From positions 8 through 64,007 of the forward strand of contig CAZHIA010000007.1 in assembly GCA_964532425.1 (NCBI GenBank): DNA of 64,000 nt. The letters are read 5' to 3'. The stretch is from an uncultured Candidatus Saccharibacteria bacterium. Lineage in GTDB: Bacteria; Patescibacteriota; Doudnabacteria; UBA920. Below the pieces are notes generated by a model. It worked only from the letters and a program-made list of their open reading frames with translations. It was not told where the DNA came from and ran no database searches. The translations under genes and the position numbers were made by a program. Below are positions 1 through 64,000 of this stretch, in pieces. How positions within the stretch are numbered: position 1 is the first letter of the stretch; each line of letters begins with the position of its first letter.

Positions 1-161
1 TTACTTAACAAACTGCTTGTTGCCTGTTCCATTTGACTAGGTATGCCCCTCAGGCGGCTCTTGACAAAGTGGTTGGTATTATGTATACTATCCCGTTAAT
101 CTTTCGAGGGTATTTTCTCGAGATTACTGGTGTTTTGACATCTTCTCAGGAGGAAAAGACG

Positions 162-1208
162 ATGAGAAAATCGATGGTTTTTGGAACGCTGCTTGCAGCG
201 AGTGTGCCTGCTTTGGCGCAGGCAAAAACAGCAACGCCTGGAACAGTTAAGGCCTGTTTTGTTCTGTTGGCCTTTCTAATTGTTGTTGGAGTAGTATCGT
301 CGTTTCGTAGCATGTGGAAAGAGGCTGCGGAGCGAAGCAAAAATCTCGCGGCTCGGGATGAAGCCCAGGCTGCTGCCCGGGCTGCCGTACAGAAGGTCTC
401 TGATCGTATGCGGCAAGAGCAGGATGATCCCCGTCAGCTCGCGCCGCGCTTGGAAGCTCTGCTGAAGATGTTGTGCCCGAGTAGTCAGGAACAACTAAAA
501 GTTGCCTGGCAAAACTACCTCAGCGCGCGGTTGGCTGTAAACTTTTCGTACCAGACGCTCTGCGGGGGTAGTTTTAACCCTAACGATAAGCGGCTGTTCG
601 CCTCGTTCTACGAGTCGATCGTGTCGTGGTGCAGTAGTCTGACCGTCAAAATCGAGAAAGCGGCGGAGGCCTATCGTAGCTTCGAGGAACTGCTCACCAA
701 GCAGGAACGCAGAATTCTGTATTTGGAAGAAACGATCAAAGAGCTGCAGGCTGAGGCTGTACAGATCAGCGGACAGCTCGACGGTACCGTGCCTGCCTTC
801 GTGCATGATGCGATGTCTAAAACGATGGCCTCGCTTGGTGTGGCTGGGGCGGTTCTGGGCCGGGACAGGGGTGCGGCGATTATCCTTCTTCAGGAAGTGA
901 CGGAAATCCTGTACCTGGTTCGCACGGGCACCGAAGCCCAGCGGAACAGCACGGAACAACTGAACAAGTTTGTCCAAGACGCCGTGGATTTTGCGGAGAG
1001 CGTTCGCGGCCAACTCGCTGCATTCGCTGATTGCGGCGACCAGGCCCGTGAGCTGTTCGCGGTAGCGGAACAGGATCTCGCTGAACTCCAATCGGAGGGA
1101 CGGCTGTCGATCAGGGAGCTGGTCGCAAGCGACCTCAGGATCCATGCCGCCGCGGCTTTGGAGGCAGCCAAGAATCAGAGTCCTACTCCGGCTGAGACGG
1201 TTGCGTAG
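162..1208 (+). CDS. Hypothetical secreted or membrane coiled-coil protein. Start refined to the internal Met (MRKSMVFGTLLAASVPALAQA signal-like N-terminus).
   Basis: AGGAGG lies 8 nt upstream of the ATG at 162. Hydrophobic N-terminus. Long helical, charged body. Ends at a rho-independent terminator. Confidence 0.5.
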   Translation: MRKSMVFGTLLAASVPALAQAKTATPGTVKACFVLLAFLIVVGVVSSFRSMWKEAAERSKNLAARDEAQAAARAAVQKVSDRMRQEQDDPRQLAPRLEALLKMLCPSSQEQLKVAWQNYLSARLAVNFSYQTLCGGSFNPNDKRLFASFYESIVSWCSSLTVKIEKAAEAYRSFEELLTKQERRILYLEETIKELQAEAVQISGQLDGTVPAFVHDAMSKTMASLGVAGAVLGRDRGAAIILLQEVTEILYLVRTGTEAQRNSTEQLNKFVQDAVDFAESVRGQLAAFADCGDQARELFAVAEQDLAELQSEGRLSIRELVASDLRIHAAAALEAAKNQSPTPAETVA

Positions 1209-1244
1209 GTTCGTCTAGCCGAAGTGCTCATCGAAAAACTTGAA

Positions 1245-1275
1245 CCGGCCATCCTGGAAAGGATGGCCGGTTTTT
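1245..1275 (+). terminator. Rho-independent terminator: CCGGCCATCC-TGGAAA-GGATGGCCGG followed by TTTTT.
   Basis: Perfect 10-bp stem plus T-tract directly after the stop of the 162..1208 gene. Confidence 0.75.
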
Positions 1276-1350
1276 AATTTGCAGATTTAAACAATTGAGG
1301 TGTGTCAGTGAGTGCTTATTCGCACGAATAAGCACTTAGGGGGAGTAAAA

Positions 1351-1384
1351 CAAAAAAATACCCGGAAGCATTGCTGCTTCCGGG
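1351..1384 (-). terminator. Rho-independent terminator for the minus-strand gene ending at 1400: CCCGGAAGCA-TTGC-TGCTTCCGGG with T-tract on the minus strand.
   Basis: 10-bp stem. The A-run on the plus strand is a T-run on the minus strand immediately downstream of the stop. Confidence 0.7.
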
Positions 1385-1399
1385 CGGTGTGTGTTGTGC

Positions 1400-2659
1400 T
1401 TACTTACTTTCTTCCTCCGGTTCTTCGGTGAGTACTCGGCTGGCGCGCAGGCGGTCCTGGCGCTGGCGAAGCTCGTCAGCCATGGTGCAGAACTGGTCAA
1501 TGGCCTGAGTGGCCTGGGTCATGCCGGTGTGACTGGCTTCTTCCAGGTCTTCCATTGCCTGGATCATTTTTTGTTGGGCGGCCCGGTGCCGTTCCATGGT
1601 CACAGTCGGATTATAGTAGATCTGGGCTGCTGCTGCCGCGCCCTTGGTTGCCAGGTCCACGGTTAGCGCTTCGGCTTCAGCCACTCCTTCACTGGCAGCG
1701 GTCTGGGCTTTCGAGGCGCGCGCCAGGTTGCCATGCGCCTGCGTGATGGCTTGGGCCATGGGCAGGTACGAGGTGGTTACCATGGCGGTTTGGTTCAGTG
1801 ACTCGGCTACTTTGCATTCGGCATCAATGGTCAGGTCTGTGGCAGCTAAACCTTGCTGCATCAGGTACTCGGCTTCCCTGAGTTTCATGACCTTGACTGT
1901 CAGCCGCTCGACCGCTGTTTGTAAGCGGCCGCGCAATCGTTCCTGATCAGCGGACAGACCGCGGGCAGTTTCAACGAGTTGTTGCACCAGCAATTCCATG
2001 GTGTATGCCCGTTGCTGGACGCGGAGCTGGTCATTGGCCACCACGATGTCATACATCCGTGACAATTCCGTGCTGTCACTGAGGAGCTGCGAAGCGTTGG
2101 CTTCGAGGCTGTCGCGAATGGCTACGATTTGTTCGCGCGTAGTCTCGCGCTGCCGTTCGAACTCACGCAGTCCCGACTGCATCCAAAAATCGGCGAGTGA
2201 TTCGCCCATAAGAGGAACTTTGGACAACATCTTGCCGAAAGTGCTTTGGGTGGCCGGATCGGGATGTAATTCTTCCAGGGATTTGCGGAGCTTACCGACA
2301 GCGGTCGGAATTTCAGTCGAAACGCCCCTCAGCCTTTTGGACGTTTTGTGGATCCGCTCCTCGAGGAACGAGATCCGCTCGTTGACCAACGCGGTTTCTT
2401 CGTTTCCGATCTCCTCGATCTGCATGAAGAAGGTACGCGAGTGGGCCGACTGAACTATGGAGCCGGCGAGTGTGTCCGTTTCCTGCCGGAGCCGGGCGTC
2501 ATCCGCTTCGGCCAGTTGCTCCGGCCGTTTTGGCGTAATGGCTTTGGTCGCATGTCCGGTTTCCGGCAGTAAAGTTGCGGGGAGAGCCGGAGCGAGGGGT
2601 GGAATGATTTGCAGCGATTCCTGCTGTTTTTCAGCTGGGGAATTATCCTGGCTTGACAT
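1400..2659 (-). CDS. All-alpha coiled-coil protein, possibly TelA-like (toxic anion resistance family). Start refined to MSSQDN.
   Basis: AAGGAGGA lies 5 nt upstream of the ATG at 2659 on the minus strand. About 419 aa, rich in Q/E/R/A/L heptads. The TelA assignment is a weak pattern guess only. Confidence 0.5.
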   Translation of the reverse strand: MSSQDNSPAEKQQESLQIIPPLAPALPATLLPETGHATKAITPKRPEQLAEADDARLRQETDTLAGSIVQSAHSRTFFMQIEEIGNEETALVNERISFLEERIHKTSKRLRGVSTEIPTAVGKLRKSLEELHPDPATQSTFGKMLSKVPLMGESLADFWMQSGLREFERQRETTREQIVAIRDSLEANASQLLSDSTELSRMYDIVVANDQLRVQQRAYTMELLVQQLVETARGLSADQERLRGRLQTAVERLTVKVMKLREAEYLMQQGLAATDLTIDAECKVAESLNQTAMVTTSYLPMAQAITQAHGNLARASKAQTAASEGVAEAEALTVDLATKGAAAAAQIYYNPTVTMERHRAAQQKMIQAMEDLEEASHTGMTQATQAIDQFCTMADELRQRQDRLRASRVLTEEPEEESK

Positions 2660-2976
2660 GGGTATCCTCCTTGTGTTGTAAACAGTAAAAATCCGGTATC
2701 TCAATATTCCGTCGCAGAGGCGACGTTATGAGCTCACTAACATAGTACATTTGACGGATTTTGTCAACCGTAAATTTTTTTATTGTTGTTTTGCTCTTGA
2801 CGAAAAAAATAAAATTTGCTAGTCTGGACTGTCCATCTTGTTTGGCTTCAAAGCCAACATTGTTGATGGATACAAGATTTTTGCAGGAGGCTTTCCGGAG
2901 CGGATGTGCCCATAAGGGCAGGTCCGTATTTCGGATGATCTTTAACAAATCAATACAGCACTTAGGAGAGTGCCCT

Positions 2977-3702
2977 ATGGTAGAGCTGTTGTTGTGGTAC
3001 AATCTGCCGTTCGTGCTGCCGTTCGTTGCGGCGCTTGGCTATATTCTACTCCTGGCATCAGGAGCGGTTTCCGCCGGGCACGGCGGAGAGGCAGAAGTCG
3101 ACGTTGGTCACGATGTTGATGTTGGCGATGCCGATGCGGACATGGATCATGATCTGGGTGTGGAGCACGACAGCGATGTCGGCCACGATCACGATCATGA
3201 CGCCGGTGAGCAGAGCTCGTTCGGTAAAGTGTTGGGCTTGCTGGGCGTGGGGAAGACCCCGACCAGCATTGTCTACATTTCATGGTGCCTCATTTGGGGC
3301 TTTGTCGGCTACGCGGCCAATGTGCTACTGGCGCCGGTCCTCCGGTTCCCCGGGGTTTTTTTCTGGGGTTCGGTAGCCGCTGCGCTCTTCGCCTCAATCA
3401 TGCTGACTGGTGCGCTCGCGCGCATTATCGGCCGGTTGATGCCGTCCACGGAAACGTATGTAACTCAGACCCAGGAACTGGTAGGCTGCTCCGGTGTTGC
3501 CGAGCTGGCTATCAACGAGACCTTCGGAAGGGCTCAGGTCTATGACCGGTTCCGCAATCTTCACGCTGTTCCATGCGTGGTGCGGCCCGGACAGGATCCG
3601 ATCGCAAAAGACGCCGAGGTTGTTTTAACCGGTTACGATCGGAGTGGTGGTCGATTCTATGCCAGCCTTGCAAAAAAAGCTGGCGCAGGACTCGGCCGCT
3701 AA
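2977..3702 (+). CDS. NfeD/YqiJ-like membrane protein with an N-terminal TM region, a His/Asp-rich acidic insert and a C-terminal OB-fold-like domain.
   Basis: TAGGAGAG RBS before the ATG at 2977. Several TM helices. The insert HDVDVGDADADMDHDLGVEHDSDVGHDHDHD. Located immediately upstream of a flotillin gene, as in the E. coli yqiJ-yqiK arrangement. Confidence 0.6.
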   Translation: MVELLLWYNLPFVLPFVAALGYILLLASGAVSAGHGGEAEVDVGHDVDVGDADADMDHDLGVEHDSDVGHDHDHDAGEQSSFGKVLGLLGVGKTPTSIVYISWCLIWGFVGYAANVLLAPVLRFPGVFFWGSVAAALFASIMLTGALARIIGRLMPSTETYVTQTQELVGCSGVAELAINETFGRAQVYDRFRNLHAVPCVVRPGQDPIAKDAEVVLTGYDRSGGRFYASLAKKAGAGLGR

Positions 3703-3746
3703 GCGGTAAACAATGCAGTTGAATACAGAAGTACCAGGAGAAAAGT

Positions 3747-5855
3747 ATGGCTTCCCGAAACCCGTATCCCGATGAGCAGCCCTATGCGCAGGCTCAGGTC
3801 CCGGCCCATCGTCCCCGGAAGAAGTCTTCCGGCGCAGGCCTGGGAGTAATCATGGTCTTGTTTTCGCTGATCTTCATCGTCGGCCCGTTTGCGGCCCCGA
3901 TCAAGATCGACAGCTTAAGCCGGCTCATTCTGCTTGGCTTTGGCGTGCTCACGCTGCTCATTGGCAGCATCATTTTGGTCATCACGCGGCTCTACATGAA
4001 GGCTTCGGCGAACGAAGCGTTCGTCAAGACCGGCATGGGCGGCCGCAAGGCTATCATCGACGGCGGCGCCATTGTGGTGCCGGTCGTGCATGAAGTCATT
4101 TGGGTGAGCCTCGAGACTATGAAACTCGAGATCATTAAGATGGCCAAAGATGCGTTGCTGACCATGGACAAGCTGCGTGCCGACATTCGCGCCGAGTTCT
4201 TCATTCGCGTGGAGAAAACGCAAGAAGGTGTGTTGCAGGCAGCGACCTCCCTTGGCGACCGGTGCAGTGAGCCGGCGGCGGTCAAACAACTGGTGGAAGC
4301 CAAGCTGGTTTCCGCTCTGCGCGTCGTGGCTGCGACGATGAATCTCGAGGACCTCAACAAGAACCGTGATAAGTTCGCGGAAGAGGTACAGAAGATTGTC
4401 CAGAACGACATCAAGCATAACGGCTACATGCTGGAAACCGTGACCATTTCGCACTTGGACCAGGCGCCGAAAGACACGCTCGATCCCGAGAATAACGTGT
4501 TCGACGCTGAAGGCGCGCGCAACATGGCGGCCAAGATCCAGGTTCAACTGACCGAGAAGACCGAGATCGAACAGAAGCAGGCGGTCGCTCGCGTAAAGCT
4601 GAAGGCTGCTGCCGAGCAGGAAACCAAGCAGCGCGAAGTCGAGAAGAACGAGTTCATCTTCCAGCAGGACGTCGCCAACACGAAGGCCCAGCAGGACACC
4701 GAGCTGCAGAAGAAGCAGATTCAAGCCGAAACGGCCCGCAAGACTGCTGAAGTCGAAGCGGAAAATACGGCTGCATCAGAAGCGGTGAGGGCCCAGAAAG
4801 GCCGTGAAGCGCAGGAAGCCAAGATCATCGCGGAACAGGCTGTCCAGCTTCGTAACGTGGCCAAGGAACAGGCCGTGCAAGTAGCGAACACGGTTAAGGA
4901 AAAAGAAGTTCAGGCCGCACAGATCGATCGCGATACGCTGATCAAGACCAAGACCGTCGAACAGCAGAAAGACATCGAGACGGCTACGGTCGAAAAGCAG
5001 AAGGCAGTGGAAGTCGCCAAGCGCAACCAGGAAATCACGATTGCGACCAAGGAGCAGGAACTTGCCGCCGCTGCAGCCGCTAAGCTGACCGCCGAAGCCG
5101 ATCGTGAACGGGCCAACCAGGCCAAGCTTACGGTCGAGAAGGAAGGTGAAGCCCAGCGTGCCAAGACAGTTGTGGTCATCAACAAACAGGCCGAAGCCGA
5201 ATCTCGGCAGATTGAGCAGCAAACGCAGGTAAACGTCGAGGCGTATCGCACGACCAAGCTTGCCGAAGCTGAACAGCTTGCTGCGGAGAAGACGGCGACG
5301 GCTGTCCGTACGAAGGCTGAAGCCGATCGTGACGCCAAGCAGATGGCAGCGGCTGGCGATCAGGCTGTTGCGTTGGTGCCGGTCCAGGTCAAGCAGGCCG
5401 AGGTCGATGTCGAAGCCAAGCGGGTCACGGTCCTCAAGTCCGAACTCGAAGCCAAGACAGCCAACGAGAAGATGGCGTTCGATCTGCAGGTCAAGTTGGC
5501 CGAGATCGCGGCCGACCGCGATGTTCGCATGAAGGCTGCCGAGTCTCTCGGCGCCGCCTTAAGTGGTGCGAATATGACCATTTGGGGCGACCAGCGGACC
5601 CTGGAGCAGATCTCGGGGGCGTTCTACGCCGGCCAGCAAAAGGGCAAGTTCATCGAAGGGGTTGCCAATGCCACGCCGGCTGACGTCAAGGAAGCGGTGT
5701 TCGATTCCGTCGAGCGCATCTCCGGGGCAGTCTCCAATCTGGCCAAAAACATGTTCGGCAAGGATATCTCGCCGGACATGATCGCAACGCTGGTTAACGC
5801 GGAGCTGGAGAAGCAGCGTACCGGTGCGCCGGCCGCGGCATCCGCCAAGGCGTGA
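3747..5855 (+). CDS. Flotillin-like SPFH/Band-7 protein (YqiK/FloT family) with an unusually long E/A/K/Q-rich coiled-coil tail (702 aa).
   Basis: N-terminal TM hairpin, an SPFH-like segment (IIDGGAIVVPVVHEVIWVSLETMKLE...) and a long EA-repeat region. AGGAG RBS. Terminator follows. Confidence 0.8.
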   Translation: MASRNPYPDEQPYAQAQVPAHRPRKKSSGAGLGVIMVLFSLIFIVGPFAAPIKIDSLSRLILLGFGVLTLLIGSIILVITRLYMKASANEAFVKTGMGGRKAIIDGGAIVVPVVHEVIWVSLETMKLEIIKMAKDALLTMDKLRADIRAEFFIRVEKTQEGVLQAATSLGDRCSEPAAVKQLVEAKLVSALRVVAATMNLEDLNKNRDKFAEEVQKIVQNDIKHNGYMLETVTISHLDQAPKDTLDPENNVFDAEGARNMAAKIQVQLTEKTEIEQKQAVARVKLKAAAEQETKQREVEKNEFIFQQDVANTKAQQDTELQKKQIQAETARKTAEVEAENTAASEAVRAQKGREAQEAKIIAEQAVQLRNVAKEQAVQVANTVKEKEVQAAQIDRDTLIKTKTVEQQKDIETATVEKQKAVEVAKRNQEITIATKEQELAAAAAAKLTAEADRERANQAKLTVEKEGEAQRAKTVVVINKQAEAESRQIEQQTQVNVEAYRTTKLAEAEQLAAEKTATAVRTKAEADRDAKQMAAAGDQAVALVPVQVKQAEVDVEAKRVTVLKSELEAKTANEKMAFDLQVKLAEIAADRDVRMKAAESLGAALSGANMTIWGDQRTLEQISGAFYAGQQKGKFIEGVANATPADVKEAVFDSVERISGAVSNLAKNMFGKDISPDMIATLVNAELEKQRTGAPAAASAKA

Positions 5856-5887
5856 ACCAGAGTTGAGTGCTCGTATTGATTGACAGT

Positions 5888-5924
5888 GCCCGTCCTCCGA
5901 TGTTGGGGGACGGGCTTTTCTTTT
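5888..5924 (+). terminator. Rho-independent terminator GCCCGTCC...GGACGGGC + TTTTCTTTT after the flotillin gene.
   Basis: 8-bp GC stem followed by a T-tract. Confidence 0.7.
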
Positions 5925-6002
5925 GAGATGGCGAATGCGTTAAGCCTTGACACGAAGACGATTTTTCAGTAACCTGAGTGGAAGCCAAAAGGAGGGTAAG
6001 TC

Positions 6003-6755
6003 ATGACAGTTCAGGAAGAAAAGCCAATAGGCGAGACAGGATGGGAACAGCAGGCTGCTGCAGACATAAAACGGTTGGCTACGAGCGAACCGAGGATGGT
6101 GTTTCAACGGACGCCCGCTATTGAACGCGCGTTTACGCTGTCCGGTCGGCTGCTGTGCTGCGGAGATGAGGGTGTACCGCACGGGGTGCACCTGCCGGGT
6201 TCCGGCGTGCTGCTGCCTCTGGAAGAATTGAAGGCGGTAGTGGCAGCTGCTGGCATCGAGGAGTTAACCTCGCACGACAACTGCGGGGCTTACCGGATGA
6301 AGTTCCCGGGCGACCAAAATCCCAATCGCGGCGCGGAAGAGTGGGGGAGAAGGACCGCTTCCTTGCTGGGGATCAAACATCGCCATATTACCGCAGCGGG
6401 CATGGATCGCCCGGTCAGCCTGCATGCGGCAACCTGCGTGTACTACGATGGGACGGGATCGTTTAATCGAATCCCCGGATTGCCGAGCGGGTTCGTGGTG
6501 AGCCGAAGGTTTTCTCCGACTGGCTTGCAGGACTTGCAGCGATATCTCAGCATAGCGTTCGGTGAACATGGACTCGGTGATCGGCTTACGCCGCGGCAAC
6601 CGTTCCATGTCATTGTTCTGCCACACCCGACCGACCTGGGTTTGTCGCATAAAGTGCTCTCAAGAGAGGCGGTGCAGGCAGTTGTTCCGTACGGCCGCCG
6701 CGTGAGAGTCGGCGTGGTCAAGACCGGCTGGCATATGCGCAATCTTGCGCAGTGA
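6003..6755 (+). CDS. Hypothetical protein (250 aa), no family recognised.
   Basis: AAAGGAGGG RBS 6 nt before the ATG. Clean ORF between two terminators. Confidence 0.55.
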   Translation: MTVQEEKPIGETGWEQQAAADIKRLATSEPRMVFQRTPAIERAFTLSGRLLCCGDEGVPHGVHLPGSGVLLPLEELKAVVAAAGIEELTSHDNCGAYRMKFPGDQNPNRGAEEWGRRTASLLGIKHRHITAAGMDRPVSLHAATCVYYDGTGSFNRIPGLPSGFVVSRRFSPTGLQDLQRYLSIAFGEHGLGDRLTPRQPFHVIVLPHPTDLGLSHKVLSREAVQAVVPYGRRVRVGVVKTGWHMRNLAQ

Positions 6756-6775
6756 CGTGTCTTATATCCTAATGG

Positions 6776-6809
6776 CCAGATACCGTAGTTGCGGTGTCTG
6801 GTCTTTTTA
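6776..6809 (+). terminator. Rho-independent terminator CCAGATACCG-TAGTTG-CGGTGTCTGG + TCTTTTTA.
   Basis: 10-bp stem with a G.T wobble, then a T-tract. Confidence 0.65.
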
Positions 6810-6958
6810 TTTGTGAATCTTTAAAGACGGAAATGCTGCCCGCCCTTATAGGAGATGGGTTGGTGGTCCGCTAGGGGGTTGTGCGTAGCAGAGAATCTTT
6901 AAATCTTTCTATTTTTCAATCTTTAAATTTAGTCCCCGTTGGGCGGGGTCTTGGGTCC

Positions 6959-6987
6959 TTGACCTCTCTTGACAGGCATGGTAGAAT
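6959..6987 (+). promoter_or_regulatory. Putative sigma70 promoter for uvrA: TTGACC, a 17-nt spacer, then TAGAAT.
   Basis: Near-consensus hexamers with optimal spacing, about 220 nt upstream of the uvrA ATG. Confidence 0.5.
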
Positions 6988-7205
6988 GAGGACTGCTTAT
7001 ATCTCTATAAATAATCCCGGCTGATTTTAGAGTAGTTTCGAAATTTTCTTCCCTGTTTCGGCGTCATTCTGAGGGAGTGCATCCGACCGAAGAATCTCAT
7101 TTGAGATCCTTCGCCCTTCAGATGCATTCAGGACTCAGGATGACGCCAGAACAGGATTTGAGAACAGACTCTAATATTACCGTCTGAAGCTGATAATAAT
7201 TCTTT

Positions 7206-10055
7206 ATGGACAACAATAAAATTTCTATCCGCGGAGCGCGGCAGCACAATCTGAAGAATGTGGATGTCGATCTGCCCCGCAACAAACTGATCGTCATGAC
7301 CGGGTTGTCCGGCAGCGGCAAGTCGTCTTTGGCGTTCGATACCATTTATGCCGAAGGCCAGCGCCGCTATGTGGAATCCCTGTCCGCGTATGCCCGCCAG
7401 TTCATCGGGCTCATGGATAAGCCGGATGTGGACAAAATAGAGGGCCTTTCCCCGGCCATTTCCATCGACCAGAAATCCGCCAGCCATAACCCGCGCTCGA
7501 CCGTGGGTACGGTGACGGAAATTTACGATTACATGCGCTTGCTCTACGCCCGCATTGGCATCCCGCACTGCCCGGTCTGCGGTAAGAAAATAGCCGGTCA
7601 GACCATTCAGTCTATGGTTGACCAGCTTTTGGCTTTCCCTGAAGCCACGCGCGTCATTCTGCTTGCCCCGTTCATCAAGGACCAGAAAGGCGAGCACAAG
7701 GTTATCTTCGAACAGATCAAGCGCGCCGGGTTCGCCCGCGTGCGCGTAGACGGCGTACTGATGGATTTGGCCGAAGCCCAGCGTTTGAATTTGGACAAGC
7801 AGAAGAAGCACAGTATTGACGTGGTAGTGGATCGTCTTTCCATCTCCAAACAGGACAAGGGCAGAATTGCCGAAAGTTTGGAAAAAGCCGTTGACCTGGG
7901 CGATGGTATTGCCATGGTGCTTGTGATGAAAGGGGATAAAGCGGAAAAGGAACTCACCTTGTCGCAAAAGTTTGCCTGTCCGGACGGACACATTCAGCTT
8001 TCTGAACTTGATCCGCGCGATTTTTCCTTTAACAGCCCGCATGGTGCCTGTCCGGAATGCAAGGGTCTCGGGACCAAGCTGACGGTGGAACCTGACCTGG
8101 TCATCCCGAATCCCAAACTGACCCTGGCCGAAGGAGCCATCCGTCCCTGGAGCAAGACTACCTCGCGCCTGTCCTGGTACAGCCGCATTATGCAGGCTGT
8201 GGCCAAGGAATATGGTTTTTCCGTTAACACCCCGGTCAAGGACCTGCCTAAAAAGTTTGTGGATGTTATTCTGTACGGCACCGGCGACAAGAAGGTTAAG
8301 GTGGCGGGGGAATTTACCACGCGCGAAGGCGAATTTGAAATGATGACTGCGTTTGAAGGTGTTATCGGCAATTTGGAACGCCGCTACAAGGAGACGGATT
8401 CCGACTATATGCGCGGCGAGATCGAGAACTACATGCGCATCCGCACCTGCCAGGTCTGCCATGGCAAGCGCCTCAAGCCCGAAGTGCTCGGTGTGACTGT
8501 AGGGGACTGCAACATCGTGGATGTTTCCAATATGACCATCGAAAAAACGGCGGACTTTTTCAATACGCTCCCGAAGAAAATTTCGGGCAAGGACCAGGAA
8601 ATAGCCAAGCAGGTCTTAAAGGAGATTAACGCGCGCCTGTCGTTCCTTTTAAATGTTGGCTTGTCATACCTGTCGCTTGACCGCACCGCAGACACCTTGT
8701 CCGGCGGGGAAGCGCAGCGCATTCGTTTGGCTACCCAAATAGGCTCCGGCCTGACCGGTGTCCTCTATATATTAGACGAACCATCCATCGGCTTGCACCA
8801 GCGCGACAACGGCCGCTTGCTGCAGACACTCAAGGATTTGCGTGATTTGGGTAATACTGTCATTGTCGTCGAACACGATGAAGAGACCATCCGCGAGGCT
8901 GACTGGGTCGTGGACATTGGGCCGGGTGCCGGCAAGCACGGCGGGGAAATTGTGGCCGAAGGAACACCCAAGCAGATTGAGAAGGACACCAAGAGCGTGA
9001 CCGGGCAGTATTTGTCCGGCAAGGAAATGATCGAGGTGCCCAAACGCCGCCGTCCGGGCAATGGCCGCAAAATTTCCGTAGTCGGAGCCGAAGAGTTTAA
9101 TTTAAAAAATGTCAGCGTAGACATCCCGCTTGGGAAATTCGTCTGCGTGACTGGTGTGTCCGGTAGCGGCAAATCCACCTTGTTCAATGATATTCTGGCC
9201 AAAGCCCTCTATAAATACTTCTGGGGCAGCAAGGACGAGCCGGGCAAGCACAAAAAGATTTTGGGCATGGAGCATATCGACAAGATCATCAACATTGACC
9301 AGAGTCCTATTGGCCGCACGCCGCGGTCGAATCCGGCCACCTATACCGGACTGTTCACGCCCATTCGCGAACTGTTTGCGGATACGCGCGAGGCGCGCAT
9401 GCGCGGCTACAAGGCCGGGCGCTTCTCGTTCAACGTTAAAGGCGGACGCTGCGAACGCTGCGCCGGCGACGGCGTGCTGCGCGTGGAAATGAACTTCTTG
9501 CCTGATGTCTATATTACCTGTGAGGAGTGCCACGGTAAGCGCTATAACCGCGAGGCGCTGGAGATCCACTATAAAGAACGGACCATTTCTGATGTTCTGG
9601 ATATGACCGTAGACGAGGCTAAGACCTTCTTCGCTTCGGTGCCGGCCTTGTTTAAGAAGCTGGAAATTTTGTCGCAGGTCGGTCTGGGTTACATGCGCCT
9701 CGGTCAGAATGCCACGACCCTGTCCGGCGGTGAGGCCCAGCGCATTAAGCTGGCTACGGAACTTTCGCGCGCCAGCACGGGCCGTACCTTGTATCTTCTG
9801 GATGAGCCGACCACCGGGTTGCACTTTGCCGATGTGAAGAGGTTGATCCACGTTTTGAACCGCCTTGTCGACAAAGGCAACACGGTTGTGGTCATCGAGC
9901 ACAATCTGGATATGATCAAGACTGCGGACTGGATTGTTGACCTCGGACCCGAGGGAGGGGACAAGGGCGGGACCATCGTGGCCACCGGCACGCCTGAAGA
10001 CATTGCTAAAGTAAAGGCGAGCTACACGGGGCAGTATCTGAAAAGCATACTATAG
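7206..10055 (+). CDS. uvrA: Excinuclease ABC subunit A (UvrA).
   Basis: 949 aa. Two ABC ATPase modules with Walker A ([24 protein letters not shown]), LSGGE signatures and zinc-finger Cys pairs. N-terminus [24 protein letters not shown] is typical of UvrA. Confidence 0.96.
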
Positions 10056-10386
10056 TGAAATAGAGAATTAGAGAACTAGTGAACTAGAGAAATAGTAAAC
10101 TAGAAAAGCGAAAAGTAGAACACGGATAAACACTGATAAAATACAAACTGATTAACACAGATAAACCGCCTCGACAATCTGATCGGGGTGGTTTTGTAGA
10201 GCAGGCCCATGGCCTGCATGTGTAGGGGCGGGTCGCTACCCGCCCTTTTGCATTGTCATTGCGAGTCGTTTAAGGGCTTTGGCTTAAACGGCGTGGCAAT
10301 CTCTTTCATCTGGTGTAGATTGCTTTGTCAACAAGTCAAAACCCTTGCTTCTTCACAATGACAAGCAAATTATCTCATATATGCTA

Positions 10387-10422
10387 TTCATCACAATTCA
10401 ACGATCGTTGAATTGTGATGAA
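10387..10422. repeat. 36-bp perfect palindrome TTCATCACAATTCAACGA|TCGTTGAATTGTGATGAA.
   Basis: Exact 18+18 inverted repeat read directly from the sequence. It sits just upstream of the terminator for the minus-strand gene ending at 10509. Confidence 0.8.
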
Positions 10423-10423
10423 T

Positions 10424-10475
10424 AAAAAACACCCCGCTCTTTGATTCGCCAATTGGCGAAAAAGGGCGGGGTGTT
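10424..10475 (-). terminator. Terminator for the minus-strand gene ending at 10509: ACACCCCGC...GCGGGGTGT stem, a nested TTCGCCAATTGGCGAA palindrome, and a T-tract on the minus strand.
   Basis: GC-rich stem. The A-run on the plus strand equals a T-run on the minus strand. Confidence 0.65.
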
Positions 10476-10508
10476 GTCGTATGTCGAAGTCAGGCGAGAT
10501 TATGGGAC

Positions 10509-10940
10509 TTACTCGTGGACCACGTGCTCCTCATAGAGCGGGAACACGTAGACATCGTACTCCCTGTTGAGTAACCAGCATTTGCGGCTGGAGATCTCCG
10601 AGCGGACCACTATAGCGACCAGGTTTATGCCGGGGCGCAGATGGTCGGAAATAATTCTTCCGATTGTCTCAGACGCAGGAATGGCGCTGACATGAAACGA
10701 GCCATCTGTCTCGACAATCAGGTAGGGTTGCTGGAGGTAAACCAGCTTGTCGTTGTGGTTGCGATTTCCTACCAAGTGTTCGCTGGTCATGCTCCCCAGG
10801 TCCTGGTCCAGTTTGGAAAACTGGCAGAACGCGATGTGGTGGACCTTGTCCTTGACCAGCTCGTCTGTCGCCTTCGGATCGACAACCAGCTTTAGCCACG
10901 GGTTGTCTTCCAGAATCTTTCTGTACTTTTCGACTTTCAT
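10509..10940 (-). CDS. Hypothetical protein (143 aa).
   Basis: GAGGAGGA RBS 4 nt upstream of the ATG on the minus strand. No family recognised. Confidence 0.6.
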   Translation of the reverse strand: MKVEKYRKILEDNPWLKLVVDPKATDELVKDKVHHIAFCQFSKLDQDLGSMTSEHLVGNRNHNDKLVYLQQPYLIVETDGSFHVSAIPASETIGRIISDHLRPGINLVAIVVRSEISSRKCWLLNREYDVYVFPLYEEHVVHE

Positions 10941-10994
10941 CGTATCCTCCTCTTCCGGATTTGGATTTTACCAGCCCGCCCTTCCGGGGCACTC

Positions 10995-11100
10995 GGCTGG
11001 GTACTACTAGTGGAACCTGTAGCGTACCGGTTCATCGGCAACCCAAAGCCCATAAACCTGTCCCGTCGAATGACGGGATGGGCACGCTACAAAATCGTTC
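10995..11100. repeat. Structured element copy A, closed by GTAGCGTACC...GGCACGCTAC, containing a CCCGTC-GAAT-GACGGG hairpin and a TTGCCGATGAAC core.
   Basis: The outer 10-nt inverted repeat and the inner conserved block TTGCCGATGAAYCGGYACGCTAC are shared with a second copy at 17163..17220. Confidence 0.5.
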
Positions 11101-11182
11101 TGTCTTACTGCCTCTGCAGCAAGCCTCTGGTGAGACTTGCTCGAGAAGCAGGCGGATCAAGGTGCGATCCGCCAATGCGTGG

Positions 11183-11908
11183 TTAGCGTTGTTGTGGGAC
11201 GGCGGTGGCGTCGATCACAGGCGTGGCCGAGTATATCGGCGTGGCGGTTTGAGTCATGCAGAGCCAGGGTTCGCCCTGGTCCAGCATGGCCCAGTAGACC
11301 GGGTGCCTCCCGCTGGCATCACAATCCAGAAAGTCCACTACCTGGTGGCCTGGTTTAACGGTTTTGATGTGTCCGTCTGGAAAGCGAATCGCATACTGCC
11401 ATCCGTCGGCCGAGTCGCGGTTCCCGACGGTTCCGAGCAGCGTGCCGTCCAAAAGTTCGTAGTCGTCGCGGAACGTCCTGCTTTTTCGGTGATTGTAGAT
11501 GACGAGCGCCAGGACTAGGACAGCGAATGCTATTACCAACGCGATGGGGCTGCTGTACTCCGAGAAAAACGACGCTTTCTTTGTGTAGGGCGTGGCGAAG
11601 TCGCCGGTCTGAGTCTTTCCTTCCAGAGCGTCGAACACTCTGTCGAATGCGTGACCAAGCTTTAAATCAGCTTGTGATTGTTGAAACTTTGTCGCAGCCT
11701 TTCCTTTAACGGTATGGCTGCTGTCTTGTTTCCATTTGTCAGCGCACACGATAACGGTCTCTCTGTGGTCGTCGACGGCCGCGATCTGGTATTTGCAGCC
11801 GGACTGATGAGCAGGGAGAGAGGGGTAGCTTTCGGTGGCGATGTCAACGCTGGCAAAAGCCAGCGCGGAAATTACCAGAAAGAGAACAACAGTAGTGGGC
11901 GTCCTCAT
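11183..11908 (-). CDS. Paralog 1 of a tandem pair of single-pass membrane proteins: signal peptide, Cys-containing extracytoplasmic domain, TM helix, and a conserved C-terminal GTVGNR-x4-GWxYAIR domain.
   Basis: AGGAGGA RBS before the MRTPTT start. Clear similarity to the downstream paralog in the signal region, the CADKW motif and the C-terminal GTVGNRDSADGWQYAIRFPDGH block. Confidence 0.6.
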   Translation of the reverse strand: MRTPTTVVLFLVISALAFASVDIATESYPSLPAHQSGCKYQIAAVDDHRETVIVCADKWKQDSSHTVKGKAATKFQQSQADLKLGHAFDRVFDALEGKTQTGDFATPYTKKASFFSEYSSPIALVIAFAVLVLALVIYNHRKSRTFRDDYELLDGTLLGTVGNRDSADGWQYAIRFPDGHIKTVKPGHQVVDFLDCDASGRHPVYWAMLDQGEPWLCMTQTATPIYSATPVIDATAVPQQR

Positions 11909-12063
11909 AACGCGTAATCCTCCTGTTTTGGTGAACTGGATCCACGGATCTTTCCTAGACCCGCATAAATTTACCTCTTCAGTCAGCCTCAATGGAGACT
12001 AACTAGAGAAGCAGGCGGATCGTGGTGCGATCCGCCGGTGCGCCATATGGCGCGGATTGACGC

Positions 12064-12876
12064 TTACGCGACGGCTAACTCGACTGCCCGGTCCCTGGTC
12101 TCAATGTACCAGGGGCTGTCGTTATCATCGAACCCGGCGACGTACGCCGGGTACTTGTGAGCTTCGGAGAAGTCGGTGAGGTCTTCGACCTCGTGCCCGA
12201 CTTCCACGGCTTCGACCACCCCATCCTTGTCACGGATGGCATACTTCCACCCATGTTTCTTGTTGCGGTTGCCGACTGTGCCGAGCTCCGTGCCGTCCGA
12301 GAGTTTGCATTCGCTCTGGAAAGTCTCTTTTCTGAAGGGGCTGGGTTTCGTGATCACGAATGACATTGTGAACAGGAATCCGATCCATAATACAGCAAGG
12401 AACATTGTGGTTGGGCCAGAGTACTGCTCGGTGGACGAAGGACGGTTGATTTCGTCCTTGATCGCAGCTAGCTCTCGTTCAGCCTGGTGGAGCTCACTTT
12501 CGAACATGAGGTTGGAAAGCTCCGCGACTTGACGCCGGAGCCTGAGCAGCTCGCGATGGTCAAGCTCAGCCTGCACACCTCTTGAGACCGCGGCGTTGAC
12601 GTTGGCGCGGGTCGCGTTGACCCACTTGTCTGCGCAGGTGACTGACGTGGTTCCGTTATCCCACATCGTAGGGATGGGGTTTTTGCACGTCGTATCCTTC
12701 TCTACGATCGCGCCATCCGCTTTCACGTAGGTGTCCGTGCAGACAAACTTCGTCTGCCCATTTTTTGCCAGCGTCAGCTGGCAGGAGGTGGAAAGGGTGG
12801 GATAGCTCGTGGTAGCAACGTCGGTACTGCCAAACATGGCAGCCGAAATCATCAGGGCGAGTGTAAGCGTCTTCAT
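12064..12876 (-). CDS. Paralog 2 of the tandem membrane-protein pair. It also carries a coiled-coil segment before the TM helix.
   Basis: AAGGAGGG RBS 6 nt before the MKTLTLAL start. C-terminal GTVGNRNKKHGWKYAIRDKDG block matches paralog 1. The same 3' hairpin motif (GGCGGATC..GATCCGCC) follows each paralog. Confidence 0.6.
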   Translation of the reverse strand: MKTLTLALMISAAMFGSTDVATTSYPTLSTSCQLTLAKNGQTKFVCTDTYVKADGAIVEKDTTCKNPIPTMWDNGTTSVTCADKWVNATRANVNAAVSRGVQAELDHRELLRLRRQVAELSNLMFESELHQAERELAAIKDEINRPSSTEQYSGPTTMFLAVLWIGFLFTMSFVITKPSPFRKETFQSECKLSDGTELGTVGNRNKKHGWKYAIRDKDGVVEAVEVGHEVEDLTDFSEAHKYPAYVAGFDDNDSPWYIETRDRAVELAVA

Positions 12877-12982
12877 GAATACCCTCCTTGAACATAGGCC
12901 CGAATGTAGCTCTCCGTGAGCTCTAAGGCCGGGGTTGGGGGAGGGGAATCCCACAAACCTGGCATTACAGCTTTAACTGTAT

Positions 12983-13011
12983 ATTATAGCACTTTTTATA
13001 CTTTTTGTCAA
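12983..13011 (-). promoter_or_regulatory. Consensus sigma70 promoter on the minus strand (TTGACA, 17 nt, TATAAT) driving the 12064..12876 paralog.
   Basis: The reverse complement reads TTGACAaaaagtataaaaagtgcTATAAT, located upstream of the AAGGAGGG RBS. Confidence 0.6.
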
Positions 13012-13052
13012 CACTAAAACCCCTTATTTAACAGGGGTTTTGGGGGTTATTC

Positions 13053-13080
13053 TTGACATCTTAGAGAAAAACCGTATAAT
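13053..13080 (+). promoter_or_regulatory. Near-consensus sigma70 promoter (TTGACA, 16 nt, TATAAT) facing the 13170..13739 gene.
   Basis: ttgacatcttagagaaaaaccgtataat. Divergent from the minus-strand promoter, with an AAAACCCCT...AGGGGTTTT hairpin between them. Confidence 0.55.
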
Positions 13081-13169
13081 TAATAGTCCGCTTCTGGCGG
13101 ATATCAAAGGCGCGGCCGCCTTACAAATTCCGGCCGTTATCGCCCTATGGGTGATGCGAGGAGGATCTG

Positions 13170-13739
13170 ATGATCAGCCTTTCTTTGACAATAATGTGCA
13201 GCGATGCGCAACTTGAGGATTTTATCCGAGGGTTTTCACCCCGGGTCAGTAAGATCACTTCGCAGACCATTGTCGATGGCGTCACTAGGATCGTCGATCT
13301 GGTGTGGGAAGAAACCCCAGCTGCGCCCGTGTATCTGGAAGAACCGCTGTGGCATTTTTTCCACGCGCACATCCCGATCTGGGGAGCTGAAGTTTCCATC
13401 GATCAGCAGTTGGGAAGCGGCACCTCATTTTCCCAGGATGGGTACGAAGGTTCCTGGGGATACAACCGCGAGCGGAGGGTTTCCTACTTCCGGCTGCGCG
13501 CGCTGACCGGGGAAGCCTGCGAGAAGATCACGGTTCTGTATTACCAGTTCATGCCGGTTTTTTTACTCTCCTTCAGAATCGCGCGGAAGAACGCCCAGGC
13601 ATTCGGTTTGTGCTGTACGGGGACAATTCCCAAGGCCAAAGAAAAACTGACAGAAGTTTCGTCAGGCATCCATCAGCTTGTTGATGATGTATTCAACAAC
13701 CTGCTGACGTATCAGATGCCGTCGGCGAAAAAAGCCTGA
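13170..13739 (+). CDS. Hypothetical protein (189 aa).
   Basis: GAGGAGGA RBS 4 nt before the ATG. No family recognised. Confidence 0.5.
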   Translation: MISLSLTIMCSDAQLEDFIRGFSPRVSKITSQTIVDGVTRIVDLVWEETPAAPVYLEEPLWHFFHAHIPIWGAEVSIDQQLGSGTSFSQDGYEGSWGYNRERRVSYFRLRALTGEACEKITVLYYQFMPVFLLSFRIARKNAQAFGLCCTGTIPKAKEKLTEVSSGIHQLVDDVFNNLLTYQMPSAKKA

Positions 13740-14117
13740 GAGGTAAAACAAATGCAGCGGTCGCACCTCGTGCGGCCGCTCTTTTTATTTGGTGTTAGCA
13801 CATGTTAACGTACCCCCCTCCCGTCAGTCCGACTGACGGACTCCCCCTATGTAGGGGGAGAGTGACTGCAAGGTGTAGGTCTTCTTACCATAGTAAGTGA
13901 GACGATCTGTTTCCTGCAGTGATGTAGGGGAAGCTACTAGCTTCCCTTGTTTGTGTGAGGGCGGTTAATAACCGCCCCTACATCAGAAGCAGCGGGTTAC
14001 AATTGTTCCAAATTTTTTATTTTTCTATCTTTCTATCAACAGGCCTGCACTACATTGAGATGGTGATCGTCTCAATAAAAAATGCCCCGCCCAAAGAACA
14101 AAGGGCGGGGTGTGTTG

Positions 14118-14366
14118 TTATTTGCCGTCATCGGGGAGGGGGAGTCTGGTGTCGCCGAGCCAAGGAAAATGGGCGTGCAGCCGATCCGAGAGGTGGAGCG
14201 TCCTGTCGAAATCTTTGGAATTGGCAACTGCCATCCGGCCGATGGGGTGCACATGGTGCTGCGCATTGACTGCGGCCTGGCCGCCAAAGGCGGTGATGAG
14301 CTCCTCGGTAAGGCTGGCGTCTTGATGATTGCGCTCGTCGCGTCGGATGGGGATGATGCGTGCCAT
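14118..14366 (-). CDS. Small hypothetical protein (82 aa).
   Basis: Strong GGAGGA RBS 3 nt before the ATG on the minus strand. Preferred over the overlapping plus-strand ORF 14082..14459, which has no RBS. Confidence 0.5.
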   Translation of the reverse strand: MARIIPIRRDERNHQDASLTEELITAFGGQAAVNAQHHVHPIGRMAVANSKDFDRTLHLSDRLHAHFPWLGDTRLPLPDDGK

Positions 14367-14596
14367 ATATCCTCCTGCACATATGGTAGCAAAAAAACAA
14401 CCATAGAGCGAGCGGAGCGAAGCACCTATTTATTCTCCCCCTCCGCAAGTCCGACGTAGCCTTGTGCGAAGTTGGATAGGGGGGAGATGTCCGCCTGAGG
14501 CGGACAGAGAGGGTGTTTATTCGGGCGACCTAGCGATATTGTTGTAAATTTTCGGCTTGGACAAACGTCTTTTATGGTAACTATAGATCCAAACCT

Positions 14597-15829
14597 ATGA
14601 ACATAAAATTTGCGAGTGTTGCGTTTAGCGCTGTTACGGTATTGATGTTATTTGCAGCCCAACCGGCTCGCGCCCAGCAAGTCCCAACATCAACTGGGAC
14701 TGGACAGGCGAGCCTGTCGGGCACAGGCACGTATGATTCCCAGACCGGACAGATCCACTACCAACTTTCCTTTCAGGCCCCGACTGGCACCGCAGTGTCT
14801 CTCATGGTGCCAATTCCTGCAGGTACGACTTTTGTCCCATCCAGTACTCCCGGTACCTTAAACAATAAAGCGGTGGTCTGGGACGTGCGCGGCAGTACGG
14901 CGACAAGTGTCACGTTCTCAGTCTTGGTCGATGCGGCACATATGCTTGATCCGTGGGCGTCAACAATCGTTTCCGTGAATCCCGGTACTGACAGGTTCGG
15001 CAATCGGATTGCTATTCCCGCGGCTGACCAAAAACAAGCCTTAGGACAGGGTGATGGGAATTCGGTGCCTTTAGGGTTCGGCGGCAGCATGGTCCTGGCA
15101 TTCAAAATGCCGATAATCAACGGCCCAGGGGATGATGTGGCAGTATATACGCCGGACAGTCTGGGTCAGGCTATTAAAGTGGAGGCCAGCCAAAATGGCA
15201 GTGATTGGCTGACGCTCGGTACGTTCCATCAGAGCGGTTCGGCAGACTTGGGAAGCTTGCCTTCGGCAACATTTATCCGCCTGACGGATGTCTCGCCCAT
15301 TTCCAGCTCTAACGATTTAGGTTATTCAATAGATGCGGTCCGGCAGTTACAGCTGGTCCCTTTCTCGTGCGGCATAGTCACTAATCCGACGCTGGTCGGA
15401 CAATTTGGCACGCTCGCCACGGCTTCTATTCGTACGGACATCGTGCAAGGATGCGGCGGGGGATCGGGCATGAGCGGTGTACCTATGTCAGGAGTTTCGC
15501 CACCGGCAACTCCAACCTCATCTCAAACTTCCACTGGTTCTGTTCCAACAGCATCAAATACTAACGGCGGCAGTGGGAGTTCGACTGGCTCGCCGGGGAG
15601 CAATCCTGCGGGTGCAGCAGCAGAGCCGACAGGGCCTTATATTGGCAGTAACGGGTTGCTGCATTTGCCGCTCAGTTCAGGCGGAGGAGCGGGGAGCCCT
15701 TCCGGGGAGGTTTTGGGAGCAGGTACGACGTTGCCGCGAACTGGCATACCGCTGGAATTTTACGCTTTTCTATCCCCGGCAATCTTGTATCCGTTATTGA
15801 GGAAGCACGGGAGTGTGAAGAATAAATAA
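14597..15829 (+). CDS. LPXTG-anchored cell-surface protein (sortase substrate).
   Basis: N-terminal signal peptide (MNIKFASVAFSAVTVLMLFAAQPARA). S/T/G-rich body. C-terminal LPRTG followed by a hydrophobic stretch and a basic tail (RKHGSVKNK). Confidence 0.7.
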   Translation: MNIKFASVAFSAVTVLMLFAAQPARAQQVPTSTGTGQASLSGTGTYDSQTGQIHYQLSFQAPTGTAVSLMVPIPAGTTFVPSSTPGTLNNKAVVWDVRGSTATSVTFSVLVDAAHMLDPWASTIVSVNPGTDRFGNRIAIPAADQKQALGQGDGNSVPLGFGGSMVLAFKMPIINGPGDDVAVYTPDSLGQAIKVEASQNGSDWLTLGTFHQSGSADLGSLPSATFIRLTDVSPISSSNDLGYSIDAVRQLQLVPFSCGIVTNPTLVGQFGTLATASIRTDIVQGCGGGSGMSGVPMSGVSPPATPTSSQTSTGSVPTASNTNGGSGSSTGSPGSNPAGAAAEPTGPYIGSNGLLHLPLSSGGGAGSPSGEVLGAGTTLPRTGIPLEFYAFLSPAILYPLLRKHGSVKNK

Positions 15830-15984
15830 TCTTACTCTATCTTTTTCAAAGATGTTCCCTTAAAGTATTTTTAAGCTTCAGGTTTATTCAGCGTACTATC
15901 AGCGGGTTGTAACAAAAAAACCGCCAAGCTGCTGCTTGGCGGTTGGGGTGGGTTCGTGATGTGCGCGATGCGGGGGTGCTATCA

Positions 15985-17124
15985 TTAGTCGATCTTGACG
16001 ACTTCTGCGATCTTGTCGCTACCGGGCTTTTTTCGAATAACTCTCTTAGTAGAGAGTTTGAGTGTCGGGATCGAAGGATCTTTTCGATTGCCGTCCAGGA
16101 TGACCGTGTCATATAGCTGGATGTGGCTATACCTCGGTGGGTCTGGAACCGGATCTGGCGGGTTGCTTGCCGCGGCAGCTGCCGGAACTGTCCTCATGGT
16201 GGGGACGGTGTCCATGTCCATCTGGCTGTAGGGCTGGGTAAAGATGGACGGAATCCGGTACACCGGTTGATCCTTTGATCCGGGAGGGTCCAGGAACTCG
16301 TCGAGTTTCTGCGAGACCCAGTCCCAGAACCTGCTCCAGCTCGGCATTTTGACCTTAGTGGTCCACTGGGGTAATCCGAACTTGAACTTGGGGACTGTGA
16401 CCTTGAACCTCGGTATATGCCAATCCGGCATCTTCGGCCTGGATACCTTGATCTTAGGGAACTTAACCTTGCCGAGCAGTTCTCTGATGCGTTGGCGGTT
16501 GTTGTAAGCCAGCATCAACAGAGCACATATGGCTCCCAGCAGAACCGTCCAGGCAATGACAGTCACGACCTCTATAAAGAACGAAGTATTCGTACCAGTG
16601 GCCTGCTTGCCGTTCTTGCGGCTGCCGCCTAAGGTGCGGTCTGCGTTCTGTTTCGGGGCTGCAGACTTGGGCTGGGCAGTCGACTGGGGGGCAGGGTTCT
16701 TCTGGACTCCGTTACCCGCACTTGGCACCGTAACAGTAACTACGGTATTGTTCGGATCAGGTGCCTTGGTGCTCGAAATCGTCCGCTGGGGGGCGTTCGT
16801 CTGCCGGGTAGCCACTCGAGTGGGGGAATACGTCGCGTTTTCCCATGCGAGCCACTCGGCTACTTCCTGATGGTTAACAGTCGCAGTGACTGGCAACCAA
16901 ACCGGCTGGCCTTCCTGCAGTTGACGGATGTCGGTTTTCTGGATCTTCTGTGTCAGACTGGCGTTCAGGTACAGGTTCGGGTACAGCGTAGGCTTATAGC
17001 CATTCATCTGGAGCGTGGTCCAGGCGGACCGGTGGATATGCATCGCAACAGCCTTAGTGGTCTGTGCGAAGCTTGCCACCATGAACAGCACCAAAAGAAT
17101 GATGGTGCGCATCACGAATTTCAT
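15985..17124 (-). CDS. Hypothetical membrane protein with a signal peptide, a central TM helix and a cytoplasmic Lys/Pro-rich repeat region (KVKFPKIKVSRPKMP...).
   Basis: GGAGGAG RBS before the MKFVMRT start. Topology read from the hydrophobic segments. Confidence 0.55.
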   Translation of the reverse strand: MKFVMRTIILLVLFMVASFAQTTKAVAMHIHRSAWTTLQMNGYKPTLYPNLYLNASLTQKIQKTDIRQLQEGQPVWLPVTATVNHQEVAEWLAWENATYSPTRVATRQTNAPQRTISSTKAPDPNNTVVTVTVPSAGNGVQKNPAPQSTAQPKSAAPKQNADRTLGGSRKNGKQATGTNTSFFIEVVTVIAWTVLLGAICALLMLAYNNRQRIRELLGKVKFPKIKVSRPKMPDWHIPRFKVTVPKFKFGLPQWTTKVKMPSWSRFWDWVSQKLDEFLDPPGSKDQPVYRIPSIFTQPYSQMDMDTVPTMRTVPAAAAASNPPDPVPDPPRYSHIQLYDTVILDGNRKDPSIPTLKLSTKRVIRKKPGSDKIAEVVKID

Positions 17125-17162
17125 GACTCCTCCTAAAATACAAAAGGAACAATTGGGTTCTG

Positions 17163-17220
17163 TAGCGTGCCCATTCATGGGTCTCTCCGGATTGCCGATG
17201 AATCGGCACGCTACCAAACC
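17163..17220. repeat. Structured element copy B: GTAGCGTGCC-CATTCATGGG...CCGATGAATCG-GCACGCTAC.
   Basis: 10-bp outer inverted repeat plus inner CATTCAT/ATGAATG arms. Shares TTGCCGATGAAYCGGYACGCTAC with copy A at 10995..11100. Lies in the 5' leader of the 15985..17124 gene. Confidence 0.5.
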
Positions 17221-17264
17221 TGTTTCGAAGGAACGTTCGAGATTGTTGTCTCGCTTTTGCTTTT

Positions 17265-17435
17265 GTAGGGGCGGGTCGAGACCCGCCCAGAGAAGAGGAA
17301 CGGTCGAGACCGTTCCCTACAGCTGTAGTGCAGGCCCGTGGCCTGCAATGACAGCCAGGTATTTAGGCAGGCCACGGGCCTGCACTACAAGAGAGCCAGT
17401 TCCATCTGCCTGTAGGGGCGGATAGTATCCGCCTG
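17265..17435. repeat. Cluster of GC-rich REP-like palindromes, including a 22-bp-arm inverted repeat GTAGTGCAGGCCCGTGGCCTGC...GCAGGCCACGGGCCTGCACTAC (17325..17388).
   Basis: Four consecutive hairpins (GGGCGGGTC-GAGA-CCCGCCC, GGAACGGTC-GAGA-CCGTTCC, the 22-bp-arm IR, and GGGCGGATA..ATCCGCC). Related copies occur at 10196..10245, 13841..13984, 28900..28975, 29229..29282 and 38140..38215. Confidence 0.6.
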
Positions 17436-17660
17436 TGATGGGACCATGGCTGGCGCTCCTTACGCAAAAGCCAAACAACAAAATGTCATCATATTATACC
17501 GTTTTTCGGGAAAAAGTCAAGAGCTATTAAACCTAATTCCTCACTCTTCGCCAAGGCTTCGGAGGACAGGTAATTTCCAATAAACTTAGCTGTTTAGTAT
17601 TTGCTCTTCGGCCATAAATTAGAAATTGGATATTAGAAATTGGATATTTTATAAACTACC

Positions 17661-18236
17661 ATGCCCTCCCCCCGTTCCCTTCTATTCTCCTCTATTATAA
17701 TACTCGCGCTATTTAGCGTACTCAATTTTGGCTATGTCTCCAAACAGGTGGTATACCGGTTAGGGATTCATACGTCCGAGCCGATGTCTGAGATCCAGAG
17801 AAGCGGTGTTTCCAACCGGGTAGTGGTCCCGAGCCTGCACATAGACGCGCCCCTCGTTGAACCGCGGGGTACCTCCGACAATGAGTTTGAAGCGGCTCTG
17901 GCCGGCGGCGTGGTGCACTATCCGGGAACAGCCGAACCGGGCGAGCAGGGGACTTGCTATCTGTTTGGTCACAGCTCGGACTACCCTTGGGTAGCCGGAA
18001 AGTACAAAGCAGTTTTTGCGCTGCTTCCCTCTATAAAGACGGGCGAGCAGGTGATACTTTTTGGACAGGAGGGAAAGCCGTACATTTATACGGTCACGGG
18101 GACCAAAGTCGCAGCTGCAAGCGATGTGCAGTACGTGCAATTAAAAGATCTTTCAAAAAAGCAGCTCATCCTCCAAACCTCGTACCCGGTAGGCACGGCG
18201 GCGAAAAGGTTTTTAGTGTTTGCTGAGATGAAATAA
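17661..18236 (+). CDS. Sortase-family protein (SrtA-like fold) with Ser at the position of the catalytic Cys.
   Basis: N-terminal TM anchor. YLFGHSS aligns with SrtA IAGHTF (His). KKQLILQTSYP aligns with QLTLITCDD, with Cys replaced by Ser. AAKRFLVFAE aligns with EKRKIFVATE (Arg). An LPXTG substrate gene lies 1.8 kb upstream. Confidence 0.65.
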   Translation: MPSPRSLLFSSIIILALFSVLNFGYVSKQVVYRLGIHTSEPMSEIQRSGVSNRVVVPSLHIDAPLVEPRGTSDNEFEAALAGGVVHYPGTAEPGEQGTCYLFGHSSDYPWVAGKYKAVFALLPSIKTGEQVILFGQEGKPYIYTVTGTKVAAASDVQYVQLKDLSKKQLILQTSYPVGTAAKRFLVFAEMK

Positions 18237-18270
18237 AAAATCCGTTCCGGCAGTAAGCCGGAACGGCGGT
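18233..18270. terminator. Bidirectional terminator CCGTTCCGGC-AGTAA-GCCGGAACGG between the sortase gene and the convergent 18273..18590 gene.
   Basis: 10-bp stem with a preceding A-run and a following T-containing run. Confidence 0.65.
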
Positions 18271-18272
18271 GG

Positions 18273-18590
18273 TTAGCGTCCTGTGATCCAGACCGCAACA
18301 GGGCAGGAGCCGTGGTGGAGCTCGTCGTAGTATCGCTGCCACTCCGTTTCGGGAACGTAGTAGCAGCCGTACGCGCGGCGGAACTTGCCGAGCTTTTCTT
18401 TGGCCGCAGCTTTGGCTGCGTGCGAGACCGGATATATAATCCTGTACTTAGCGGTGCTGGCGATCAGCATATCTGTGCCTTCGCACTTTGCCGTGGATTT
18501 GTCCAGCCAGTTTATGGGACTGAAAAAAATATCCCGGGTCAGATAGACGAGCAATGCCAGAACTGCGACAATCGCTATGGCTGTGAGCAT
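18273..18590 (-). CDS. Small membrane-anchored hypothetical protein (105 aa).
   Basis: AAGGAGGG RBS 5 nt before the ATG on the minus strand. N-terminal TM helix. Confidence 0.5.
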   Translation of the reverse strand: MLTAIAIVAVLALLVYLTRDIFFSPINWLDKSTAKCEGTDMLIASTAKYRIIYPVSHAAKAAAKEKLGKFRRAYGCYYVPETEWQRYYDELHHGSCPVAVWITGR

Positions 18591-19829
18591 AGTTTCCCTC
18601 CTTTACGTATTACGGCTTATCATAGAGTTTTGGGAGGCCGCTGTCAAGCCATAAAAATTTGACTCGAAGGCTGTTTTTATTGGGGAAAAAATTCCAAAAA
18701 CACTCAAAAATAAGGGGTTTTTGCTATTGCAATTTAAGAATTGGTTGCTATAATAATTACAGCCAAAAACAAAATGGCAATTCAAAAAAGTCATGGTTTA
18801 TAGAGTGACTTTTTTAATTCGGAGACAAATATATGATGGCCTTTGAGCCGCACAATTCCTGTGGAATCCAAATATCGAAAGCCCGCCAGACCTTCGTGTT
18901 TTAGTACGGGTTTTTTAATTTGTATTTCACGGTCGATTGTCTGCCTATGGCAGATAGAAATACATTAAAAAGACTTATGAGTTTTGCCCTCATCCCGGAT
19001 CAAGTCCGGGGCAAGCACTAACCTCTCTCTTTAAAGGGAGAGGAATAGATGCAGTGTCTCCTCTCCTTGTCTAAGGAGAGGATTAAGGTGAGGTTGTCTG
19101 CATTCGTATTCGAGTGACAGATGAGGTAATAAGAAAAAATCTTTCACCGCGAAGCACCTAAGTCTGCAGAATATAAAAGACTCTCCTATTGTTTGCGCAA
19201 TAGAAGAGCCCGTGGCACTCTCAAACGGGGGGTGCCCGATAAGAGAGTGCAAAAGAAAGCTACACGTGATCATGGCTAGCGACCTATGACTTTTGTGTTG
19301 CTTTCATGTGCCTTGCGGCGTTGTCATTTTACCATTTTTGAATAGTTTTTTCAAGGGTTTTAGGCCTAAAAGTTGATTCGCTGTAAGTTTAAGCGAGATT
19401 TTCTCAAACTCTTTCTCAGCCAGACCTTCTTCCGAGAGGTGAGAGGCTTAGTATTTCCTCTCCTTATCATAGGAGAGGATTAAGGTGAGGTTATATGTGT
19501 TTGTGACTTGCAGTGCATGAAAAGAATCAGCGATTCTCAAAAGAATTTGGCCTTCAATAAGGGGTCGTCAATAAAATTCAAATTTACCCGCACACCAAAG
19601 TTGTCTGAATAGGTTATTAGTAACTTTGGAATCTCCAGTAAGAATCTCACATCATTGTTAGATGAATTTGGTGTGTGGGATTAGTTGATTGCTCCTATTG
19701 GGGGCGTTAAAAAATTCTTTAATCTTTCTCTCTGTGTCATTCTGAATTTATTTCAGAATCCATGGATTCCGGCTCTTAGGCCGGAATGACACAAAAGTCA
19801 GTTCTCAAGCAAACAATTAAATTCTAAGT

Positions 19830-22800
19830 ATGAACAAACTTATTAATCTCAAAGCTGCTGCCGCTGCGGCCATCATGGCCCTGGCCAGTGCCCTGACCCT
19901 CCTGGTCCCACAGCCGGCGTTGGCAGCACAAACCATCACTTCCGCCACACTTAATGGGGGAAGCTCAGTAGTGGTCAAGCCAGGTACAACCATAACGGCA
20001 AATGTTGTTGGCAGTTTAACTGGAGGGGATCATTGGCACGGCACTCAGTGGCGCATCAGTACCACACCACCTTCAGGGTCTGGTACATCTACTTGTTCAG
20101 ATACAACAGATCATAATAGTGGCACTGGTGTATCATCGGGAAATTTCAACATTACAGCCCCAGGAACAGCAGGTACCTATAATGTCTATTTTATAATGGA
20201 CTCGTCAAGTATTTGTAATGGTAGCGAAGGGGCATACTTTACATTAAGTAATGCAGTGGTTGTCGATGCTACAGCTCCTACAATTACCATCACACCTGGT
20301 GATTCAACCTCGCCAGTAAAGACCGTAACCTGGAACTGGTCGGCTAATGAGGCCTCTACTTATCGGTATATTATAAGCACCAATCCGGCCACAATGCCTT
20401 CCGGAAGTTTTTCTTCCGTGACATCTGCTACTCAGAGTACAGGGAATGGCACATACTATTTGAAAGTTGAGGCACAAGATGCAGCAGGGAATACAACTGT
20501 AAAAGGCGTGTACGCTATTTTGGATAACACAGCGCCAGTAATCGCTCCGGCTTCCGATGTTATCGCTACAGCTAATGCATTGGGTGGTGCAACAGTAAGT
20601 TATGCTCTTCCCACAGCTACAGACAATCATGATTCTACGGTAACTGTAACGTGCAGTCCGGTTTCCGGGAGTTTCTTCTCTCTTGGCCAAACAACTGTTA
20701 CCTGCAATGCCAGCGATGCTGCAGGAAACGCGGCCACTCCTGTTACCTTTAAAGTTACCGTAAATCCAGGTCCGGTCAGTGCGAGTCAGTCAACTGTTGA
20801 AGTGAGTGTCAGCTCCGCTACTACGAACGGCGGCAATGTCATTATTACCATTACTGCCAAGGACCAGTTTGGGAATGTCATACCGAATATTCTGCCTGCA
20901 AATGTAGTCATCTCAGCAAGCGGCAGCGGTAATACTGTTCACCAGCCTTCAGCTCCGACAGATTCCAATGGGAAGACGCAAGGCCAATTGGGATCAAGTG
21001 TTTCAGGGACTAAAACAATTACGGTAACGATAAACGGAACCCCGTTAACACAACAGCCGCAAGTTACATTTACAGTCGGCGATCCGGTCAATGCCACCGT
21101 TACGGCAACACCTAAGCCCCGGGAAGCGAGCCTTTCTGGAGCTTCGGTGGCTTTAGATATTTTTGTCGACGATGGCAATGGCAATGCGGTCAATGATGGT
21201 GTTATTTTAACGGTTACACCGTCTACCTCAGCTCCCCATGGTACACCTACGGTCACCGGTTGTACTCCCACCTCTGCCGGCCATGTCAGCTGCACGTTAA
21301 GCTTCAACTACAAGGGTACGGTCTCTTTAGCCATTTCTTCCTATAAGGGAAGCTTGAATGTACTCGGAGATAATCCGGTAAGCTTTGTTGATACCACCAA
21401 GCCGATTATAGCCGTTATACCGCCGAATCCGGACAGTGTGGAATATAAGGGGACATATACCGATCCTGGCGCAACGGCAACTGACAATATTGATGGTGAT
21501 TTGACTTCGCAGATTGTAAAAACCGGTACCGTCGATCCCAATACGCTCAACGGCGTACCGAATACGACCACGAAGGTGGTAGGCGTGTACACGCTCTATT
21601 ACAATGTGTCCGATTCCAGCACAAACGCCGCTGTACAGCAGACTCGTACGGTCAATGTGGTGGATACCACACCGCCGGTTATTGAGTCAATTACTTCTGA
21701 TGCAACAGCAAGCGGATGGTTAAAGGTCACAGATTCTATTACGTTTACGTTAACGACATCTGTAGTTGAACCCGCTGGTACAATAGTCTCAGGTTCCTAC
21801 AACGGTCGTTCTTTGACCTGGACCACAACGGATAATCGGCACTGGACTGCGGTCTATACGGTAACGGAAGGGGACTCCGATCAGCTTACGCCTTTGCAAA
21901 TTTCCGGTGTAAAGGTTACTGATGAAGCCGGAAACGATAGCACCTTAGCTTCGGGTATTGATGTTCAGAAGACTATTGATGCAAATACGCCAACGACGCC
22001 TACCGTCAACCTTCCTACGTATATCAACAATGCAGGAAAGAGCAATGTAGAATTAACAATTAGTGGCGAGTCGGGAACGACAGCTGATTACGCGCTCACT
22101 GATAGCGGTACTGGTTCAGTTACGGGCTCGGTGGTAATTCCGGGAACCGGTACTGCCGTTGTAAATCTCGATTTGTCTGGTTTGGCTGATGGCACAGTTA
22201 CCGCTTCTGTTACATTGACTGATGTTGCCGGAAATAAAAGCCCGGCAGGTACGGATACTGCCACGAAAGATACCGTTGCTCCCGCCGCCGGAACTCTGAC
22301 CATCGATCCGTACATAAACGTTACGAACCAGTCGCCGTTTGCCGTGAACGGGACGGGTGAGCCAAATGCCAAGCTTCATATTACCATCACTGATTTTGAT
22401 GGTCACACTGAAATTATCGATTACGGAGCAGTGACCGTAGGCGGCAATATTTACGCCATAAAAAATCTCTCGAGCTTACACGACGGAACAGTGACGTTTG
22501 CCCTCGCTTTGGAGGACGCTGCTGGTAATGTTGGCCCGGAATCTACAACTACTGCCGTAAAAGAGACTATCAGGCCTACATTGGTATCACTCGATAACGG
22601 CTCTTTGTACAAAGCCGGTACTTATACCTTGTCGGCGGAGTTTAGCGAAGACGTAACTGCGCCGAAAATTTCCATTGCATATACTTCGGTGAACGGCACT
22701 TGTTCTGATGTGACTAATGCAGCCATGACGCCGGGTAGTGATGCTCTTCATTACACGTACGATCTCGTGATCGATGATGCTTGTGATGGAGCAAATGCCA

Positions 22801-25800
22801 CCATCACCGTCAGTAATGCTACTGACACGGCTGGTAACCCCATGTTAGACGACGCTACTCACACCTTCAAAGTTGATACTTTAGCACCTGCTTTGGCTAT
22901 TACGAGCCCGGCGACTGATGCATATATCAACGCAAACTATTCGGTCAGTTATACTATGAGTGAAGATCTGCAGAGCGGCTCGCTAGTCTTCCACAGCATG
23001 ACTCCTGGCATGACCTGCCCGCTCACAGGCAGCGACTTGTTGTCCGGTACACATACCATAGCTGCTGTCGCGTTGACGACCTGTGGTATTACTTTGACCG
23101 AAGGGACTCATACTATAACGCTCAACGGCACTGATCTGGCTGGTAACAGCAACACGACTACTAACACTAATATCACCTACGATGTGACCGCGCCGACGGT
23201 CGTGAATGTGACTTCTCCTAAAGCAGATGGTATCTACAAGGCCGGTGAGGTGATAGATGTCACTGTACAGTTCAGCGAGCCGGTTAATGTGACTTATGAC
23301 TACACGTCCGGCGGTTGTGGTTATTGGCCGTGGTCACCGTGCTGGGACGGCCACTATTATGCGCCCCAGGTTGCCTTAGAAACAGGCTCGACTGATAGAA
23401 ATGCTGTGTACGACCGGGATGCGGGCGGCAGCGGTACCAACACAATTTCTTTCCGGTACGTAGTAGAAGCTGGTGACATGACATCTGACCTGGATTATAT
23501 ATCCGCCAGTGCGCTCAGTATGAACGGTCAGAGTATTCGCGATTTGGCTGGCAACGATGTTGTTGCAACCCTTGCCGTTCCTGGTGCAGAACATTCATTA
23601 GGCTTTAACAAAGCAATTGTCATTGATACCCAGGCTCCGACAGTTGCTTTGACGACTCCGGTGGCTGATCCGACAAATGTCACGCCGTTTACGGTAACGG
23701 CGACGTTCTCGGAAGATGTAACCGGGTTTGAGTCCTCCGATATAGTAGTGGGAAATGGTTCTGTCAGTAACTTTGCCGGCAGCGGTTCTGTGTATACCTT
23801 TGATGTAACGCCAACCGGCGACGGTTCGGTTACGATCGATGTCCCGGCTGCGGCAGCTGTTGATGCGGCTGGTAACGGTAATACGGTAGCGACCCAACTG
23901 ACTCGTGTCTTTGATGCAACCAAACCAACCGTAACTGCAGTAGCTTTGATGGAAGGAACAGTTGCTTCTGATGGTTTGGTTAAGGCTGGAGATGTGCTCA
24001 CGGTGAATGTGACCTTCAGTGAAGATATGGCGAGCACACCAGTTCCTCAAATCTCTATTGCCGGCGCAAATACGTTGACAGGGGCCGACATGACCAAGGT
24101 TGATGCCAAACATTATACCTACAACTTCACAGTCGGTTCCGGAGACGGTACTGCTACTATTACGATCGATAACGGAAAGGATTTGGCTGGCAATGCCCAG
24201 GTGGCCAATTCCAGTGCAACCTTTAAAGTCGATAACACCGCCCCAGTCATTTCCGGCACTCCTTCCAGCTTTGCCACAACGGCCAATACTACTGGCTATG
24301 CGAACGGCGTAACCTATACCATGCCGACTGCCGCCGATGACGTCGACGGTTCGGTGGCGGTTACCTGTACTCCGGCTTCCGGATCGAATTTCCCGCTCGG
24401 CGGAACAACGGTAACCTGCACAGCCAAGGACGCGGCCGGCAACAATGCCACACCAACAACCTTCACGGTTACCGTTAATCCTGCCGTCATTGCCAAAGTT
24501 ACGGTTTCTGCCTCTCCTTCTACCTTGACCACGGCAGATACTTCCACCCTGACCATCAATGGCCGCGACCAGTATGACAATGTGACGACCAATCAGAGCG
24601 GTACGGTTGTGGCGATCAGCGCGGACAATGGTGGCGCTTTGGGCGCAACCATTGTGACGCTTGCAAGCGGTGCGGCTACGACGAGTCTCAATAAGACTTC
24701 TGCTGGCGATGTGCATGTCACGGTGACCAGCGGTATCCTCACTCCGGGCAACACCACGGTGACGTTTACGAAGGCTGATGTAACTCCTCCGACTGTAGTC
24801 AATTCAAATCCAGCTCCGGGAGCCACAGGGGTTTCGGTGAATGCCTCCCTGTTCGTAACCTTCAGTGAACCCCTTAAGTCCACAAGCATCAATTCCACCA
24901 ACGTCCAGCTGTGGCGCGTAGCTACGGGAACCGAGGTTTCCGATGTGCAAATTCCGGTTACGGTCTCCCTGGTGTCCGGCGATATGCAAGTGAACCTTAC
25001 GCCTGCCGGACCGCTTGAATACACGAATTCTTACTACTTTGTAGTCAGTGGCGTGCAGGATGCCGCGGGTAATGCCATGGCCGACCCGTACACCACCGCG
25101 GGTAATCCGTTCAAGACCGAAGACAGCACGGCGGATGTAACAAACCCGACAGTAAAGAGTCAGTATCCCGCAGCCGCTGCAACGAATGTTGCTATAACAG
25201 TCAAGCCGTCCGTGACCTTCTCGGAAACGATGGACACTACCACGCTGACTGACAGCAACGTCCAACTCATCAAAGATTCAGACAGCTCTGTTATCCCTGC
25301 AACGGTAGTAGTGGGCAATGGAGGCACCCAGGCTATTCTGGAACCGGCTACCGCCCTCTTAAACAGCACGAGCTACCATGTAACCGTTAGTACTGCCGTT
25401 AAGGATCTTGCAGGCAATCCGTTGGCCAGCAGCTATGTTGGAGACAGCTTCACCACGGAAGCCGAGCAGGTGGTAGACTTGGCCGTGACCCAGACCGAAC
25501 TGCTGCAGAGCTATGCCACTCCGAACAATACCTATGCCAGTGGCTGGAAGTGGAAGCTCAAGGTCACGACCCCGAAAGATGAGACTAAATTGCGCATGAA
25601 GTTTACTGACTTCACCAGCGGCGCCAATACCGTGCCCGCTGCAGGCAATATCCATTTCTACTCTGCTCAGTCCTCGGATGCCGCTACGTCTGACACGGCC
25701 CGTGAGATCACGGCAGCCGGCACGTTCAGCTCGGACATTACCCTAAACGGCGATACCGATACCTCCGCTCCTGGACGGCAGATTGAAATTATCGTTGAGG

Positions 25801-25880
25801 TTAAAGTTCCGGCCGGTACCCCGGGCGGTTCGTACTCCAATAGCTACGATATCCAGACCAGTACTCCTTCTGAGACGTAA
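19830..25880 (+). CDS. Giant secreted cell-surface protein (2016 aa) with repeated Ig-like/HYR-like modules; putative adhesin.
   Basis: Signal peptide MNKLINLKAAAAAAIMALASALTLLVPQPALAA. Two near-duplicate HYR-like modules (ATDNHDSTVTVTCSPVSGSFFSLGQTTVTCNASDAAGNAATPVTFKVTVNP and AADDVDGSVAVTCTPASGSNFPLGGTTVTCTAKDAAGNNATPTTFTVTVNP). T/S/V/N-rich beta-type repeats throughout. Confidence 0.8.
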   Translation: MNKLINLKAAAAAAIMALASALTLLVPQPALAAQTITSATLNGGSSVVVKPGTTITANVVGSLTGGDHWHGTQWRISTTPPSGSGTSTCSDTTDHNSGTGVSSGNFNITAPGTAGTYNVYFIMDSSSICNGSEGAYFTLSNAVVVDATAPTITITPGDSTSPVKTVTWNWSANEASTYRYIISTNPATMPSGSFSSVTSATQSTGNGTYYLKVEAQDAAGNTTVKGVYAILDNTAPVIAPASDVIATANALGGATVSYALPTATDNHDSTVTVTCSPVSGSFFSLGQTTVTCNASDAAGNAATPVTFKVTVNPGPVSASQSTVEVSVSSATTNGGNVIITITAKDQFGNVIPNILPANVVISASGSGNTVHQPSAPTDSNGKTQGQLGSSVSGTKTITVTINGTPLTQQPQVTFTVGDPVNATVTATPKPREASLSGASVALDIFVDDGNGNAVNDGVILTVTPSTSAPHGTPTVTGCTPTSAGHVSCTLSFNYKGTVSLAISSYKGSLNVLGDNPVSFVDTTKPIIAVIPPNPDSVEYKGTYTDPGATATDNIDGDLTSQIVKTGTVDPNTLNGVPNTTTKVVGVYTLYYNVSDSSTNAAVQQTRTVNVVDTTPPVIESITSDATASGWLKVTDSITFTLTTSVVEPAGTIVSGSYNGRSLTWTTTDNRHWTAVYTVTEGDSDQLTPLQISGVKVTDEAGNDSTLASGIDVQKTIDANTPTTPTVNLPTYINNAGKSNVELTISGESGTTADYALTDSGTGSVTGSVVIPGTGTAVVNLDLSGLADGTVTASVTLTDVAGNKSPAGTDTATKDTVAPAAGTLTIDPYINVTNQSPFAVNGTGEPNAKLHITITDFDGHTEIIDYGAVTVGGNIYAIKNLSSLHDGTVTFALALEDAAGNVGPESTTTAVKETIRPTLVSLDNGSLYKAGTYTLSAEFSEDVTAPKISIAYTSVNGTCSDVTNAAMTPGSDALHYTYDLVIDDACDGANATITVSNATDTAGNPMLDDATHTFKVDTLAPALAITSPATDAYINANYSVSYTMSEDLQSGSLVFHSMTPGMTCPLTGSDLLSGTHTIAAVALTTCGITLTEGTHTITLNGTDLAGNSNTTTNTNITYDVTAPTVVNVTSPKADGIYKAGEVIDVTVQFSEPVNVTYDYTSGGCGYWPWSPCWDGHYYAPQVALETGSTDRNAVYDRDAGGSGTNTISFRYVVEAGDMTSDLDYISASALSMNGQSIRDLAGNDVVATLAVPGAEHSLGFNKAIVIDTQAPTVALTTPVADPTNVTPFTVTATFSEDVTGFESSDIVVGNGSVSNFAGSGSVYTFDVTPTGDGSVTIDVPAAAAVDAAGNGNTVATQLTRVFDATKPTVTAVALMEGTVASDGLVKAGDVLTVNVTFSEDMASTPVPQISIAGANTLTGADMTKVDAKHYTYNFTVGSGDGTATITIDNGKDLAGNAQVANSSATFKVDNTAPVISGTPSSFATTANTTGYANGVTYTMPTAADDVDGSVAVTCTPASGSNFPLGGTTVTCTAKDAAGNNATPTTFTVTVNPAVIAKVTVSASPSTLTTADTSTLTINGRDQYDNVTTNQSGTVVAISADNGGALGATIVTLASGAATTSLNKTSAGDVHVTVTSGILTPGNTTVTFTKADVTPPTVVNSNPAPGATGVSVNASLFVTFSEPLKSTSINSTNVQLWRVATGTEVSDVQIPVTVSLVSGDMQVNLTPAGPLEYTNSYYFVVSGVQDAAGNAMADPYTTAGNPFKTEDSTADVTNPTVKSQYPAAAATNVAITVKPSVTFSETMDTTTLTDSNVQLIKDSDSSVIPATVVVGNGGTQAILEPATALLNSTSYHVTVSTAVKDLAGNPLASSYVGDSFTTEAEQVVDLAVTQTELLQSYATPNNTYASGWKWKLKVTTPKDETKLRMKFTDFTSGANTVPAAGNIHFYSAQSSDAATSDTAREITAAGTFSSDITLNGDTDTSAPGRQIEIIVEVKVPAGTPGGSYSNSYDIQTSTPSET

Positions 25881-25909
25881 TTACCATCTAACCGCTAACA
25901 TTCAAGACC

Positions 25910-27409
25910 ATGAAGAAATATTTGTTCCTGACATTGCTGCTGGCGGGGATGGCGGCGGCGCCGAAAGTGTTGGCCGTAGCCACACCGCCGGTAACCGGAC
26001 ACACCTCTACCATTTCCGGCACCCTCACGACCGGATTGTCGAGCGGGCCGCAGGTAGTCGTGGTTGTGCCGCCGAGCGCGAGCCCTGATGCCGGCACATA
26101 TACCTCGACCCAGAATGTCGTTTTGACTGCCACGGGCAGCCAGAGCATCCACTACACCACGGACGGCACTGAGCCGACGTGCACTACCGCCTCAACGTAC
26201 AGCGCCGCTATTCCCGTATCCGCCACGCTGACCGTTAAAGCCATCTCCTGCTATCCTGACAGCCATGCCTCAACCGTTGCCAGCTTTACCTACACGATCA
26301 ATACCCCTGCCGCTCCTTCCAGCCCCTCCGGCGGGGGAGGGGGCGGGGGAGGCGGATCGTTCGCACCCTCTTCTCCCTTTGGCACAATTTCAGTCGCCAT
26401 CAATGGCACTGCCACGACAACTTCGAGCCGTACGGTAACGCTGACGCTGACCGCGACCGGCGCGACGCAGATGATCATTTCCAATGCAGCCGATTTATCC
26501 GGATCTTCCTGGCAAACATTCGCTACGACCACAACCTGGACCTTGCCGGCTGGCGATGGCATAAAGGCGGTGTATGCCAAGTTCAAGAACGCTTCGAATG
26601 AATCTTCCGTCGTCAGCGATACCATAACGCTGTACGAAGGCAAGGTCTTGGGAGAAAGCACAGCACTGAATGCTCATCCGAATGGTACTTTGATTCTTGA
26701 CGGCAAAACTATCTATCTCATTGAGAACCGCGAGCGTCATGGTTTCCGCGACCCGCAGGAGTACGCCTCCTACGGTTATCGGTTCGACCAGGCAGTGCCG
26801 GTCATTGAAGCGGACAGCCTATTGCCAGTGGGTGACATCATGAAAGCTATGACAGGAACCCTGGCCCTCGACACTTCCGATAACCGTACGGTCTACATGG
26901 TAGGCAAGAACGCCACCAAGCGCGGTTTCGCCTCGTACAGCGTCTTTACCGGCCTTGGCTATGCTAAAGGTTCGGGTATGTCCGGCCAAGCGGTTAATGG
27001 CATGTTCAAGATTAACATGACCGATTACCCCGCAGGCCTGCCCATTACCTCGGCCACGGAACCGCATCCTGAAGGTGCACTGGTCCGCCAGAGTAACGGT
27101 ACTATTTGGTGGATATTGGACGGCAAGCGCAGTGGCTTTGAATCCGAAGCGGTGTATAACACCTATGGCTTCACCTTTGACCGGGCTGTTCCAGCCAATG
27201 CGGCTGATCTGGCTCTCTCTGAAGGACCGCTGGTCAAGTTCCGCGACGGGACGCTGGTTCGGGACGGTACGGTTTACTATATTATTACCGACGGGCAAAA
27301 AATGCCCTTTGCCTCGGTCCAGTCACTGGCGAGCTGGGGCTACAAGACCTCCAACGTCATAACCGCAAACCTCAGTACTTACACGCAAGCGCCAACTACG
27401 CTACCCTAA
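25910..27409 (+). CDS. Secreted protein with a poly-Gly linker and four C-terminal approximately 45-aa repeats (G-x-KR-x-GF...GY motif); possible cell-wall-binding repeats.
   Basis: Signal peptide. GGGGGGGGG run. Repeats of the form IYLIENRERHGFRDPQEYASYGY, VYMVGKNATKRGFASYSVFTGLGY, IWWILDGKRSGFESEAVYNTYGF and VYYIITDGQKMPFASVQSLASWGY. Confidence 0.65.
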   Translation: MKKYLFLTLLLAGMAAAPKVLAVATPPVTGHTSTISGTLTTGLSSGPQVVVVVPPSASPDAGTYTSTQNVVLTATGSQSIHYTTDGTEPTCTTASTYSAAIPVSATLTVKAISCYPDSHASTVASFTYTINTPAAPSSPSGGGGGGGGGSFAPSSPFGTISVAINGTATTTSSRTVTLTLTATGATQMIISNAADLSGSSWQTFATTTTWTLPAGDGIKAVYAKFKNASNESSVVSDTITLYEGKVLGESTALNAHPNGTLILDGKTIYLIENRERHGFRDPQEYASYGYRFDQAVPVIEADSLLPVGDIMKAMTGTLALDTSDNRTVYMVGKNATKRGFASYSVFTGLGYAKGSGMSGQAVNGMFKINMTDYPAGLPITSATEPHPEGALVRQSNGTIWWILDGKRSGFESEAVYNTYGFTFDRAVPANAADLALSEGPLVKFRDGTLVRDGTVYYIITDGQKMPFASVQSLASWGYKTSNVITANLSTYTQAPTTLP

Positions 27410-27417
27410 GCAATAAA

Positions 27418-27450
27418 ATCCTCCGCCCATATTTGGGCGGAGGATTTTAT
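27418..27450 (+). terminator. Rho-independent terminator AATCCTCCGCCC-ATATTT-GGGCGGAGGATT + TTT.
   Basis: 12-bp stem with a trailing T-run directly after the stop at 27409. Confidence 0.7.
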
Positions 27451-27516
27451 ATATCCATCAACACCCCGCACCATCTTAGTTTTGAAATAACCTAGATTCA
27501 ACACAGCAAAATTTAA

Positions 27517-27558
27517 TTCAGTGGGGAAGTTGTACAAATGTACAACTTCCCCACTGAA
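27517..27558. repeat. Perfect 20-bp-arm hairpin TTCAGTGGGGAAGTTGTACA-AA-TGTACAACTTCCCCACTGAA (copy 1).
   Basis: Exact inverted repeat. A second copy with loop TT (the exact reverse complement) lies at 28298..28339. Confidence 0.85.
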
Positions 27559-27573
27559 ATCGAAACAAAAATA

Positions 27574-28248
27574 ATGACACGATATTATCGTCAAAGATCG
27601 GGATTGGTTGCGGAATTAATGCAACAGATTCCGAAAGCACCGCGTAAGAGGAAAGAGGAGGCGAATTATGATAATCTCAAGCGCGCCAGCGAGATTGTCC
27701 TTGCGGTGGTGGCGGTGGCGGGGTTGGCATCGGTTGCGGTAGTGGCGCCCAATGCGCTGCTTGCCCTGAATAAGTTCTTTTTGAAAAAACACAAGCATCT
27801 CAGTCCCGCAGAGCAGCAACGGAAGATGGTGGACACTTTCTACTATCTGAAACGGAGCGGTAAAATTGACTTACGTCCTGATGGCGGATCATGGAAAGTG
27901 TGGTTGACCGCCAAAGGGAAGCGGCAAGTTTTAGAAATGGACATTGCGACGGTCTATATACCCAAAGCGTCAAAATGGGGAGGCACCTGGTGGCTCATTG
28001 CAGCAGACGTTCCCACGAAGGATCACCGGCAGGGTGCAGACCGGTTGCGTCGCAAATTGAAACAGCTTAATTTATTTCCGCTCCAAAGGACCTTGTGGCT
28101 TTACCCATATGATCCCTGTGAGGCTTTGGAAGTCATACTTCATGCCTATCATATAGAAAATTTTGTAACAGTCATGGAAGTCCGTAAGCTGGACCGGGAG
28201 GATGAAAGGAAAGCCAAGGCACATTTTCGTAACACGGGTGTGCTATAG
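27574..28248 (+). CDS. Hypothetical protein with an N-terminal TM helix, a winged-helix-like segment and a C-terminal Cas2-like/PaaX-like segment. Start uncertain; the ORF could begin at 27538 inside the hairpin.
   Basis: Clean ORF bracketed by the two hairpins. The C-terminal motif GGTWWLIAADVP...DRLRRKLKQLNLFPLQRTLWLYPYD resembles the beta-alpha-beta core of Cas2/VapD-type proteins. This is a pattern-level resemblance only. Confidence 0.45.
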   Translation: MTRYYRQRSGLVAELMQQIPKAPRKRKEEANYDNLKRASEIVLAVVAVAGLASVAVVAPNALLALNKFFLKKHKHLSPAEQQRKMVDTFYYLKRSGKIDLRPDGGSWKVWLTAKGKRQVLEMDIATVYIPKASKWGGTWWLIAADVPTKDHRQGADRLRRKLKQLNLFPLQRTLWLYPYDPCEALEVILHAYHIENFVTVMEVRKLDREDERKAKAHFRNTGVL

Positions 28249-28297
28249 CCGTAGTAGTTTTAATCATGTTTCTATAATAGAAAATTAGTGTAATTAA

Positions 28298-28339
28298 TTC
28301 AGTGGGGAAGTTGTACATTTGTACAACTTCCCCACTGAA
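28298..28339. repeat. Perfect 20-bp-arm hairpin (copy 2, inverted orientation, loop TT). It also serves as a likely bidirectional terminator between the 27574..28248 gene and msrB.
   Basis: Sequence TTCAGTGGGGAAGTTGTACA-TT-TGTACAACTTCCCCACTGAA. Confidence 0.85.
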
Positions 28340-28385
28340 TTTGAGTGTCAGGGCATATATCAAGGGTGTATGTTTTGGATGCTTA

Positions 28386-28847
28386 TTATTGGGAATCGGC
28401 TGGTTTGTGTACCAGGCACGCGCCGTTGATGCAGTACCTTTTTCCTGTCGCAGGCCGCGAGCTGGGCGTGGCGGCCGGAGACCCTGAGCCTGTCGAAGGG
28501 TCGACGAACGCGGGCCCATCGTCAAAAATATGGCCTAAGTGGCTACCGCACGTAGCGCAGACCACCTCGGTGCGGTGCATGCCGTGGCTGTCGTCATCCT
28601 GGAGAATGACCGCGCCGGGCAGGGCTTGGTCAAAACTCGGCCAGCCAGTGCCGGAGTTGAATTTAGCATCCGAGGCAAACAATTGGCTACCGCAGACCGC
28701 GCAGGCGAACATTCCGGGTTCGTGCACATTCAGCAGGGCAGAGGTGTAAGGCGCTTCGGTCCCGTTCTCACGTAGAATGTGGTACTGCTCGGGGGTCAAT
28801 TTTTTCTTGAGTTTTTCTTCGCTAATCTGTTTTGATTGGTTTAACAT
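28386..28847 (-). CDS. msrB: Peptide methionine (R)-S-oxide reductase MsrB.
   Basis: Two CxxC zinc motifs (CAVCGSQLF, CATCGSHLGHIFDDGP) and the catalytic RYCINGA motif near the C-terminus. Confidence 0.85.
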   Translation of the reverse strand: MLNQSKQISEEKLKKKLTPEQYHILRENGTEAPYTSALLNVHEPGMFACAVCGSQLFASDAKFNSGTGWPSFDQALPGAVILQDDDSHGMHRTEVVCATCGSHLGHIFDDGPAFVDPSTGSGSPAATPSSRPATGKRYCINGACLVHKPADSQ

Positions 28848-29159
28848 ACATACGTTTCCTTAATTACTCTTGTCTCTTGGTTATGTATGACGGGCGCCTC
28901 CTGCCTGCCGGCAGGCAGGGTCGGCAGCCCCTACACTGCTGCTTTTCATCGTAGGGGCGTGCGACAGCAGCCCGTTCCCACACATTTTAGTATAAGACGT
29001 AGCAGTAAGAAATTTGTAGCAAATAAAAGGGCGTCTTCCTAATGAAGTCAGCTTAAGGATTAGCACTTGACCCTGCTTCGCATAAAGCTGGGCAGGGCGA
29101 GCATCAGGTAGTGTTTTTTAAGAGAGGCTCGTTTTAGACGACTCTGGTGAAAGAGGGGA

Positions 29160-29186
29160 TTAGCACTTGACAGCCTAGAGTGCTAA
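29160..29186. promoter_or_regulatory. CIRCE operator (HrcA binding site) TTAGCACTT-N9-GAGTGCTAA.
   Basis: Matches the CIRCE consensus TTAGCACTC-N9-GAGTGCTAA with one mismatch. Lies upstream of hrcA. Confidence 0.8.
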
Positions 29187-29199
29187 TAGTAAAATAGTT

Positions 29200-29226
29200 T
29201 TAGCACTCAAATATGGGAATTGCTAA
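29200..29226. promoter_or_regulatory. Second, degenerate CIRCE-like element TTAGCACTC-N9-AATTGCTAA.
   Basis: The left half is perfect and the right half partly matches. It is 13 nt downstream of the first CIRCE. Confidence 0.5.
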
Positions 29227-29286
29227 CTGTAGTGCAGGGCCGTGCCCTGCCCTCAAGAAAGCAGGCCGAGGGCCTGCACTACATCT

Positions 29287-30045
29287 ATGGACAATCCTGA
29301 AATTACAACCCGGCAAGCGAAGATCCTCGCTGCCATCGTGAAAGAGAATTGCGACACCGGCGAGCCGGTGGCGAGCGCCGATTTGGTGGAAAAATACCAG
29401 CTCGACGTGAGCACGGCCACTATCCGCAACGAGATGGCGGCTTTGGAGAAGCTGGGATATATTTACCAACCGCACACTTCTTCCGGCCGCGTGCCGACGG
29501 ACAAAGGCTTTCGTTATTTCGTTAACCAGCTCATGGATAAGGTCAAGCTGACCTTAAAGGAGCAGGAGCTGCTCAAGCGGGAAATGATCAAGCTACAGAT
29601 TGCGCATCACGAGCTCGGTCGCCGATTGACTAAATTGCTCTCTGATCACAGCCAGCAGGCCAGCTTTGCCCTGTTTCCGGAAGAAGTCTCGACTATGGGA
29701 CTTTCAAAGATTTTGAATAATCCCGCCCTGCCGCCGGAAGATGCTCGCGAGATTGCCGAGTTCTTCGATAATATCGATTCCTATGCCGAACAGATGATGA
29801 AAGACTACGGCGAGAAAGGCCAGGCGGAAGCGTACATCGGCAAGGAACTGACCTTGTCTAAGAAGAGCGACTACTCCATGATCGTCTCGCCACTGAAACT
29901 CCCGAGCGGGAAAAAAGGAGTCATCGGACTTATTGGTCCGAAGTCCATGAAGTACGAAAAGAATTTGTCGCTGTTAGAATATATCGCGAAGTTATTGGGA
30001 AGCGGAGGAGGTGCGGCGATATTGGTCATGTTGTTTATTAAATAA
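29287..30045 (+). CDS. hrcA: Heat-inducible transcription repressor HrcA (short form, about 252 aa).
   Basis: N-terminal wHTH (TTRQAKILAAIVKENCDTGEPVASADL). Located downstream of CIRCE and upstream of grpE-dnaK-dnaJ. Start set at MDNPEI; the longer ORF beginning at 29242 starts inside a REP-like palindrome. Confidence 0.75.
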   Translation: MDNPEITTRQAKILAAIVKENCDTGEPVASADLVEKYQLDVSTATIRNEMAALEKLGYIYQPHTSSGRVPTDKGFRYFVNQLMDKVKLTLKEQELLKREMIKLQIAHHELGRRLTKLLSDHSQQASFALFPEEVSTMGLSKILNNPALPPEDAREIAEFFDNIDSYAEQMMKDYGEKGQAEAYIGKELTLSKKSDYSMIVSPLKLPSGKKGVIGLIGPKSMKYEKNLSLLEYIAKLLGSGGGAAILVMLFIK

Positions 30046-30128
30046 AATTAACAAATTCACAAATTAACAAATTGAAACCGCAGTAAATTTTATTTAATTT
30101 GTTAATTTTTACTTAATTTTGTTCAATT
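30046..30128. repeat. AT-rich MITE-like palindromic element (arms AAATTAACAAATT / AATTTGTTAATTT, centre CCGCAGT) in the hrcA-grpE spacer.
   Basis: Internal inverted repeat. A 36-nt near-identical block (AATTTTATTTAATTTGTTAATTTTTACTTAATT) is shared with 44625..44720. Confidence 0.6.
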
Positions 30129-30755
30129 ATGTCTGAAGACAATAACCAGAACGACGAGAATACCCAGCATGAAGAGGTGGCTACCGAACAGCTTCAAGCC
30201 GATCTCAATGCCATGACGGACAATTGGAAGAGAGCCTTGGCAGATTTTGAGAACTATCGCCGCAGGACCGAGGAGCAAAGCCAGGAACTGATTAATTTCG
30301 CCAAGGAAACCGTGATTGCACGGCTGCTACCGACCTTGGATGCGCTGGAGCAGGCGCTTAGGCATCTGCCGGAATACTCCGAAGATGAACCCCTCCTAAC
30401 CTCCCCTTTTGAAAAAGGGGAGGAAACTGCAGGAACCATAGCAAAAGAGAAGGGGTCTGCAGAAACCCCCTCTGTGCAAAAGAGGGGGCAGGGGGAGTTC
30501 AAAAAACAGTACGCGAACTGGCAAACAGGAGTGAACGGCATTATCCTGCAGCTCGACAAGACCTTGGAAGAACTCGGCGTGAAGAAAATTGAAGCCGTGG
30601 GCAAGAAATTTGACCCCAACTTCCATGAAGCGGTTCGCGAAGTGGAAGGGGAAGAGGACGGCATGGTCGTGGAAGAATACCAGACGGGGTTCGAGCTGAA
30701 CGGAAAAGTTATCCGGCCGAGCCAGGTAGTAATCAGCAAGAAAGTTCAAAATTAA
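30129..30755 (+). CDS. grpE: Nucleotide exchange factor GrpE, with a low-complexity insert.
   Basis: GrpE-like coiled-coil N-terminus and C-terminal beta domain (ILQLDKTLEELGVKKIEAVGKKFDPNFHEAV). Sits between hrcA and dnaK. Confidence 0.85.
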   Translation: MSEDNNQNDENTQHEEVATEQLQADLNAMTDNWKRALADFENYRRRTEEQSQELINFAKETVIARLLPTLDALEQALRHLPEYSEDEPLLTSPFEKGEETAGTIAKEKGSAETPSVQKRGQGEFKKQYANWQTGVNGIILQLDKTLEELGVKKIEAVGKKFDPNFHEAVREVEGEEDGMVVEEYQTGFELNGKVIRPSQVVISKKVQN

Positions 30756-30777
30756 AAATGAAAAATTCAAAGTTGAT

Positions 30778-31149
30778 ATGCAGGATTCAAACAAGCAGTT
30801 CAAGGTAGAACTGAAAAAGAGGGTCTATGTTTGGGTTTTGCGCTTAATAAGGTTCTTGAAATCCTTACCGAAAAATTATGTATTTGAGGTATTAGGGAAG
30901 CAGCTATTGAGAAGTGGTACAAGTATCCTGGCTAATTTTATAGAAGCTCAAGCTGCTTCTTCAAGAAAGGATTTTACAAATTTTATTAATCATAGTTTGA
31001 AATCAGCAAATGAAACGAAGGTTTGGTTAAGTCTGTTAAAAGATTCTTTATCTAAAGACTATGAACGTGAAGCAGGTGGGTTGTTAAAAGAAGCAATTGA
31101 ACTATCAAATATTTTTGGAAGTATTGTAACTACGTTGCGGATGAAGTAA
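30778..31149 (+). CDS. Four-helix-bundle protein (the family often found in 23S rRNA intervening sequences), AT-rich, apparently inserted between grpE and dnaK.
   Basis: About 120 aa helical protein matching the four-helix-bundle family (VLRLIRFLKSLPKNYVFEVLGKQLLRSGTSILANFIEAQAASSRKDF...). Flanked by imperfect inverted repeats (AAAATGAAAAATTCAAAGTT / ACTTTGAATTTTT). Confidence 0.7.
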   Translation: MQDSNKQFKVELKKRVYVWVLRLIRFLKSLPKNYVFEVLGKQLLRSGTSILANFIEAQAASSRKDFTNFINHSLKSANETKVWLSLLKDSLSKDYEREAGGLLKEAIELSNIFGSIVTTLRMK

Positions 31150-31197
31150 TTTTTAATTTTTCACTTTGAATTTTTAACTAACAACAGGAGTAATAGT

Positions 31198-33132
31198 ATG
31201 CCAAAAATTATAGGAATTGATTTAGGAACCTCAAACTCAGCCGCGTCTGTTATGGAAGGCGGCAAGCCGGTCATAATTCCGGCGGCGGAAGGCGCCAGCC
31301 TTGGCGGCAAGGCCTTTCCGTCGTATGTGGCGTTTACCAAAGAAGGCCAGCTCTTAGTGGGCGAGCCAGCCCGTCGGCAAGCCGTGACCAACCCGGACGG
31401 CACCATTTTTGAAGCCAAACGCAAAATGGGAACCAACTTCCGCTACACCGTCAACGGCAAGGAATACAGCCCGGAACAAATTTCCGCATTCATTTTGCAG
31501 AAGATCAAGAAAGATGCTGAAACCTTCCTGGGTGAACCGGTCGCTAAAGCCGTCATTACCGTGCCGGCCTACTTTGACGATGCCCAGCGCCAGGCTACTA
31601 AGAACGCCGGCGAGATCGCCGGGCTCGAAGTGGTGCGCGTCATCAACGAGCCGACCGCGGCTGCCTTTGCTTATGGCCTCGATAAGTCTTCCTCCAAAGA
31701 TCAGAAGATTTTGGTTTTTGACCTCGGCGGTGGTACGCTCGATGTGACCATTATGGATTTTTCAGAGATCGACAACCAGGCCACCTTTGAAGTACTGGCC
31801 ACCTCAGGCGACACCCAGCTCGGCGGCAAGGACATGGACAAGGCTCTGATCGATTACATCGTGAACACCTTCAAGCAGGAAAACAGCGTAGATTTGAACA
31901 ATGACAAGATGGCTATGAACCGCGTTAGGGAAGCGGCGGAAAAAGCCAAGATCGAATTATCAACCACCTTGGAGACCGACGTAAACCTGCCATTCATTAC
32001 GGCTGACCAGAACGGTCCCAAGCACTTGCAGATGAAGATTACCCGCGCCAAGCTCGAAGAGCTCATTAAACCCATCGTGGACCGCATGCGCCACCCGGTC
32101 GAGCAGGCTATCAGTGATGCCAAGCTGACCCCGCAGCAGATCGACAAGATCATCTTAATCGGCGGTCCGACCCGTATGCCCGCAGTCAAGAAATTCGTGG
32201 AAGACTACATTGGTAAGCAGGTGGAAGGCGGTATTGACCCCATGGAGGCTGTAGCCAAGGGTGCGGCCATCCAGGCTGGCATTCTGGGCGGCGATGTCCA
32301 GGGCAAAGAAATCTTGCTGCTTGATGTCACACCGTTGACCATGGGTATTGAAACGCTCGGCAGCGTAATGACCCCCATGATCCCGCGCAATACGACCGTG
32401 CCGACATCTAAAACCGAGACATTCTCGACTGCGGCCGATAACCAGACCTCCGTGGAAGTCCGTGTCTACCAGGGCGAGCGTCCGTTGGCTCCGGATAATA
32501 AATTTTTAGGCAATTTCCAGTTGGACGGCATTCCTCCGGCGCCGCGCGGCGTACCGCAGGTGGAAGTCACGTTCGACATTGACGCCAACGGTATTTTGAC
32601 GGTCAAAGCTAAGGACAAGGCTACGGGCAAGGAACAACATATTACCATCCAAGGGTCTTCCAACCTGTCCAAGGACGAGATTGAGCGCATGAAGAAGGAA
32701 GCCGAAGCCCATGCGGCAGAGGACCGGAAGCGCAAAGAGACCATCGACGCCCGCAACCAGGCCGATACGCTGATCTCCGTTTCCGAACGCACGCTTAAAG
32801 ATGCCGCCTCGACAAGCTCGGGGTCTTCGACCGGCTCCAAAGTTACTGATGAGATGAAAAAAGAAGTTGAGGAAAAGATCAAGGCTTTAAAGGATGTCAA
32901 AGACAAGGATGATGTGGATGCCATAAAGAAAGCTATGGACGAACTTTCCACTGCCATCCAGAAGGTTGGCGCGGCTATGTACCAGAGCCAGCAGCCGGAA
33001 GCCGGCAGTCCGAAACCGGAAGCGGGAGCTAATCCGGAGGGGCAAAACCCTTCGTCCGCCCAAGGCGGATCAGGGTCTAATGGAGGCCCCGTTGATGCCG
33101 AATTTTCTGAAGTCAACAATCAAAATAAATAG
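31198..33132 (+). CDS. dnaK: Molecular chaperone DnaK (Hsp70).
   Basis: Canonical Hsp70 motifs [23 protein letters not shown] and [11 protein letters not shown]. 644 aa. Confidence 0.97.
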
Positions 33133-33220
33133 TTTATAATGAAGGTAATTCGCCGCACGGCGAATTACCTTCAAAAGATTTAAAGCGGTGCCGGAATATC
33201 CGGCATTTGCAAACACAAAA

Positions 33221-33961
33221 ATGGACTTCAAACGATTCGTTCTTTGCTTGCTAATCATCTTCATGGGCGTATTTATTTACGTGCGCATCATGTCTTTGGG
33301 TGATGAGCATAGTCGGTTTAACCAGACAACCCGAATCCAACTGGGCAGATTTGCCGTTCTGCGCACGCTCTTTGGCCTGCACAGCGCGGGGGATGCGCGA
33401 GCCGAGTACCTCAAAGCATCAGGACCTATTAGTGTGGAGATTGTCCAGGCGGAAAGCCTGAATCTGCCGCAGGAGGTCATTGATGATTTTACCAGCAAGG
33501 TCAAAGAATACACGGGCCGCCAAACCGTCTTGTATAACATTGATACCGTAAAGCGCGGTTCTTTGAGCGATGCCGATATTAATGATATTATCGCCACTAA
33601 CCGCAGGCATGTTTCGCCGGCCGAGACAAACCTGTTCGTGATTTATGCGGACGATTTTAACAGTAAGACGGATGAAGTTGGCCGGACCGTGAGAGATTTC
33701 GGCATGGTCATTTCTTCAACCCGCCTCCAAGACCTGACCAGGCAATCTCCGAAAGCGCTCAATAGCTATATTCTCTCCACCATGCTTCACGAGTTCGGCC
33801 ACCAGCTCGGCCTTGATCATGTTGGCGACGACCGCTGCATCATGAACAAAGATATCGAAGCCTCTCCGGAACAGTCGTCATTCATAGTCTCATATACGCC
33901 GACTTCGTTTTGCGACAAGGAATTGGAACAGCTGAAGGGGATTAAGGCGGCATTGCAGTAA
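33221..33961 (+). CDS. Membrane-anchored zinc metalloprotease of the metzincin / archaemetzincin-like type.
   Basis: HEFGHQLGLDH (HExxHxxGxxH) followed by C..M and Cys residues. N-terminal TM helix. Start chosen at MDFKRF; the ORF could begin at a GTG at 33188. Confidence 0.6.
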   Translation: MDFKRFVLCLLIIFMGVFIYVRIMSLGDEHSRFNQTTRIQLGRFAVLRTLFGLHSAGDARAEYLKASGPISVEIVQAESLNLPQEVIDDFTSKVKEYTGRQTVLYNIDTVKRGSLSDADINDIIATNRRHVSPAETNLFVIYADDFNSKTDEVGRTVRDFGMVISSTRLQDLTRQSPKALNSYILSTMLHEFGHQLGLDHVGDDRCIMNKDIEASPEQSSFIVSYTPTSFCDKELEQLKGIKAALQ

Positions 33962-34021
33962 GGTGTTAACTTTATTTGTTCGGTGTATGTCTGAGAAGTT
34001 ACAAATTCACACTAAAAAATT

Positions 34022-34330
34022 ATGAACGACAACAAACCATCCCAGCCCGAGAGCGGGCAGCAGATACAGATTAAGATCACTGACGAAACCCTGAGGGGAT
34101 CGTACGCGAATATGCTCCAAGTAGCCCATACTTCCGAGGAGTTCTTTCTGGATTTTATGAATATCATGCCGCCTGCGGGCATTGTCTCCGCCCGGGTCAT
34201 TGTTTCTCCCGGCCACATCAAGCGGATGATAGCGGCAATGCAGGAGAACCTGAAACATTACGAAGAGCAGTTTGGCGAGGTGAAGGCCGCAGCGGTTCCT
34301 GACCACCGAATTGGATTCAAGACCGAATAA
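34022..34330 (+). CDS. Small conserved hypothetical protein, DUF3467-like.
   Basis: About 100 aa. The motif SYANMLQVAHTSEEFFLDFMNIMPP...VSPGHIKRMIAAMQENLKHYEEQFG resembles the DUF3467 family. Recalled from memory, not searched. Confidence 0.45.
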   Translation: MNDNKPSQPESGQQIQIKITDETLRGSYANMLQVAHTSEEFFLDFMNIMPPAGIVSARVIVSPGHIKRMIAAMQENLKHYEEQFGEVKAAAVPDHRIGFKTE

Positions 34331-34411
34331 CTAACCGATAAACACAGATGAAAAACTGATGAACACGGATCCGTGTTTATCTGTTTGCAGTTAATCAGTG
34401 TTAATCACTGT

Positions 34412-35560
34412 ATGAACAAGAATTACTACGACATTTTAGGTGTTTCAAAATCCGCTTCGCAGGAAGAGATTAAGCGCGCGTACCGCAAGTTGGCGCATCA
34501 GTATCATCCTGACAAAGGCAATGGCAACGAGGAAAAATTCAAGGAAGTCAACGAAGCGTACCAGGTCCTGGGAAGCGAGGACCGGCGCCGGCAGTATGAT
34601 ACGTTTGGAACCACCTCGAACCAGCCGCCCGGCGGGGGGTTCGGCGGATTTAACTACCAGGGAGAGAATCCTTTTGGGGATTTTGGATTTGGCGGCTACG
34701 GCGGTGAAGCGGGTTTTGATTTTGGCGACATCTTTGGCGACATCTTCGGGACCCGGACCGAGCGGGCCAGTCGCCGAAACCGTGGCATTGACCTGGAGAT
34801 GGCACTGAAGCTCACGTTCGAGGAGGCGGTCTTTGGGGTGGAAAAAACCATCACGGTCGAAAAACAGGATGCCTGTGCCACCTGCAGCGGCAGCGGGGCT
34901 GAGCCGGGATCTAAAATAGTGACCTGTTCCAAGTGTCACGGCCAGGGACAGATCCGCACTCAGCGGCGTACGATTTTCGGCATGGTGGCATCGTCGACGA
35001 CTTGTGATATGTGTTCGGGGACGGGTAAGGTCCCGGAAACGCCTTGCCACACCTGCAAAGGTAGCGGCGTGGTCCGGCAGGAAAAAACCATCAAGGTTAA
35101 AATTCCAGCTGGTATCGATGACGGGCAGCGCATTCGCGTAGCTGGGGAAGGGGAAGCGGGGTACCGCGGCTCCACTCCTGGTGATTTGTTTTTGGTGATT
35201 CAAGTTGAGCCGTCTAAGGAATTCACTCGGGACGGTTTTACGCTGCATAAGGAATTGCCAGTCAGTTTTACACAGGCTACGCTGGGTGCCCGGTTGATCG
35301 TTAAAACCCTGGATGGTGACATTGAGTTGAAGATTCCGGCCGGCACCCAATCGGGCACTGTTCTTAAGGTTAAGGACAAAGGCGTGCCGAACCTGTCAGG
35401 TAAAGGCAGAGGAGACCTGCTCATTACGGTCCGGGTGGTGGTACCGAACAAATTAAATAAGAAAGAAAAAGAGCTGCTCAAGCAACTAGCCGAAATTCGG
35501 GGTGAGTCTGTGGAGGTGGATCCCGGGTTCTGGGATAACATCCGGGATTCGTTTACATAA
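34412..35560 (+). CDS. dnaJ: Molecular chaperone DnaJ.
   Basis: J-domain (NYYDILGVSKSASQEEIKRAYRKLAHQYHPDK), G/F region, four CxxCxGxG zinc motifs and a C-terminal domain. Confidence 0.93.
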   Translation: MNKNYYDILGVSKSASQEEIKRAYRKLAHQYHPDKGNGNEEKFKEVNEAYQVLGSEDRRRQYDTFGTTSNQPPGGGFGGFNYQGENPFGDFGFGGYGGEAGFDFGDIFGDIFGTRTERASRRNRGIDLEMALKLTFEEAVFGVEKTITVEKQDACATCSGSGAEPGSKIVTCSKCHGQGQIRTQRRTIFGMVASSTTCDMCSGTGKVPETPCHTCKGSGVVRQEKTIKVKIPAGIDDGQRIRVAGEGEAGYRGSTPGDLFLVIQVEPSKEFTRDGFTLHKELPVSFTQATLGARLIVKTLDGDIELKIPAGTQSGTVLKVKDKGVPNLSGKGRGDLLITVRVVVPNKLNKKEKELLKQLAEIRGESVEVDPGFWDNIRDSFT

Positions 35561-35645
35561 AAACAGCGCGTGCGCTGTTTTTTTGATTTTTCTGAATTTT
35601 TGTGCTATAATATATTCAAAAGTTCAATCCGAAGAAACAAAATCC

Positions 35646-36191
35646 ATGTCTGTACATGAAGTTACTACACTCCTCCAGAATTTCAACTGGCACACGCCCA
35701 GCTGGGATTTGTTTATTTTGGGTTTTTGGGCCCTGGGCAGCATTTTGTACGCCTTTACTGCGGGCCGCGGCCGCGTCATTAATATTTTGCTCAGCATCTA
35801 CATCGCCAAGCTCATGGTCTATGAAGCGCCGTTCCTGACTCATGTGGTATCGGGGAAACTGCCCACCACCATGGTGTCTCTGCAGCAGCTTGCTACGTTT
35901 GTCTTGGTCTTTTTGGTACTGTTCTTATTCCTCGGCAGGTATGCCTTCCGTACTTCTGCGGATGGCCGTCAGGCTGGAGCGATCTTGTTTGGTGTTGTAT
36001 TCTCGTTTTTGCAGATTGGGCTGCTCATAAGTATTATTCTCCATTATCTGCCCGCCGGGGCTCAAAGCGCATTCGGCCCCCTTATCCAACTTGTCTTTTT
36101 AAGCAGTATGGCAGGCTTTGTCTGGCTTGCTGCGCCATTGGCTTTTCTTATCTTCCTCGGCAAATTTATTGCTGACCCGAACGAATTATGA
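35646..36191 (+). CDS. Small polytopic membrane protein, possibly CvpA-like.
   Basis: Four predicted TM helices in about 180 aa. The family assignment is tentative. Confidence 0.45.
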   Translation: MSVHEVTTLLQNFNWHTPSWDLFILGFWALGSILYAFTAGRGRVINILLSIYIAKLMVYEAPFLTHVVSGKLPTTMVSLQQLATFVLVFLVLFLFLGRYAFRTSADGRQAGAILFGVVFSFLQIGLLISIILHYLPAGAQSAFGPLIQLVFLSSMAGFVWLAAPLAFLIFLGKFIADPNEL

Positions 36192-36580
36192 CCGCAAATA
36201 AACATATCCTGCTTGTCGTCGACGACGATACGCTCATTTTGAATACCCTGACAAAACGATTTTCGAATTGGGATCTGAATGTCTATACGGCCACCACCCA
36301 GAAGGAAGCCCGAACAATTCTGGATTCAGTCACGCCCGAGGTAGTCATTTTGGATCTGATGCTGAAAGGCGAGGTTAGCGAAGGATTGTTGGATTACATG
36401 CAAAGCCAAGAGCGCCTGGCGGATGTACCGGTGCTTGTGCTGACTAATATGGACAAACCGGAACTCCGCCGCGTGTTGCTCTCGCGCGGGGTCAAAGAGT
36501 ATATCATCAAGGGCAGCATTAGCTTGGATGACTTGTATAAGAAGGTAGTAGGGTATTTGGAGCCGCAGCGAAACATGTAA
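36188..36580 (+). CDS. Stand-alone response-regulator receiver domain (CheY-like).
   Basis: KHILLVVDDD...VILDLMLKGE...PVLVLTNMDKP...KGS. No output domain. Its start overlaps the upstream gene's stop. Confidence 0.7.
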   Translation: MTANKHILLVVDDDTLILNTLTKRFSNWDLNVYTATTQKEARTILDSVTPEVVILDLMLKGEVSEGLLDYMQSQERLADVPVLVLTNMDKPELRRVLLSRGVKEYIIKGSISLDDLYKKVVGYLEPQRNM

Positions 36581-36664
36581 CCTTTGACCATTGACATTTG
36601 ATAAAACCGCAGCCAAAAGGCTGCGGTTTAAAAGTCAAATGTTAAATGTCACCTGTCAAATGTC
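36578..36664. repeat. MITE-like palindromic element with a central GC hairpin (AAACCGCAGCC-AAAA-GGCTGCGGTTT) that doubles as a bidirectional terminator, and arms made of TTGAC heptads (TTGACCATTGACATTTGA).
   Basis: Left and right arms are reverse complements. The stop codons of the convergent genes 36188..36580 and 36649..37575 fall inside the arms. Confidence 0.65.
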
Positions 36665-37575
36665 TTCGAGCTCCATCGTGCAAAGATTCCGGTCGATATC
36701 ATTCGACTCGTTTTTTGTTTGAGACAGAGCTCTCCGGCTTCCACGGTGCCTCCGCGCTGGCGGATGGTGTCTTCCAGGAGGTTATTGATGGCAAGGGCGG
36801 AAGAATTGGTGGCATACCCGTTGATGACTAAAAATCGGGCATTGTCCGAGAGCAGTTGTACGCACTCGGTCAGCATCTTGGGCAAGTCCTTGTTGAACTT
36901 CCAGGTCTTGCCGGTCGGGGAGTGGCCAAAGGCTGGCGGGTCCATGATGATGCCGTCATAGGTGTTGCCGCGCTTGAGTTCACGGTTGACGAATTTTGCC
37001 GCATCGTCCAGGATCCAACGGACTGAGTCGGCTGGTAACTGGTTCAGGGTATGGTTTTCGTTAGCCCAGGTGATGGCCGGCTTGCTGGCATCGACATGGG
37101 TAACATGGCATCCGGCTTTCGCGAGAACCATGGTTGCGCCGCCGGTATAGCCGAATAAGTTAAGAATTTTATATTTTTCTATTTTTATATTTTTCAATCT
37201 GTCTATCATGAATTCCCAATTGGCTGCCTGTTCGGCGAACAGTCCTGTGTGTTTGAACGGGGAAAGTTTGAGCAGGAATTTGACCGGATCACCGGACTGG
37301 CCATCGGGGAGAGGGAAGCTAGCTATCCATGGATTCGGCAGCTGTTTTTTTATGTCCCAGTACCCTTTGTCTTCTCCGCTGGCTGACCTGAACGTGGCAT
37401 GCGTTCTATTCCACTCTGTATCCGGCAGGGATCTTCGCCAGATAATTTGCGGGTCGGGTCGTTGCAAAATAACCTGCCCCCAGCGCTCCAGCCGATAGCC
37501 GTCGCCGGTATCAAGGAGTTCAAAATCGGGGAAATGTTTAAATGTCTCTAATAGCATGTATGAATCGATAATCAA
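36649..37575 (-). CDS. Class I SAM-dependent methyltransferase, probably an RlmI/RlmK-like rRNA methyltransferase.
   Basis: Motif I LNLFGYTGGATMVLA. DPPAFGHS (the DPP(Y/F) motif of N/C5 methyltransferases). About 308 aa. Confidence 0.7.
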   Translation of the reverse strand: MIIDSYMLLETFKHFPDFELLDTGDGYRLERWGQVILQRPDPQIIWRRSLPDTEWNRTHATFRSASGEDKGYWDIKKQLPNPWIASFPLPDGQSGDPVKFLLKLSPFKHTGLFAEQAANWEFMIDRLKNIKIEKYKILNLFGYTGGATMVLAKAGCHVTHVDASKPAITWANENHTLNQLPADSVRWILDDAAKFVNRELKRGNTYDGIIMDPPAFGHSPTGKTWKFNKDLPKMLTECVQLLSDNARFLVINGYATNSSALAINNLLEDTIRQRGGTVEAGELCLKQKTSRMISTGIFARWSSKTFDR

Positions 37576-37661
37576 AATGTATAGTAACTATACCATATTT
37601 TGCCCATCATCATGAAAACGCCATGGCAGGGGAGCCATGGCGTTCGGACATGATTGGATGT

Positions 37662-38069
37662 TTACTCCGCGGCTGTAATGTTGCCGAGTACAAAGCTGTC
37701 GAGCGAGCCTTCGTACGTAACGATAACTTTTTTTCCGATAAGGGAGGAAAAATCGCGGCTGGTTTTGAGATAGATATTCCGCTCGGGGGTGGCAAGCATG
37801 AGATTGCCCTTGGCCCGGTTATTGGATTCTTTCAGAACGCCTTCCCATGAGCTGCCTGCCTGCTTGGTGGTCGTTGTTGCGGCTGGTGCGGGTGTGGAGG
37901 CCTGTTGTTGCTCCTGCTTTTGCGCTTCGCTGTTCGGAACTGCTTCCTCATGCGGATTGCGGGCGAAGAACCAAATGACCGCGGCGATAATGGCAAGTAC
38001 TACAATGGCATACCCCCAGTAGGTTTTGATGATTTTTCCCATAATTATGCTAGATAATGTTTCATACAT
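37662..38069 (-). CDS. Hypothetical membrane-anchored protein (about 125-135 aa).
   Basis: N-terminal TM helix, Q/A/T-rich linker and small C-terminal domain. Start ambiguous, with no strong RBS. Confidence 0.45.
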   Translation of the reverse strand: MYETLSSIIMGKIIKTYWGYAIVVLAIIAAVIWFFARNPHEEAVPNSEAQKQEQQQASTPAPAATTTTKQAGSSWEGVLKESNNRAKGNLMLATPERNIYLKTSRDFSSLIGKKVIVTYEGSLDSFVLGNITAAE

Positions 38070-38287
38070 AGTGTAGCGGTTTTACGGCTTTTGTCAAAGC
38101 ATAAAAATTCCTAAGAAGTCTTAGGGGCTTTTATGGCGAGGCAGACCGCGCCCTGCACTGGATGGTGCAGGGCGGGGATTCCGCCTCGTGGCCCTGCAGG
38201 GCCACTTCGTTGTCCGGGGCAGGGGAGACTAAGGTCCGGCGGGGATACATCCTACGCTAAAGCTTCGGAGTACTGGAGTCGGTCGCC

Positions 38288-38575
38288 TCACGCTGCGCTT
38301 AGATACCCTCTGACCATTTGTCTCAAAGTAACCTTTCCTTTGGTTGTTTTGAAGTAGGATTCTCTTCGTAAAGCGTCTTTCTTGGACGGAAAGGCTTCGT
38401 AGAAGATTAGTTCAAGAGGGCGTCGGTCTTTCGTTGACACGTTTTTCCCGGAATTATGATCGCGTACTCGGGTTTTTAAATTCTCGGAATAACCAATATA
38501 AAACAGCCTATCTTTGAGGCTGCGAAGTATATACACATAATGAAATTGTATTGGCATATAGTTAGCGGTTACCAT
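38288..38575 (-). CDS. GIY-YIG nuclease superfamily protein (UPF0213-like).
   Basis: YVYILRS...LFYIGYSENLKTRVRDHN...KTTKGK matches the GIY-YIG core. The true start may be the internal Met (MPIQFHYVYIL). Confidence 0.7.
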   Translation of the reverse strand: MVTANYMPIQFHYVYILRSLKDRLFYIGYSENLKTRVRDHNSGKNVSTKDRRPLELIFYEAFPSKKDALRRESYFKTTKGKVTLRQMVRGYLSAA

Positions 38576-38747
38576 TGTTTATAGTATACCACTAGTATAA
38601 AACACAAGCCGTGTACCGCTCGCTACGACATAAATGTCGGCTCGGGTACACGGCATGAACCAGTCGCACATAGTTTCGCGCCCATAAACTTACTCAAGTT
38701 CGTGGCCGTGCCATGAACCGGAGCGAATTTGATGAGCGACTGGTTCA

Positions 38748-38823
38748 TGGTGGGTCCGGCGGGGATCGAACCCGCGACAAACGGCTTAAAAGGCCGCTGC
38801 TCTACCAACTGAGCTACAGACCC
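38748..38823 (-). tRNA. tRNA-Lys (anticodon UUU), with encoded CCA.
   Basis: Reverse complement reads GGGTCTGTAGCTCAGTTGGTAGAGCAGCGGCCTTTTAAGCCGTTTGTCGCGGGTTCGATCCCCGCCGGACCCACCA. Canonical cloverleaf, anticodon loop CTTTTAA. Confidence 0.9.
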
Positions 38824-38835
38824 GGATGGATCAAA

Positions 38836-38906
38836 CAATTGACCTTTAACCTTTGACATTTAACCACCCTGCAGCTGTCAAAGGTCAAATGTCACCTGTT
38901 AAATGT
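38836..38906. repeat. MITE-like palindromic element (TTGACCTTTAACCTTTGACATTTAACC - CCTGCAGCTG - TCAAAGGTCAAATGTCACCTGTTAAATG).
   Basis: Central CTGCAG and TTGAC-heptad arms, the same architecture as 36578..36664 and 58078..58147. Confidence 0.6.
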
Positions 38907-39028
38907 TTCATTGCCTTGATATTCTATAATAAATCGCATTTTTTTTCAAGGGCGCGTAGCTTTGAGGATTTATCCACTGGCAATGTCTATTTATTTATGC
39001 CATAATAATAACGAACTGTAAAAAATCC

Positions 39029-39565
39029 ATGAAAAATAAAAATCAAAGCAAGAGCCTCTTCCATTCCAACAAGAGCGCGTCCGGCTTCACCCTTATCGAG
39101 TTACTTGTGGTGGTAGCTATTATCGCATTGCTTGCATCAGTTATTTTGGTTGGTATGTACCAAGCCCGGCAGAAGTCTCGGGATGCCAGACGTATTGCTG
39201 ACATGGCTCAAATGAATACGGCTCTAGAGATTTATTTTAATACATATCGCGGGTATCCTGCGGATGACGATACCAACGGCCAGCCTGATAATTTTGACCA
39301 GTTTACCAGAGTTTTGCCCGTGGCTCCGGTGCCTCCTGACGGGACTTGTTCGGGTTCGACCCATAGCCCGGGGTCTTGTGGAGGAGCTAATCAGATCCCG
39401 TGCGGTATTCCTGCTAACACCTATTATTACGCTCCGACCGGAACCCCTCAGACCATCAATGGCGTTAAGGTGTATCCCGGGTATAATTACCTCTTTTGTC
39501 TTGGCGCTCCTACTGGGAATTTCAGTGCAGGTGAGCATGTGCTTACCGCCCAAGGCATTCGTTGA
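39029..39565 (+). CDS. Type IV pilin-like / pseudopilin protein with a prepilin-type N-terminal cleavage/methylation motif.
   Basis: GFTLIELLVVVAIIALLASV (class III signal, G-F-T-L-I-E) followed by a Cys-containing globular domain. Confidence 0.75.
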   Translation: MKNKNQSKSLFHSNKSASGFTLIELLVVVAIIALLASVILVGMYQARQKSRDARRIADMAQMNTALEIYFNTYRGYPADDDTNGQPDNFDQFTRVLPVAPVPPDGTCSGSTHSPGSCGGANQIPCGIPANTYYYAPTGTPQTINGVKVYPGYNYLFCLGAPTGNFSAGEHVLTAQGIR

Positions 39566-39643
39566 CATTCTGCCGTTTCAAATCCCGGCCTGCAAGACAG
39601 GCCGGGATTTTCATTTGCCCGCAAATCGGTATAATATGAACGT

Positions 39644-41122
39644 ATGCAGTTAACCTTGAATGAAATCAAAAGCCAGGTATACGCTAAACGGCCGATACTG
39701 GGGGAAATCATCGCTACTCATGGGCATCGCACGCTTTTGGACTATGCCAGGCAATATGCGGATAATTTAGCCGCGGTCGAGCCCGCCCGAAAACGCGATT
39801 TTGTCAATGTTGTGGCAGAAGAAGCCGGTCGGGTGCTTGGTGCGGCGACAGCTGAGAGCGTACGCCGTCATTTGAATAAATACTACTATGTTTCTACCAC
39901 CGACCACCATGGTCCGCTCAGTCATCCGTTTTTTTTGCATGCCAACCTGTTAGCCGCTGCCCCGCACGAGCACGCCGAGGCTGGCCATGAGCAATTTGTC
40001 GTATTGGCATGCAGTAATGTCTCGCTGAATAACTCCTCGTATCCCCGCGGCGTTTTATTCCACTCCCATTTGGGCGATGAAGTTTCGCTGAGGTATGTCA
40101 GTTTGTTTCCTTCCCGGGACCGGCACAGCCCGGTCTTCAACCAGCCGGCGTATTCCAGCCGGGCGGCAGCACTGTTGCGCCGCGAGCTGGAACAGACGGT
40201 GGCAGCGGGAGTCCCGCGGTCTCGTGTTGACGCAATTGTCGACCTGTTTGGCCGCGCGGCTTTTTCAGATCAGAATTACTCGGACCAAATTACCAGGATC
40301 AATGCGGAATTATGGCACATGTTTTTTCCCGTGCACAGGACTGCCCCTGGGCTGGTGACCTTGAGCCAGGAGCGTGTGACCTTGCTTTTGCTTGAACGCT
40401 ACCATCTATTCCAGGTAACTGACATACACCGGATCCTGTTTGACCCGGACATTCATCGGGAAGTGTTGGACCGTTTTGAGGGGATCCCCGGAGCCTTCAC
40501 GCTCCGCGAAGGTAGGGGAACGTTTCTGTTCTGGGGGTATGATCGCAAAACCCGATTGCGGTTCAAGCTGCTGCCGGAAGACGGATATCTTGTCTCCCCC
40601 GACCGGACGTTCCGCGTGCGGCTGAATCCGGAAGCTGTAGCTGTGGCTATCAGGGCGGGCGAACTCATCCCAAGCATGCTCGTAACCTTGCTGCTCTATT
40701 CGTGTTATTACGGGGTGAAGTGTTTGGGAGGGTTTAGCCAGGTCAACTATTTGACTTGGATGCAGCAGGCATATGCGAAAATTTTTCCTGCCGCTCAAGC
40801 CATGGGTGATACTAAAGCGCTGTGTGGCGATCTGGTGTTTGCGAATATTTCTCTCGGGAACGACGATACGGCTGCGGCAACCGGACTGGACTTTATTCTG
40901 TACGGGTCGGAAGACTCATATCAGCAGTTTTTAGATCTCTGTCATCGGCACACGTTGGCTGAAACGCTAGATCCTATCCTGCCCGTGCTGCACCGCATCC
41001 TCTATGCTGAAAGCAGTCCGGTCGAATATTCCGGCTCTACTTATGACCGGGAATTTAAGATAGTCAGGCATCCGGCCCAGCCGCTTTTTAAGGTGCGTAA
41101 CCATGCCTTTTGCCCCGTTTAA
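39644..41122 (+). CDS. Hypothetical protein (492 aa), no family recognised.
   Basis: Long clean ORF. The spacer between the pilin gene and this ORF contains a short hairpin. Confidence 0.5.
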   Translation: MQLTLNEIKSQVYAKRPILGEIIATHGHRTLLDYARQYADNLAAVEPARKRDFVNVVAEEAGRVLGAATAESVRRHLNKYYYVSTTDHHGPLSHPFFLHANLLAAAPHEHAEAGHEQFVVLACSNVSLNNSSYPRGVLFHSHLGDEVSLRYVSLFPSRDRHSPVFNQPAYSSRAAALLRRELEQTVAAGVPRSRVDAIVDLFGRAAFSDQNYSDQITRINAELWHMFFPVHRTAPGLVTLSQERVTLLLLERYHLFQVTDIHRILFDPDIHREVLDRFEGIPGAFTLREGRGTFLFWGYDRKTRLRFKLLPEDGYLVSPDRTFRVRLNPEAVAVAIRAGELIPSMLVTLLLYSCYYGVKCLGGFSQVNYLTWMQQAYAKIFPAAQAMGDTKALCGDLVFANISLGNDDTAAATGLDFILYGSEDSYQQFLDLCHRHTLAETLDPILPVLHRILYAESSPVEYSGSTYDREFKIVRHPAQPLFKVRNHAFCPV

Positions 41123-41573
41123 GGTGCTTTGCTGGGGCACATGGCTGCCATGAGCGTATTGTCCAGGGATTTCGTTATGGGACAGTGAACCGTCCGTGTT
41201 GACAAAAGTGAGTAGCAACGATACCATATCCGTATATGAAGCGCTTCGCTCAAAATTTCTGGTTTTATTTTATGTTCGGCCTTAAGGCCGGAAGTTTTGA
41301 GTTGATCAGATCGCAGATACGCGGATAGCGCGGATGACGCTGAACTTTCGACTCCTGACTTCCGGCCTTAAGAGGGGCCGGAGTTTTTTATTTTTGGGGT
41401 CTGTTGCCGAATGCCATTTTGACTGTAATTGCAGAATTTCGGCCATTCGGCCAAAAAAATTTTTCCGCTTAGCCTACAGCTAAACATCAAAATTTATTTT
41501 GCCCGACTGTCTCGAGATTCTGCAATCTCGTCTGAAAAGCGCATTCGGCAATAGACCCATTCAAGGAGGAATC

Positions 41574-41792
41574 ATGTCGCTGTTTGATTTGGTGGGGACC
41601 CATGTCACCATTAATACGCCTGAACACCCACATACGCGCGTGCGGGTCGTCCATGTGTTTCGTGCGCCCGAAGAAAACTGCCAGCGTGCCGGCACTGAAC
41701 AAAAGGCCGAGCTATGGTGCGAGGTTGTACTACCCGATAACCAGGTAGTCACTGTGCAAAACTTGACCATGGAACGAGTGTTGTCGCACTAA
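41574..41792 (+). CDS. Small hypothetical protein (72 aa).
   Basis: AAGGAGG RBS 4 nt before the ATG (MSLFDLVG...). Confidence 0.5.
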   Translation: MSLFDLVGTHVTINTPEHPHTRVRVVHVFRAPEENCQRAGTEQKAELWCEVVLPDNQVVTVQNLTMERVLSH

Positions 41793-41813
41793 GGAATGTA
41801 CCAAGGAGGTTAT

Positions 41814-42050
41814 ATGGATGCTGTTATTAATGATTCCAGCCAGCGAGACCCTGGGAAAGAACCGGTATTTCTGCACTTGCCTGACCATTGCATTATGGTG
41901 CGCCTGGGAGAATACCATGTGCGCTGCGTCTACCATGATACACCGCCGTTAGTTATTAGCGATCCATCTGTTATTACCGCAGCGCGGTTGAAGGAAGAAT
42001 GGGGGAGCGCGGGGGATCGGATGGGAGGTAGGCCGGTGCCTGCAGCCTGA
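41814..42050 (+). CDS. Small hypothetical protein (78 aa).
   Basis: AAGGAGG RBS 5 nt before the ATG (MDAVINDSS...). Sits 21 nt after the preceding small gene. Confidence 0.5.
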   Translation: MDAVINDSSQRDPGKEPVFLHLPDHCIMVRLGEYHVRCVYHDTPPLVISDPSVITAARLKEEWGSAGDRMGGRPVPAA

Positions 42051-42254
42051 TTATGGAGCGAGGTCTGTATCGTCATGTGTGGGGAGATACTCATGTCTCC
42101 CCATTTTTATTTTGTCGGTCGTCTATAGCTTTACTGGAACCGCCTGGGGGTTTTCCGCAACACCCTATGTATGGTATGATTAATCATGCGGGATTAGACT
42201 AAAATTCCCAGAATTAAGCACAGGAAGCGCGGAGTATAATTAATTTTTACGTTC

Positions 42255-43820
42255 ATGAATGCCCGGGGCTTTTTTACCAAAAAGAAAATAATTTGGACAA
42301 TCATCATCCTTCTCATTGTCGGATTTGTCGGGTACCGCATTTCCCAGCGGGGGAAGGGGGTGTCCGGTATACAGACCGATACGGCCAAGGTGCGAAATCT
42401 GAAGTCAACAGTGCTGGCTACCGGCCAAGTAGTCTCGGGCACCGATCTTCAGCTGAGCTTTAAATCGGGCGGAATCGTGGAGCGGGTTTTAGTTAAAGAA
42501 GGTTCAAAGGTCAAACAGGGAGATGTCCTGGCGTCTTTGGACCAGCGGGACCAGCAGGCCAGTCTGACTTCGGCCCGTGGGAGCTTAGCCCAGGCCCAGG
42601 CCGGTTATCAGCGCGTCATTGCCGGGGCATCCTCTGAAGAAGTAGCGGTTTCCCAGCGTGCGGTAGATGCCGCCCAGGTGGCGCTTGAGAGCGCAAAAAA
42701 GAGCCTTGAGAATACCCGGCAGCAGCAGGAAACAGCCGTGCAGAATGCTTACTCAAGCTTGCTGAATTCCGGCTTGGCAGCGGTTGCCAGTCCGGGGAAT
42801 ACCGGCAGCGGTTCCCTGGCGGTGACCGGCACCTATACCGGTACGGACCAGGGTATGTACAAGATTTCTATTTATAGTTCCGGTTCTGGGCAGCGCTTCC
42901 AGATTTCCGGATTGGAAAGTATGGACGGCGAAGTGAAGTCGGTCCCGGTTCCTCTCGGTACCCGCGGGCTGTTCGTTCAATCCGTTGGCCAGTTGAACGC
43001 TAATGATTCCTGGACGGTTACGATCCCGAATACTATGTCAGCCACCTATGTGACCGCTTATAACGCGTATCAGGCGGCCTTAAAAGCCAGGCAGTCAGCC
43101 GTGGACGCCGCCCAATCTCAAATCAACAGCGCCCAGACGAGCCTAGACCAGGCTCGCGCCGCCCTCGACCTGAAGCGGGCCCAGGCCCGTCCGGCCGACA
43201 TCGAAGCGGCGCAGGCTCAGATTTTGACTGCTCAAGGACAGGTACAAGCCGCACAGGCAGCTTTGGAAAATACCGTCATTCGCGCGCCGGCAGATGGCAC
43301 CATTACCGGAGTCGATATTAAGCCCGGCGAACTGGCGACAGCTATGAAAGAGGTTTTCGTCCTGCAGGATATCGGCAATTTGCATGCGGAAGCCAATGTT
43401 AGCGAAGCTAATATTGCTTCGCTCCAATCCGGACAAAGCGTTGATCTGACCTTTGATGCTTTAGGCCCGGACCGGCATTTTACCGGTACCGTACAAACGG
43501 TGAACCCGGCCTCAACTGTGGTTTCTGGGGTGGTAAACTACAAGGTAACCGCGAGTCTCGACAATATTCCGGACATCAAGCCGGGTATGACCGCGAATAT
43601 GACAGTGCTGGTCGCCCAAAAGGATAATGTCCTGGCCATTCCGCTGCGGGCGGTCATAAACCGGGATAACAAGAAGTATGTACGGGTTATTACTGATCCC
43701 AAAAAGAATACGTACGAAGAACGCCAGGTCACGACCGGCTTGGAAGCGGACGAAGGCCTCGTCGAAGTAACCTCAGGCCTGAAAGCAGGAGACGTTGTGG
43801 TGACGTTTATTAAGCAATAG
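42255..43820 (+). CDS. Efflux-pump periplasmic adaptor (HlyD/MacA family) with an enlarged central domain.
   Basis: N-terminal TM helix. Lipoyl-like GDVLASLD motif. Long coiled-coil hairpin (QAQAGYQRV...AAQAQILTAQGQVQAAQAALENTVIRAP). C-terminal beta-barrel domain. First gene of an operon with an ABC ATPase and two FtsX-like permeases. Confidence 0.75.
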   Translation: MNARGFFTKKKIIWTIIILLIVGFVGYRISQRGKGVSGIQTDTAKVRNLKSTVLATGQVVSGTDLQLSFKSGGIVERVLVKEGSKVKQGDVLASLDQRDQQASLTSARGSLAQAQAGYQRVIAGASSEEVAVSQRAVDAAQVALESAKKSLENTRQQQETAVQNAYSSLLNSGLAAVASPGNTGSGSLAVTGTYTGTDQGMYKISIYSSGSGQRFQISGLESMDGEVKSVPVPLGTRGLFVQSVGQLNANDSWTVTIPNTMSATYVTAYNAYQAALKARQSAVDAAQSQINSAQTSLDQARAALDLKRAQARPADIEAAQAQILTAQGQVQAAQAALENTVIRAPADGTITGVDIKPGELATAMKEVFVLQDIGNLHAEANVSEANIASLQSGQSVDLTFDALGPDRHFTGTVQTVNPASTVVSGVVNYKVTASLDNIPDIKPGMTANMTVLVAQKDNVLAIPLRAVINRDNKKYVRVITDPKKNTYEERQVTTGLEADEGLVEVTSGLKAGDVVVTFIKQ

Positions 43821-43907
43821 TTAGTTCACGGATACGCTGATATCACGGATGACGCAGAAGTGCCATCCGCGGGGTCCGCGTACTCCGCGTATCAGCGAGA
43901 TAACTGT

Positions 43908-44624
43908 ATGAGCTTAATCAAAGTAGATAATCTTAAAAAGGATTATGTGAATGAAGGCGTGGTCACACCGGTACTCCACGGAATGTCTTTTGCTATTGAG
44001 CCCGGCGAGTTCGTGGCTATTATGGGTCCGTCCGGTAGCGGTAAATCCACGCTCATGCATATTTTGAGCTTTCTCGACCGGTCGACGGGTGGTCGGTACG
44101 AGTTTGAAGGGGAGGATACCGTGAATTTTGACGATGATTACCTGGCTGAGCTGCGCAACCAGCGGGTCGGTTTCGTATTCCAATCATTTAACCTTCTCGC
44201 CCGCACTACGGTGTTCGACAACGTAAAACTTCCCCTACTGTACAGCGGCAAGAAGGATCAAAATGCCCTAGCCCGCCAAGCGCTGGATGCGGTGGGTCTG
44301 TCCCACCGGCTTGGGTACTATACTAATCAGATTTCCGGCGGGGAGAAACAGCGCGTGGCCATTGCGCGCGCCTTGGTCTGTGATCCAGCCGTTATTTTTG
44401 CCGATGAGCCCACCGGCAACCTGGATTCCAAATCCGGCAATACGGTTATGTACCTGTTACAGCAACTTAATGATCAGGGGAGGACTATTATTCTGGTTAC
44501 GCATGAGTCCGATACGGCCAATCATGCCAAGCGTATCATTCGCGTTAAAGACGGCTTGCTCGTAAGTGACCAGCCTGTGACGCACCGGACAATTGCCACG
44601 GCGGACAAAGAACTGATAAAGTAA
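43908..44624 (+). CDS. ABC transporter ATP-binding protein (MacB/LolD-type).
   Basis: Walker [10 protein letters not shown], signature [15 protein letters not shown] and Walker [13 protein letters not shown]. Start set at MSLIKVDNL. Confidence 0.9.
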
Positions 44625-44720
44625 TTGATCAAAATTAAATAAACTTAAGTAAAATTGACAAAATTGACTGCAGTTACAATTTGTTAATTTTATTTAATTT
44701 GTAAATTTTACTTAATTCCG
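44625..44720. repeat. AT-rich MITE-like palindromic element (centre GACTGCAGTTAC) in the ATPase-permease spacer.
   Basis: Shares the block AATTTGTTAATTTTATTTAATTTGTAAATTTTACTTAATT with 30046..30128. The left arm also carries TTGAC repeats. Confidence 0.6.
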
Positions 44721-45992
44721 TTGAATTTTTTAAGCACGCTCAAACTCATCTCCCGTACCTTGCTGGCCCGCAAAGGCCGGTCCTTTTTGACAATCCTTGG
44801 GATCGTGATCGGCGTTGCTGGTGTTATTATCATCATCGCACTTGGCGCCGGGGCGCAGTCATTGGTCCTCGGTCAGGTGACCAAGCTCGGTTCGAACCTG
44901 CTTTCAGTCCAGCCGGGCAAGAGCAATGAAAAAGGTCCGCCGTCCCAGGTATTTGGTATCGTGGTGACTTCCCTGATCGGGCAGGATGCTGACGCGCTGC
45001 GTGATTCCGGCCGCGTACCGCATGCTGCGGCGGTCAACGCCAATGTCAGGGGTGGGGGAGCGGCGGTGTGGGGCAACCAGAGTACGGATACTAATTTCGT
45101 CGGAACGGATTACGCTTACCCGCTGGTGGTGAACATTACCATGAAGGAAGGGCAGTTTTTAGACAAGCAGCAGGACCAGGGAAATGCCAACGTTGTTGTG
45201 TTGGGGTCGCAGGTGGCCGATGAATTGTTCGGCGGCAGCGGCGTCGATCCGGTTGGTCAGGTGATAAAGCTTAAAAGCGCCAATAACCCTGATGCAGGAG
45301 GCGTGCCGCTGCGTGTTATCGGCGTAGTGGCCCCGCGCGGTAGCGCGTTTTTCCAGAACATGGACGACCAGGTTTTTGTACCGCTCGCCATTGCTCAGGA
45401 GCAGCTGCTCGGTATCCATTACTTGCAGGCGATTAACATTAAAGTCGACAGTTCCGAAAATGTAGACCAGACCATCAGCGACGTAAAAGCAGTGTTGAAC
45501 CAGCAACACCATATTAAGCGGGATATTGACGCTGATTTCACCGTACGCAACGTTGCGGATGCCGTGGATATTTTAAAGACTATCACCAATGCTTTGAGCC
45601 TGTTCCTGACGGCTATGGCTGCCATTTCGCTCGTTGTCGGCGGGATTGGTATATTGAATATCATGCTCGTGACCGTAGCGGAACGGACGCGCGAAATTGG
45701 ACTGCGCAAGGCGGTCGGCGCGAAGAATGGAGCTATATTGACCCAGTTCCTGTTCGAAGCCGGTATTCTGACATCTCTCGGAGGCATTGTTGGAATTATT
45801 GTCGGCGTGATCGTTTCGTATTTGGCTGCCGTGCTTATGGACCATTTGGGATACGACTGGGCTTTCGTGGTCTCGCCGTTGTCAGTGGTTCTCGCAGTCG
45901 GTGTCTCCATTCTGACCGGTGTGGTATTCGGCTCCTACCCGGCGTATAAGGCCAGCAAACTCGACCCTATAGAAGCGCTCAGGTACGAATAA
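44721..45992 (+). CDS. ABC transporter permease, FtsX/MacB-type (1 of 2).
   Basis: N-terminal TM helix, large periplasmic domain and C-terminal three TM helices with the RTREIGLRKAVGA motif. Confidence 0.85.
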   Translation: MNFLSTLKLISRTLLARKGRSFLTILGIVIGVAGVIIIIALGAGAQSLVLGQVTKLGSNLLSVQPGKSNEKGPPSQVFGIVVTSLIGQDADALRDSGRVPHAAAVNANVRGGGAAVWGNQSTDTNFVGTDYAYPLVVNITMKEGQFLDKQQDQGNANVVVLGSQVADELFGGSGVDPVGQVIKLKSANNPDAGGVPLRVIGVVAPRGSAFFQNMDDQVFVPLAIAQEQLLGIHYLQAINIKVDSSENVDQTISDVKAVLNQQHHIKRDIDADFTVRNVADAVDILKTITNALSLFLTAMAAISLVVGGIGILNIMLVTVAERTREIGLRKAVGAKNGAILTQFLFEAGILTSLGGIVGIIVGVIVSYLAAVLMDHLGYDWAFVVSPLSVVLAVGVSILTGVVFGSYPAYKASKLDPIEALRYE

Positions 45993-46086
45993 GGTATTAG
46001 CTGCCAGCTTATAGCTTATAGGAGAATCCGATTAAGTGTTCTGAACAGGTGTTCCTATAAGCTGAAAGCTATAAGCTCATAAATAT

Positions 46087-47334
46087 ATGTTTCGCTCATT
46101 TACTCTCGCTATTAAACAGTTGTTCTCTAATCCCGCCCGTACAGGGTTGACGACACTTGGTATTGTCATCGGCATAGCAACAGTCATTTTGGTATTGTCT
46201 GCCGGGGCGGGATTTCGGAGTCTGATCAATAACCAGGTGGAGCAGGCGGGAACCAATTTGGTCGAAGTTCAAACGCGCGTACCGGCGGTGACCAAAAACC
46301 GGAGTGCGGCCAGTGCGGGAGTCAGCCGCGCTAATTCCGCCGTAGCAATTACGACGCTCAAGAATCGAGATATTGCCTCGATCAAGCGCGTGCCGAACGT
46401 AGTCAATGCTTACGGGGTCGTGCTGACCCAGAAGGTTGCCGGTTACCGCGATGTAGTTAAGAACGTGCTGGTCTACGGGGCCGGTGCCGAACGGTTTGAG
46501 ATCGACAAGAATACTTTGAGCGAAGGGCAATTCTATACCCAGGAGCAGGATAACGCGGCTGACCAGGTAGTGATCTTGGGCAACAAGCTGGCAGAAGACC
46601 TGTTCGGGCAAGACGAGCCGCTTGGCCAACTGGTTAAGATTGGCGATTTGAATTTCCGCGTCATTGGCGTGTACAAGACCATGGGCGGTTTTAACTCCAT
46701 GGAAGACGAGGCGGCGTTTGTTCCACTCGTGACGACCCAGAAAAAGCTGATGGGTGTCGACTATATGACGGTGATAGTCGCGCAGATGAGGGATGGTAAT
46801 CTTGGTGAATCAACGTCTCAGGATATTACTGCCGTGCTGCGACAGAATCATCGCATCACCGACCCGGACAAGGACGATTTTATCGTTCAAACTGCAACTC
46901 AGGCACTGGATACGTTTAATACTATCTTCAACGGCATCACTATTCTACTCATTGCCATAGCGGCAATTTCACTCGTAGTCGGTGGAGTGGGAATTATGAA
47001 TATTATGTACGTGGTGGTGACCGAGCGCACTTCGGAGATTGGCCTGAAAAAAGCCGTAGGCGCGAAAAATTCCGACATTTTGTCCGAGTTCCTCATAGAA
47101 TCGATATTGGTCACGGTTGTGGGAGGGGGAGTGGGGATATTGTTCGGAGGTTTCTTGGGCTGGGTGGTGGCCGTCATTGCTGAAGCCAATAACTTGGCGT
47201 GGACTTTTTCCGTGCCGCTCTATGCAGTTCTGATAGGTTTTGGGGTTTCGGCTGCCATCGGCATTGTGTTCGGCGTTCTTCCTGCCCGGTCTGCGGCTAA
47301 GCTTGATCCAGTCGAGGCAATGAGATACGAATGA
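46087..47334 (+). CDS. ABC transporter permease, FtsX/MacB-type (2 of 2).
   Basis: Same architecture, with the motif RTSEIGLKKAVGA. Confidence 0.85.
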   Translation: MFRSFTLAIKQLFSNPARTGLTTLGIVIGIATVILVLSAGAGFRSLINNQVEQAGTNLVEVQTRVPAVTKNRSAASAGVSRANSAVAITTLKNRDIASIKRVPNVVNAYGVVLTQKVAGYRDVVKNVLVYGAGAERFEIDKNTLSEGQFYTQEQDNAADQVVILGNKLAEDLFGQDEPLGQLVKIGDLNFRVIGVYKTMGGFNSMEDEAAFVPLVTTQKKLMGVDYMTVIVAQMRDGNLGESTSQDITAVLRQNHRITDPDKDDFIVQTATQALDTFNTIFNGITILLIAIAAISLVVGGVGIMNIMYVVVTERTSEIGLKKAVGAKNSDILSEFLIESILVTVVGGGVGILFGGFLGWVVAVIAEANNLAWTFSVPLYAVLIGFGVSAAIGIVFGVLPARSAAKLDPVEAMRYE

Positions 47335-47527
47335 TTTCTACTAAATACGAACACTGCGTACGAAACTACTAAATCTTTCATGTACGGTTTAGTAGTTTAG
47401 TACAATTTAGTATTTAGTAGAGAAATGGAGATTGTTAAAACGCACGGTCTGTACAAGACCGTGCGTTGTGCGTATGTATGGCAGGGGCAGTGTTGGTGCC
47501 GTCCCAAGCCGTGGGCCTGAAGATATA

Positions 47528-47914
47528 TTAGGTCTGGCTGACGGGTGGTGCCGGTTCCTGCTCGAAAGCCTGGGTAGCCTCGAGTTCCGTGGCATACACC
47601 GGAAAAAGCTGGAGTAGGCAGCAAAGTCGTAACTTATCTTTCAGCTTGCTGTCAGGCGCCATTATGAAGTGGACGCGGCCTCCGCGCTCTGAAACTTTGG
47701 TCAACAACCAGGCCATAGGCCCAATGCCTGCCTGGCCAATCACCATGCAATCGCGAAGATTGACGAGTACGCGGGTGACTCGGATGTCTTGAACGAGCTC
47801 TTCGCATTTTTTATCAAATAGCAGATCCAGGTCGCCGCCCTCTTTCATGGTGCCGATGACGGTGATGAGCGAGATGGGGGTTTCCCCGTCAAACACACCG
47901 GTAATAATTGCCAT
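47528..47914 (-). CDS. STAS-domain protein (anti-sigma-factor antagonist, SpoIIAA-like).
   Basis: Very strong AAAGGAGGG RBS 3 nt before MAIITGV. The body DLDLLFDKKCEELVQDIRVTRVLVNLRDCMVIGQAG...LCCLLQLFPVYATELEA follows the STAS pattern. Confidence 0.65.
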   Translation of the reverse strand: MAIITGVFDGETPISLITVIGTMKEGGDLDLLFDKKCEELVQDIRVTRVLVNLRDCMVIGQAGIGPMAWLLTKVSERGGRVHFIMAPDSKLKDKLRLCCLLQLFPVYATELEATQAFEQEPAPPVSQT

Positions 47915-48122
47915 GTTCCCTCCTTTCACATCATCATACCATACCCCATTCATAAATGGCTGTCAATAACGGCAGGGTATGATGCGAGAACATGCATCCT
48001 ATCCCAGGCGAGCGAACATGTGAACGCACACCCTTTTCGCATGTTCGCATTGCATTTAGATTTCGCCTCATGGTTCCAATAATGGTATACTATAGGGGAA
48101 GGTAAGACACCCAGAAACAAAT

Positions 48123-49358
48123 ATGAAAAATATAGTTATTATCGGCGCAGGCTATGGCGGGGTGGCTGCAGCCCTGAATCTCTCCAAACGGTTTCGCGGC
48201 AGAAGCGATGTATTGCTGACTCTTATTGACCGGCGCAACTACCATTTATACGCGCCAGATCTGTATGAGGTCGCCAGCTCCGAAGAGGAATTAACGACTG
48301 TACAGGGGCTTCAGAAAAGCATTACCGTGCCATTGGCGGAAATTTTTGGCGCTGCAAGTCCGGTTAGGATAGTTACTGCAGAGGTGACTGGGGTTGATAT
48401 CGGAAGCAAGACCATTACAGCTGGCATTGCGAAGATCCCATTCGATTATCTGGTCATGGCTGCCGGATCGGTGACTGATTATTGGGGAGTGCCGGGTGCG
48501 GAAAAATTTGCGATGCCTTTAAAGACTTTGCCGGACGCGCTGGCCATCCGCAACCGCATCGGTTTTGTCTTTGAAACGAGAAAATTGGAATATAGCAACC
48601 GGACCATCCGCATGATTGTAGCCGGCGGGGGATATACGGGTTGCGAGCTGGCAGCAGAGCTTGCGGGTTTGGCAGAGTTCCTATGCTGGAAATACGGCTG
48701 TCCGCGGGAGCAAGTGGAGATTATGGTGCTGCAAGCGGGCGGCGAGCTTATTCCGGGCTTGTCTCATCAGCTCAGCCGCGATACCTGGGGTCGCTTGCGC
48801 GAGCTCGGAGTGCGCGTGGAAGTACAGAGTAGGATTGTGGCCGTCACGGAACATTATGTCGAGCTCGATTCGCTGCAGCGGGAGCCATATGATGTTTTGG
48901 TGTGGGCGGCCGGGGTGAGGGCAGTGAAAATACCGCTTGTCGGCACGTGTGATATTGATGGTAAAGGGCGGATTGAAGTGAATGAGCTGCTCCAGAGCAA
49001 GTCCTGCGATTTTATTTATGCAATTGGGGATACGGCGGCGGTTCATGATTCGGATGGCCACGTATTGCCCGGGACAGCGCCGAATGCAATTGACCAGGGA
49101 CGCTATGTGGCGTACGCTTTGCCGCTTATTATGCAGAATATTCGTCCGAAACCCTATCAAGCCCGACACTACGGTTTTATTGTGGCGCTCGGCGGCAAAT
49201 GGGCCATCCTTAAATCCGGACCACTCTATTGGTTTGGCTGGTGTGCCTATGTGATTCGGTCTTTGGTTACGCTGCATTATTACCATAGCATTGTTGGCTG
49301 GTGGCGCGCCGTGAAATACGTTTGGCTGCAATGGGAAGAATATGAAAAAAACGATTAA
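48123..49358 (+). CDS. Type II NADH dehydrogenase (NDH-2) / FAD-dependent pyridine nucleotide-disulfide oxidoreductase.
   Basis: N-terminal Rossmann motif IVIIGAGYGGVAAAL. A second dinucleotide motif IVAGGGYTGCELAAEL. C-terminal membrane-association helices. Confidence 0.8.
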   Translation: MKNIVIIGAGYGGVAAALNLSKRFRGRSDVLLTLIDRRNYHLYAPDLYEVASSEEELTTVQGLQKSITVPLAEIFGAASPVRIVTAEVTGVDIGSKTITAGIAKIPFDYLVMAAGSVTDYWGVPGAEKFAMPLKTLPDALAIRNRIGFVFETRKLEYSNRTIRMIVAGGGYTGCELAAELAGLAEFLCWKYGCPREQVEIMVLQAGGELIPGLSHQLSRDTWGRLRELGVRVEVQSRIVAVTEHYVELDSLQREPYDVLVWAAGVRAVKIPLVGTCDIDGKGRIEVNELLQSKSCDFIYAIGDTAAVHDSDGHVLPGTAPNAIDQGRYVAYALPLIMQNIRPKPYQARHYGFIVALGGKWAILKSGPLYWFGWCAYVIRSLVTLHYYHSIVGWWRAVKYVWLQWEEYEKND

Positions 49359-49400
49359 CCGCTGAAAGATCGCTAATAGCTACGTTGATCACTCGTTGAA

Positions 49401-49436
49401 AATCGCTCCGACGTTAGGCCGGAGCGATTTTGTTTG
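49401..49436 (+). terminator. Rho-independent terminator ATCGCTCCG...CGGAGCGAT + TTTGTTTG after the NDH-2 gene.
   Basis: 9-bp stem followed by a T-rich run. Confidence 0.65.
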
Positions 49437-49440
49437 CGAT

Positions 49441-49698
49441 TCAGGTATTGACGATGAGTGTCATGTCTTTTGCGGTCATCCGCTGCGAGCGTGCTATCGC
49501 ATCTCTCAGCGGCTTGGTCCGTTTTTTCCAGGAGCGGCGGCTTTTCTCCATGCGCGCATACGCTGGCGTGCCCGGAGTGTTAGCTTCCACCAAGAGTTTC
49601 TCGATGTTTGAGCTGTCCGTCTTTGCGGGCGGGGGAGGGGTTTTGCTTTTCGATTTTGTACTGGGTTTGCCTGCATGCATCGTCACTGCTTTTGCCAT
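49441..49698 (-). CDS. Small basic hypothetical protein (85 aa, Lys/Pro/Thr-rich N-terminus).
   Basis: AAGGAGG RBS 4 nt before the ATG on the minus strand. Preferred over the overlapping plus-strand ORF 49430..49798. Confidence 0.5.
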   Translation of the reverse strand: MAKAVTMHAGKPSTKSKSKTPPPPAKTDSSNIEKLLVEANTPGTPAYARMEKSRRSWKKRTKPLRDAIARSQRMTAKDMTLIVNT

Positions 49699-49766
49699 GA
49701 TTCCTCCTTATGAGGGCAGTATGCCACATTATCTTTGTACATTCCAGGGGAAGACTGCTTTGACAT

Positions 49767-50147
49767 TTATTCTGTCAGGGTCTTCTGTAAGCTGCTAATG
49801 AGCTCCGGGACGCTAAATGGTTTGCTCAAAAAAACTGTCTTTCCTGGAGGGAGTGATGATTCCGGCTGTAAATATCCGGAGATGGCGATGACCGGAGCAT
49901 GGGGATGAGAGCGGTGAAAATAATCGCTGACTTCGTACCCGCTCTGGTATGTGTGATCTGGTCGCGGCAGGGTCAGGTCGACGATTGCCGCGTCAAAGTT
50001 TTTAATACTGTCAATCAGCTCATATGCCTCCCGGCTGTTTTGAGCAGAACTCACTTGGTAGCCGCTCTGTTCCAGGAAAATACGTATCAGGCCTAGTAAC
50101 TGTTTTTCGTCTTCCACGACCAGTATGTGGCGCGGTTGTTGTTCCAT
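49767..50147 (-). CDS. Stand-alone response-regulator receiver domain.
   Basis: HILVVEDEKQL...AAIVDLTLP...PVIAISGY...KPF. No DNA-binding or other output domain. Confidence 0.7.
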   Translation of the reverse strand: MEQQPRHILVVEDEKQLLGLIRIFLEQSGYQVSSAQNSREAYELIDSIKNFDAAIVDLTLPRPDHTYQSGYEVSDYFHRSHPHAPVIAISGYLQPESSLPPGKTVFLSKPFSVPELISSLQKTLTE

Positions 50148-50198
50148 ACACTCCTCCTTCGTACTTAAAACGCACTATGTGAAATACTCTTAGTGTTC

Positions 50199-50230
50199 AA
50201 AAACGAAAAGCCGCCTTTCAGGCGGCTTTT
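50199..50230. terminator. Terminator AAGCCGCC-TTTCA-GGCGGCTT, flanked by A and T runs, for topA on the minus strand.
   Basis: 8-9 bp GC stem. T-tract on the minus strand immediately after the topA stop. Confidence 0.7.
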
Positions 50231-50253
50231 ACTGTAAGGATATCTGATTTGGT

Positions 50254-52572
50254 TTAAGAACTACCGCTCAAAGCTGTCTTTTTTTTGGCAAAGACTTTTT
50301 TCGGCTTTGGCGGATTGGTTAACCAGTCCTGGTAGGCCTGGTCCAGCTGTTCCTGTGATTCCGGCTTGCTGTTTAAGACGAAGGTGCAATCCGGGAACCG
50401 TGTGCAACCGTAAAACGGTTTGCCGCGGCCGCGGGACTTCCGTTCAACAACGTCGCCAGGATTGTCTTTGCGGGCTTCGGTATGTTGACAGGCCGGGCAC
50501 TTGTACCCGGTTTTGTTCCAAATTTTGCTGATACCTTTGCATTTCGGGTAGTTCTTGCAGCCCAGGAAAAAACCGAATCGGCCGCGTTTGACGTCCATGG
50601 GTCCGCCGCAGAGCGGGCATTTTTCACCTTTGGTCTTTTCTTCCAGTTCTTTGATCTTAGCTGCTTCTTCCGGCATGGGCTGGGTAATCTTTTCGCCTTC
50701 CGGGCAGGCCAGGAATTTTCCCATGCGTCCGAATTTGATAAGCATGGGTTTGCCGCAGTGCGGGCAGGGGGTATCGGAGACTTCGACCTGCTTTTCCACT
50801 TCCTTTTCTTTGATGGTTAGATGCTGTTTGAACGGGCTGTAGAACTCACGCATGACTTCGGTCCAGCTGATCTTGCCTTCAGCAATGTCGTCGAGCTCCT
50901 CTTCGATGTGCGAAGTAAAATTGACATCCACAATCTCGGGGAAATGTTCGACCAGGAGATCATTGACCAGCATGCCTTCCTCTGTCGGCTGGTACTTTTT
51001 TTCGATCTTTTCGACATAGCCGCGGTCCTGGATGGTCGAGAGAGTCGGGGCGTAGGTGGACGGCCGACCGACGCCGGCAGCTTCCAGGGCTTTGATGAGG
51101 GTTGCATCGGTATAACGGGCAGGGGGTTCCGTAAAGTGCTGGAGTGGCTTGAGTTCGTGCAGTTTGAGTTGCTCTTGTACGGTAAGCTCCGGCAGTACGC
51201 CTTCAATTTCATCTTCGGCTTTTTCATCCTGGCCTTCGGTGTAGGCGCGGATAAAGCCGTCGAACTTGATGGTCTGGCCGTTGGCGCGGAAAATATACGG
51301 TGCAACAATTGACCTTTGACCATTGACATTTGACGCGCTGATATCAACAGCCGTCTGCTCCAATACGGCCTGCGCCATCTGGCAGGCAATGGTGCGCTTC
51401 CAAATCAGGTCATATAATTTATATTCATTCCGGTCGAGGAACGATTTTACCGCTTCCGGTTTGCGAAAGACGTCGGTCGGCCGGATAGCTTCGTGTGCTT
51501 CCTGTGCACCCTTGCTCTTGTTGGTATAGTGGCGCGGCTGATCCAATACATACTGGTTGCCGAATTCATTCGTGACGACTTGTTTGATAGCAGTAAGGGC
51601 TGACTGGGCAAGGTTCAAGCTGTCGGTTCTCATGTAGGTGATAAGACCGACACTGCCCTCACTTCCGAGTTCGATGCCCTCATACAGCTTTTGGGCAATA
51701 ACCATGGTCTGTTTGGCGGAAAAGCCAAGCTTGCGCGCGGCTTCCTGCTGAAGAGTGGATGTCGTGAACGGGGCAGCGGGAGTGCGTTTGACCTCTTTAG
51801 TCTGAATTTCAGCCACGCGGTATTCGGCGCCGTTAAGATCGGCGACGATCTTTTTCGCATCAACCTCGGCGGTGATGTCCATTTTACCGACAGTCTTGTC
51901 GCCAATCTTGTGGAGTTTGGCGGTAAAGATTTTGCTGTCTTGCTGTTTTGATAGCTGGGCTTCTATGCTCCAATATTCTTCCTGCTTAAAATTCCGTATC
52001 TCTCGTTCGCGTTCCACGACTAAGCGGACCGCAACCGATTGGACACGCCCGGCAGAAAGGCCGAAGCGGATTTTTTTCCATAGGAAGGGGGAAAGTTCGT
52101 ACCCAACCAGGCGGTCAAGGACGCGGCGGGCTTGCTGGGCATCCACCAGGCGCAGGTCAAGATCACGCGGGTTTTTGAGGGCTTCCTCGATAGCCGATTT
52201 GGTGATTTCGTGGAAAACGATGCGCTGAATGCGCTTATCTTTAAGACCGTTCGCAATATCTTTCTCTTTGCCTAAGCCCAATGCCTGCACCAAATGCCAG
52301 GAAATGGCTTCCCCTTCGCGGTCCTCGTCAGTTGCCAATATAATAGAGGGGGCTTCTTGAGCCTGTTTTTTCAGTTTCGTTACGACTTCCTTGGCTTTCG
52401 GGGGTATCACATAGGTGGGCTCGAAGTCATGGTCTACGTCAATTGAGAGCTTGCTCTTGGGCAGGTCGCGCACATGACCCATGCTGGCTTCTACCAGAAA
52501 TTGGCCGCCAAGAAAACGCGAGATGGTTCTCGCTTTGGTAGGTGATTCAACGATAATAAGAGGTTTGCTCAT
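50254..52572 (-). CDS. topA: DNA topoisomerase I (TopA) with C-terminal zinc-ribbon repeats.
   Basis: TOPRIM N-terminus (MSKPLIIVESPTKARTISRFLG). Active-site region. Multiple C4 zinc fingers (CPHCGKPM, CPLCGGPM, CPACQH). Basic tail. Confidence 0.95.
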   Translation of the reverse strand: MSKPLIIVESPTKARTISRFLGGQFLVEASMGHVRDLPKSKLSIDVDHDFEPTYVIPPKAKEVVTKLKKQAQEAPSIILATDEDREGEAISWHLVQALGLGKEKDIANGLKDKRIQRIVFHEITKSAIEEALKNPRDLDLRLVDAQQARRVLDRLVGYELSPFLWKKIRFGLSAGRVQSVAVRLVVEREREIRNFKQEEYWSIEAQLSKQQDSKIFTAKLHKIGDKTVGKMDITAEVDAKKIVADLNGAEYRVAEIQTKEVKRTPAAPFTTSTLQQEAARKLGFSAKQTMVIAQKLYEGIELGSEGSVGLITYMRTDSLNLAQSALTAIKQVVTNEFGNQYVLDQPRHYTNKSKGAQEAHEAIRPTDVFRKPEAVKSFLDRNEYKLYDLIWKRTIACQMAQAVLEQTAVDISASNVNGQRSIVAPYIFRANGQTIKFDGFIRAYTEGQDEKAEDEIEGVLPELTVQEQLKLHELKPLQHFTEPPARYTDATLIKALEAAGVGRPSTYAPTLSTIQDRGYVEKIEKKYQPTEEGMLVNDLLVEHFPEIVDVNFTSHIEEELDDIAEGKISWTEVMREFYSPFKQHLTIKEKEVEKQVEVSDTPCPHCGKPMLIKFGRMGKFLACPEGEKITQPMPEEAAKIKELEEKTKGEKCPLCGGPMDVKRGRFGFFLGCKNYPKCKGISKIWNKTGYKCPACQHTEARKDNPGDVVERKSRGRGKPFYGCTRFPDCTFVLNSKPESQEQLDQAYQDWLTNPPKPKKVFAKKKTALSGSS
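51305..51336. repeat. Half-copy of the TTGAC-heptad element (AATTGACCTTTGACCATTGACATTTGACGCG) lying in-frame inside topA.
   Basis: It encodes SASNVNGQRSIVA in the TopA reading frame, at a position where E. coli TopA lacks about 10 residues. The nucleotide string matches the arms of the MITE-like elements at 36578 and 38836. Confidence 0.5.
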
Positions 52573-53006
52573 GGATAGATTTAAGATGCAGGATTTAAGA
52601 TTAAAGATTCCAGTGCAGATACGAGATAGATATTACAGATGAAAAAAATATTTGTCAAATAATGCCTCAATAAATTTTTTTTAATAAGGCACCATTCTCT
52701 GTATCCCTGAAAGCATTTTAGGGGAGTAGCAGGATCTTTCTAGGGAGAAGAAGTTGCTTAAACCCAATGCACCAATGACGGACGTGAAAACATATAATTA
52801 CACGCGGCGTCTTTATGGTAATTCGTTTAAGTTGTGATCTATGGGTTTATTGTTGTCAAAAATAGGACTGGAGAGTTGAGTGGTAGAGAGATAACAGGTG
52901 TCACTTTAGAGCACTAATTTGTCAGCTACTGATATTAAATGCCAAAGGTATTGACATTCCAATAAACCATGCGCTACTATACGAGGAATGTTCTAAAGGA
53001 GGAGTT

Positions 53007-53222
53007 GTGAAAATCGTATGGAATTGTCTTGCCGTCGTCTTTTACGGAATAGCCGTATTGGCGTTACTTCTGACGACCCTTTCAGCCTATTTGATGTCTC
53101 AAGGGTACCTCTACCATATGCGGGGGTGGAATCGGTGGTTCGTGCTGGGGTTCTTGATGGTTTGGGGGTTTTCGTCTTTTCAAACCGCCAAACTTTGCCG
53201 CAATAAGGCTATACAGCGTTAA
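53007..53222 (+). CDS. Small membrane protein (71 aa, two TM helices).
   Basis: AAGGAGGAG RBS upstream of the ATG. Confidence 0.5.
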   Translation: MKIVWNCLAVVFYGIAVLALLLTTLSAYLMSQGYLYHMRGWNRWFVLGFLMVWGFSSFQTAKLCRNKAIQR

Positions 53223-53233
53223 AGGAGAGGGTA

Positions 53234-53536
53234 ATGGCTAAGAAATTAGCACATCGCATGACACCTGCCGAAATTCGGGATCGGCTGAAAAAACTTGCAA
53301 AAGCAGATAGCAATCCATTTCGCTTCGAAAACTGCTATGAACGGGCTGCCCGCCATGTGCAAGAGCGCGAGGTTCTTGTTTTGAAGCTTTGGCTGAAACC
53401 GGACTACGGTACGTGTTCGCTATGTCATATGGCCGGACGTGGCAAGGTGCCATTGGTTCCGGTTGAGGCTGAAGCTTTGGAAGGATTCCTGGCCTGCGCC
53501 CACCCTGAGTGTGGGTTGGTGTTTTACAGGCCATGA
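53234..53536 (+). CDS. Small hypothetical protein (100 aa) with a Cys/His cluster (possible zinc ribbon).
   Basis: AAAGGAGAGGG RBS 3 nt before the ATG. The motif CSLCHM...CAHPEC. Confidence 0.5.
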   Translation: MAKKLAHRMTPAEIRDRLKKLAKADSNPFRFENCYERAARHVQEREVLVLKLWLKPDYGTCSLCHMAGRGKVPLVPVEAEALEGFLACAHPECGLVFYRP

Positions 53537-53583
53537 ACCCTGAGGCTTATAACAGATGGACGGTGCGCAAGCGCCGTTCTTTT

Positions 53584-54924
53584 TTATTTTAATACGTTTT
53601 GTGTTTCTCCGATCTCACCTAAGATTTTTTTTGCCTCTTCGGCCGTAGCTGGACGAGGGGTGCTGTAGTTTTCGATGACTACGGGAATGAGTTCTATTGA
53701 TTCCAGTTTGGCCGGCTGCCGCGGGCCTTGGAGATCGCTTAGGGTAGCGGCGTTGGTTGATTTTCCCGGTACGGACAGGTCGCGACCTGTCCGTACACCA
53801 TTTTCCGATAGCGTAATCTTAAGTGCCAGCCCTTCTTTTGTCTCCCGGCTCCACTCTTGGTCAAAAATGAAATTACCGAGGGAATAGAAGATATACTTGG
53901 GGTTTGGACAGGGGGGTGCGGAAATTTTGGGATCAGGAGACTCAACCTCTCCCCCCGCCCCCTCCCCATTTCTTGGGGAGGGGAAGTCCGATTTTGTTGC
54001 GTTATTGCTGGCGCAATAACGCTCTATGGTTTGCACCCAGTGGGGATGAGCGCCAATAACCATGTCGGCTCCGTCTTCGATGGCTGCATGGGCAAAATCG
54101 ATCTGCGCTTGATTGGGATCGCGGGTATATTCGGTACCGGCATGCATGGTAACAATTACGAAATTGCATCCTAATTTTGAATTTTGAATTTTTAACTTTA
54201 AATTCTCTTTATCTTCAATTCTAGCCACATAATCATTTTTCGATACGCCATTATCATTAATCGATGCGTATGATGCGCCGATAAAGCAGATTTTAACGCC
54301 TTGGGCCTCAACGACAGCTGGCTGCCAGGCTTCGGCTGTGGTCGATCCCGTGCCTACGTGCCGAATGCCGAAAGTATCGAGGAAGCTCTGGGTATGGAAC
54401 AGCCCTTTAAGTCCCTGGTCAAAGGCGTGGTTGTTAGCCAGGTTCAGTACTTGGAAATTATAACTTCTAAGCTTGCTCGCATATTCTTCCGGAGCATTAA
54501 AGACCATGCTGCCGGATCGGCCGAATGAGTTACTGCCAGAAACGGGGGACTCCAGGTTGGCGAAATTAAAATCCGTGGACTTGAGGATTGACGCCATTTT
54601 TTCGAATGGCAAATCGGGATTGCCGGATTTTTGAATAGTCGCGGCTACGCTGCGGGAAAGTACAATATCGCCTGTAGCCAAAAAAGATACGGTAGTATGC
54701 CGACTGCTGCTCGCGATTTCCTGGCCTTTTTGGTAGTATCCTTCCAGACTGTCAGCACTCGGCTGGGTAAAATGGGGGACGGCCGATTCTTTGAGGTGCG
54801 GCTCGTACGTGCGCTGGTAAAAACCCAAAGCGATGGCAGCGGCCATCAATAACGGAATGAGATATTTCAGCAGTACAGTTTTTTTCATATCTGCATCATA
54901 CCGAACTTTGCGTGGTTTTGCCAA
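53584..54924 (-). CDS. CapA-family (PGA_cap) metallophosphoesterase-like protein, membrane anchored, with low-complexity inserts.
   Basis: N-terminal TM helix. Metal-binding motifs (LATGDIVLSR, NLESP, MHAGTEY, IGAHPHW). Pro/Gly-rich insert near the C-terminus. Confidence 0.7.
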   Translation of the reverse strand: MAKPRKVRYDADMKKTVLLKYLIPLLMAAAIALGFYQRTYEPHLKESAVPHFTQPSADSLEGYYQKGQEIASSSRHTTVSFLATGDIVLSRSVAATIQKSGNPDLPFEKMASILKSTDFNFANLESPVSGSNSFGRSGSMVFNAPEEYASKLRSYNFQVLNLANNHAFDQGLKGLFHTQSFLDTFGIRHVGTGSTTAEAWQPAVVEAQGVKICFIGASYASINDNGVSKNDYVARIEDKENLKLKIQNSKLGCNFVIVTMHAGTEYTRDPNQAQIDFAHAAIEDGADMVIGAHPHWVQTIERYCASNNATKSDFPSPRNGEGAGGEVESPDPKISAPPCPNPKYIFYSLGNFIFDQEWSRETKEGLALKITLSENGVRTGRDLSVPGKSTNAATLSDLQGPRQPAKLESIELIPVVIENYSTPRPATAEEAKKILGEIGETQNVLK

Positions 54925-54997
54925 TTGACCTGACCGAACCGCCTATGGTACGGTGTGGGTACGCTTGGTAAGATTCCAAAATGTTGAAGGAGGTTCA

Positions 54998-55801
54998 GTG
55001 GAACCTGCAATAACTGATGTGCGGCTGCCAGGATTGGAAGCCATGTGCCAGAGCATCCCGATTGCCCGGCTTTGGTCCCAGAGCCAGCTAATGCTGCCGA
55101 ATGTGGTGCGCTGGGGAGGTTTTTACGGCCGCGGCAAGTGCCGGCGCCAAGACGATCTGGAACATAGCCATTCGGTACAGTTGGCCGGTTCGTTCATTAT
55201 CGGAAAGCTTAAAAAGCATCTGGTTTTTGACTCCGATCTTCTGAGGGATGCCCTGCTGCTGCACGAAATGGGCGAAGCCATATTGCAGCGCGACGTGTTG
55301 GCCAACATTAAAAACGGCGATCCCTACCACGACGCCCGGGAGTACGCGGCTTTCTTGGAGTCCATTGAATCGATCCGGACCTTAGACAGCTGCTTGTACG
55401 ACTACTACCAGAAAGCCTTTCTGCTCCAATTCTGCCTCGGAAACGGCACACTGAAAGGATTTCCTGAACCGGCATACGCTCTCATGCGGCAACTGGCCTC
55501 AGAATGCCGGATTGAAGCGTTGCTGTTTAAGGCTATTGAGCGATGGGATTACGTTTTGTTTGCTTATGAACAGGCCGTACAGCGGCAATCCTTATTGTTG
55601 CTAGTCGGCGTGCTTCACGACGAAATGACCCCGCTCAACCAGCTGGCTTTGGAGCTCCCGCCGTTCGGTAGAGAGATCTGGACACCCGAAGTGGAGCAGG
55701 AAGCTGGACGGTTCGTGGCTAACCACCCCGAGTTGCTCGCTGAGTACCAACGGATCCAGCAGGAAGAGAAAGAAAAATACCTTGCCGCAAAGCAAGGCTA
55801 A
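54998..55801 (+). CDS. Putative HD-domain hydrolase (YfbR-like 5'-deoxynucleotidase pattern). The start could be the GTG at 54998 (4 nt after GAAGGAGG) or the upstream ATG at 54953.
   Basis: EHSHSV...LLHEMGEAI resembles the H..HD signature of YfbR-type HD domains, with E in place of D. Weak assignment. Confidence 0.4.
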   Translation: MEPAITDVRLPGLEAMCQSIPIARLWSQSQLMLPNVVRWGGFYGRGKCRRQDDLEHSHSVQLAGSFIIGKLKKHLVFDSDLLRDALLLHEMGEAILQRDVLANIKNGDPYHDAREYAAFLESIESIRTLDSCLYDYYQKAFLLQFCLGNGTLKGFPEPAYALMRQLASECRIEALLFKAIERWDYVLFAYEQAVQRQSLLLLVGVLHDEMTPLNQLALELPPFGREIWTPEVEQEAGRFVANHPELLAEYQRIQQEEKEKYLAAKQG

Positions 55802-55963
55802 ACTCGAACGCCCTGATCGTCAGATTGGGGTGTTTTATAATGCCAATTTACAGATAAGAACAAATCTACAAATACCTACGAATACTGTTAATGGGGATCT
55901 GTAGGTATTTGTAGATCTGCATTCATCTGTAGATTTGTTATTACTCAGTCATGTATGAACATA

Positions 55964-57061
55964 TTACCTACTGAGGATATACTGCTGCCCTCCAAGATTT
56001 CTAATCCGGCCTTTCATCTCCAAAAATGTCAGTGCCGAGGTTGCGTCGGCAGGGGAAAGTCCAGATTGCTTAATAATCTCATTGATGTTGGTGGGCTGCC
56101 GCGTAATGACTTTTAGCAATGCGCTCTCGGCGGGGCTGTCCCCGAACATGTCTTGGACAGAGCGCTGGTCTGGCAGGGTATTAAGATTGAGATCTTCGAA
56201 AATGTCGTCGGCCGATGTCAGCGGCCGCGCGCCCATCTTGAGTAAATTGTTCGGTCCCTGGCTTTGCGGGGAATAGATGGGACCGGGAACGGCATAGACG
56301 GTGCGGTCCTGCTCCAAAGCAAAGCGCGCGGTAATGAGCGATCCGCTTTTTACGTCGCACTCGACCACTGCCGTAGCTGTACTCATACCGGATATAATGC
56401 GGTTGCGCGCTATGAAGTGGTGTCTGAGCGGCGGCATGCCCGGCGGATACTCGCTCATAATGGCACCGCCGGCTGCAATAATTTCGTCAGCCAGATACTG
56501 GTGCTCTTTGGGATAGAAAGAGGCCGCATCAAGTCCGCCGCCCAACACCGCTACGGTGCGCCGGCCGTTCTTTGCCGCGATGCGTTGGACTTCGCTGTCG
56601 ACGCCATAGGCCAGTCCGGAGACGATGGTGACGCCGGCATGTACGAGCGGTTCGATGAGATATGTAATAGCTGCCCGCCCGTACCCGGTGATCTTCCTCG
56701 TTCCAACCACGGCTACGCAGAGGTCGTCACTGTCCCGCATGGATCCTTTATAGTACAACAACTGTGGGGGAGCGGCTATTTCATTCAGGAGCGCGGGGTA
56801 GCCGGGGTCGCTTCTGCCAAGTAGTGAGATATGCTCGCGTTCAAGGCTGGCTATCTCCCGGGCCAAATCGATGCTGTGGGTATGGCTGGCTACGACTTTA
56901 GCTAAATCCGGCTCTAATCCTGCTTCTTTAAGCTCTGTCTGGCTTGCAAAATATACCTTTCGGGCGCTGCCGAAGCGTTTTACCAACTGTGCCGTGCGAA
57001 CCGGACTCAGCTGAGGCAGGAGATTGAGCGCATGGCAATAGAAATTTTCAGGGAAATCCAT
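55964..57061 (-). CDS. dprA: DNA processing protein DprA (Smf).
   Basis: Rossmann-like core (VAVVGTRKITGYGRAAITYLIEPLVHAGVTIVSGLAYGVDSEVQRIA...VLGGGLD) plus a C-terminal winged helix. Confidence 0.85.
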   Translation of the reverse strand: MDFPENFYCHALNLLPQLSPVRTAQLVKRFGSARKVYFASQTELKEAGLEPDLAKVVASHTHSIDLAREIASLEREHISLLGRSDPGYPALLNEIAAPPQLLYYKGSMRDSDDLCVAVVGTRKITGYGRAAITYLIEPLVHAGVTIVSGLAYGVDSEVQRIAAKNGRRTVAVLGGGLDAASFYPKEHQYLADEIIAAGGAIMSEYPPGMPPLRHHFIARNRIISGMSTATAVVECDVKSGSLITARFALEQDRTVYAVPGPIYSPQSQGPNNLLKMGARPLTSADDIFEDLNLNTLPDQRSVQDMFGDSPAESALLKVITRQPTNINEIIKQSGLSPADATSALTFLEMKGRIRNLGGQQYILSR

Positions 57062-57116
57062 AGTCTTTTATAGAGGGGAAGTGTTAAAAACCTAATAAAA
57101 CCGTCTATTTTAGGCC

Positions 57117-57145
57117 TTGACAAATTCTCGAAATAGGAGTATAAT
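57117..57145 (+). promoter_or_regulatory. Perfect consensus sigma70 promoter TTGACA, 17 nt, TATAAT.
   Basis: ccTTGACAaattctcgaaataggagTATAATattg, read directly. No protein-coding gene follows on this strand before the terminator at 57436..57459. Confidence 0.7.
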
Positions 57146-57151
57146 ATTGAT

Positions 57152-57440
57152 ACTGAAGTTGTAGTACCTTGTATTAGCACCCAGTGCCCTATTTGCAAGT
57201 CGCAAGAGCCGGTATCATCCCTCCTACTACTGGCTTGAGCATTAAGCAAAGGTTTGTAGGCGTCTGTCTGCAGCCTTTCACTTGCAAGTGGGGTTCTGGG
57301 TGGTATTTTTTTAGGAAGACAAACCCTACCGGGTTTTTCTTCCCAACCATTTCAACTTCGTCGAAATCCCATCTTTTCCGGAGAGGTTTTTCTTTGGCAC
57401 GGAGTGAATCCGATGCCAAAGAAATCTACAAGAATTAAAA
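57152..57440 (+). ncRNA. Candidate novel structured non-coding RNA (about 290 nt) transcribed from the consensus promoter to the GC hairpin terminator.
   Basis: Long-range helix CACCCAGUGCCCUAUUUGCAAGU paired with ACUUGCAAGUGGGGUUCUGGGUG. Internal hairpin GCCGGUA...UACUGGC with a CCCUCCU loop. A 5' GAAGUUG / 3' CAACUUC closing pair. No convincing ORF: the only one uses a GTG start and lacks an RBS. Not recognisable as 6S, RNase P, tmRNA or SRP RNA. Confidence 0.35.
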
Positions 57441-57459
57441 AACGCCCATGGGCGTTTTT
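57436..57459. terminator. Bidirectional terminator AAAAAACGCCCA-TGGGCGTTTTTT shared by the candidate ncRNA (+) and pth (-).
   Basis: Perfect stem ACGCCCA/TGGGCGT with an A-run before and a T-run after. Confidence 0.8.
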
Positions 57460-58010
57460 TAATTGGCAGCAATAAAATTTTTAATTTGTTCAGCTATCTT
57501 CGGAAAGATCTCCGAATTCAGCATCATGAGTTCTTCATCGGTGAACCTGCTCAGGACGAAGTCAGAAGTTTCCATCGGACTTTCTGCGGGCCGGGCTTCC
57601 ACGCCGATGCGGATGCGGTGGAAATCCTGCGTTTTAATTTCCTCGATAATACTCTTAATGCCATTATGTCCGGCAGCTGATGAGCTGTCCGTGGACCGGA
57701 TAGTGCCAAAGGGTAAGTCTTTGTCATCATGAATGACGAGCAGATCTTTGGCCAGGTCCATCTTATAGAAGTTGCAAATAACCTTCAAAGCTTGTCCTGA
57801 GTCGTTCATATACGTCTGCGGCTTCATGAGAATGATTTTTTCGTTATTGCTGCCGAGCGTATAGGTTTCTGACTTGAATTCATGGCTTGGGCGCGCCTCC
57901 ATAAAGCCATCGCCATCATTCAAGATAAAATCTATGGCTAAAAAGCCCGCGTTGTGGCGGGTGTATTTATATTTTTCCCCGGGATTACCGAGTCCGACAA
58001 TGAGTTTCAT
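57459..58010 (-). CDS. pth: Peptidyl-tRNA hydrolase.
   Basis: MKLIVGLGNPGEKYKYTRHNAGF...HNGIKSI, the classic Pth signature. Confidence 0.9.
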   Translation of the reverse strand: MKLIVGLGNPGEKYKYTRHNAGFLAIDFILNDGDGFMEARPSHEFKSETYTLGSNNEKIILMKPQTYMNDSGQALKVICNFYKMDLAKDLLVIHDDKDLPFGTIRSTDSSSAAGHNGIKSIIEEIKTQDFHRIRIGVEARPAESPMETSDFVLSRFTDEELMMLNSEIFPKIAEQIKNFIAAN

Positions 58011-58077
58011 GGGAGTATTATAGCAGTTTCAGCTCTTGCTGATAAGAGCCGACATCGAGGACTTTGGGGGCGAGTAA

Positions 58078-58147
58078 CATTTGACCTTTAACCTTTTACT
58101 TTTGGCTTACTGCAGCTGGTCAATGGTTAATTGTTAATGGTCAGGTG
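58078..58147. repeat. MITE-like palindromic element (TTTGACCTTTAACCTTTTACTTTTGG - CTTACTGCAGCTGG - TCAATGGTTAATTGTTAATGGTCAGGTG).
   Basis: Central CTGCAG. TTGAC-containing arms. Located between pth and the 58238 small ORF. Confidence 0.55.
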
Positions 58148-58237
58148 TTGCCTTCTTTGTCTCAAGAAGGCGCCTTCTGGGCACGCTTGACGGGTCGCTC
58201 TGAGGCGGGTAAGCTAAGGGCACCCAAAAAGGAGGCG

Positions 58238-58411
58238 TATGATAAGCGATGTGGAGTTCCAGCAAAGGCTGGAACGGGCTATTGCGATGGCGCAGGCTCC
58301 AATCAAGCCGTGCGGCATCTGGCGTGAAGTGGTAAAACCCATTTTTCCGCTTTTGTTGAAAGCCGGCCGCCAGTTTTTGCAAGAGAAACGGCTGTTGGGC
58401 AGTAAAGCGTG
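58238..58411 (+). CDS. Small ORF (57 aa) with a strong RBS, not present in the supplied ORF track.
   Basis: AAGGAGG 4 nt before ATGATAAGCGATGTGGAG. Ends 16 nt before the next gene's RBS. Confidence 0.4.
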
Positions 58412-58427
58412 AGCCTGGAGGATATAT

Positions 58428-58850
58428 ATGGTCACAGATCAGAGCGCGGGGATTCATAACCAGACCGGTGTCCAGGAACTATCCTGCCCAGAAGGGAAGC
58501 TTGAGTGCCGGTCAATTGTCGTGGCGGGGACGGTTTATAAGTTCGTAAAGATTCCGGAACCGATCGATGACAGCCAGTTCCTAGACATGTGTGGGAAATG
58601 CGGATGCAAACCGCTCCCGACGGATGTCTTGACGATCGATCTAGCCCGGGAGATTGAACGCGTATCAGGCTGGTGGGCAGGCAGGGTTGAACCGCATCCG
58701 GCGCGCGGGTTCGAACACTATTACCAGTTTGTCAGCTGGTGCAGCTTCATATTCCAGCTTCGTTTCTTCGAATCATACCTTGGCGGCAGTTTCGCTGCCG
58801 TGATCGATCATAAGGACTTCAGTGTCTGGCTGATGGTCGAGAGCGCATGA
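58428..58850 (+). CDS. Hypothetical Cys-rich protein (140 aa).
   Basis: GGAGGA RBS before the ATG. Motifs CPEGKLEC and CGKCGC. Confidence 0.55.
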   Translation: MVTDQSAGIHNQTGVQELSCPEGKLECRSIVVAGTVYKFVKIPEPIDDSQFLDMCGKCGCKPLPTDVLTIDLAREIERVSGWWAGRVEPHPARGFEHYYQFVSWCSFIFQLRFFESYLGGSFAAVIDHKDFSVWLMVESA

Positions 58851-58933
58851 ATTCGCCGCATCCAAAAAAGCCCGCAGACCACCGGTCTGCGGGTTTACTT
58901 TATAACTTTCAACTTTATAACTTAATAACTCGT

Positions 58934-60265
58934 TTAAGCCTTGTCCTTCCCGTGCAGCCTGAGGTTGATCGGCGTGCCCCAAAAATCCAGGTCCTTGATG
59001 ATGGAGTTTTCCACGAACTTCCGGAACTGCTGGGAAATGGCGGCCGGATGGTTGACGACCAATTCGAATAGGGGTGGGTTGGTGTCGATCTGGTGGAGTG
59101 AGAAGACTTTAGGCTTTTTTTGGTCGCGCAGGAGCTTGGGAGGGTTAATCTTCATCTTCTTGTTCAAAAACTCGCTCAAGGTCTGGTTGTCGATAGTCTT
59201 ATTGCGGCGCTCCCAGATCGGTTTGATAGCAACCAGCGCCTCTTCGATGCCTTGTCCTGTCTTGCCTGAAACGAAAAACAGGGGAGACATCCACAGGAAC
59301 GGGAAGTGCATAGAAATATAATCCTGCAGTTTTTCCCGGTCACCCTGGTATAGATCGATCTTGTTGGCAAGGATCACGATTCCTTTGTCGAGTTGGAAGG
59401 CTTCCTGTGCTACCCGCTGGTCCTGTTTAGTGATGTCTTCGATCGAGTTGATAACAAACAGACAGATGTCAGACCGCCGAATAGCCTTAAAAGTTTGGAA
59501 GCCGCCGTAAATGTCCGGCTGGGCTTGGCGGTAGCTTTTCTTCTTCAAACCTGCGGTATCGACGAAAGTAAAAGCCTGGCCGTCCAATTCCAGCCGGCTG
59601 TCAATGGCGGTGCGGGTGGTCCCCGGCACTTCCGACACCACTACCCGTTCTTCTTTTAAGATTGCGTTAAAAATACTGGATTTGCCAACGTTCGGTTTTC
59701 CAATAATGGAAACGTGGATAGAGTTAGATTCTTCTGGTTGTTCGGCGCCCAAACCAAGTTTTTTGAGTTCCTCGGTCAGATGGTCAAGCATGTCCCCGGT
59801 ACCGCGCCCATTGAGCGCTGAAATAGGAAAAATGGGCTTGAGGCCTAAGGATGCGAACTCTGCGGATTTTTCTTCCCAGCGTGCGGGCGAGTCCAACTTG
59901 TTGAGGGCGAATATGACGGGCTTTTTGGCCTTACGGAATTTTTGAAGTGTGCCTTGCTCTACGGAAAAGCGGTTCATTCGGCCGTCGACGACGAATAATA
60001 AGGCATCAGCCTCTTCCATGGCAATGTCAATCTGGCGGTTAAGGTTGACCTCAAGCTCATCCTTAGCAGCAAGGTTCAGTCCTGCCGTATCGACGAGTGT
60101 AAAGTGGGCGCCGTTCCAGGCGACATCAATATATTGCCGGTCGCGGGTCGTGCCGGCAACGGGGGAGGTGACGGCCACGGGCCGGCCGGCTATTTTGTTG
60201 AGGAGTGTCGATTTGCCGGCATTCGGCTGTCCGACAATGGCGACGATGGGAAGCTGGGTGTTCAT
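58934..60265 (-). CDS. der: Ribosome-associated GTPase Der (EngA), double GTPase.
   Basis: Two G-domains (GQPNAGKSTL, DTAG; GKPNVGKSS, DTAG, NKID) and a C-terminal KH-like domain. Confidence 0.93.
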   Translation of the reverse strand: MNTQLPIVAIVGQPNAGKSTLLNKIAGRPVAVTSPVAGTTRDRQYIDVAWNGAHFTLVDTAGLNLAAKDELEVNLNRQIDIAMEEADALLFVVDGRMNRFSVEQGTLQKFRKAKKPVIFALNKLDSPARWEEKSAEFASLGLKPIFPISALNGRGTGDMLDHLTEELKKLGLGAEQPEESNSIHVSIIGKPNVGKSSIFNAILKEERVVVSEVPGTTRTAIDSRLELDGQAFTFVDTAGLKKKSYRQAQPDIYGGFQTFKAIRRSDICLFVINSIEDITKQDQRVAQEAFQLDKGIVILANKIDLYQGDREKLQDYISMHFPFLWMSPLFFVSGKTGQGIEEALVAIKPIWERRNKTIDNQTLSEFLNKKMKINPPKLLRDQKKPKVFSLHQIDTNPPLFELVVNHPAAISQQFRKFVENSIIKDLDFWGTPINLRLHGKDKA

Positions 60266-60354
60266 ACGTTTAACAATAACAATAAAGGTAACGATAACTG
60301 TAAAAATATAATAATATTAGTGTCGGGTGATTGTAATTTTTATAGTTATGGTTA

Positions 60355-62055
60355 TTATTTCGTGGTGCTTGCCGTCCTGTTTTGCTTTGTCGTTTGCAGT
60401 TGTGCCGGCGTGGTGGTCGGTAATTTCATTAGCGTCGACGTGGCAGTGCGCGACGGGAGCGTAGAGGTCGGGAGATAGTCGGGGGTAGAGGTGGAAAGGT
60501 CGGTGTTCAGGTCGGTTTCCGGTGTGGCGGTTGCTTTGCGGGATGGTGGTGCAATGTATGGAGCCGGATCAGGTTCGACAAGAGCATCCTGGCCTAGTAT
60601 CACTATCGCGTCGACGCGGTCTTTGGAAATGTGCACGCTCGGCGGGGGCAGGGTAACTTCGCTGGCATTTAGCGTGTTGGTGATGAATTCGACCGTCGCC
60701 GGCTTTGGGTTAGCTTGATACACAATGGAATGGGGGAGATTGTCTTTGCTATAGGAAAGCTCGAATACGGTAATCCCCGCGTCGACCAGTTTGCGATAGG
60801 CGGTTTTATACGCTTGCTTATCGCCGGTCGACGAGGCCAGCCAGACCGTAGCCTGCTCCGAATTGAGCCGGCTGATGGCAAAACTATTCTTAAAGAAATT
60901 CTTAATGTCTTCCTCGCTTTTACCCGGGCAGGGGACTAATACATAGGCACCGTTGGATTCCAGAATCTCCGGGCACACCATGTTTGTTTCGGGGTCAAGG
61001 CTGAGTGAGGCGGTGGACAGGTTCTTTTCGCGCGCGATGGAATACAGGCGAAAGATCTCGCCGGGACCAAGGTTGGTATGGAAGTGGTCGGCGAATGTAT
61101 CGAGCAGGCTGTTAATTTTGCCCGCATCGGTAATCATATTCAACTGGAAGACTCTAGATTTGAAAGCTTCTATGATCTTTTGCTGCCGCTGACCGCGGGC
61201 GAAGTCTGACCCTTCTGGCCCGGCGGCATGCCGCGACCGGGAAAAGATGAGGGCGCGCGAACCATTCATATGCTCGTCGCCTTCCTTAAAGGTTACTGGC
61301 GGCAGATAGCCGTTTGTCGCGTCGTTGGGGTAGCTGTAGTCCGTGAATGTGCGGTCTATGTGCACATCGACACCTCCCACTTGGTCAATAGCTTTCTCAA
61401 ATCCATTGAAGTCGATGACCGCGAAGTACGGTACCGACAATCCGGACATTTTTTCTACGGATTGCCGGGCCCATTGCCCGGCTGTGTTGTAGTCATGGGA
61501 TTTGGAATAGCCTTGGGCAAAAGCGGCATTGATCTTTTGCTGTCCGAAGCCGTCAGGCAGGTCTGTCAAATAATCGCGGGGAATATGGGTCAAGGTGATC
61601 TGTCCAAGGTCAGGGCGGATTTGAGCCAGGATGATGGTGTCGGTGAGGTATGGTCCATCATGACCTTCGCCGCCGATGCCAAGCAGGAGAATGTTCACCT
61701 GCCCCAGATCCTCGCCTTGGAGCTGAGTTTGGCCGGAAGACCCGCGGATAATTTCTCCGATCTTATGGATAAAGCTGGTCTTTTGACCGACGAAAATTTT
61801 ATTGGAAAGGTTGATTGCCCGCGCCGCTACATACACGCCTGCTGCTAACAAGCATAAAAAAATAAGCGCAAGGATGGTTTTAAATATCTTGCGCGGCTTC
61901 TTGGCCGTAGTCGTGCCGAGCAGGTCGACTTTGGCGGGGGAGAGGCCGGTGCTGACTGTCACCCGGGGGCCGTGCAGGGAAGGCTTTTGGCCAGACTCAA
62001 TGGAATCGAAATTTTTCATGCGTATTTCCTGGTGCGTCCGCAGCGGTAGCGTCAA
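60355..62055 (-). CDS. LytR-CpsA-Psr (LCP) family cell-envelope phosphotransferase with a C-terminal Thr/Pro-rich extension.
   Basis: N-terminal TM helix. LCP core (NILLLGIGGEGHDGPYLTDTIILAQI...THIPRDY...). The true start may be the internal MKNFDS. Confidence 0.8.
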   Translation of the reverse strand: MTLPLRTHQEIRMKNFDSIESGQKPSLHGPRVTVSTGLSPAKVDLLGTTTAKKPRKIFKTILALIFLCLLAAGVYVAARAINLSNKIFVGQKTSFIHKIGEIIRGSSGQTQLQGEDLGQVNILLLGIGGEGHDGPYLTDTIILAQIRPDLGQITLTHIPRDYLTDLPDGFGQQKINAAFAQGYSKSHDYNTAGQWARQSVEKMSGLSVPYFAVIDFNGFEKAIDQVGGVDVHIDRTFTDYSYPNDATNGYLPPVTFKEGDEHMNGSRALIFSRSRHAAGPEGSDFARGQRQQKIIEAFKSRVFQLNMITDAGKINSLLDTFADHFHTNLGPGEIFRLYSIAREKNLSTASLSLDPETNMVCPEILESNGAYVLVPCPGKSEEDIKNFFKNSFAISRLNSEQATVWLASSTGDKQAYKTAYRKLVDAGITVFELSYSKDNLPHSIVYQANPKPATVEFITNTLNASEVTLPPPSVHISKDRVDAIVILGQDALVEPDPAPYIAPPSRKATATPETDLNTDLSTSTPDYLPTSTLPSRTATSTLMKLPTTTPAQLQTTKQNRTASTTK

Positions 62056-62196
62056 TTCTTAAAGGCTGCATGGTACAAGCAAGTCGCGTTTATTATACCG
62101 TAAATCGAAGGTTTGTGGTAGTGTGTTTTGATTAAGAGGAGGTATTGGGTAAATGCGTAATTTGTTGCTGTCATAGATCGTTATAAAGTAGTTATC

Positions 62197-62270
62197 TCGC
62201 GGATACGCGGATAACGCTAAAGCCGCAAATACCTATTCCAGCGCATTCCGCGTTATCCGCGTATCCGCGA
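62197..62270. repeat. Inverted repeat with 21-bp perfect arms TCGCGGATACGCGGATAACGC...GCGTTATCCGCGTATCCGCGA separated by 32 nt.
   Basis: Exact arms read from the sequence. Related CGGATACGC motifs occur at 41322..41347 and 43835..43900. Confidence 0.8.
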
Positions 62271-62397
62271 AAGAACTAGCATAAATCGAGAAAGGGTCGA
62301 GAGCTTGTCAACCAGTTGCATAACGTTCAAAGGAGTGATATAGTTTACCCAGCGCTGTGTGAAAATTTTCGTCGACGGCGCATGCTTACGCAAACTT

Positions 62398-62419
62398 GGA
62401 CCTGTAGCTCAGTTGGTTA
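62398..62419 (+). other. tRNA 5'-fragment 1 (GGACCTGTAGCTCAGTTGGTTA, 22 nt) with no matching tRNA body.
   Basis: Identical to the first 22 nt of the fragment at 62538. It is followed by unrelated hairpins rather than D-stem closure or an anticodon arm. Confidence 0.5.
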
Positions 62420-62537
62420 TCCGCCAAAAGGCCGCAGGCCATTTAGGCGGACCCGCAACAATGTTCGCCTTCGGCGAACTTTGGGCGGGGAGCACGCCGT
62501 TTCACCCCGCACCTTTTGTTTACTTTTATTTGAGGAC

Positions 62538-62586
62538 CTGTAGCTCAGTTGGTTAGAGCGTTCGACCTGCCTGCCGGCAGGCAGGT
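62538..62586 (+). pseudogene. tRNA 5'-fragment 2 (27 nt through the D-arm) fused to a 22-nt REP-like palindrome ACCTGCCTGCCGGCAGGCAGGT. No anticodon or T arm follows.
   Basis: GGACCTGTAGCTCAGTTGGTTAGAGCG, then the palindrome (also present at 28900..28919), then the flank of tRNA-Val. Confidence 0.5.
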
Positions 62587-62611
62587 TCACACCCGCCCCG
62601 TCACCTATGCT

Positions 62612-62688
62612 TGGACAATTAGCTCAGCTGGTTAGAGCGCGCCGTTCACATCGGCGAGGTCACTGGTTCGAATCCAGTATTGTCCACC
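62612..62688 (+). tRNA. tRNA-Val (anticodon CAC), with encoded CCA.
   Basis: GGACAATTAGCTCAGCTGGTTAGAGCGCGCCGTTCACATCGGCGAGGTCACTGGTTCGAATCCAGTATTGTCCACCA. Canonical arms, anticodon loop TTCACAT. Flanked by a perfect 13-bp inverted repeat CCCCGTCACCTAT / ATAGGTGACGGGG. Confidence 0.88.
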
Positions 62689-62760
62689 ATAGGTGACGGG
62701 GTGAAAAAGGTCAGAGGTTCGCCAGGTCATCCGACCTGGCGTCCGGTCGAATGACCGGAC

Positions 62761-62781
62761 GAATCCAGTATTGTCCACCAC
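62761..62781 (+). repeat. 21-nt direct duplicate of the tRNA-Val 3' end (CGAATCCAGTATTGTCCACCA); att-site-like scar.
   Basis: Exact copy of 62668..62688, 72 nt downstream, preceded by a GTCCGGTC-GAAT-GACCGGAC hairpin. Confidence 0.7.
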
Positions 62782-63118
62782 TTCTTCGCCAAAGCTACGA
62801 AGTGCAAGCACTCACTTGCTATGTACGTTGGCGGTGAAGCGGGGTTTCAAAATATAGTTGCGAAGAAGTGTACTGCGAAGCTTTATGCGGAGCAGTGCAG
62901 TGCAATCTTTGTGTTAAGGCCTTATGCCGAAGTAAAACCTGTAACTCAGACCGTGTTCCTCTTGCAATATTTTGGTGCCTGTGGTAAACCCAGGCACCAA
63001 AGCGGAAACTACGAGGACTGAATTGCTGAAGTGGGCCATAATCAAGAATTTAAATCTGTACTCTTGCAATATTTTGGTGCCTGGGTAAAATGAACTTACA
63101 CTAATATATTTTCATTCT

Positions 63119-63721
63119 ATGGAGACGGGTGGAAACAAAAATCATGAGCAGCAGCCAAGCACGATGAGTGAGATAGGGTCTTTTTTCTGGGACCTGTTCA
63201 AGATTTTTTTGGTTGCTCTCGTTATTATTATCCCATTCCGCATTTTTGTAGCCGAGCCGTTCGTGGTATCCGGTTCCTCCATGGTGCCTAACTTCCACAA
63301 CCGCGATTATTTGATCGTTGACCGCCTTAGTTACCGGAGCCACGCCCCGCAGCGGGGAGATGTGGTGGTGCTGAAATACCCAAAGGATACGAGCCAGTAT
63401 TTCATTAAGCGCATTATCGGGCTGCCGGGTGAGACAGTACAGTTCGAGGGCGGACATGTCGTGATCATAAATAGCAGCCATCCGCAAGGCTGGATTTTGA
63501 ATGAACCGTACTTGCAGAGCCAGGTAGAGACGATCGGACGCCGCGACCCGCTGACATTGCGGGAAGGTGAATATTACGTTTTGGGAGATAATCGCACGGC
63601 AAGTTCCGATTCTCGCGTCTGGGGAGTGTTGCCGGCTGATGATATTGTGGGAAGAGCCTGGCTGAGAGTATTCCCGGTCGGCAGTTTTTCCGTTGTAAAA
63701 ACACCAACATACAATCAATAA
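63119..63721 (+). CDS. lepB: Signal peptidase I (LepB).
   Basis: TM helix, then the SGSSMVP catalytic Ser box, the GDVVVLKYP/KRIIGLPGE Lys box, and GDNRTASSDSRVWG. Confidence 0.85.
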   Translation: METGGNKNHEQQPSTMSEIGSFFWDLFKIFLVALVIIIPFRIFVAEPFVVSGSSMVPNFHNRDYLIVDRLSYRSHAPQRGDVVVLKYPKDTSQYFIKRIIGLPGETVQFEGGHVVIINSSHPQGWILNEPYLQSQVETIGRRDPLTLREGEYYVLGDNRTASSDSRVWGVLPADDIVGRAWLRVFPVGSFSVVKTPTYNQ

Positions 63722-63816
63722 TTTAAAAGATTGACATGATTGGTCAGGATTGACAAGATTGCCAGTCCTCATTCATGTTCAATCATTTAATTCTTTTAAA
63801 TCTTGTCAATCTAACT

Positions 63817-64000
63817 ATGGGCAGACCCAAAAAGAATCCGACGGCTGCAGCCGTGCCTCCGAAGAAGATATTAAGCCTGGACGGTTTAAACGATGTTTTG
63901 TCAGAAACTGATGTGCTGTGGGATGCAATCCTACGGCGTTTGACGAAGGTTTCCCGCACCTACGGATTCTTTCGCGTGGAAACGCCGTTAGTCGAGGATG
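63817..64000 (+). CDS. 5' end of a class II aminoacyl-tRNA synthetase gene, HisRS-like (truncated by the window end), with a short basic N-terminal extension.
   Basis: LDGLNDVLSETDVLWDAILRRLTKVSRTYGFFRVETPLVED aligns with the HisRS N-terminus (IRGMNDYLP...W..IE..L..V...YGYSEIRLPIVE). Confidence 0.45.
   Translation, partial: MGRPKKNPTAAAVPPKKILSLDGLNDVLSETDVLWDAILRRLTKVSRTYGFFRVETPLVED

Follow-up and report, generated by a model that had tools for sequence, protein, structure and literature searches.

Introduction

What is the function of a single small gene that lies between two perfect palindromes, and what are the palindromes for? The question is raised by a locus in a 64-kb stretch of DNA from an ultrasmall, uncultivated member of the Patescibacteria, the whole of which is referred to here as the window. 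To our knowledge, recognisable regulators are scarce in the Patescibacteria, and hardly any operators have been defined there by experiment. The first-pass annotation of this DNA had offered several functions for the encoded protein, among which that of a PaaX-like regulator turns out to be the best fit. Here we describe the protein, its palindromes and its relatives, and weigh the possible roles of the palindromes.

Results

Two palindromes flank one gene

The exact 20-mer TTCAGTGGGGAAGTTGTACA occurs four times in the 64-kb window, with the same tally when up to three mismatches are allowed, and none of 100 dinucleotide shuffles reached four matches. The four copies are the arms of the two palindromes, and their arm and loop coordinates (Table 1) bear out the earlier description of two perfect 42-nt hairpins that bracket one gene and have cores that are exact reverse complements of each other. 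The downstream palindrome begins 47 nt past the stop codon, between the convergent ends of the window gene and msrB. The public annotation has a longer protein of 236 aa (P0001) that starts at the ATG at 27538, which falls within the loop of the first palindrome; the start codon at 27574 is favoured over it by the family alignment. The outer box AGTGGGG is locus-specific and is common to the window, its orthologue L005 and L007. The family-type centre motif has three occurrences in the 64 kb of the window, two of them in these palindromes, and no further dyad with such a centre was found in the window beyond the two at the gene.

Table 1. Coordinates of the features at the locus (window numbering)
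Feature	Position	Strand	Description
Gene for a shortened PaaX-type protein	27574..28248	+	224 codons plus stop; only ORF between the palindromes
Hydrophobic stretch	27694..27768	+	codons 41-65, IVLAVVAVAGLASVAVVAPNALLAL; family-conserved motif AG....AVVAPN
Recognition helix (..RKMVDTFYYLKRSG) and beta-hairpin wing	27805..27906	+	codons 78-111; AlphaFold2 model, alignment to PaaX
Cas2-like (PaaX_M) domain	27970..28209	+	codons 133-212; Pfam, Foldseek
Upstream palindrome	27517..27558	.	perfect 42 bp, 20-nt arms, centre (loop) AA; ends 15 nt 5' of the start codon
Downstream palindrome	28296..28341	.	22-nt arms, centre (loop) TT; 42-nt core 28298-28339
Dyad-centre core, upstream site	27533..27542	.	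TACAA|ATGTA, fits the family-wide centre YRCAW|WTGYR
Left outer box, upstream site	27520..27526	.	AGTGGGG; mirror CCCCACT at 27549-27555
msrB	28386-28847	-	convergent with the window gene
Terminator-like hairpin of the upstream 499-aa gene	27413..27450	+	GC-rich inverted repeat, 17-nt arms, ending TTTTAT

The neighbouring genes encode a surface protein, MsrB, HrcA and GrpE. The GC-rich inverted repeat directly after the upstream gene is absent from the list of the consensus terminator scan, and looks like that gene's own terminator. Because this terminator-like hairpin is already present, the first palindrome is superfluous as a terminator of the upstream gene, in agreement with the first-pass annotation, which had called it surplus. 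In the orthologous locus L005 (48% protein identity) the downstream order msrB-hrcA-grpE is retained, although the gene and msrB are about 1.6 kb further apart than in the window. The position is also kept between the orthologues L019 and L033 and within the group L011/L018/L026/L034/L047. A metagenome scan with HrcA yielded 60 loci. Where these extend far enough upstream, neither the gene nor msrB is present, and the HrcA relatives (68-78% identity) therefore offer no clean empty site. A sensitive search detected no second family member in the 64-kb window. Neither cas1 nor a CRISPR array is present in the window, no cas neighbours occur at this or the related loci, and no paa genes lie near the window gene.

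A shortened PaaX-type protein

From its N-terminus, the protein consists of a basic tail, a hydrophobic helix-break-helix, a winged-helix recognition helix with its wing, and a Cas2-like domain. Pfam PaaX_M (PF20803, 'PaaX central Cas2-like domain') matches residues 133-212 with an E value of 8.9e-12, scoring 45.4 bits where the cut-off is 24, and it matches 35 of 35 aligned homologues. Among PDB structures, Foldseek ranks E. coli PaaX first (8a39, E 7e-6) and the PaaX-like structures 3l09 and 3kfw next, and the Cas2 chains 5zyf and 3exc are matched with a probability of 0.99 and a target TM-score of about 0.59. The Cas2-like C-terminal fold claimed in the first-pass annotation is thus confirmed by Pfam and by the PaaX and Cas2 chains. 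The winged-helix-like block that it had proposed is likewise recovered in the AlphaFold2 model (pLDDT 84), which has a helix at 78-94, a beta-wing at 98-111 and a beta-alpha-beta-beta-alpha-beta arrangement at 139-221. In hhalign, family columns 97-215 are placed on PaaX residues 57-171 with a probability of 81%; the recognition helix and wing of the window protein align to PaaX residues 57-100.

Two residues of the Cas2-like domain deserve mention. Asp145, encoded at 28006-28008, is invariant in 35 aligned family sequences and occupies the Cas2 catalytic position, at which E. coli PaaX is likewise acidic, and Arg152 co-varies with the dyad centre of the palindromes.

The N-terminal part is less conventional. 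The AlphaFold2 model has the helix-break-helix where helices 1 and 2 of a winged helix would be expected, and the PaaX N-terminal domain of Pfam has no match in the window protein, these two helices being replaced by, or hidden in, the hydrophobic stretch. The hydropathy of this stretch, the putative TM helix of the first-pass annotation, is TM-like (2.61, versus 1.09 in PaaX), and codons 41-65 may encode either a membrane anchor or unusually hydrophobic winged-helix helices 1 and 2. At the other end, the protein stops 12 residues beyond the PaaX_M match and has no Pfam match to PaaX_C. Its score against the equivalog model TIGR02277 is 20.5 bits, short of the cut-off of 264.55. PHROGs and PADLOC gave no match for the window protein, and a profile search against PDB sequences returned nothing significant.

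The family and its sites

The family comprises 1,872 cluster representatives at E <= 1e-10, and in the literature on PaaX together with Cas2, Cas2-like proteins or Patescibacteria we found no description of it. Its distant members match Cas2 models, in Pfam with 26 bits (P0039) against a cut-off of 23.8 and in PADLOC with an E value of 9e-8. Paralogues are 40-50% identical, with no near-identical copies, and stand in unrelated neighbourhoods.

In about 40 homologous Patescibacteria loci, a dyad of 34-48 bp is found on each side of the gene. The copies are near-identical within a locus and differ between loci, and also between paralogues of one genome. The best dyad scores at least 16/20 upstream in 30 of 43 loci and downstream in 31 of 43, and in 33 of 43 both sides reach at least 14/20; random 285-bp windows of the same loci reach 16/20 in just 1.4%. 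A distant subfamily of 190 aa has the same palindrome-gene-palindrome layout. The shared dyad centre is YRCAW|WTGYR, with A at position 2 in 99% and C at position 3 in 92% of 77 sites, and a locus-specific outer box lies 13-17 bp from it. Symmetry amounts to 90-99% for positions 2-5, to 73-87% for positions 6-12 and to 94-97% for positions 13-17. When the two copies of a locus are compared, positions 2-6 and 13-18 are the same in 29-36 of the 36 loci; the outer box varies from locus to locus. The copies have no fixed relative orientation, which is direct in about 16 loci, inverted in 13 and tied in 7. Measured from the predicted start, the edge of the upstream site falls between -31 and +90 nt. 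In seven loci, one to three extra cognate copies occupy other intergenic boundaries no more than 3.5 kb away, and L032 has an array of three copies.

The similarity of the outer boxes tracks the N-terminal half of the recognition helix when the rest of the protein is controlled for (partial Mantel r 0.21, p 0.0002) and in the reverse control r is 0.06 (p 0.17), both tests being confounded by the shared ancestry of the loci. The window, L005 and L007 all combine the helix RK(M/I)(A/V)(D/E)TFYY with the box GTGGGGA.

Transcriptional context of the palindromes

No convincing promoter candidate was found for the window gene. Across the family, 7 of 38 upstream sites have a -10-like hexamer 16-17 bp beyond the half-centre TTGCGA or TTGTAC, to be read against 2-4 in each of three control directions, so that the promoter analysis is weakly informative. 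In six loci a separate intrinsic terminator stands 3' of the downstream palindrome, and the palindrome is transcribed there because the terminator comes after it. Many upstream copies finish 1-25 nt before the start codon and are therefore probably at least partly in the mRNA. The possibility that the palindromes are intrinsic terminators was rejected, since separate terminators come after them and T-runs are mostly missing. The downstream copy was also rejected as an operator of the next gene, since in the window and about 15 further loci that gene is convergent. In Rfam no family was matched, and only sub-threshold matches to generic hairpins (miRNA) were returned.

Discussion

The fold and family of the protein, the palindromes on both sides of the gene throughout the family, their bipartite conservation and the covariation of the outer box with the recognition helix are the observations that any account of this locus has to accommodate. 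We lean, with confidence only a little better than even, towards a model in which a dimer of the protein binds both palindromes as its cognate operators and thereby autoregulates or insulates its own gene. The Cas2-like domain would be the dimerisation module, as in PaaX, and each subunit would supply one winged-helix recognition helix. The two 42-bp palindromes would be the cognate long dyad operators of PaaX style; the recognition helices would read the outer boxes AGTGGGG and CCCCACT, at a distance of 12-18 bp from the centre and about 24-26 bp from each other, and the conserved centre TACAWWTGTA would be positioned beneath the core of the dimer. The upstream site is predicted to abut or overlap the promoter and the 5' end, and its occupancy would repress the gene. 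Occupancy of the downstream site, past the stop codon, could form a loop with the upstream site or could block transcription into or out of the unit. The role of this second site is a conjecture, because the convergent next gene precludes a promoter operator. The outcome would be a self-limited, insulated expression unit, and in some relatives the same protein may also control neighbouring transcription units that bear extra copies of the site. Since the window has no sites beyond the two at the gene, a regulator of itself alone needs explaining. Binding, dimerisation, repression, looping or a roadblock, and membrane tethering are all elements that the model would add to the observations.

Several points count against the operator model: the lack of a convincing promoter candidate for the window gene, the absence of a match to the Pfam PaaX N-terminal domain, and the confounding of the covariation tests by ancestry. 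A further one is that a dimer reading duplex DNA need not keep the arms complementary, whereas a hairpin does. Between the copies of a locus, compensated arm changes were observed at 39 positions versus about 5 expected, and pairing is kept by 24 of the 28 double changes that fall in the spacer (positions 7-12); such pairing-preserving changes, seen by sequence comparison, may reflect a role as an RNA hairpin or a cruciform. The palindromes would then work as stem-loops of the 5' and 3' UTRs, as cruciforms or as single-stranded DNA hairpins, and would give post-transcriptional autoregulation: the conserved apical loop CAWWUG, together with a box situated one turn of the helix below it in the stem, would be recognised by the protein, which would then stabilise, occlude or cleave the structure via its Cas2-like domain. 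We consider this explanation rather unlikely. In its favour, the upstream and downstream palindromes fold as single strands with predicted energies of -34.2 and -37.0 kcal/mol (z = -9.6 and -7.9 versus shuffles), the transcribed downstream copies and the probable partial inclusion of upstream copies in mRNA are as it would have them, and G·T mismatches exceed A·C on the sense strand by 46 to 26, an asymmetry too weak to decide between RNA and DNA. The invariant Asp145 and the Cas2 matches of distant members also favour it, as does the fact that relatives of Cas2 and VapD include RNases. However, the symmetry dips to 73-78% in mid-stem between two peaks (positions 2-5 and 13-17) about 11 bp apart, a periodicity that corresponds to recognition of one face of a duplex and fits the spacing of the PaaX duplex operator. 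Moreover, perfect symmetry through the 'loop' is unnecessary for a hairpin, the mixed copy orientation and strand-symmetric sites speak against it, and no Rfam family is matched. Template switching from arm to arm during replication could also yield compensated changes without selection. We regard it as distinctly unlikely that the Cas2-like domain acts as a nuclease on its private palindrome when this is extruded as a hairpin or cruciform, or that the hydrophobic anchor tethers the loci to the membrane.

An invertible or mobile cassette had been suggested in the first-pass annotation, and a mobile or selfish element, akin to RAYT/REP or IS200, in which the winged-helix and Cas2-like protein nicks or moves the palindromes would be a related possibility. 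Cognate palindromes flank the gene, with a class of their own for each paralogue, as is the case for RAYT genes and REPs (PMC2817692, PMC3116915); the extra copies in seven loci, the mutually inverted centres in the window (AA versus TT), the invariant Asp at the Cas2 position and the unrelated neighbourhoods of paralogues can be read in the same way. We nevertheless find such an element, or an excisable cassette, very unlikely. The protein has no HUH/Y1, DDE, serine or tyrosine recombinase domain (Pfam, NCBIfam, PHROGs, PADLOC), no direct repeat indicative of a target-site duplication is visible in the immediate flanks of the window unit, and the GTAG/CGTC tag of REP type is absent. One gene with two palindromes was found in the 64-kb window, compared with about six dispersed copies expected at REP-like density, taken as more than 100 copies in an assumed genome of about 1 Mb. 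The mixed orientation of the copies and the lack of near-identical paralogues add to these objections, and because the orthologue lies in conserved synteny, a mobile or invertible cassette is unsupported. Cargo of a tiny insertion, as had also been proposed, is likewise unsupported; relatives retain the layout with their own diverged palindromes. The palindromes could alternatively be passive punctuation, i.e. bidirectional terminators, insulators or RNase III-type stems kept alike by gene conversion. They do lie at gene boundaries and have stems of about 20 bp, and the upstream copy was scored terminator-like on the minus strand by the consensus scan, but they are tied to one gene family in about 40 loci, with nothing similar at other gene ends in the window, and a family-wide conserved centre is unexpected for plain terminators. 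Given also the covariation of the outer box with the recognition helix, and the canonical terminators that come separately after palindromes that mostly have no T-run, this is the least probable of the explanations considered here. Within the 64-kb window the palindrome did not turn out to be a ubiquitous terminator-like REP, an outcome against which the first-pass annotation had set its cassette. Therefore, we take it to be a cognate site tied to this gene, and neither a REP nor a cassette end.

Each member of this large uncharacterised family apparently comes with its own predicted binding site on both sides of its gene, so that dozens of natural candidate protein-site pairs can be obtained from sequence alone. 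Such pairs offer a recognition code for the PaaX/Cas2-like scaffold and a handle on regulation in uncultivated bacteria. The family ties PaaX regulators closer to Cas2 than canonical PaaX does, and its two-sided layout with compensatory evolution of the arms poses the question of whether the functional form is a duplex operator or a hairpin. If the domain were a nuclease after all, the locus would be a vertically inherited self-recognising element, similar to RAYT/REPIN but on a Cas2 fold, and could represent a surviving relative of the free-standing protein from which Cas2 arose.

Comparison with known systems

A RAYT gene is single-copy, vertically inherited and flanked by its own class of short palindromes (PMC2817692, PMC3116915), and REPs are tagged with GTAG or CGTC at one of their ends (PMC3733652). 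The window family resembles this system in that the gene is flanked by its own palindromes, the class of which differs for each paralogue. In contrast, the window protein is unrelated to HUH/Y1 transposases, and its palindromes are not dispersed at high copy within the 64 kb of the window (two, both at the gene), have no GTAG/CGTC tag and are perfect through the centre.

The operator core of CopR-CopY and BlaI/MecI is TACANNTGTA, with the TACAnnTGTA box (PMC7253601, PMC1935004), and the window dyad centre, TACAAATGTA or TACATTTGTA, fits TACANNTGTA. MecI is also among the structural neighbours of the window protein in Foldseek (E about 0.02). However, the window protein has no Pfam match to the BlaI/MecI/CopY family, one third of the relatives have GCAATTGC centres, and the sites of the window family, at 40 bp, have outer boxes in addition. 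The resemblance of the window centre to the TACAnnTGTA box may be coincidental.

With Cas2 and VapD the window protein shares, in the predicted structure, the ferredoxin-like beta-alpha-beta-beta-alpha-beta fold of its C-terminal domain, and the family motif WWLVAADIPT...LQRTLW parallels the beta1-Asp and Q.SVF motifs of Cas2. It differs in that it matches no Cas2 model (Pfam, PADLOC) and that its Cas2-like domain is fused to a DNA-binding module.

PaaX is the phenylacetyl-CoA-responsive repressor of the paa genes in E. coli and Pseudomonas (PDB 8a39, 3l09). As in PaaX, the recognition helix and wing predicted for the window protein are followed by the Cas2-like middle domain, PaaX_M. The window protein is shorter (224 versus 316 aa), does not have the ligand-binding PaaX_C domain, and contains a very hydrophobic N-terminal stretch that is missing from PaaX; its dyads, unlike the PaaX operator, are perfect palindromes with a conserved centre, one on each side of the gene. 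E. coli PaaX represses its own promoter, and its operator is TGATTC-N27-GAATCA (PMC9493321). The outer boxes at the family sites have this same spacing, and the window sites are predicted operators.

Organization of the palindrome-flanked gene

The first-pass annotation described two perfect 42-nt palindromes around one gene, and the sequence matches this description. Searching the 64-kb window for the arm TTCAGTGGGGAAGTTGTACA recovers four matches, and still four with three mismatches allowed, which compose the arms of the two palindromes, centred on AA upstream and TT downstream; four arm matches were obtained in 0 of 100 shuffles. Pairing in the downstream copy extends to 22 nt per arm. The predicted single-strand folding energies are -34.2 kcal/mol (z = -9.6) upstream and -37.0 kcal/mol (z = -7.9) downstream. 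The separate hairpin assigned to the preceding gene was also recovered (GC-rich, 17-nt arms, ending in TTTTAT).

A single ORF lies between the palindromes. With the publicly annotated start, which falls within the upstream palindrome's loop, the product has 236 aa, whereas alignment of 35 homologues favours a start giving 224 aa. CAWATG, and with it an ATG, is present in many dyad centres of the family and may mislead gene callers.

Features of the window, of the modelled protein and of homologous loci
Feature	Position	Strand	Remark
uvrA-like ORF	7206-10055	plus	flanks the next palindrome
Perfect 40-bp palindrome	10385-10424		TATTCATCACAATTCAACGA and TCGTTGAATTGTGATGAATA; unrelated
GC-rich hairpin	~10430-10475		after that palindrome
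143-aa ORF	10509-10940	minus	no Pfam hit; flanks the same palindrome
2016-aa repetitive surface protein and 499-aa protein	19830-27409		just upstream of the palindrome unit
499-aa gene	ends 27409		CHB_HEX_C and Fn3-associated domains
Hairpin of the 499-aa gene	27413-27450
Upstream palindrome	27517-27558
Publicly annotated start	27538		ATG
Favoured start	27574		ATG
Downstream palindrome	28298-28339		extended pairing 28296-28341
msrB	28386-28847	minus	convergent downstream neighbour; hrcA and grpE next
23S rRNA intervening-sequence protein gene	30778-31149		after grpE
Perfect inverted repeat	33140-33173		16-nt arms TGAAGGTAATTCGCCG and CGGCGAATTACCTTCA, 2 nt between
Dyad, 16/20	47360-47400		AAACTACTAAA...TTTAGTAGTTT; asymmetric centre, two boxes and spacer; could be the operator of another regulator
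Model: N-terminal tail			basic, poorly defined
Model: helix-break-helix	residues 38-49, 54-70
Model: recognition helix and wing	residues 78-94, 98-111		winged helix; long helix, beta-hairpin
Model: linker helix			after the wing
Model: beta-alpha-beta-beta-alpha-beta domain	residues 139-221
L007 palindromes	3896-3933, 4663-4698		window-type outer box
L019 and L033 third palindromes	646-686, 638-678		orthologous loci
L032 palindromes	4184-4400		three copies, ~88 bp spacing

Protein fold and domains

Pfam assigns one significant domain to the protein, PaaX_M ('PaaX protein central Cas2-like domain'; residues 133-212, E 8.9e-12), and NCBIfam yields nothing other than a PaaX match below threshold. 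The AlphaFold2 model built from the family alignment (mean pLDDT 84) has E. coli PaaX, 8a39, as its top match among solved structures (E 7e-6), followed by the PaaX-like 3l09 and 3kfw; its separate domains match winged-helix repressors (MecI, AspA, F-93) and Cas2 chains. In hhalign, family columns 97-215 are placed on PaaX residues 57-171 with 81% probability. PaaX carries a ligand-binding C-domain, whereas the window protein stops where that domain would start.

The beta1-Asp and Q.SVF motifs of Cas2 are paralleled by the family motif WWLVAADIPTK..R.GAD.LR.KLK..GFYPLQRTLWLYPYDP, and distant family members reach Cas2 profile thresholds. D145 is invariant in the family alignment, although its conservation does not prove catalysis because E. 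coli PaaX is also acidic at that position.

Residues 41-65, formerly described as a TM helix, are strongly hydrophobic (Kyte-Doolittle 19-mer mean 2.61; family median 2.37; E. coli PaaX maximum 1.09), and the stretch is kept as AG....AVVAPN even in 30%-identical relatives. However, it occupies exactly the place expected of winged-helix helices 1 and 2, the model resolves it into two helices, and the match to Pfam wHTH models is confined to the C-terminal halves of those models. A putative role as membrane anchor is plausible.

Conservation of the two-sided layout

The word-indexed homologues (n=47) all come from Patescibacteria assemblies, mostly Doudnabacteria, and of 1.84 billion representatives searched with a profile, 1,872 scored E <= 1e-10, most of them 180-230 aa long. 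Forty-four loci were taken from species-representative genomes, several of which encode 2-5 paralogues sharing 40-50% identity. In 43 loci, 260 bp on each side of the gene was scanned for 20+20 dyads. A best-dyad score of 16/20 or more was found on the upstream side of 30 loci and on the downstream side of 31, as against 1.4% of 285-bp windows drawn at random from these loci, and 33 of the 43 carry dyads of at least 14/20 on both sides. Measured from the predicted start, the upstream dyad edge ranges between -31 and +90 nt, usually falling 1-60 nt ahead of that start; the onset of the downstream dyad ranges between -6 and about +60 nt past the stop codon. A distant 190-aa subfamily (30% identity) has the same layout with other centres, clearest in L109 (19/20 and 20/20) and weaker in L111 and L114. 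Since the layout is conserved across the family, the window represents one instance of a conserved architecture. No description of the family or its site architecture was found in the searchable literature.

The two palindrome copies of a locus are near-identical, whereas those of different loci, and of paralogues in the same genome, differ: L007 and L025, two homologous loci in one assembly, carry GTGGGGAAATTGCGCAA and ATTTGAAACTTTCTACA, respectively.

Site anatomy and covariation with the protein

Folding 77 sites about their centres reveals three zones, numbered by distance from the dyad centre. Positions 1-5 form a family-wide core, YRCAW|WTGYR (position 2, A 99%; position 3, C 92%; position 4, A 66% or G 34%), positions 6-12 are rich in A/T and show lower symmetry (73-87%), and positions 13-17 are highly symmetric (94-97%) but variable from locus to locus. 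At positions 2-6 and 13-18, 29-36 of the 36 loci have matching copies; differences within a locus lie mainly at positions 7-12 and past position 18. The two well-kept zones of this bipartite site are ~11 bp apart and therefore lie on one face of a duplex. E. coli PaaX represses its own promoter and has the operator TGATTC-N27-GAATCA (PMC9493321), so that its boxes stand 14-19 bp away from the centre of the dyad; the family's outer boxes share this geometry.

Loci whose recognition helices resemble each other in the N-terminal half (window residues 79-87) also tend to have similar outer boxes (partial Mantel r = 0.21, p = 0.0002, controlled for identity in the remaining protein); with the control reversed, r = 0.06 and p = 0.17. 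Such correlations are confounded by ancestry. RK(M/I)(A/V)(D/E)TFYY with the box GTGGGGA is common to the window, its orthologue L005 and L007, and KITQTFYY with ATTTGAAA to L006 and L025. In the Cas2-like domain, residue 152 tracks centre position 4: it is Arg in 26/26 loci having A there and Lys in 10/14 having G. L007 has the window-type box and helix but the other centre type, GCGCAA|TTGCGC, and Lys in place of Arg at residue 152; this natural module swap could be used to assign parts of the protein to the parts of the site they read. The helix-box and residue-152 correlations, confounded by ancestry as they are, are consistent with modular recognition: the helices would contact the outer boxes and the dimer core would lie over the centre.

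Origin and function of the palindromes

The earlier suggestion of a mobile or invertible cassette is not supported: the window has one gene copy, two palindromes and no recombinase, and the orthologue keeps its position. L005 shares 48% protein identity and the outer box CAGTGGGGAA with the window and is likewise followed by msrB-hrcA-grpE, with ~1.6 kb of extra sequence between the gene and msrB. Position is also kept, with diverged palindromes, in the orthologous groups L019/L033 and L011/L018/L026/L034/L047. The copies are direct repeats in ~16 loci and inverted repeats in 13, with 7 ties. Pfam, NCBIfam, PADLOC and PHROGs searches returned no recombinase or transposase domain, and the 64-kb window contains neither a repeat array nor a dyad with the family centre besides the two flanking palindromes. 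The linkage hrcA-grpE is kept in 60 metagenomic loci (HrcA identity 54-78%, with one outlier at 41%); in comparison with these, only the window and L005 have msrB and the regulator upstream of hrcA, implying fast synteny turnover there in this lineage.

Seven loci carry extra cognate palindromes within 3.5 kb, at other intergenic boundaries. The third copy of L019/L033, 3.3 kb ahead of the regulator gene, precedes a two-gene operon for a small membrane protein and a secreted lipase-like protein of 928 aa, so that palindromes bracket this operon too, and in L038 two further copies bracket a PEP-utilising-enzyme-like gene. The three related palindromes of L032 (ATGCA.A...ATACAT|ATGTA...TGCAT), directly after the gene near the contig end, form a small array in place of one downstream site. 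The extra copies fit a small local regulon, and limited REP-like spread less well; a RAYT/REP-like or mobile origin of the unit itself seems very unlikely. That the palindromes are passive punctuation is highly improbable.

A function at the hairpin level, as RNA, single-stranded DNA or cruciform, is unlikely but has more in its favour. Across the loci, there are 39 positions at which the two copies differ and both arms have changed with the self-complementarity of each copy kept (~5 expected), and 24 of 28 double changes in the spacer are compensated; where a dimer on duplex DNA makes no reading contact, it would need no such compensation. In 6 loci the downstream palindrome is followed by a canonical terminator and is therefore transcribed, many upstream copies stop no more than 25 nt from the start codon, and sense-strand mismatches comprise 46 G·T versus 26 A·C. 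Arm-to-arm template switching in replication could also yield such patterns without selection.

Proposed mechanism and comparison with PaaX

We tentatively favour, as somewhat the better bet, a shortened, possibly membrane-associated PaaX-type dimeric repressor with private PaaX-style operators. Upon binding, the upstream palindrome would control the promoter of the gene, and the downstream palindrome might serve as an auxiliary looping site or roadblock, so that the two-sided operators would make an autoregulated, insulated unit. The fold, the layout across the family, the bipartite sites and the covariation are shown by the analysis, while binding, dimerisation, repression, the part played by the downstream copy and the membrane topology are inferences. 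A downstream copy acting merely as operator of the next gene was rejected, as that gene is convergent in the window and ~15 other loci. The protein is proposed to work as PaaX does, but it differs from PaaX in its C-domain, equivalog score and gene context.

Follow-up and report, generated by a model that had tools for sequence, protein, structure and literature searches.

MITEs such as Correia, ERIC, Chunjie and QMITE (reviewed in PMC10969869) are shorter than 500 bp, non-coding, AT-rich and mostly intergenic. They occur as several diverged copies per genome, have terminal inverted repeats and give transcripts that fold into stable stem-loops, and Chunjie resides within operons without destroying them. 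The five elements described here, E1 to E5, resemble MITEs in all of these respects. They were found in a 64-kb window, by which we mean the whole stretch of DNA analyzed (64,000 nucleotides). Unlike MITEs, which consist of a core with short inverted termini, each element here is a palindrome over its whole length. Its arms are built of tandem 7-8-nt units, and the apex is conserved between E4 and an element of a relative (L199) that has different arms. Also unlike MITEs, no target-site duplication was seen for the elements, and no cognate IS was found in the window ORFs scanned or in 1.6 Mb of loci. Target-site duplications of MITEs are known to decay in old copies (PMC10969869).

REP/BIME sequences (RAYT, IS200/IS605-type HUH) and PATEs are likewise based on hairpins, make no target-site duplication, are dispersed in spacers including intercistronic ones and form many lineage-specific families. 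Unlike REP, in which a GTAG-type tetranucleotide precedes a 20-40-nt hairpin, the two families described below have no 5' GTAG motif and are 2-4 times longer, and unlike the situation in RAYT-linked REP/BIME, the 64-kb window showed neither a RAYT nor a TnpA gene. Rickettsia palindromic elements, reportedly described by Ogata and colleagues in 2000 and covered in summary by PMC10969869, are said to measure about 100-150 bp, to encode a conserved peptide and to have an alphaproteobacterial host. These are palindromic repeats located in-frame in essential genes and translated as extra loop segments, a property shared here by topA of the window and of L199 and by an RlmI-like methyltransferase gene of the relatives L138 and L177. 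However, most copies in our data are intergenic, and the Rickettsia elements have no heptad periodicity.

Heptanucleotide tandem repeats include cyanobacterial STRR, the TAACTGA repeats of Beggiatoaceae, Cyanobacteria and Bacteroidetes (PMC4679880) and the heptamers of Nostoc (10.1101/2022.06.06.494920). Our elements have in common with them a 7-nt unit, an intergenic location that is often near start codons, and TRAC-type cores. While those repeats are mostly perfect, head-to-tail and in one orientation, here four imperfect units per arm are combined with an inverted partner around a CYGCAG apex and dispersed as a family. E2 alone of the five also resembles a known dispersed repeat with an intrinsic-terminator-like core, to which it has no sequence relation and which belongs to another host phylum.

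The host is a Candidatus Doudnabacteria-like CPR bacterium; its TopA homologues are assigned to Candidatus Doudnabacteria or Patescibacteria. Genomes of CPR/Patescibacteria are as a rule portrayed as small and streamlined, and little work has addressed the non-coding part of them. Our preferred reading, to which we assign a probability of roughly 0.6, is that E1-E5 represent two lineage-specific families in a larger class of AT-rich palindromic dispersed repeats of about 75-105 bp that spread by copying.

Two families of palindromic elements

A preliminary description of this DNA had reported five or more intergenic palindromes of a single family, with heptad arms and a C(T/C)GCAG centre, located exactly at gene boundaries. 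The five elements are indeed present (Table 1). Each is an inverted repeat of 75-104 bp with no ORF of its own, 25-45 nt of arm complementarity, a GC content of 17-38% (51.6% for the window) and the C(T/C)GCAG motif at its apex. The general picture of dispersed, non-coding, AT-rich, hairpin-forming repeats is supported. What does not hold is the single family, which survives as a shared architecture (inverted arms of TTRAC-type units, CYGCAG apex) and divides by sequence into family A (E2, E3, E5 and a lone arm in topA; termini AACA...TGTT) and family B (E1, E4; termini AATT...AATT). Heptads are correct for the three GC-medium copies, while the AT-rich copies of family B have units of about 8-9 nt, with significant periodicity mainly in the left arms. 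These two AT-rich copies, 30046-30128 and 44625-44720, do share a near-identical block of about 34-36 nt, as had been noticed. Exact placement at gene boundaries applies to E1, E2 and E4, which include the two copies within operons (hrcA|grpE and macB|ftsX) and the one over convergent stop codons, and not to E3 and E5. The lone arm in topA adds a sixth copy of families A and B in the 64-kb window.

Table 1. Positions, strands and layout of the palindromic elements and of the features adjoining them in the window.
Feature	Positions	Strand	Layout and context
E1, family B	30046-30128	.	GC 17%; octads AATTAAC AAATTCAC AAATTAAC AAATTGAA, centre CCGCAG, inverted AT-rich arm; occupies the hrcA|grpE gap completely, between stop codon and ATG
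E2, family A (element under study)	36572-36666	.	Inverted repeat at the response regulator / RlmI-like methyltransferase junction; AACA + 4 heptads (TGTAACC TTTGACC ATTGACA TTTGATA), terminator-like core, 4 inverted heptads; overlaps both stop codons
Response regulator stop codon	36578-36580	+	Within E2
RlmI-like methyltransferase stop codon	36649-36651	-	Within E2
E2 core hairpin	36604-36629	.	AAACCGCAGCC-AAAA-GGCTGCGGTTT
E3, family A	38834-38908	.	AACA + ATTGACC TTTAACC TTTGACA TTTAACC, centre CTGCAGCTG, 4 inverted heptads + TGTT; lies 10 nt ahead of tRNA-Lys and behind a promoter-like site
tRNA-Lys	38748-38823	-	
Promoter-like site	38949-38921	-	
E4, family B	44622-44725	.	GC 18%; AATTGATCAAAATTAAATAAAC... 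at start, AAAATTGAC x2, centre CTGCAGTT, inverted arm; fills the macB-ftsX gap, TTG start codon of ftsX inside its right end
E5, family A	58076-58151	.	Layout of E3, centre likewise CTGCAGCTG; 66 nt upstream of the pth start codon, within the 923-nt der-pth spacer
Lone family-A arm in topA	51304-51334	+	AACA ATTGACC TTTGACC ATTGACA TTTGAC
topA	50254-52572	-	Hosts the family-A arm
Same class, other family	47337-47421	.	TCTACTAAATAC...GTATTTAGTAGA
Same class, GATTGACA-unit family	63721-63801	.	
Same class, AGCTTAT-unit palindrome	45995-46081	.	Between two ftsX-type genes
Same class, ACAAATCT/CTACAAAT-unit palindrome	55845-55935	.	
Same class, CGCGGATA-unit palindrome	62189-62278	.	Kin to 41281-41372 and 43803-43924

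Smith-Waterman scores were compared with those of dinucleotide shuffles, a control of the kind that the preliminary description had proposed. Within families the copies align far better to each other than expected from shuffling (z = 8.3-17 among E2, E3 and E5; z = 11.7 for E1/E4). Of the six cross-family pairs, five score no better than chance (z = -1.1 to 0.3), and the remaining one, E1-E5, is borderline (z = 2.4, reached by 12 of 500 shuffles). The value of 17 belongs to E3 and E5, which are located 19 kb apart in unrelated contexts and show collinear homology. Identity within families is only about 65-85%, so nothing points to a recent burst.

The arms of family A consist of just four imperfect 7-nt units of the TTRAC type. 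In the six family-A arms, autocorrelation at lag 7 amounts to 0.68-0.72, compared to 0.23-0.30 after shuffling. Family structure and SIGNIFICANCE are both reflected in these controls, with pairwise z = 8-17 within families and such periodicity in none of 1000 shuffles. A one-arm pattern, RACA+(NNTRACM)x3+NNTRAC, has 8 matches in the window and none in 100 dinucleotide shuffles, and a two-arm pattern has 5 matches and none in shuffles; family-A-type arrays in the 64-kb window amount to seven arms plus the one in topA. A polarity of the elements was considered and set aside, as similarity between left arms is slightly higher than between left and right arms, yet alignment scores in the same and in opposite orientation are inconsistent.

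Occupied and empty sites in relatives

The relatives compared (L numbers) are distant, with 40-75% identity in DnaJ and 71-83% in TopA (genus-to-family distance), so that an empty site represents gain or loss over long times and not observed transposition. At orthologous positions the same sequences are not there, an outcome on which the preliminary description had made the mobile-element interpretation depend; sites are empty or have unrelated palindromes. The hrcA|grpE junction is empty in 8 of 22 relatives and has unrelated palindromes in most others. In L196, whose TopA (82%) makes it the nearest of the relatives found, macB and ftsX share 1 nt, and in L142 and L154 they are 25-28 nt apart. 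The der|pth spacer is 24-49 nt in L199 and L196, compared to 923 nt in the window. No family-A-type palindromes were detected in 745 kb of relatives. Pairs at non-orthologous sites score high, namely E4 with an element at the response regulator|methyltransferase junction of L130 (z = 12.6) and E2 with L033 (z = 8.3), whereas pairs at orthologous sites are weak and nominally significant (E2/L135, E4/L199 and E1/L129; z = 2.9-3.5). Sequence comparison shows that the copies share descent (collinear termini, periodic arms, CYGCAG apex), the sites that they occupy are empty or otherwise filled in relatives, and homologous copies are located at unrelated loci in other genomes. These findings support the view that the elements behave as small selfish repeats of the MITE/REP type, unlike promoters or restriction-system sites.

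Another possibility is that structured spacers evolved in place: each junction would need a hairpin, as a terminator, a protector of mRNA 3' ends or a processing site, while slippage of heptamers and correction within the palindrome remodel its freely drifting sequence without any movement. The same idea was proposed earlier for the "variable but structured" STRR spacers of cyanobacterial nif operons. Among the long simple repeats of prokaryotes, heptanucleotide repeats are reported to be the most frequent, and slippage is given as their cause (Mrazek 2007, cited from PMC4679880). The response regulator|methyltransferase junction fits this idea, since it has a hairpin in all relatives examined, and in L135 TTGAC/TTAAC/ACATGTAAC heptads surround another terminator core at the position of E2 (z = 3.5). 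It is also consistent with an unrelated hairpin in the tRNA-Lys leader of L133 and with the centre aCTGCAGtt, which is common to E4 and its counterpart at the macB|ftsX junction of L199 in spite of different arms. However, hrcA|grpE and macB|ftsX can do without a hairpin, since the spacer is missing altogether in many relatives, and E3 and E5 are located upstream of genes and not at 3' ends. Evolution in place also does not explain the collinear homology of E3 and E5, non-orthologous homologues that are much stronger than the similarity at orthologous sites, or a copy within topA. The transcribed strand has no folding advantage either: in 70 tandem-gene contexts the sense strand folded better in 29 and the antisense strand in 35 (p = 0.31). 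We therefore consider evolution in place unlikely, although it deserves to be taken seriously, and prefer spread by copying.

Insertions in protein-coding genes

Insertion of an arm or of a whole element is tolerated in-frame in variable protein loops. The arm in topA is identical to the left arm of E3 in 28 of 31 positions (nhmmer E = 1.7e-6) and contributes the residues SNVNGQRSI to a hypervariable topoisomerase I loop. L197 and L200 lack this loop; it measures 27 nt in the window (the family-A arm) and in L196, and in L199 it corresponds to a 66-nt heptad palindrome. In L138 and L177 an in-frame heptad palindrome was found in a variable loop of the RlmI-like methyltransferase. TTRAC arrays in L143 and L148 are coding sequence for a VNGQKLKVN motif, showing that such arrays may also originate from an ORF, and the topA arm was for this reason judged by its 28/31 identity together with the indel pattern of the loop.

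Folding and possible regulatory roles

Predicted RNA folds of the elements differ widely in stability. E2 reaches -42.2 kcal/mol on the plus and -43.5 on the minus strand (z = -9.8 and -8.1), while the corresponding values are -20.1 and -28.8 for E3, -31.1 and -17.3 for E5, and -20.7 and -14.4 for E4; E1 folds with -14.3 kcal/mol (z = -2.5). The core of E2 forms an 11-bp stem on either strand (-20.4 and -20.5 kcal/mol) from two inverted CYGCAG motifs, and whichever strand is read, a run of A precedes and a run of T follows this stem. It is followed by UUUA on the plus and UUUUAU on the minus strand and was not called by a consensus terminator scan. Folding gave no GC-rich stem in E1, E3, E4 or E5. 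The terminator function that the preliminary description had suggested for the elements in general is thus plausible for E2 alone. On this folding model E2 may well terminate both convergent transcripts, and the element under study is probably a bidirectional terminator embedded in a dispersed repeat. E3 probably belongs to the tRNA-Lys leader, as the tRNA gene is so close and a promoter-like site precedes the element on the minus strand (Table 1).

If the elements spread by copying, host effects would be mostly incidental, with each transcribed element giving a long hairpin. The apex of E2 would have become a canonical GC-rich stem with A and U runs that most likely terminates both transcripts, and the weak AT-rich hairpins in hrcA-grpE and macB-ftsX could be at most attenuation or processing marks. 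Selection at the RNA level was also considered; G-U asymmetry in E3, E4 and E5 is suggestive, and the idea was set aside because the 70 palindromes in tandem contexts gave the sense strand no advantage. At the gathering threshold, Rfam 15 matched two tRNAs only and no element, and at E <= 1 it gave only spurious miRNA-hairpin matches on other palindromes; an identity with a known RNA family was accordingly rejected.

Could the TTGAC(A/C) units be arrays of binding sites? They might be bound cooperatively by sigma-70/RNA polymerase, as promoter donors or sinks, by a nucleoid or partition protein or, on the RNA side, by a cold-shock/S1-type protein, each domain of which occupies about 7 nt and which would control whether the hairpin forms. 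The TTRAC core recurs at strict 7-nt spacing in six arms, and regulatory roles have been proposed for heptamer repeats in Beggiatoaceae (PMC4679880) and Nostoc (10.1101/2022.06.06.494920). Among the matches listed in a contig pattern scan, TRAC-type heptamer arrays occur across many phyla, some as inverted pairs, along with perfect tandem heptamers of Cyanobacteria, Acidobacteriota, Planctomycetota and others. However, in a scan of 29900-46200, which covers E1-E4, for sigma-70 sites with a TTGACA-like hexamer placed 16-18 nt before a TATAAT-like one, no call used a TTGAC unit of an element, and the sole call inside one was a weak TTAAAA/TAAAAT on the minus strand of E4. For E1-E4 this does not support the donation of -35 boxes envisaged in the preliminary description, and nothing was found in favour of its other suggestion, a partition site. 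A 7-bp spacing would place successive sites on different faces of the DNA helix, family B is weakly periodic, and positions of the elements relative to genes are inconsistent. Moreover, sister families in the same genome have the unrelated units AGCTTAT, ACTAAAT, CGCGGATA and ACAAATCT, so that no single binding protein explains the class. Binding arrays are in our view quite improbable.

The wider class of palindromes

Families A and B are accompanied in the window by further palindromes of the same class (Table 1). Homologues of 47337-47421 were found in at least six other genomes at non-orthologous sites (z = 14.3 with L162, positions 6189-6271), and those of 63721-63801 in L138, at a dnaK|M10 junction (z = 21), and in L033. 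The junction of two ftsX-type genes that harbours 45995-46081 is 3 nt long in L196 and 19 nt in L199. Related loci contain 457 inverted repeats in 809 kb (about 0.56 per kb), and the first 20 sequences gave 145 compared to 15 in the shuffled control. Long inverted repeats, 135 in number, fall into 20 multi-member clusters, several of them across many genomes and loci.

A PstI-like restriction-modification system, or palindrome formation nucleated at this site, might have left the CTGCAG centres as relics or use them as targets. CTGCAG lies within the central 16 nt of 5 of the 135 long inverted repeats, where about 0.4 are expected; CCGCAG, CTGCGG and CTGTAG variants occur in five more in related loci, and complementary flanks occur at 2.4% of CTGCAG sites compared to 0.2% of random positions. 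Yet the hexamer is not avoided, with 34 sites observed and 34.8 expected under a maximal-order Markov model (rank 31 of 64 palindromic hexamers), and the restriction-modification link raised in the preliminary description is not supported. In addition, coding sequence accounts for 27 of the 34 sites, the neighbourhood of the elements showed no gene for a restriction enzyme or DNA methylase, and other families of the class do without the motif, making this explanation very improbable.

TIGR are short-period, poorly conserved repeats reported from CPR genomes, in which two repeats of 8-12 nt alternate with two spacers of 9 nt to give a unit of about 36 nt, present in 5-15 tandem copies next to a Nop-domain Tas gene (PMC12045711). 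A guide-RNA array of this or the CRISPR type can be dismissed, being contradicted by the anatomy of the elements, which have a period of 7-8 nt, no spacers, a single inverted pair and dispersed copies, and by the lack of a Nop-domain ORF among 30 window ORFs scanned. A viral origin was rejected as well; IMG/VR gave no match to family A, B or TCTAC, and the sole two-arm match there was a TGACAAT array of another type.

Proposed mode of spread

Spread by copying remains the reading that we prefer, and the elements combine short, AT-rich sequence and inverted termini with several dispersed copies (pairwise z 8-17) and presence or absence at orthologous sites, as MITEs do. Target-site duplications, a feature the preliminary description had proposed to look for, were not seen above chance: the best flanking repeats of 2-5 nt (+/-4 nt slack) equal those of 2000 random pairs, with a mode of 3 nt. 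Neither transposase nor HUH genes were found among the 30 window ORFs scanned. Longer elements of these families would be bounded by the terminus pairs AACANTTGACC...GGTCAANTGTT or AATTGAWCAAAATT...AATTTTGWTCAATT; none was found in 1.6 Mb of loci, where long terminus pairs look like chance. We infer that the elements may owe their spread to an enzyme acting in trans, which copies them into permissive sites and is guided by the hairpin form of the DNA instead of cutting a duplex target. An IS200/IS605- or RAYT-like HUH mechanism would be the best fit of those considered, given the missing target-site duplications, the palindromy of the whole element and the conserved apex. Replication slippage, together with arm-to-arm correction inside the palindrome, could keep the arms periodic at 7-8 nt.

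A bolder proposal, which we regard as speculative and rather unlikely, is that Doudnabacteria-like CPR bacteria host an undescribed class of mobile hairpins, free of target-site duplications, with a CYGCAG apex, fast-evolving arms of 7-8-nt period and an apex-recognising enzyme. If this were true, recognition would depend on the apex and not, as in classical MITEs, on the termini, the hairpin arms would co-vary within a genome, and such hairpins would be so common that they split operons and are translated in essential genes such as topA.

In the loci analyzed, spacers of CPR/Patescibacteria are densely filled with periodic palindrome families of fast turnover, which split the conserved operons hrcA-grpE and macB-ftsX and are translated in topA and in an rRNA-methyltransferase-like gene. 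This opens a search for the enzyme that moves hairpins without target-site duplications in organisms with very few recognisable IS, and the recurring CYGCAG apex provides a concrete handle for this search. The elements are also relevant to binning and strain typing, and they affect annotation, as they supply stop and start codons and create spurious ORFs. Hairpins of the GTAG-type, REP-like kind are present elsewhere in the window.

Layout and sequence families

All five palindromic elements of the preliminary description (E1 to E5) were found at their places in the window, and the claims that two lie inside operons (E1, E4) and that one covers the stop codons of two convergent genes (E2) are correct. 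Location exactly at a gene boundary holds for E1, E2 and E4, while E3 and E5 lie upstream of genes. E2, E3 and E5 do have TTGAC-type heptad arms, in a common layout of AACA, four units, a short centre, four inverted units and TGTT, with the unit consensus (W)TTRAC(M) at a spacing of exactly 7 nt. The one-arm pattern matched eight times in the window and not once in 100 dinucleotide shuffles; the two-arm pattern matched five times, again with no match in shuffles. The lag-7 autocorrelation of the six family-A arms was 0.68-0.72 compared with 0.23-0.30 for shuffled sequence, a level reached by 0 of 1000 shuffles. E1 and E4, in contrast, have a GC content of 17-18% and consist of AAATTRAC-like units repeated about every 8-9 nt, and when autocorrelation is compared with shuffles, clear periodicity is confined to their left arms. 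The near-identical block common to these two copies is real.

Smith-Waterman scores relative to dinucleotide shuffles were well above chance within E2/E3/E5 (z = 11.5, 8.3 and 17.0) and for E1/E4 (z = 11.7), whereas five of the six cross-family pairs scored between -1.1 and 0.3, with E1-E5 borderline at 2.4. In this sample of six copies from one 64-kb window, these scores resolve two sequence families, A and B, rather than the single five-member family proposed initially. The two families are alike in architecture and in having C(T/C)GCAG at the apex, but their sequences cannot be aligned.

Positions of palindromic elements and other features in the window and in loci of related or matching genomes (L numbers); "variant" denotes CCGCAG, CTGCGG or CTGTAG
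Feature	Sequence	Position	Apex	Remarks
E1	window	30046-30128	variant	family B; AT-rich; exactly fills gap from hrcA stop to grpE start
E2	window	36572-36666	variant	family A; covers stop codons of response-regulator and convergent RlmI-like methyltransferase genes
E3	window	38834-38908	CTGCAG	family A; tRNA-Lys leader region, upstream of gene
E4	window	44622-44725	CTGCAG	family B; AT-rich; fills macB-ftsX gap; contains ftsX TTG start codon
E5	window	58076-58151	CTGCAG	family A; 66 nt upstream of pth
Single arm	window	51304-51334		family A; inside topA; 28/31 identical to E3 left arm; nhmmer E = 1.7e-6
Inverted repeat	L127	983-1068	CTGCAG	
Inverted repeat	L199	16269-16346	CTGCAG	
Inverted repeats	L199	5080-5150; 13637-13711	variant	
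TCTACTAAATAC...GTATTTAGTAGA family	window; L126; L162; L200	47337-47421; 3939-4017; 6189-6271; 18694-18789		conserved 12-nt termini
GATTGACA-unit palindromes	window; L138; L033	63721-63801; 8389-8477; 4832-4931		
topA with in-frame palindrome	L199	10001-12346		palindrome of 66 nt
Methyltransferase palindromes	L138; L177	14651-14730; 2260-2333		
Heptad arrays	L143; L148	15700-15745; 11960-12005		TTRAC-type, in conserved ORF
GTAG hairpins	window	about 10197-10247, 13920-13985, 17262-17435, 28930-28965, 29228-29283		REP-like
146-nt inverted repeat	window	41405-41550		overlaps start of ORF 41499-41792
TTTTCCGCTTARCCTACRGCTAAACATCAAAATTT recurrences	L130; L126	4401-4534; 10007-10079		
TRACNNN array	L201 (IMG/VR)	2040-2210		
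Perfect palindromes	window	27517-27558; 28296-28341		42-46 bp; flank ORF 27538-28248
CIRCE-like repeats	window	29160-29226		two in tandem, upstream of hrcA
dprA-pth spacer	window	57062-57458		TTGACA-17-TATAAT at 57117; inverted repeat 57175-57305
Spacer motifs	L196	6743-7016		
der-pth spacer	window	58134-58933		ORF 58428-58850, opposite strand; hairpin 58868-58896
tRNA-Val region	window	62544-62800		tRNA-Val 62613-62689; 3' end copy ~62770-62790

Of 135 long inverted repeats from related loci, 5 have CTGCAG in their central 16 nt, where about 0.4 would be expected, and flanks are complementary at 2.4% of CTGCAG sites compared with 0.2% of random positions. It is therefore a real, recurrent apex common to elements with unrelated arms. 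CCGCAG also occurs in one REP-like hairpin of L197.

Comparison with related genomes

About 745 kb of related sequence was compared, comprising 74 syntenic loci from a metagenome scan with DnaJ and four further loci of 16-22 kb found via TopA homologues (L196, L197, L199 and L200). TopA homologues sharing 71-83% identity carry the labels Candidatus Doudnabacteria or Patescibacteria. The relatives are distant, and the comparison documents gain and loss at junctions, not a recent transposition event. Between hrcA and grpE there is essentially no spacer in 8 of 22 relatives, and the rest have palindromes unrelated in sequence (among them ACTAAAT-type in L162, ACGGATC-type in L165, GTCATTGCGAGG-type in L138 and L148). 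The macB and ftsX genes overlap (TAATG) in L196, the closest relative found, and lie 25-28 nt apart in L142 and L154; at this junction L199 carries an octad palindrome whose arms are unlike those of E4 but whose centre, aCTGCAGtt, is the same, and L200 yet another element. The der-pth gap is 24 nt in L199, 49 nt in L196 and 923 nt in the window.

The main alternative is that required hairpins evolved in place. The junction of the response-regulator and methyltransferase genes is occupied by some hairpin in every relative, usually a GC-rich terminator stem between periodic A-rich and T-rich units, and in L135 by E2-like TTGAC/TTAAC/ACATGTAAC units around a different core. Orthologous sites also have weak similarities (E4 with L199, z = 2.9; E1 with L129, z = 3.4; E2 with L135, z = 3.5). 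Similarity is far stronger at non-orthologous sites: E4 with the L130 element between the response-regulator and methyltransferase genes (z = 12.6), E2 with L033, a MAG labelled Saccharibacteria (z = 8.3), 63721-63801 with the dnaK-M10 junction of L138 (z = 21) and 47337-47421 with hrcA-grpE of L162 (z = 14.3). Mobile families would be expected to behave in this way, and it is the opposite of what the preliminary description named as refuting mobility (ancient, immobile sequences kept at orthologous positions). We consider evolution in place unlikely. The mobile-element reading is best supported: copies descend from common ancestors, and the same families have spread to unrelated loci in different genomes. 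The window holds seven high-scoring TTRAC arms plus the topA arm, and no palindromic TTRAC array occurs in the 745 kb of relatives, so family A is amplified specifically in the source genome.

The peptide encoded by the topA arm, SNVNGQRSI, falls in a loop that is missing from L197 and L200; the L196 loop has the same length but a far more divergent sequence. The L199 loop is a palindrome of GGGTAGA and CACCCCT heptads, and a comparable loop of the RlmI-like methyltransferase is encoded by an AGATTTA/TTTAATC palindrome in L138 and L177. These are complete heptad palindromes translated in frame, which shows that copies are tolerated in protein loops. Rickettsia palindromic elements are known to insert in frame as well (PMC10969869), and the present elements resemble them in this respect. 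The arrays of L143 and L148 are coding sequence (GTTAATGGTCAAAAGTTAAAAGTTAAT encodes VNGQKLKVN), so not every TTRAC array is an element.

Possible functions

Elements have strong hairpin potential; the complete E2 hairpin has a folding energy of -42 to -43 kcal/mol, with z of about -8 to -10. E2 alone of the five has a GC-rich core, an 11-bp stem of about -20.4 kcal/mol whichever strand is folded, bordered on each side by runs of A and T. Because convergent genes flank E2 and a terminator-like hairpin is there in every relative, a role in bidirectional termination is likely. The folds of E1 and E4 are weak (-14 and -21 kcal/mol). For single elements, one strand gives a better fold than the other; over 70 palindromes between co-directional genes, no sense-strand advantage was present (better in 29, worse in 35, p = 0.31), and we have no evidence of RNA structure as a conserved trait. 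The elements matched no Rfam family.

Promoter donation by TTGACA hexamers is unsupported, a promoter scan covering E1-E4 having found no sigma-70-like site that uses TTGAC units, and a partitioning role is likewise unsupported. A PstI-like restriction-modification link is unsupported too: the window has 34 CTGCAG sites where 34.8 are expected, which places the motif 31st among 64 palindromic hexamers and is no signal of restriction avoidance. TIGR arrays, known from CPR bacteria as tandem 36-nt units with spacers adjoining a Tas gene (PMC12045711), do not match the anatomy of the elements.

Classification and possible mechanism

Compared with a published feature list (PMC10969869), the elements resemble MITEs in being of similar size and AT-rich, in having inverted termini and several dispersed copies, and in being present in some relatives and absent from others. 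They differ in target-site duplications, since flanking repeats are no longer than at random positions. Families A and B also lack the GTAG hallmark of REPs, although GTAG hairpins occur elsewhere in the window. The elements are therefore MITE/REP-like and members of neither group. No partner transposase was found in the 64 kb, and no long elements sharing family termini in the related loci. Movement probably follows a hairpin-recognising HUH/RAYT-like route leaving no target-site duplication, the best fit among mechanisms considered given the missing duplications, full palindromy and conserved apex. Slippage probably keeps the arms periodic; heptanucleotides are the commonest long simple repeats in prokaryotes according to a summary of Mrazek 2007 (PMC4679880). 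Effects on expression would be mostly incidental, E2 excepted. In kind the elements belong with the known small palindromic repeats, as a variant marked by periodicity of the arms, a CYGCAG apex that is conserved and copies lying in frame. The literature searched held no description of such repeats in Patescibacteria, and to our knowledge none has been described in this phylum before.

Other palindromes and neighbouring features

At least six further palindromes of the same build occur in the window with other units (AGCTTAT, ACTAAAT, ACAAATCT, CGCGGATA, ACGGATA and GATTGACA). A gapped scan returned 457 inverted repeats in 809 kb, with 145 in the first 20 sequences versus 15 in the shuffled control, and the 135 long ones gave 20 multi-member clusters. 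A 17-member cluster includes the TCTACTAAATAC...GTATTTAGTAGA elements; these are found in at least seven genomes, at junctions that differ, and form the clearest MITE-like family in our data. Palindromes with GATTGACA units are at least 77% identical between genomes despite unrelated neighbour genes.

The GTAG hairpins (TGTAGGGGCGG...CCGCCC and TGTAGTGCAGGCC...GGCCTGCACTACA), which have GTAG at their start, form a separate, GC-rich class, of a type usually linked to RAYT transposases. Motif TTTTCCGCTTARCCTACRGCTAAACATCAAAATTT of the 146-nt inverted repeat recurs in L126 and, nested within a family-B-like element, in L130. Among the matches listed from genome contigs (L002-L121) and IMG/VR (L201), tandem TRACNNN heptamers, such as TGACAAC, TAACAAT and TGACCAA, are common; they come from Cyanobacteria, Acidobacteriota, Planctomycetota, Bacteroidota, Omnitrophota and CPR genomes. 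The pattern of the genome-contig scan is also satisfied by perfect tandem heptamers from other phyla. In several loci (L009, L014, L022, L047, L081, L201) two arrays oppose one another on the two sides of a short centre, the arrangement found in the window.

The perfect palindromes (AATTCAGTGGGGAAGTTGTACA|TGTACAACTTCCCCACTGAATT) flank a PaaX_M-domain gene, the first overlapping its start codon and the second preceding msrB, and are probably operators of this regulator. The CIRCE-like repeats (TTAGCACT-N9-AGTGCTAA) are conserved in position in L143, L144 and L148. The dprA-pth spacer, with a promoter-like sequence, a long-range inverted repeat (ACTTGCAAGTG / ACTTGCAAATAGG) and no Rfam match, may be an unannotated small RNA; L196 has the spacer's motifs as well. 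The der-pth spacer exceeds that of L196 or L199 by about 870 nt. It has a 140-aa ORF that matches no Pfam family, and after it a hairpin resembling a bidirectional terminator and TTTATAAC heptads. The tRNA-Val gene lies amid tRNA-like fragments, one of them a duplicate of its 3' end (GAATCCAGTATTGTCCACCA). The region also has a hairpin, ACCTGCCTGCCGGCAGGCAGGT, whose core is found again at 28900-28919.

Follow-up and report, generated by a model that had tools for sequence, protein, structure and literature searches.

We identify a gene for a structured small RNA in the spacer between dprA and pth of the 64-kb window, by which we mean the whole stretch of DNA analysed here, and we put the probability that it is a real and functional RNA gene at about 95%. 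The gene lies on the + strand, convergent with pth downstream and divergent from dprA. We consider it a previously undescribed small-RNA gene and its RNA a new family within a known kind; our literature search returned no report of this dprA-adjacent RNA of Doudnabacteria. The original prediction of one structured transcript of ~300 nt holds as regards a structured, non-coding stretch, but not as regards a single unit, as the stretch consists of a universal 135-nt core (module 1) and an optional 3' module (module 2; Table 1).

Table 1. Features of the RNA gene (positions in the 64-kb window)
Feature	Position	Strand	Remarks
Sigma-70 promoter	57117-57145	+	TTGACA 57117-57122, 17-nt spacer, TATAAT 57140-57145; 12/12 match
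5' leader	57152-57172	+	Not conserved; includes GAAGUUG
Module 1, 135-nt core RNA	57173-57307	+	Y-shaped three-way junction P1-P2-P3; covariance model and covariation
P1, 5' arm	57175-57200	+	25-bp closing helix with one 1x1 mismatch
P2 hairpin	57202-57240	+	2-bp base, internal loop, 8-bp stem (57207-57214 with 57228-57235), 13-nt loop
P2 loop, UCAUCCCUCCUAC	57215-57227	+	13 nt, core AUCCCUCCUA; predicted unpaired
J2/3 joining strand	57241-57245	+	AUUAA, then the G that opens P3
P3 hairpin	57246-57279	+	13 pairs; 4-nt loop GUCU at 57262-57265; abuts P1 without linker
P1, 3' arm, ACUUGCAAGUGGGGUUCUGGGUGGUA	57280-57305	+	Pairs with 57175-57200
U7 run	57306-57312	+	Directly after the GC-rich P1 base; seen in sequence
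Module 2, optional 3' module	57309-57444	+	Two covarying hairpins around a C/U-rich linker; covariance model R2
Module 2, hairpin A	57314-57343	+	Followed by a small variable hairpin
Module 2, C/U-rich linker, AAAUCCCAUCUUUUCC	57364-57379	+	Between hairpins A and B
Module 2, hairpin B	57389-57424	+	7-nt loop in CGGAGUGAAUCCG; followed by UCUACAAGAAUUAAA
Palindromic bidirectional intrinsic terminator, AAAAAACGCCCATGGGCGTTTTTT	57437-57460	both	Common to the RNA and convergent pth

Fold and covariation of module 1

The + strand of 57152-57466 has a minimum free energy (MFE) of -136.4 kcal/mol (z = -12.4), a value equalled by none of 100 shuffles, whereas the - strand of the region folds more weakly (-116 kcal/mol). 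Covariance model R1 recognizes module 1 with 142.7 bits (E = 4e-36), which is its sole same-strand match in the window. Among 35 distinct chromosomal homologs, 97.0% of the pair cells of module 1 are paired and 31 of its 48 pairs show compensatory changes on both sides; these values were reached in 0 of 500 shuffles, and slid controls were only 38-45% paired. A conserved structure with compensatory substitutions, as a small-RNA gene should have, was thus found across the 35 sequences. Since G.U accounts for 16.8% of the pair cells, so that the opposite strand would pair just 81.3%, the fold is strand-specific.

All three helices contribute to this signal. Both sides have changed in 14 of the 25 pairs of P1, the inner half of which is also conserved in sequence (CCUAUUUGCAAGU), and several U.G pairs in its 3' arm would become C.A mismatches on the opposite strand. 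Compensatory changes occur at every one of the eight pairs of the P2 inner stem and at 8 of the 13 pairs of P3. The strands of the junction are short (J1/2, 1 nt; J2/3, 5-7 nt; J3/1, 0 nt), the AAG that leads from J2/3 into P3 (57244-57246) is invariant, and 71% of the bases of module 1 are paired. Inspection by eye for a K-turn in the internal loop of P2 and for a pseudoknot between loop and junction gave no consistent sequence support, and we claim neither.

Much of the originally predicted structure reappears in this fold. The long-range helix is P1 and the GCCGGUA/UACUGGC hairpin is P2, both backed by compensatory changes, and the comparison with homologous loci that had been suggested as a check revealed strong covariation in module 1. 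The suggested pairing of GAAGUUG (57155-57161) with CAACUUC (57353-57359) fared less well, being absent from the MFE and centroid folds and involving two segments that are unconserved in the other loci.

The 10-nt core of the P2 loop, AUCCCUCCUA, is invariant in 35/35 chromosomal and 2/2 phage copies, including 10 distinct copies (6 + 4) that were reached via Pth homologs alone and not through the loop pattern, and it stays unchanged while the flanking proteins drop to 46-49% (Pth) and 36-44% (DprA) identity. It is similar to an anti-Shine-Dalgarno sequence, its sense being that of the CCUCC anti-SD core of 16S rRNA. The exposed CCCUCCU of the original prediction is present in the loop and likewise invariant, and the loop is predicted to be single-stranded in both MFE and centroid folds; in these folds the RNA thus carries an exposed CCUCC-type motif such as anti-SD-motif sRNAs have.

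Promoter, terminators and the optional 3' module

The promoter, preceded by AGGAG, matches the consensus perfectly, as first described, and places the RNA start site probably near 57152. There are three 12/12 sites in the 64-kb window, so a perfect match is by itself not unique; a 10-12/12 promoter was, however, found upstream of the RNA in 31 of 31 loci examined, 10-200 nt before P1 and commonly in the form TTGACAAAA...AGGAGTATAAT. This conserved consensus promoter is what suggests that the RNA may be highly expressed. The leader between promoter and core ranges from ~3 to ~195 nt across loci and is not conserved in sequence.

At the 3' end, the strong bidirectional terminator of the original prediction corresponds to AAAAAACGCCCATGGGCGTTTTTT, a 14-bp hairpin in the MFE structure whose 3' arm runs into the stop codon of pth (57459-57461), although a simple terminator scan of the window did not list this hairpin. 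A similar one, AAAACGCC-loop-GGCGTTTTTT, lies downstream of the RNA in four other loci (L005, L006, L027 and L038). Most loci other than that of the window have a separate canonical terminator within ~5-45 nt after P1. The gene therefore has its own promoter and terminator on the same strand, with no co-directional gene following. A riboswitch or cis-acting leader was rejected on account of these terminators, found shortly after P1 in most chromosomal loci, and of pth, which is convergent wherever it is present. Co-directional downstream genes were seen in two exceptional cases, namely an ORF after the phage copy described below and a CYTH gene in locus L056.

Module 2 scores 120.9 bits with covariance model R2 in the window and occurs in only five loci (the window, L006, L012, L030 and L037, the last with a tandem second copy); among these five sequences, 14 of 25 pairs show compensatory changes. 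Rfam gave only sub-threshold scores on this module, to His_leader (RF00514; 27.7 bits, cut-off 49) and mmgR (RF00519; 21.4 bits, cut-off 41). To judge by its sequence, the U7 run at the border of the two modules may act as a leaky intrinsic terminator and yield a short isoform of ~160 nt; the run is not conserved in the four other module 2 loci.

Distribution and genomic neighbourhood

The chromosomes of Candidatus Doudnabacteria (candidate phyla radiation) and relatives yielded 35 distinct loci with module 1, which occurs once in the 64-kb window and once per locus; nhmmer or the covariance model marked 8 of 39 metagenome and 18 of 20 viral pattern matches as chance hits. Wherever a chromosomal locus has enough sequence, the RNA adjoins a divergent dprA, whose start codon can lie as little as ~30-55 nt from the RNA promoter, and the block der-pth-RNA-dprA is kept in order across the whole lineage. 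In L056, the CYTH gene lies between pth and the RNA, on the strand of the RNA, which still adjoins dprA. In L040, pth was not seen in the ~1.4 kb available downstream, and a divergent DprA-like N-terminus was recognized by eye upstream. A DprA search of genome contigs retrieved only an unrelated Lachnospiraceae locus (36% identity).

A diverged, full-length copy of module 1 is also carried by two near-identical phage contigs of ~62 kb, representing one phage lineage, and is located 150-600 nt from the ends of these contigs. Its identity over the core is ~70%. Loop, junction AAG and CCU/GGGU are retained, whereas the sequence of P1 has been replaced by compensating bases. This copy has neither promoter nor terminator of its own and lies ~25 nt upstream of a co-directional ORF, and its neighbours are auxiliary glycosyltransferase and sugar-epimerase genes. 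There is no dprA nearby, nor was an integrase noted over the 19 kb that we examined. Eleven phage relatives (52-79% portal identity) have no copy within 10 kb, and a BLAST search of GenBank phages with the core was negative.

Known families, repeats and coding potential

The original prediction had seen no match to 6S, RNase P, tmRNA or SRP RNAs, and this agrees with the Rfam search. At gathering thresholds, Rfam 15 had no match in the window or in 18 related loci, tRNAs aside, and at E <= 10 on 56950-57600 no family covered 57173-57307; ARAGORN found no tmRNA. An identity as tmRNA, SRP RNA, RNase P RNA or rRNA fragment was therefore discarded, there being no covariance-model match and a negative ARAGORN result. 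The further suggestion of a 6S-like RNA is not upheld either: the RNA forms a three-way junction with strands of 0-7 nt instead of an extended hairpin opened by a large central bubble, and none of the 6S models scores. Single copy number, a consensus promoter and lineage-wide conservation would all suit a diverged form of some known housekeeping or global RNA (6S, SRP, RNase P, tmRNA, 5S, Y RNA or an rRNA fragment), but we consider such an origin very improbable given the negative searches and an architecture of a 25-bp stem and two hairpins that lacks the 6S bubble, the GNAR loop of SRP domain IV and the P4 sequences of RNase P.

Still less probable, and already largely refuted, is that there is no RNA gene at all and that the region is instead a small protein gene or a set of hairpins or repeats acting at the DNA level (MITE/REP-like, or a phage attachment site). 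ORFs of 76-84 codons do overlap the region, among them the predicted 84-codon GTG frame, which is present at 57184-57438; this frame, described as the only one in between, is not conserved as coding. The suggested check of ORF conservation gave no coding signal across homologs, in keeping with the non-coding reading: any given frame is free of stops in at most 6 of 31 homologs, variable columns are spread over codon positions 1, 2 and 3 without third-position bias (27/26/29), and indels of 1-2 nt occur within the core. The 84-aa ORF and the antisense ORFs were rejected as genes on the frames and the codon positions. The spacers of other loci are rich in hairpin-forming repeats, and a homologous phage segment is what one would see at tRNA-type attachment sites; however, the region occurs once in the 64-kb window and once per locus, which makes a repeat or mobile element improbable, and the phage homolog is a full-length copy and not an identical 3' fragment, with no integrase noted in the 19 kb around it that were examined. 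The strand-specific fold and the conserved, correctly oriented promoter and terminators likewise speak against a DNA-level element.

Discussion

The spacer RNA described here is conserved in structure and context throughout a lineage, and we tentatively propose, at appreciably less than an even chance, that it acts in trans by pairing with Shine-Dalgarno (SD)-type sequences through its P2 loop. The near-consensus sigma-70 promoter would drive a 135-nt Y-shaped RNA, extended in this locus by module 2, and the transcript would end at the terminator common to pth, the U7 run possibly giving a shorter form. The rigid junction would offer single-stranded AUCCCUCCUA to a subset of mRNAs, for pairing with purine-rich ribosome-binding sites of the GGAGG(G) type; 30S binding would thereby be blocked and RNase III possibly recruited. 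Module 2 would contribute a further SD-pairing seed in its C/U-rich linker. C-rich hairpin loops are the SD-binding seeds of Staphylococcus RNAIII, the Rsa RNAs, RsaE/RoxS, the 'cuckoo' RNA CcsR (CCUCCUCCC) and alpha-r8/mmgR, and strong SD sequences do precede some genes of the window (e.g. AAAGGAGGG and GAGGAGGAU); both points favour the proposal. Against it, an SD-like motif precedes only ~9 of 47 crudely called ORFs of the window, and several genes look leaderless. Loop-complementary matches in the window are at chance level, and 324 kb of related DNA, a small part of any genome, yielded no ribosome-binding site extensively complementary to the loop (TAGGAGGGATGA, allowing 2 mismatches). 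Moreover, the deep sequence conservation, the high degree of pairing and the constancy of the junction nucleotides typically fit an RNA that is protein-bound or otherwise constrained in three dimensions better than a base-pairing sRNA, which would evolve fast; and we know of no chaperone for this RNA.

Such features lead to a close rival of SD pairing, which we regard as possible though on balance unlikely, namely that the RNA binds a protein and that AUCA..CCUCCU on its scaffold imitates the 16S rRNA 3' tail (GAUCACCUCCUUA), which is single-stranded, so that a partner such as the Era KH domain, bS21, bS1, IF3, a KhpA/B-type protein or an anti-SD nuclease or toxin would be bound or titrated. 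The sense of the loop, as read from the sequence, is that of the anti-SD, and deep conservation of loop, junction and inner P1 amid free covariation elsewhere is what RNP RNAs typically show. A consensus promoter in all loci examined recalls stable housekeeping RNAs, the uptake of an intact copy into a phage genome would fit a host-takeover or decoy role, and the lack of identifiable mRNA targets in the window and the 324 kb of related DNA points in the same direction. The only consistently adjacent candidate partner gene is dprA, however, and the phage copy has no such neighbour; DprA is not known to bind such an RNA. The likeness to the 16S tail, as this tail is generally known, amounts to just 4 + 6 nt with a 2-nt insert, and Rfam SSU models have no match on the region. 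More of the RNA, AAGUCGUAA...AUCAUCCCUCCU, resembles the general 16S 3' region, AAGUCGUAACAAGG...GAUCACCUCCUUA; since the helix topology differs and no SSU model matches, we keep the likeness only as a lead for the idea of a mimic.

The constant company of dprA raises another alternative, in which the element is tied to that competence/DNA-processing gene and would mainly control or insulate it by promoter competition or supercoiling, or in which the RNA regulates competence genes. The short divergent promoter gap is in its favour, as are L056, in which the RNA has stayed beside dprA despite the CYTH insertion, and L040, with its DprA-like N-terminus upstream and no pth seen within ~1.4 kb downstream. 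We nevertheless deem it improbable, because the adjacency may be mere inheritance of a gene-order block that is conserved lineage-wide, because promoter interplay would leave the covarying 135-nt fold and the invariant loop unexplained, and because the phage copy has no dprA nearby and the loop no complementarity to the dprA 5' region.

In organization, the Doudnabacteria RNA, whose gene stands alone between a promoter and an intrinsic terminator of its own, is like CcsR, alpha-r8/mmgR, RNAIII, the Rsa RNAs and RsaE/RoxS. It shares with the anti-SD or C-rich-loop sRNAs, such as CcsR of Rhodobacter/Rhizobiales with its CCUCCUCCC loops and the UCCC loops of Staphylococcus, a CCUCC-type motif in a loop (module 1) or an inter-hairpin linker (module 2), and the layout of module 2 (hairpin, C/U-rich single strand, hairpin, terminator) is also that of mmgR. 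There is, however, no sequence or structure homology to these sRNAs, the sub-threshold mmgR score being confined to module 2, and module 1, with its three-way junction and 25-bp closing helix, is far more structured and deeply conserved; SD pairing is here a prediction. Also comparable are Bacteroidales-1, Chloroflexi-1 and the raiA motif RNA, which are likewise covariation-defined orphans of one lineage that are likely abundant and have their own promoter and terminator, but from which the present RNA differs in fold, sequence and candidate-phyla-radiation origin, and in having no Rfam match. With 6S RNA it has in common that it is small, stable, highly structured, strongly promoted and lineage-conserved, yet its junction strands of 0-7 nt offer no rod with a central bubble to mimic an open promoter, and no 6S match was obtained at E <= 10. 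A full-length homolog of a chromosomal RNA in a phage genome is known from phage-borne stable RNAs (tRNAs, tmRNA and Y RNAs; ROOL/GOLLD); in the present case, the copy is restricted to just one phage lineage and lacks promoter and terminator.

Bacteria of the candidate phyla radiation have tiny genomes and few recognizable regulators and are not routinely cultivated, and to our knowledge almost nothing is known about their regulatory and structural RNAs. The 135-nt RNA has unusually strong comparative support and provides a testable object, with alignments and covariance models ready for an Rfam family. Its class-wide consensus promoter, a 10-nt loop core that does not change while the flanking proteins fall below 50% identity, and its uptake by a phage together indicate that it is functionally important. 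A more far-reaching reading, which we find decidedly unlikely, would give module 1 a housekeeping role throughout the Doudnabacteria lineage: as a mimic of the 16S 3' tail (AUCA..CCUCCU), it would globally tune translation initiation, by sequestering SD leaders or titrating a factor that binds the 30S tail, and a phage would have captured it as a tool for host takeover. Should the loop indeed act on ribosome-binding sites, the RNA would provide global control over translation in a lineage apparently mixing leaderless and SD-led genes.

Results

The 397-nt spacer that separates dprA from pth holds what the original prediction had described, and that observation is real: the consensus promoter TTGACA-17-TATAAT is present with 12/12 matches (57117-57145), the terminator at the spacer end was confirmed as a 14-bp hairpin (57437-57460) in the minimum-free-energy (MFE) fold, and the 84-codon GTG frame exists (57184-57438). 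The 3' arm of the terminator palindrome overlaps the pth stop codon. Plus-strand RNA of this region (57152-57466) folds at -136.4 kcal/mol, compared to -81.5 ± 4.4 kcal/mol for shuffled sequences (z = -12.4) and only -116 kcal/mol for the minus strand. The proposed helix between a 5' GAAGUUG and a 3' CAACUUC was not accepted, as it is absent from both the MFE and centroid folds and links two non-conserved segments. The anticipated ~300-nt transcript is indeed structured, yet it is not one unit but a universal core (module 1) followed by an optional 3' module (module 2). It should be noted that the 64-kb window contains three 12/12 promoters, so that the weight of this one rests on its conservation across loci.

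Features of the RNA locus, its relatives and the phage copies
Feature	Position	Strand	Remark
dprA	55964-57061	minus	
pth	57459-58010	minus	
Sigma-70 promoter, 12/12	TTGACA 57117-57122, TATAAT 57140-57145	plus	17-nt spacer
Module 1 core	57173-57307	plus	
P1	57175-57200 with 57280-57305		25-bp closing helix
P2	57202-57240		2-bp base, internal loop, 8-bp stem, 13-nt loop
P2 loop UCAUCCCUCCUAC	57215-57227	plus	core AUCCCUCCUA
J2/3 (joins P2 to P3)			5-7 nt, invariant AAG inside
P3	57246-57279		13 pairs and tetraloop; directly abuts P1
Module 2	57309-57444	plus	after P1
Hairpin A	57314-57343	plus	followed by small variable hairpin
C/U-rich linker	57364-57379	plus	between small variable hairpin and hairpin B
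Hairpin B	57389-57424	plus	7-nt loop in CGGAGUGAAUCCG
UCUACAAGAAUUAAA	after hairpin B	plus	followed by shared terminator
Terminator palindrome AAAAAACGCCCATGGGCGTTTTTT	57437-57460		far end of spacer
TATAAT-like boxes near starts	58017-58045 (minus); 57062-57075; 39620-39646; 42232-42257		
TACTAA/TACGAA units	L022, L035, L010, L046, L025		pth-RNA spacers
TACGAA units	L003/L005		pth-RNA spacers
AATTTCC tandem repeats	L018/L026		pth-RNA spacers
GATTGACAA repeats	L002/L032		pth-RNA spacers
Repeat-filled 5' leaders	L002, L020, L046, L032, L049		
Phage copy	L081 594-726 (plus) = L074 9724-9856 (minus)		
Phage copy	L082 152-284 (plus) = L077		

The nearest Pth homologs, 60-73% identical, derive from metagenomes, and those that are named belong to Candidatus Doudnabacteria or 'Patescibacteria group'. 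All contigs encoding them are arranged as der-pth-[250-440-nt spacer]-dprA, then capA or topA, and only a central block of ~135 nt is alignable among the spacers. A search pattern from this block, TCATCCCTCCTAN{12,26}AAGYAAAGG, matched 39 metagenome loci, of which 31 proved to be true homologs by nhmmer; the other eight were discarded as chance matches (nhmmer or covariance model). Within this pattern-found set, every homolog with sufficient flanks sits between pth and dprA. Four extra loci, reached through distant Pth alone (47-49% identical to that of the window), also have the block and score 73-97 bits with R1, the covariance model of module 1. The RNA adjoins dprA divergently in every chromosomal locus, including L040, whose ~1.4 kb of available sequence shows no pth. 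At the diverged locus L056, insertion of a CYTH-domain gene (4558-5322) has parted pth from the RNA, which still lies beside dprA; this gene is on the RNA strand, ~95 nt downstream of the RNA.

RNAalifold (31 sequences) and R1 alignment counts (35 distinct sequences) gave the same three-way junction. Standard pairs fill 97.0% of the 1674 pair cells in the 35 sequences aligned to R1, and covariation among homologous loci, which the original prediction had left to be looked for, was found as changes on both sides in 31 of 48 pairs. None of 500 column shuffles matched the observed values, and a shift of the 3' partners by 1-3 columns lowered pairing to 38-45%. G.U accounts for 16.8% of pair cells, while the opposite strand would pair at 81.3% only; this G.U share, together with promoter and terminator orientation, identifies the plus strand as the RNA strand. 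In P1 the inner half keeps its sequence; the outer half and P2 covary freely. The loop core does not vary in any copy, among them the 10 distinct chromosomal copies not selected through the loop. The window contains one copy of the element. As a gene, the 84-codon frame is spurious, since no frame is common to the homologs and their variable columns are spread evenly over codon positions (27/26/29).

A promoter of the form TTGACAAAA...AGGAGTATAAT, matching at 10-12 of 12 positions, was present in 31 of 31 loci examined, with the -10 box ending 10-200 nt upstream of P1 and, in seven loci, a predicted start 3-5 nt before P1. In most loci a canonical GC-hairpin and U-run terminator follows ~5-45 nt after P1, and this spacing implies a minimal gene product of ~170 nt. 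The following gene, pth, is convergent. Judged from these signals, the element appears to be an independent gene, not a leader.

Beyond the two hexamers, the promoters of all loci share a 29-nt region (ending 10-200 nt upstream of P1) with an A-rich spacer and AGGAG directly before TATAAT (AGGAGTATAAT), and this may represent an extended -10 element peculiar to the lineage; GGAGTATAAT occurs at the window promoter (57130-57145) and at one other promoter-like window site (42232-42245). For pth, dprA and others, a TATAAT-like box ends ~6-10 nt before the start codon without a Shine-Dalgarno (SD) sequence, which suggests leaderless mRNAs. The variable spacer parts, between promoter and P1 and between RNA terminator and pth, carry lineage-specific short tandem and long inverted repeats that form very stable hairpins, down to ~-57 kcal/mol over 170 nt.

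Module 2 was found in 5 of 35 loci only (the window, L006, L012, L030 and L037), with a tandem second copy in L037 (1858-1988 and 1994-2098). Compensatory changes affect 14 of its 25 pairs among these five sequences, and its C/U-rich linker has forms such as AUCCUUCCC or CUUUUCC. The window has no separate terminator hairpin after P1; a U7 run (57306-57312) lies there instead and may end a fraction of transcripts.

At gathering thresholds, Rfam 15 returned two tRNAs only in the window and tRNAs only in 18 related loci. No Rfam family overlaps module 1 even with permissive filters (E <= 10), and module 2 gave sub-threshold matches to His_leader (27.7 bits, cut-off 49) and mmgR (21.4 bits, cut-off 41). 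ARAGORN found no tmRNA, the suggested 6S likeness is not supported, the central bubble typical of 6S being absent from the fold, and literature searches returned no description of this RNA. A segment of the P2 region (57202-57227), AAGUCGUAA...AUCAUCCCUCCUAU in six homologs and AAGUCGCAA in the window, resembles the universally conserved 16S 3' region AAGUCGUAACAAGG...GAUCACCUCCUUA; the likeness may be due to chance, given a different helix topology and no SSU model match.

Scanning IMG/VR with a relaxed pattern gave 20 loci, two of which hold a full-length but diverged homolog (99.8 and 89.4 bits), each on its own ~62-kb phage contig and each contig from a separate sample. Flanked by co-directional ORFs, the RNA sits there within a cluster of glycosyltransferase and sugar-epimerase genes, and the distance to a portal gene (Pfam Phage_portal, 1.8e-26; PHROG portal, 3e-42) is 6.5 kb; the RNA has neither its own promoter or terminator nor pth or dprA nearby. 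The loop core AUCCCUCCUA, the junction AAG and the CCU/GGGU of P1 are retained, and the other P1 bases are replaced in a compensating manner. In both contigs the RNA is 150-600 nt from a contig end, inside an apparently truncated gene. In 11 related phages, with portal identities of 52-79%, no copy of the RNA was present within 10 kb, so the capture is sporadic.

Discussion

The comparisons show a structured RNA gene that is non-coding, conserved and specific to one strand, and whose exposed loop never varies. We propose that the P2 loop would be its working part: its CCCUCCU runs in the same sense as the anti-SD core of 16S rRNA and so could pair with GGAGG(G) ribosome-binding sites, as do the C-rich loops of RNAIII, the Rsa RNAs, RsaE/RoxS and the CcsR/mmgR RNAs. 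Strong SD sequences do precede some window genes. Counting against such pairing, no extended target site for the loop was found in 324 kb of related DNA, SD use seems low, as SD-like motifs accompany only ~9 of 47 crudely called window ORFs and several starts look leaderless, and such deep conservation is more usual in RNAs bound by proteins. These points make a close rival to SD pairing of a decoy or ribonucleoprotein whose loop would imitate the 16S 3' tail towards a protein that binds this tail; a connection with the regulation of dprA ranks third and is weaker.

Stand-alone structured small RNAs are a known general kind, and this one adds a new RNA family, with good support, from the candidate phyla radiation. 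The finding is stronger than the single sequence could show in the original prediction, and the phage-borne copy was unexpected.
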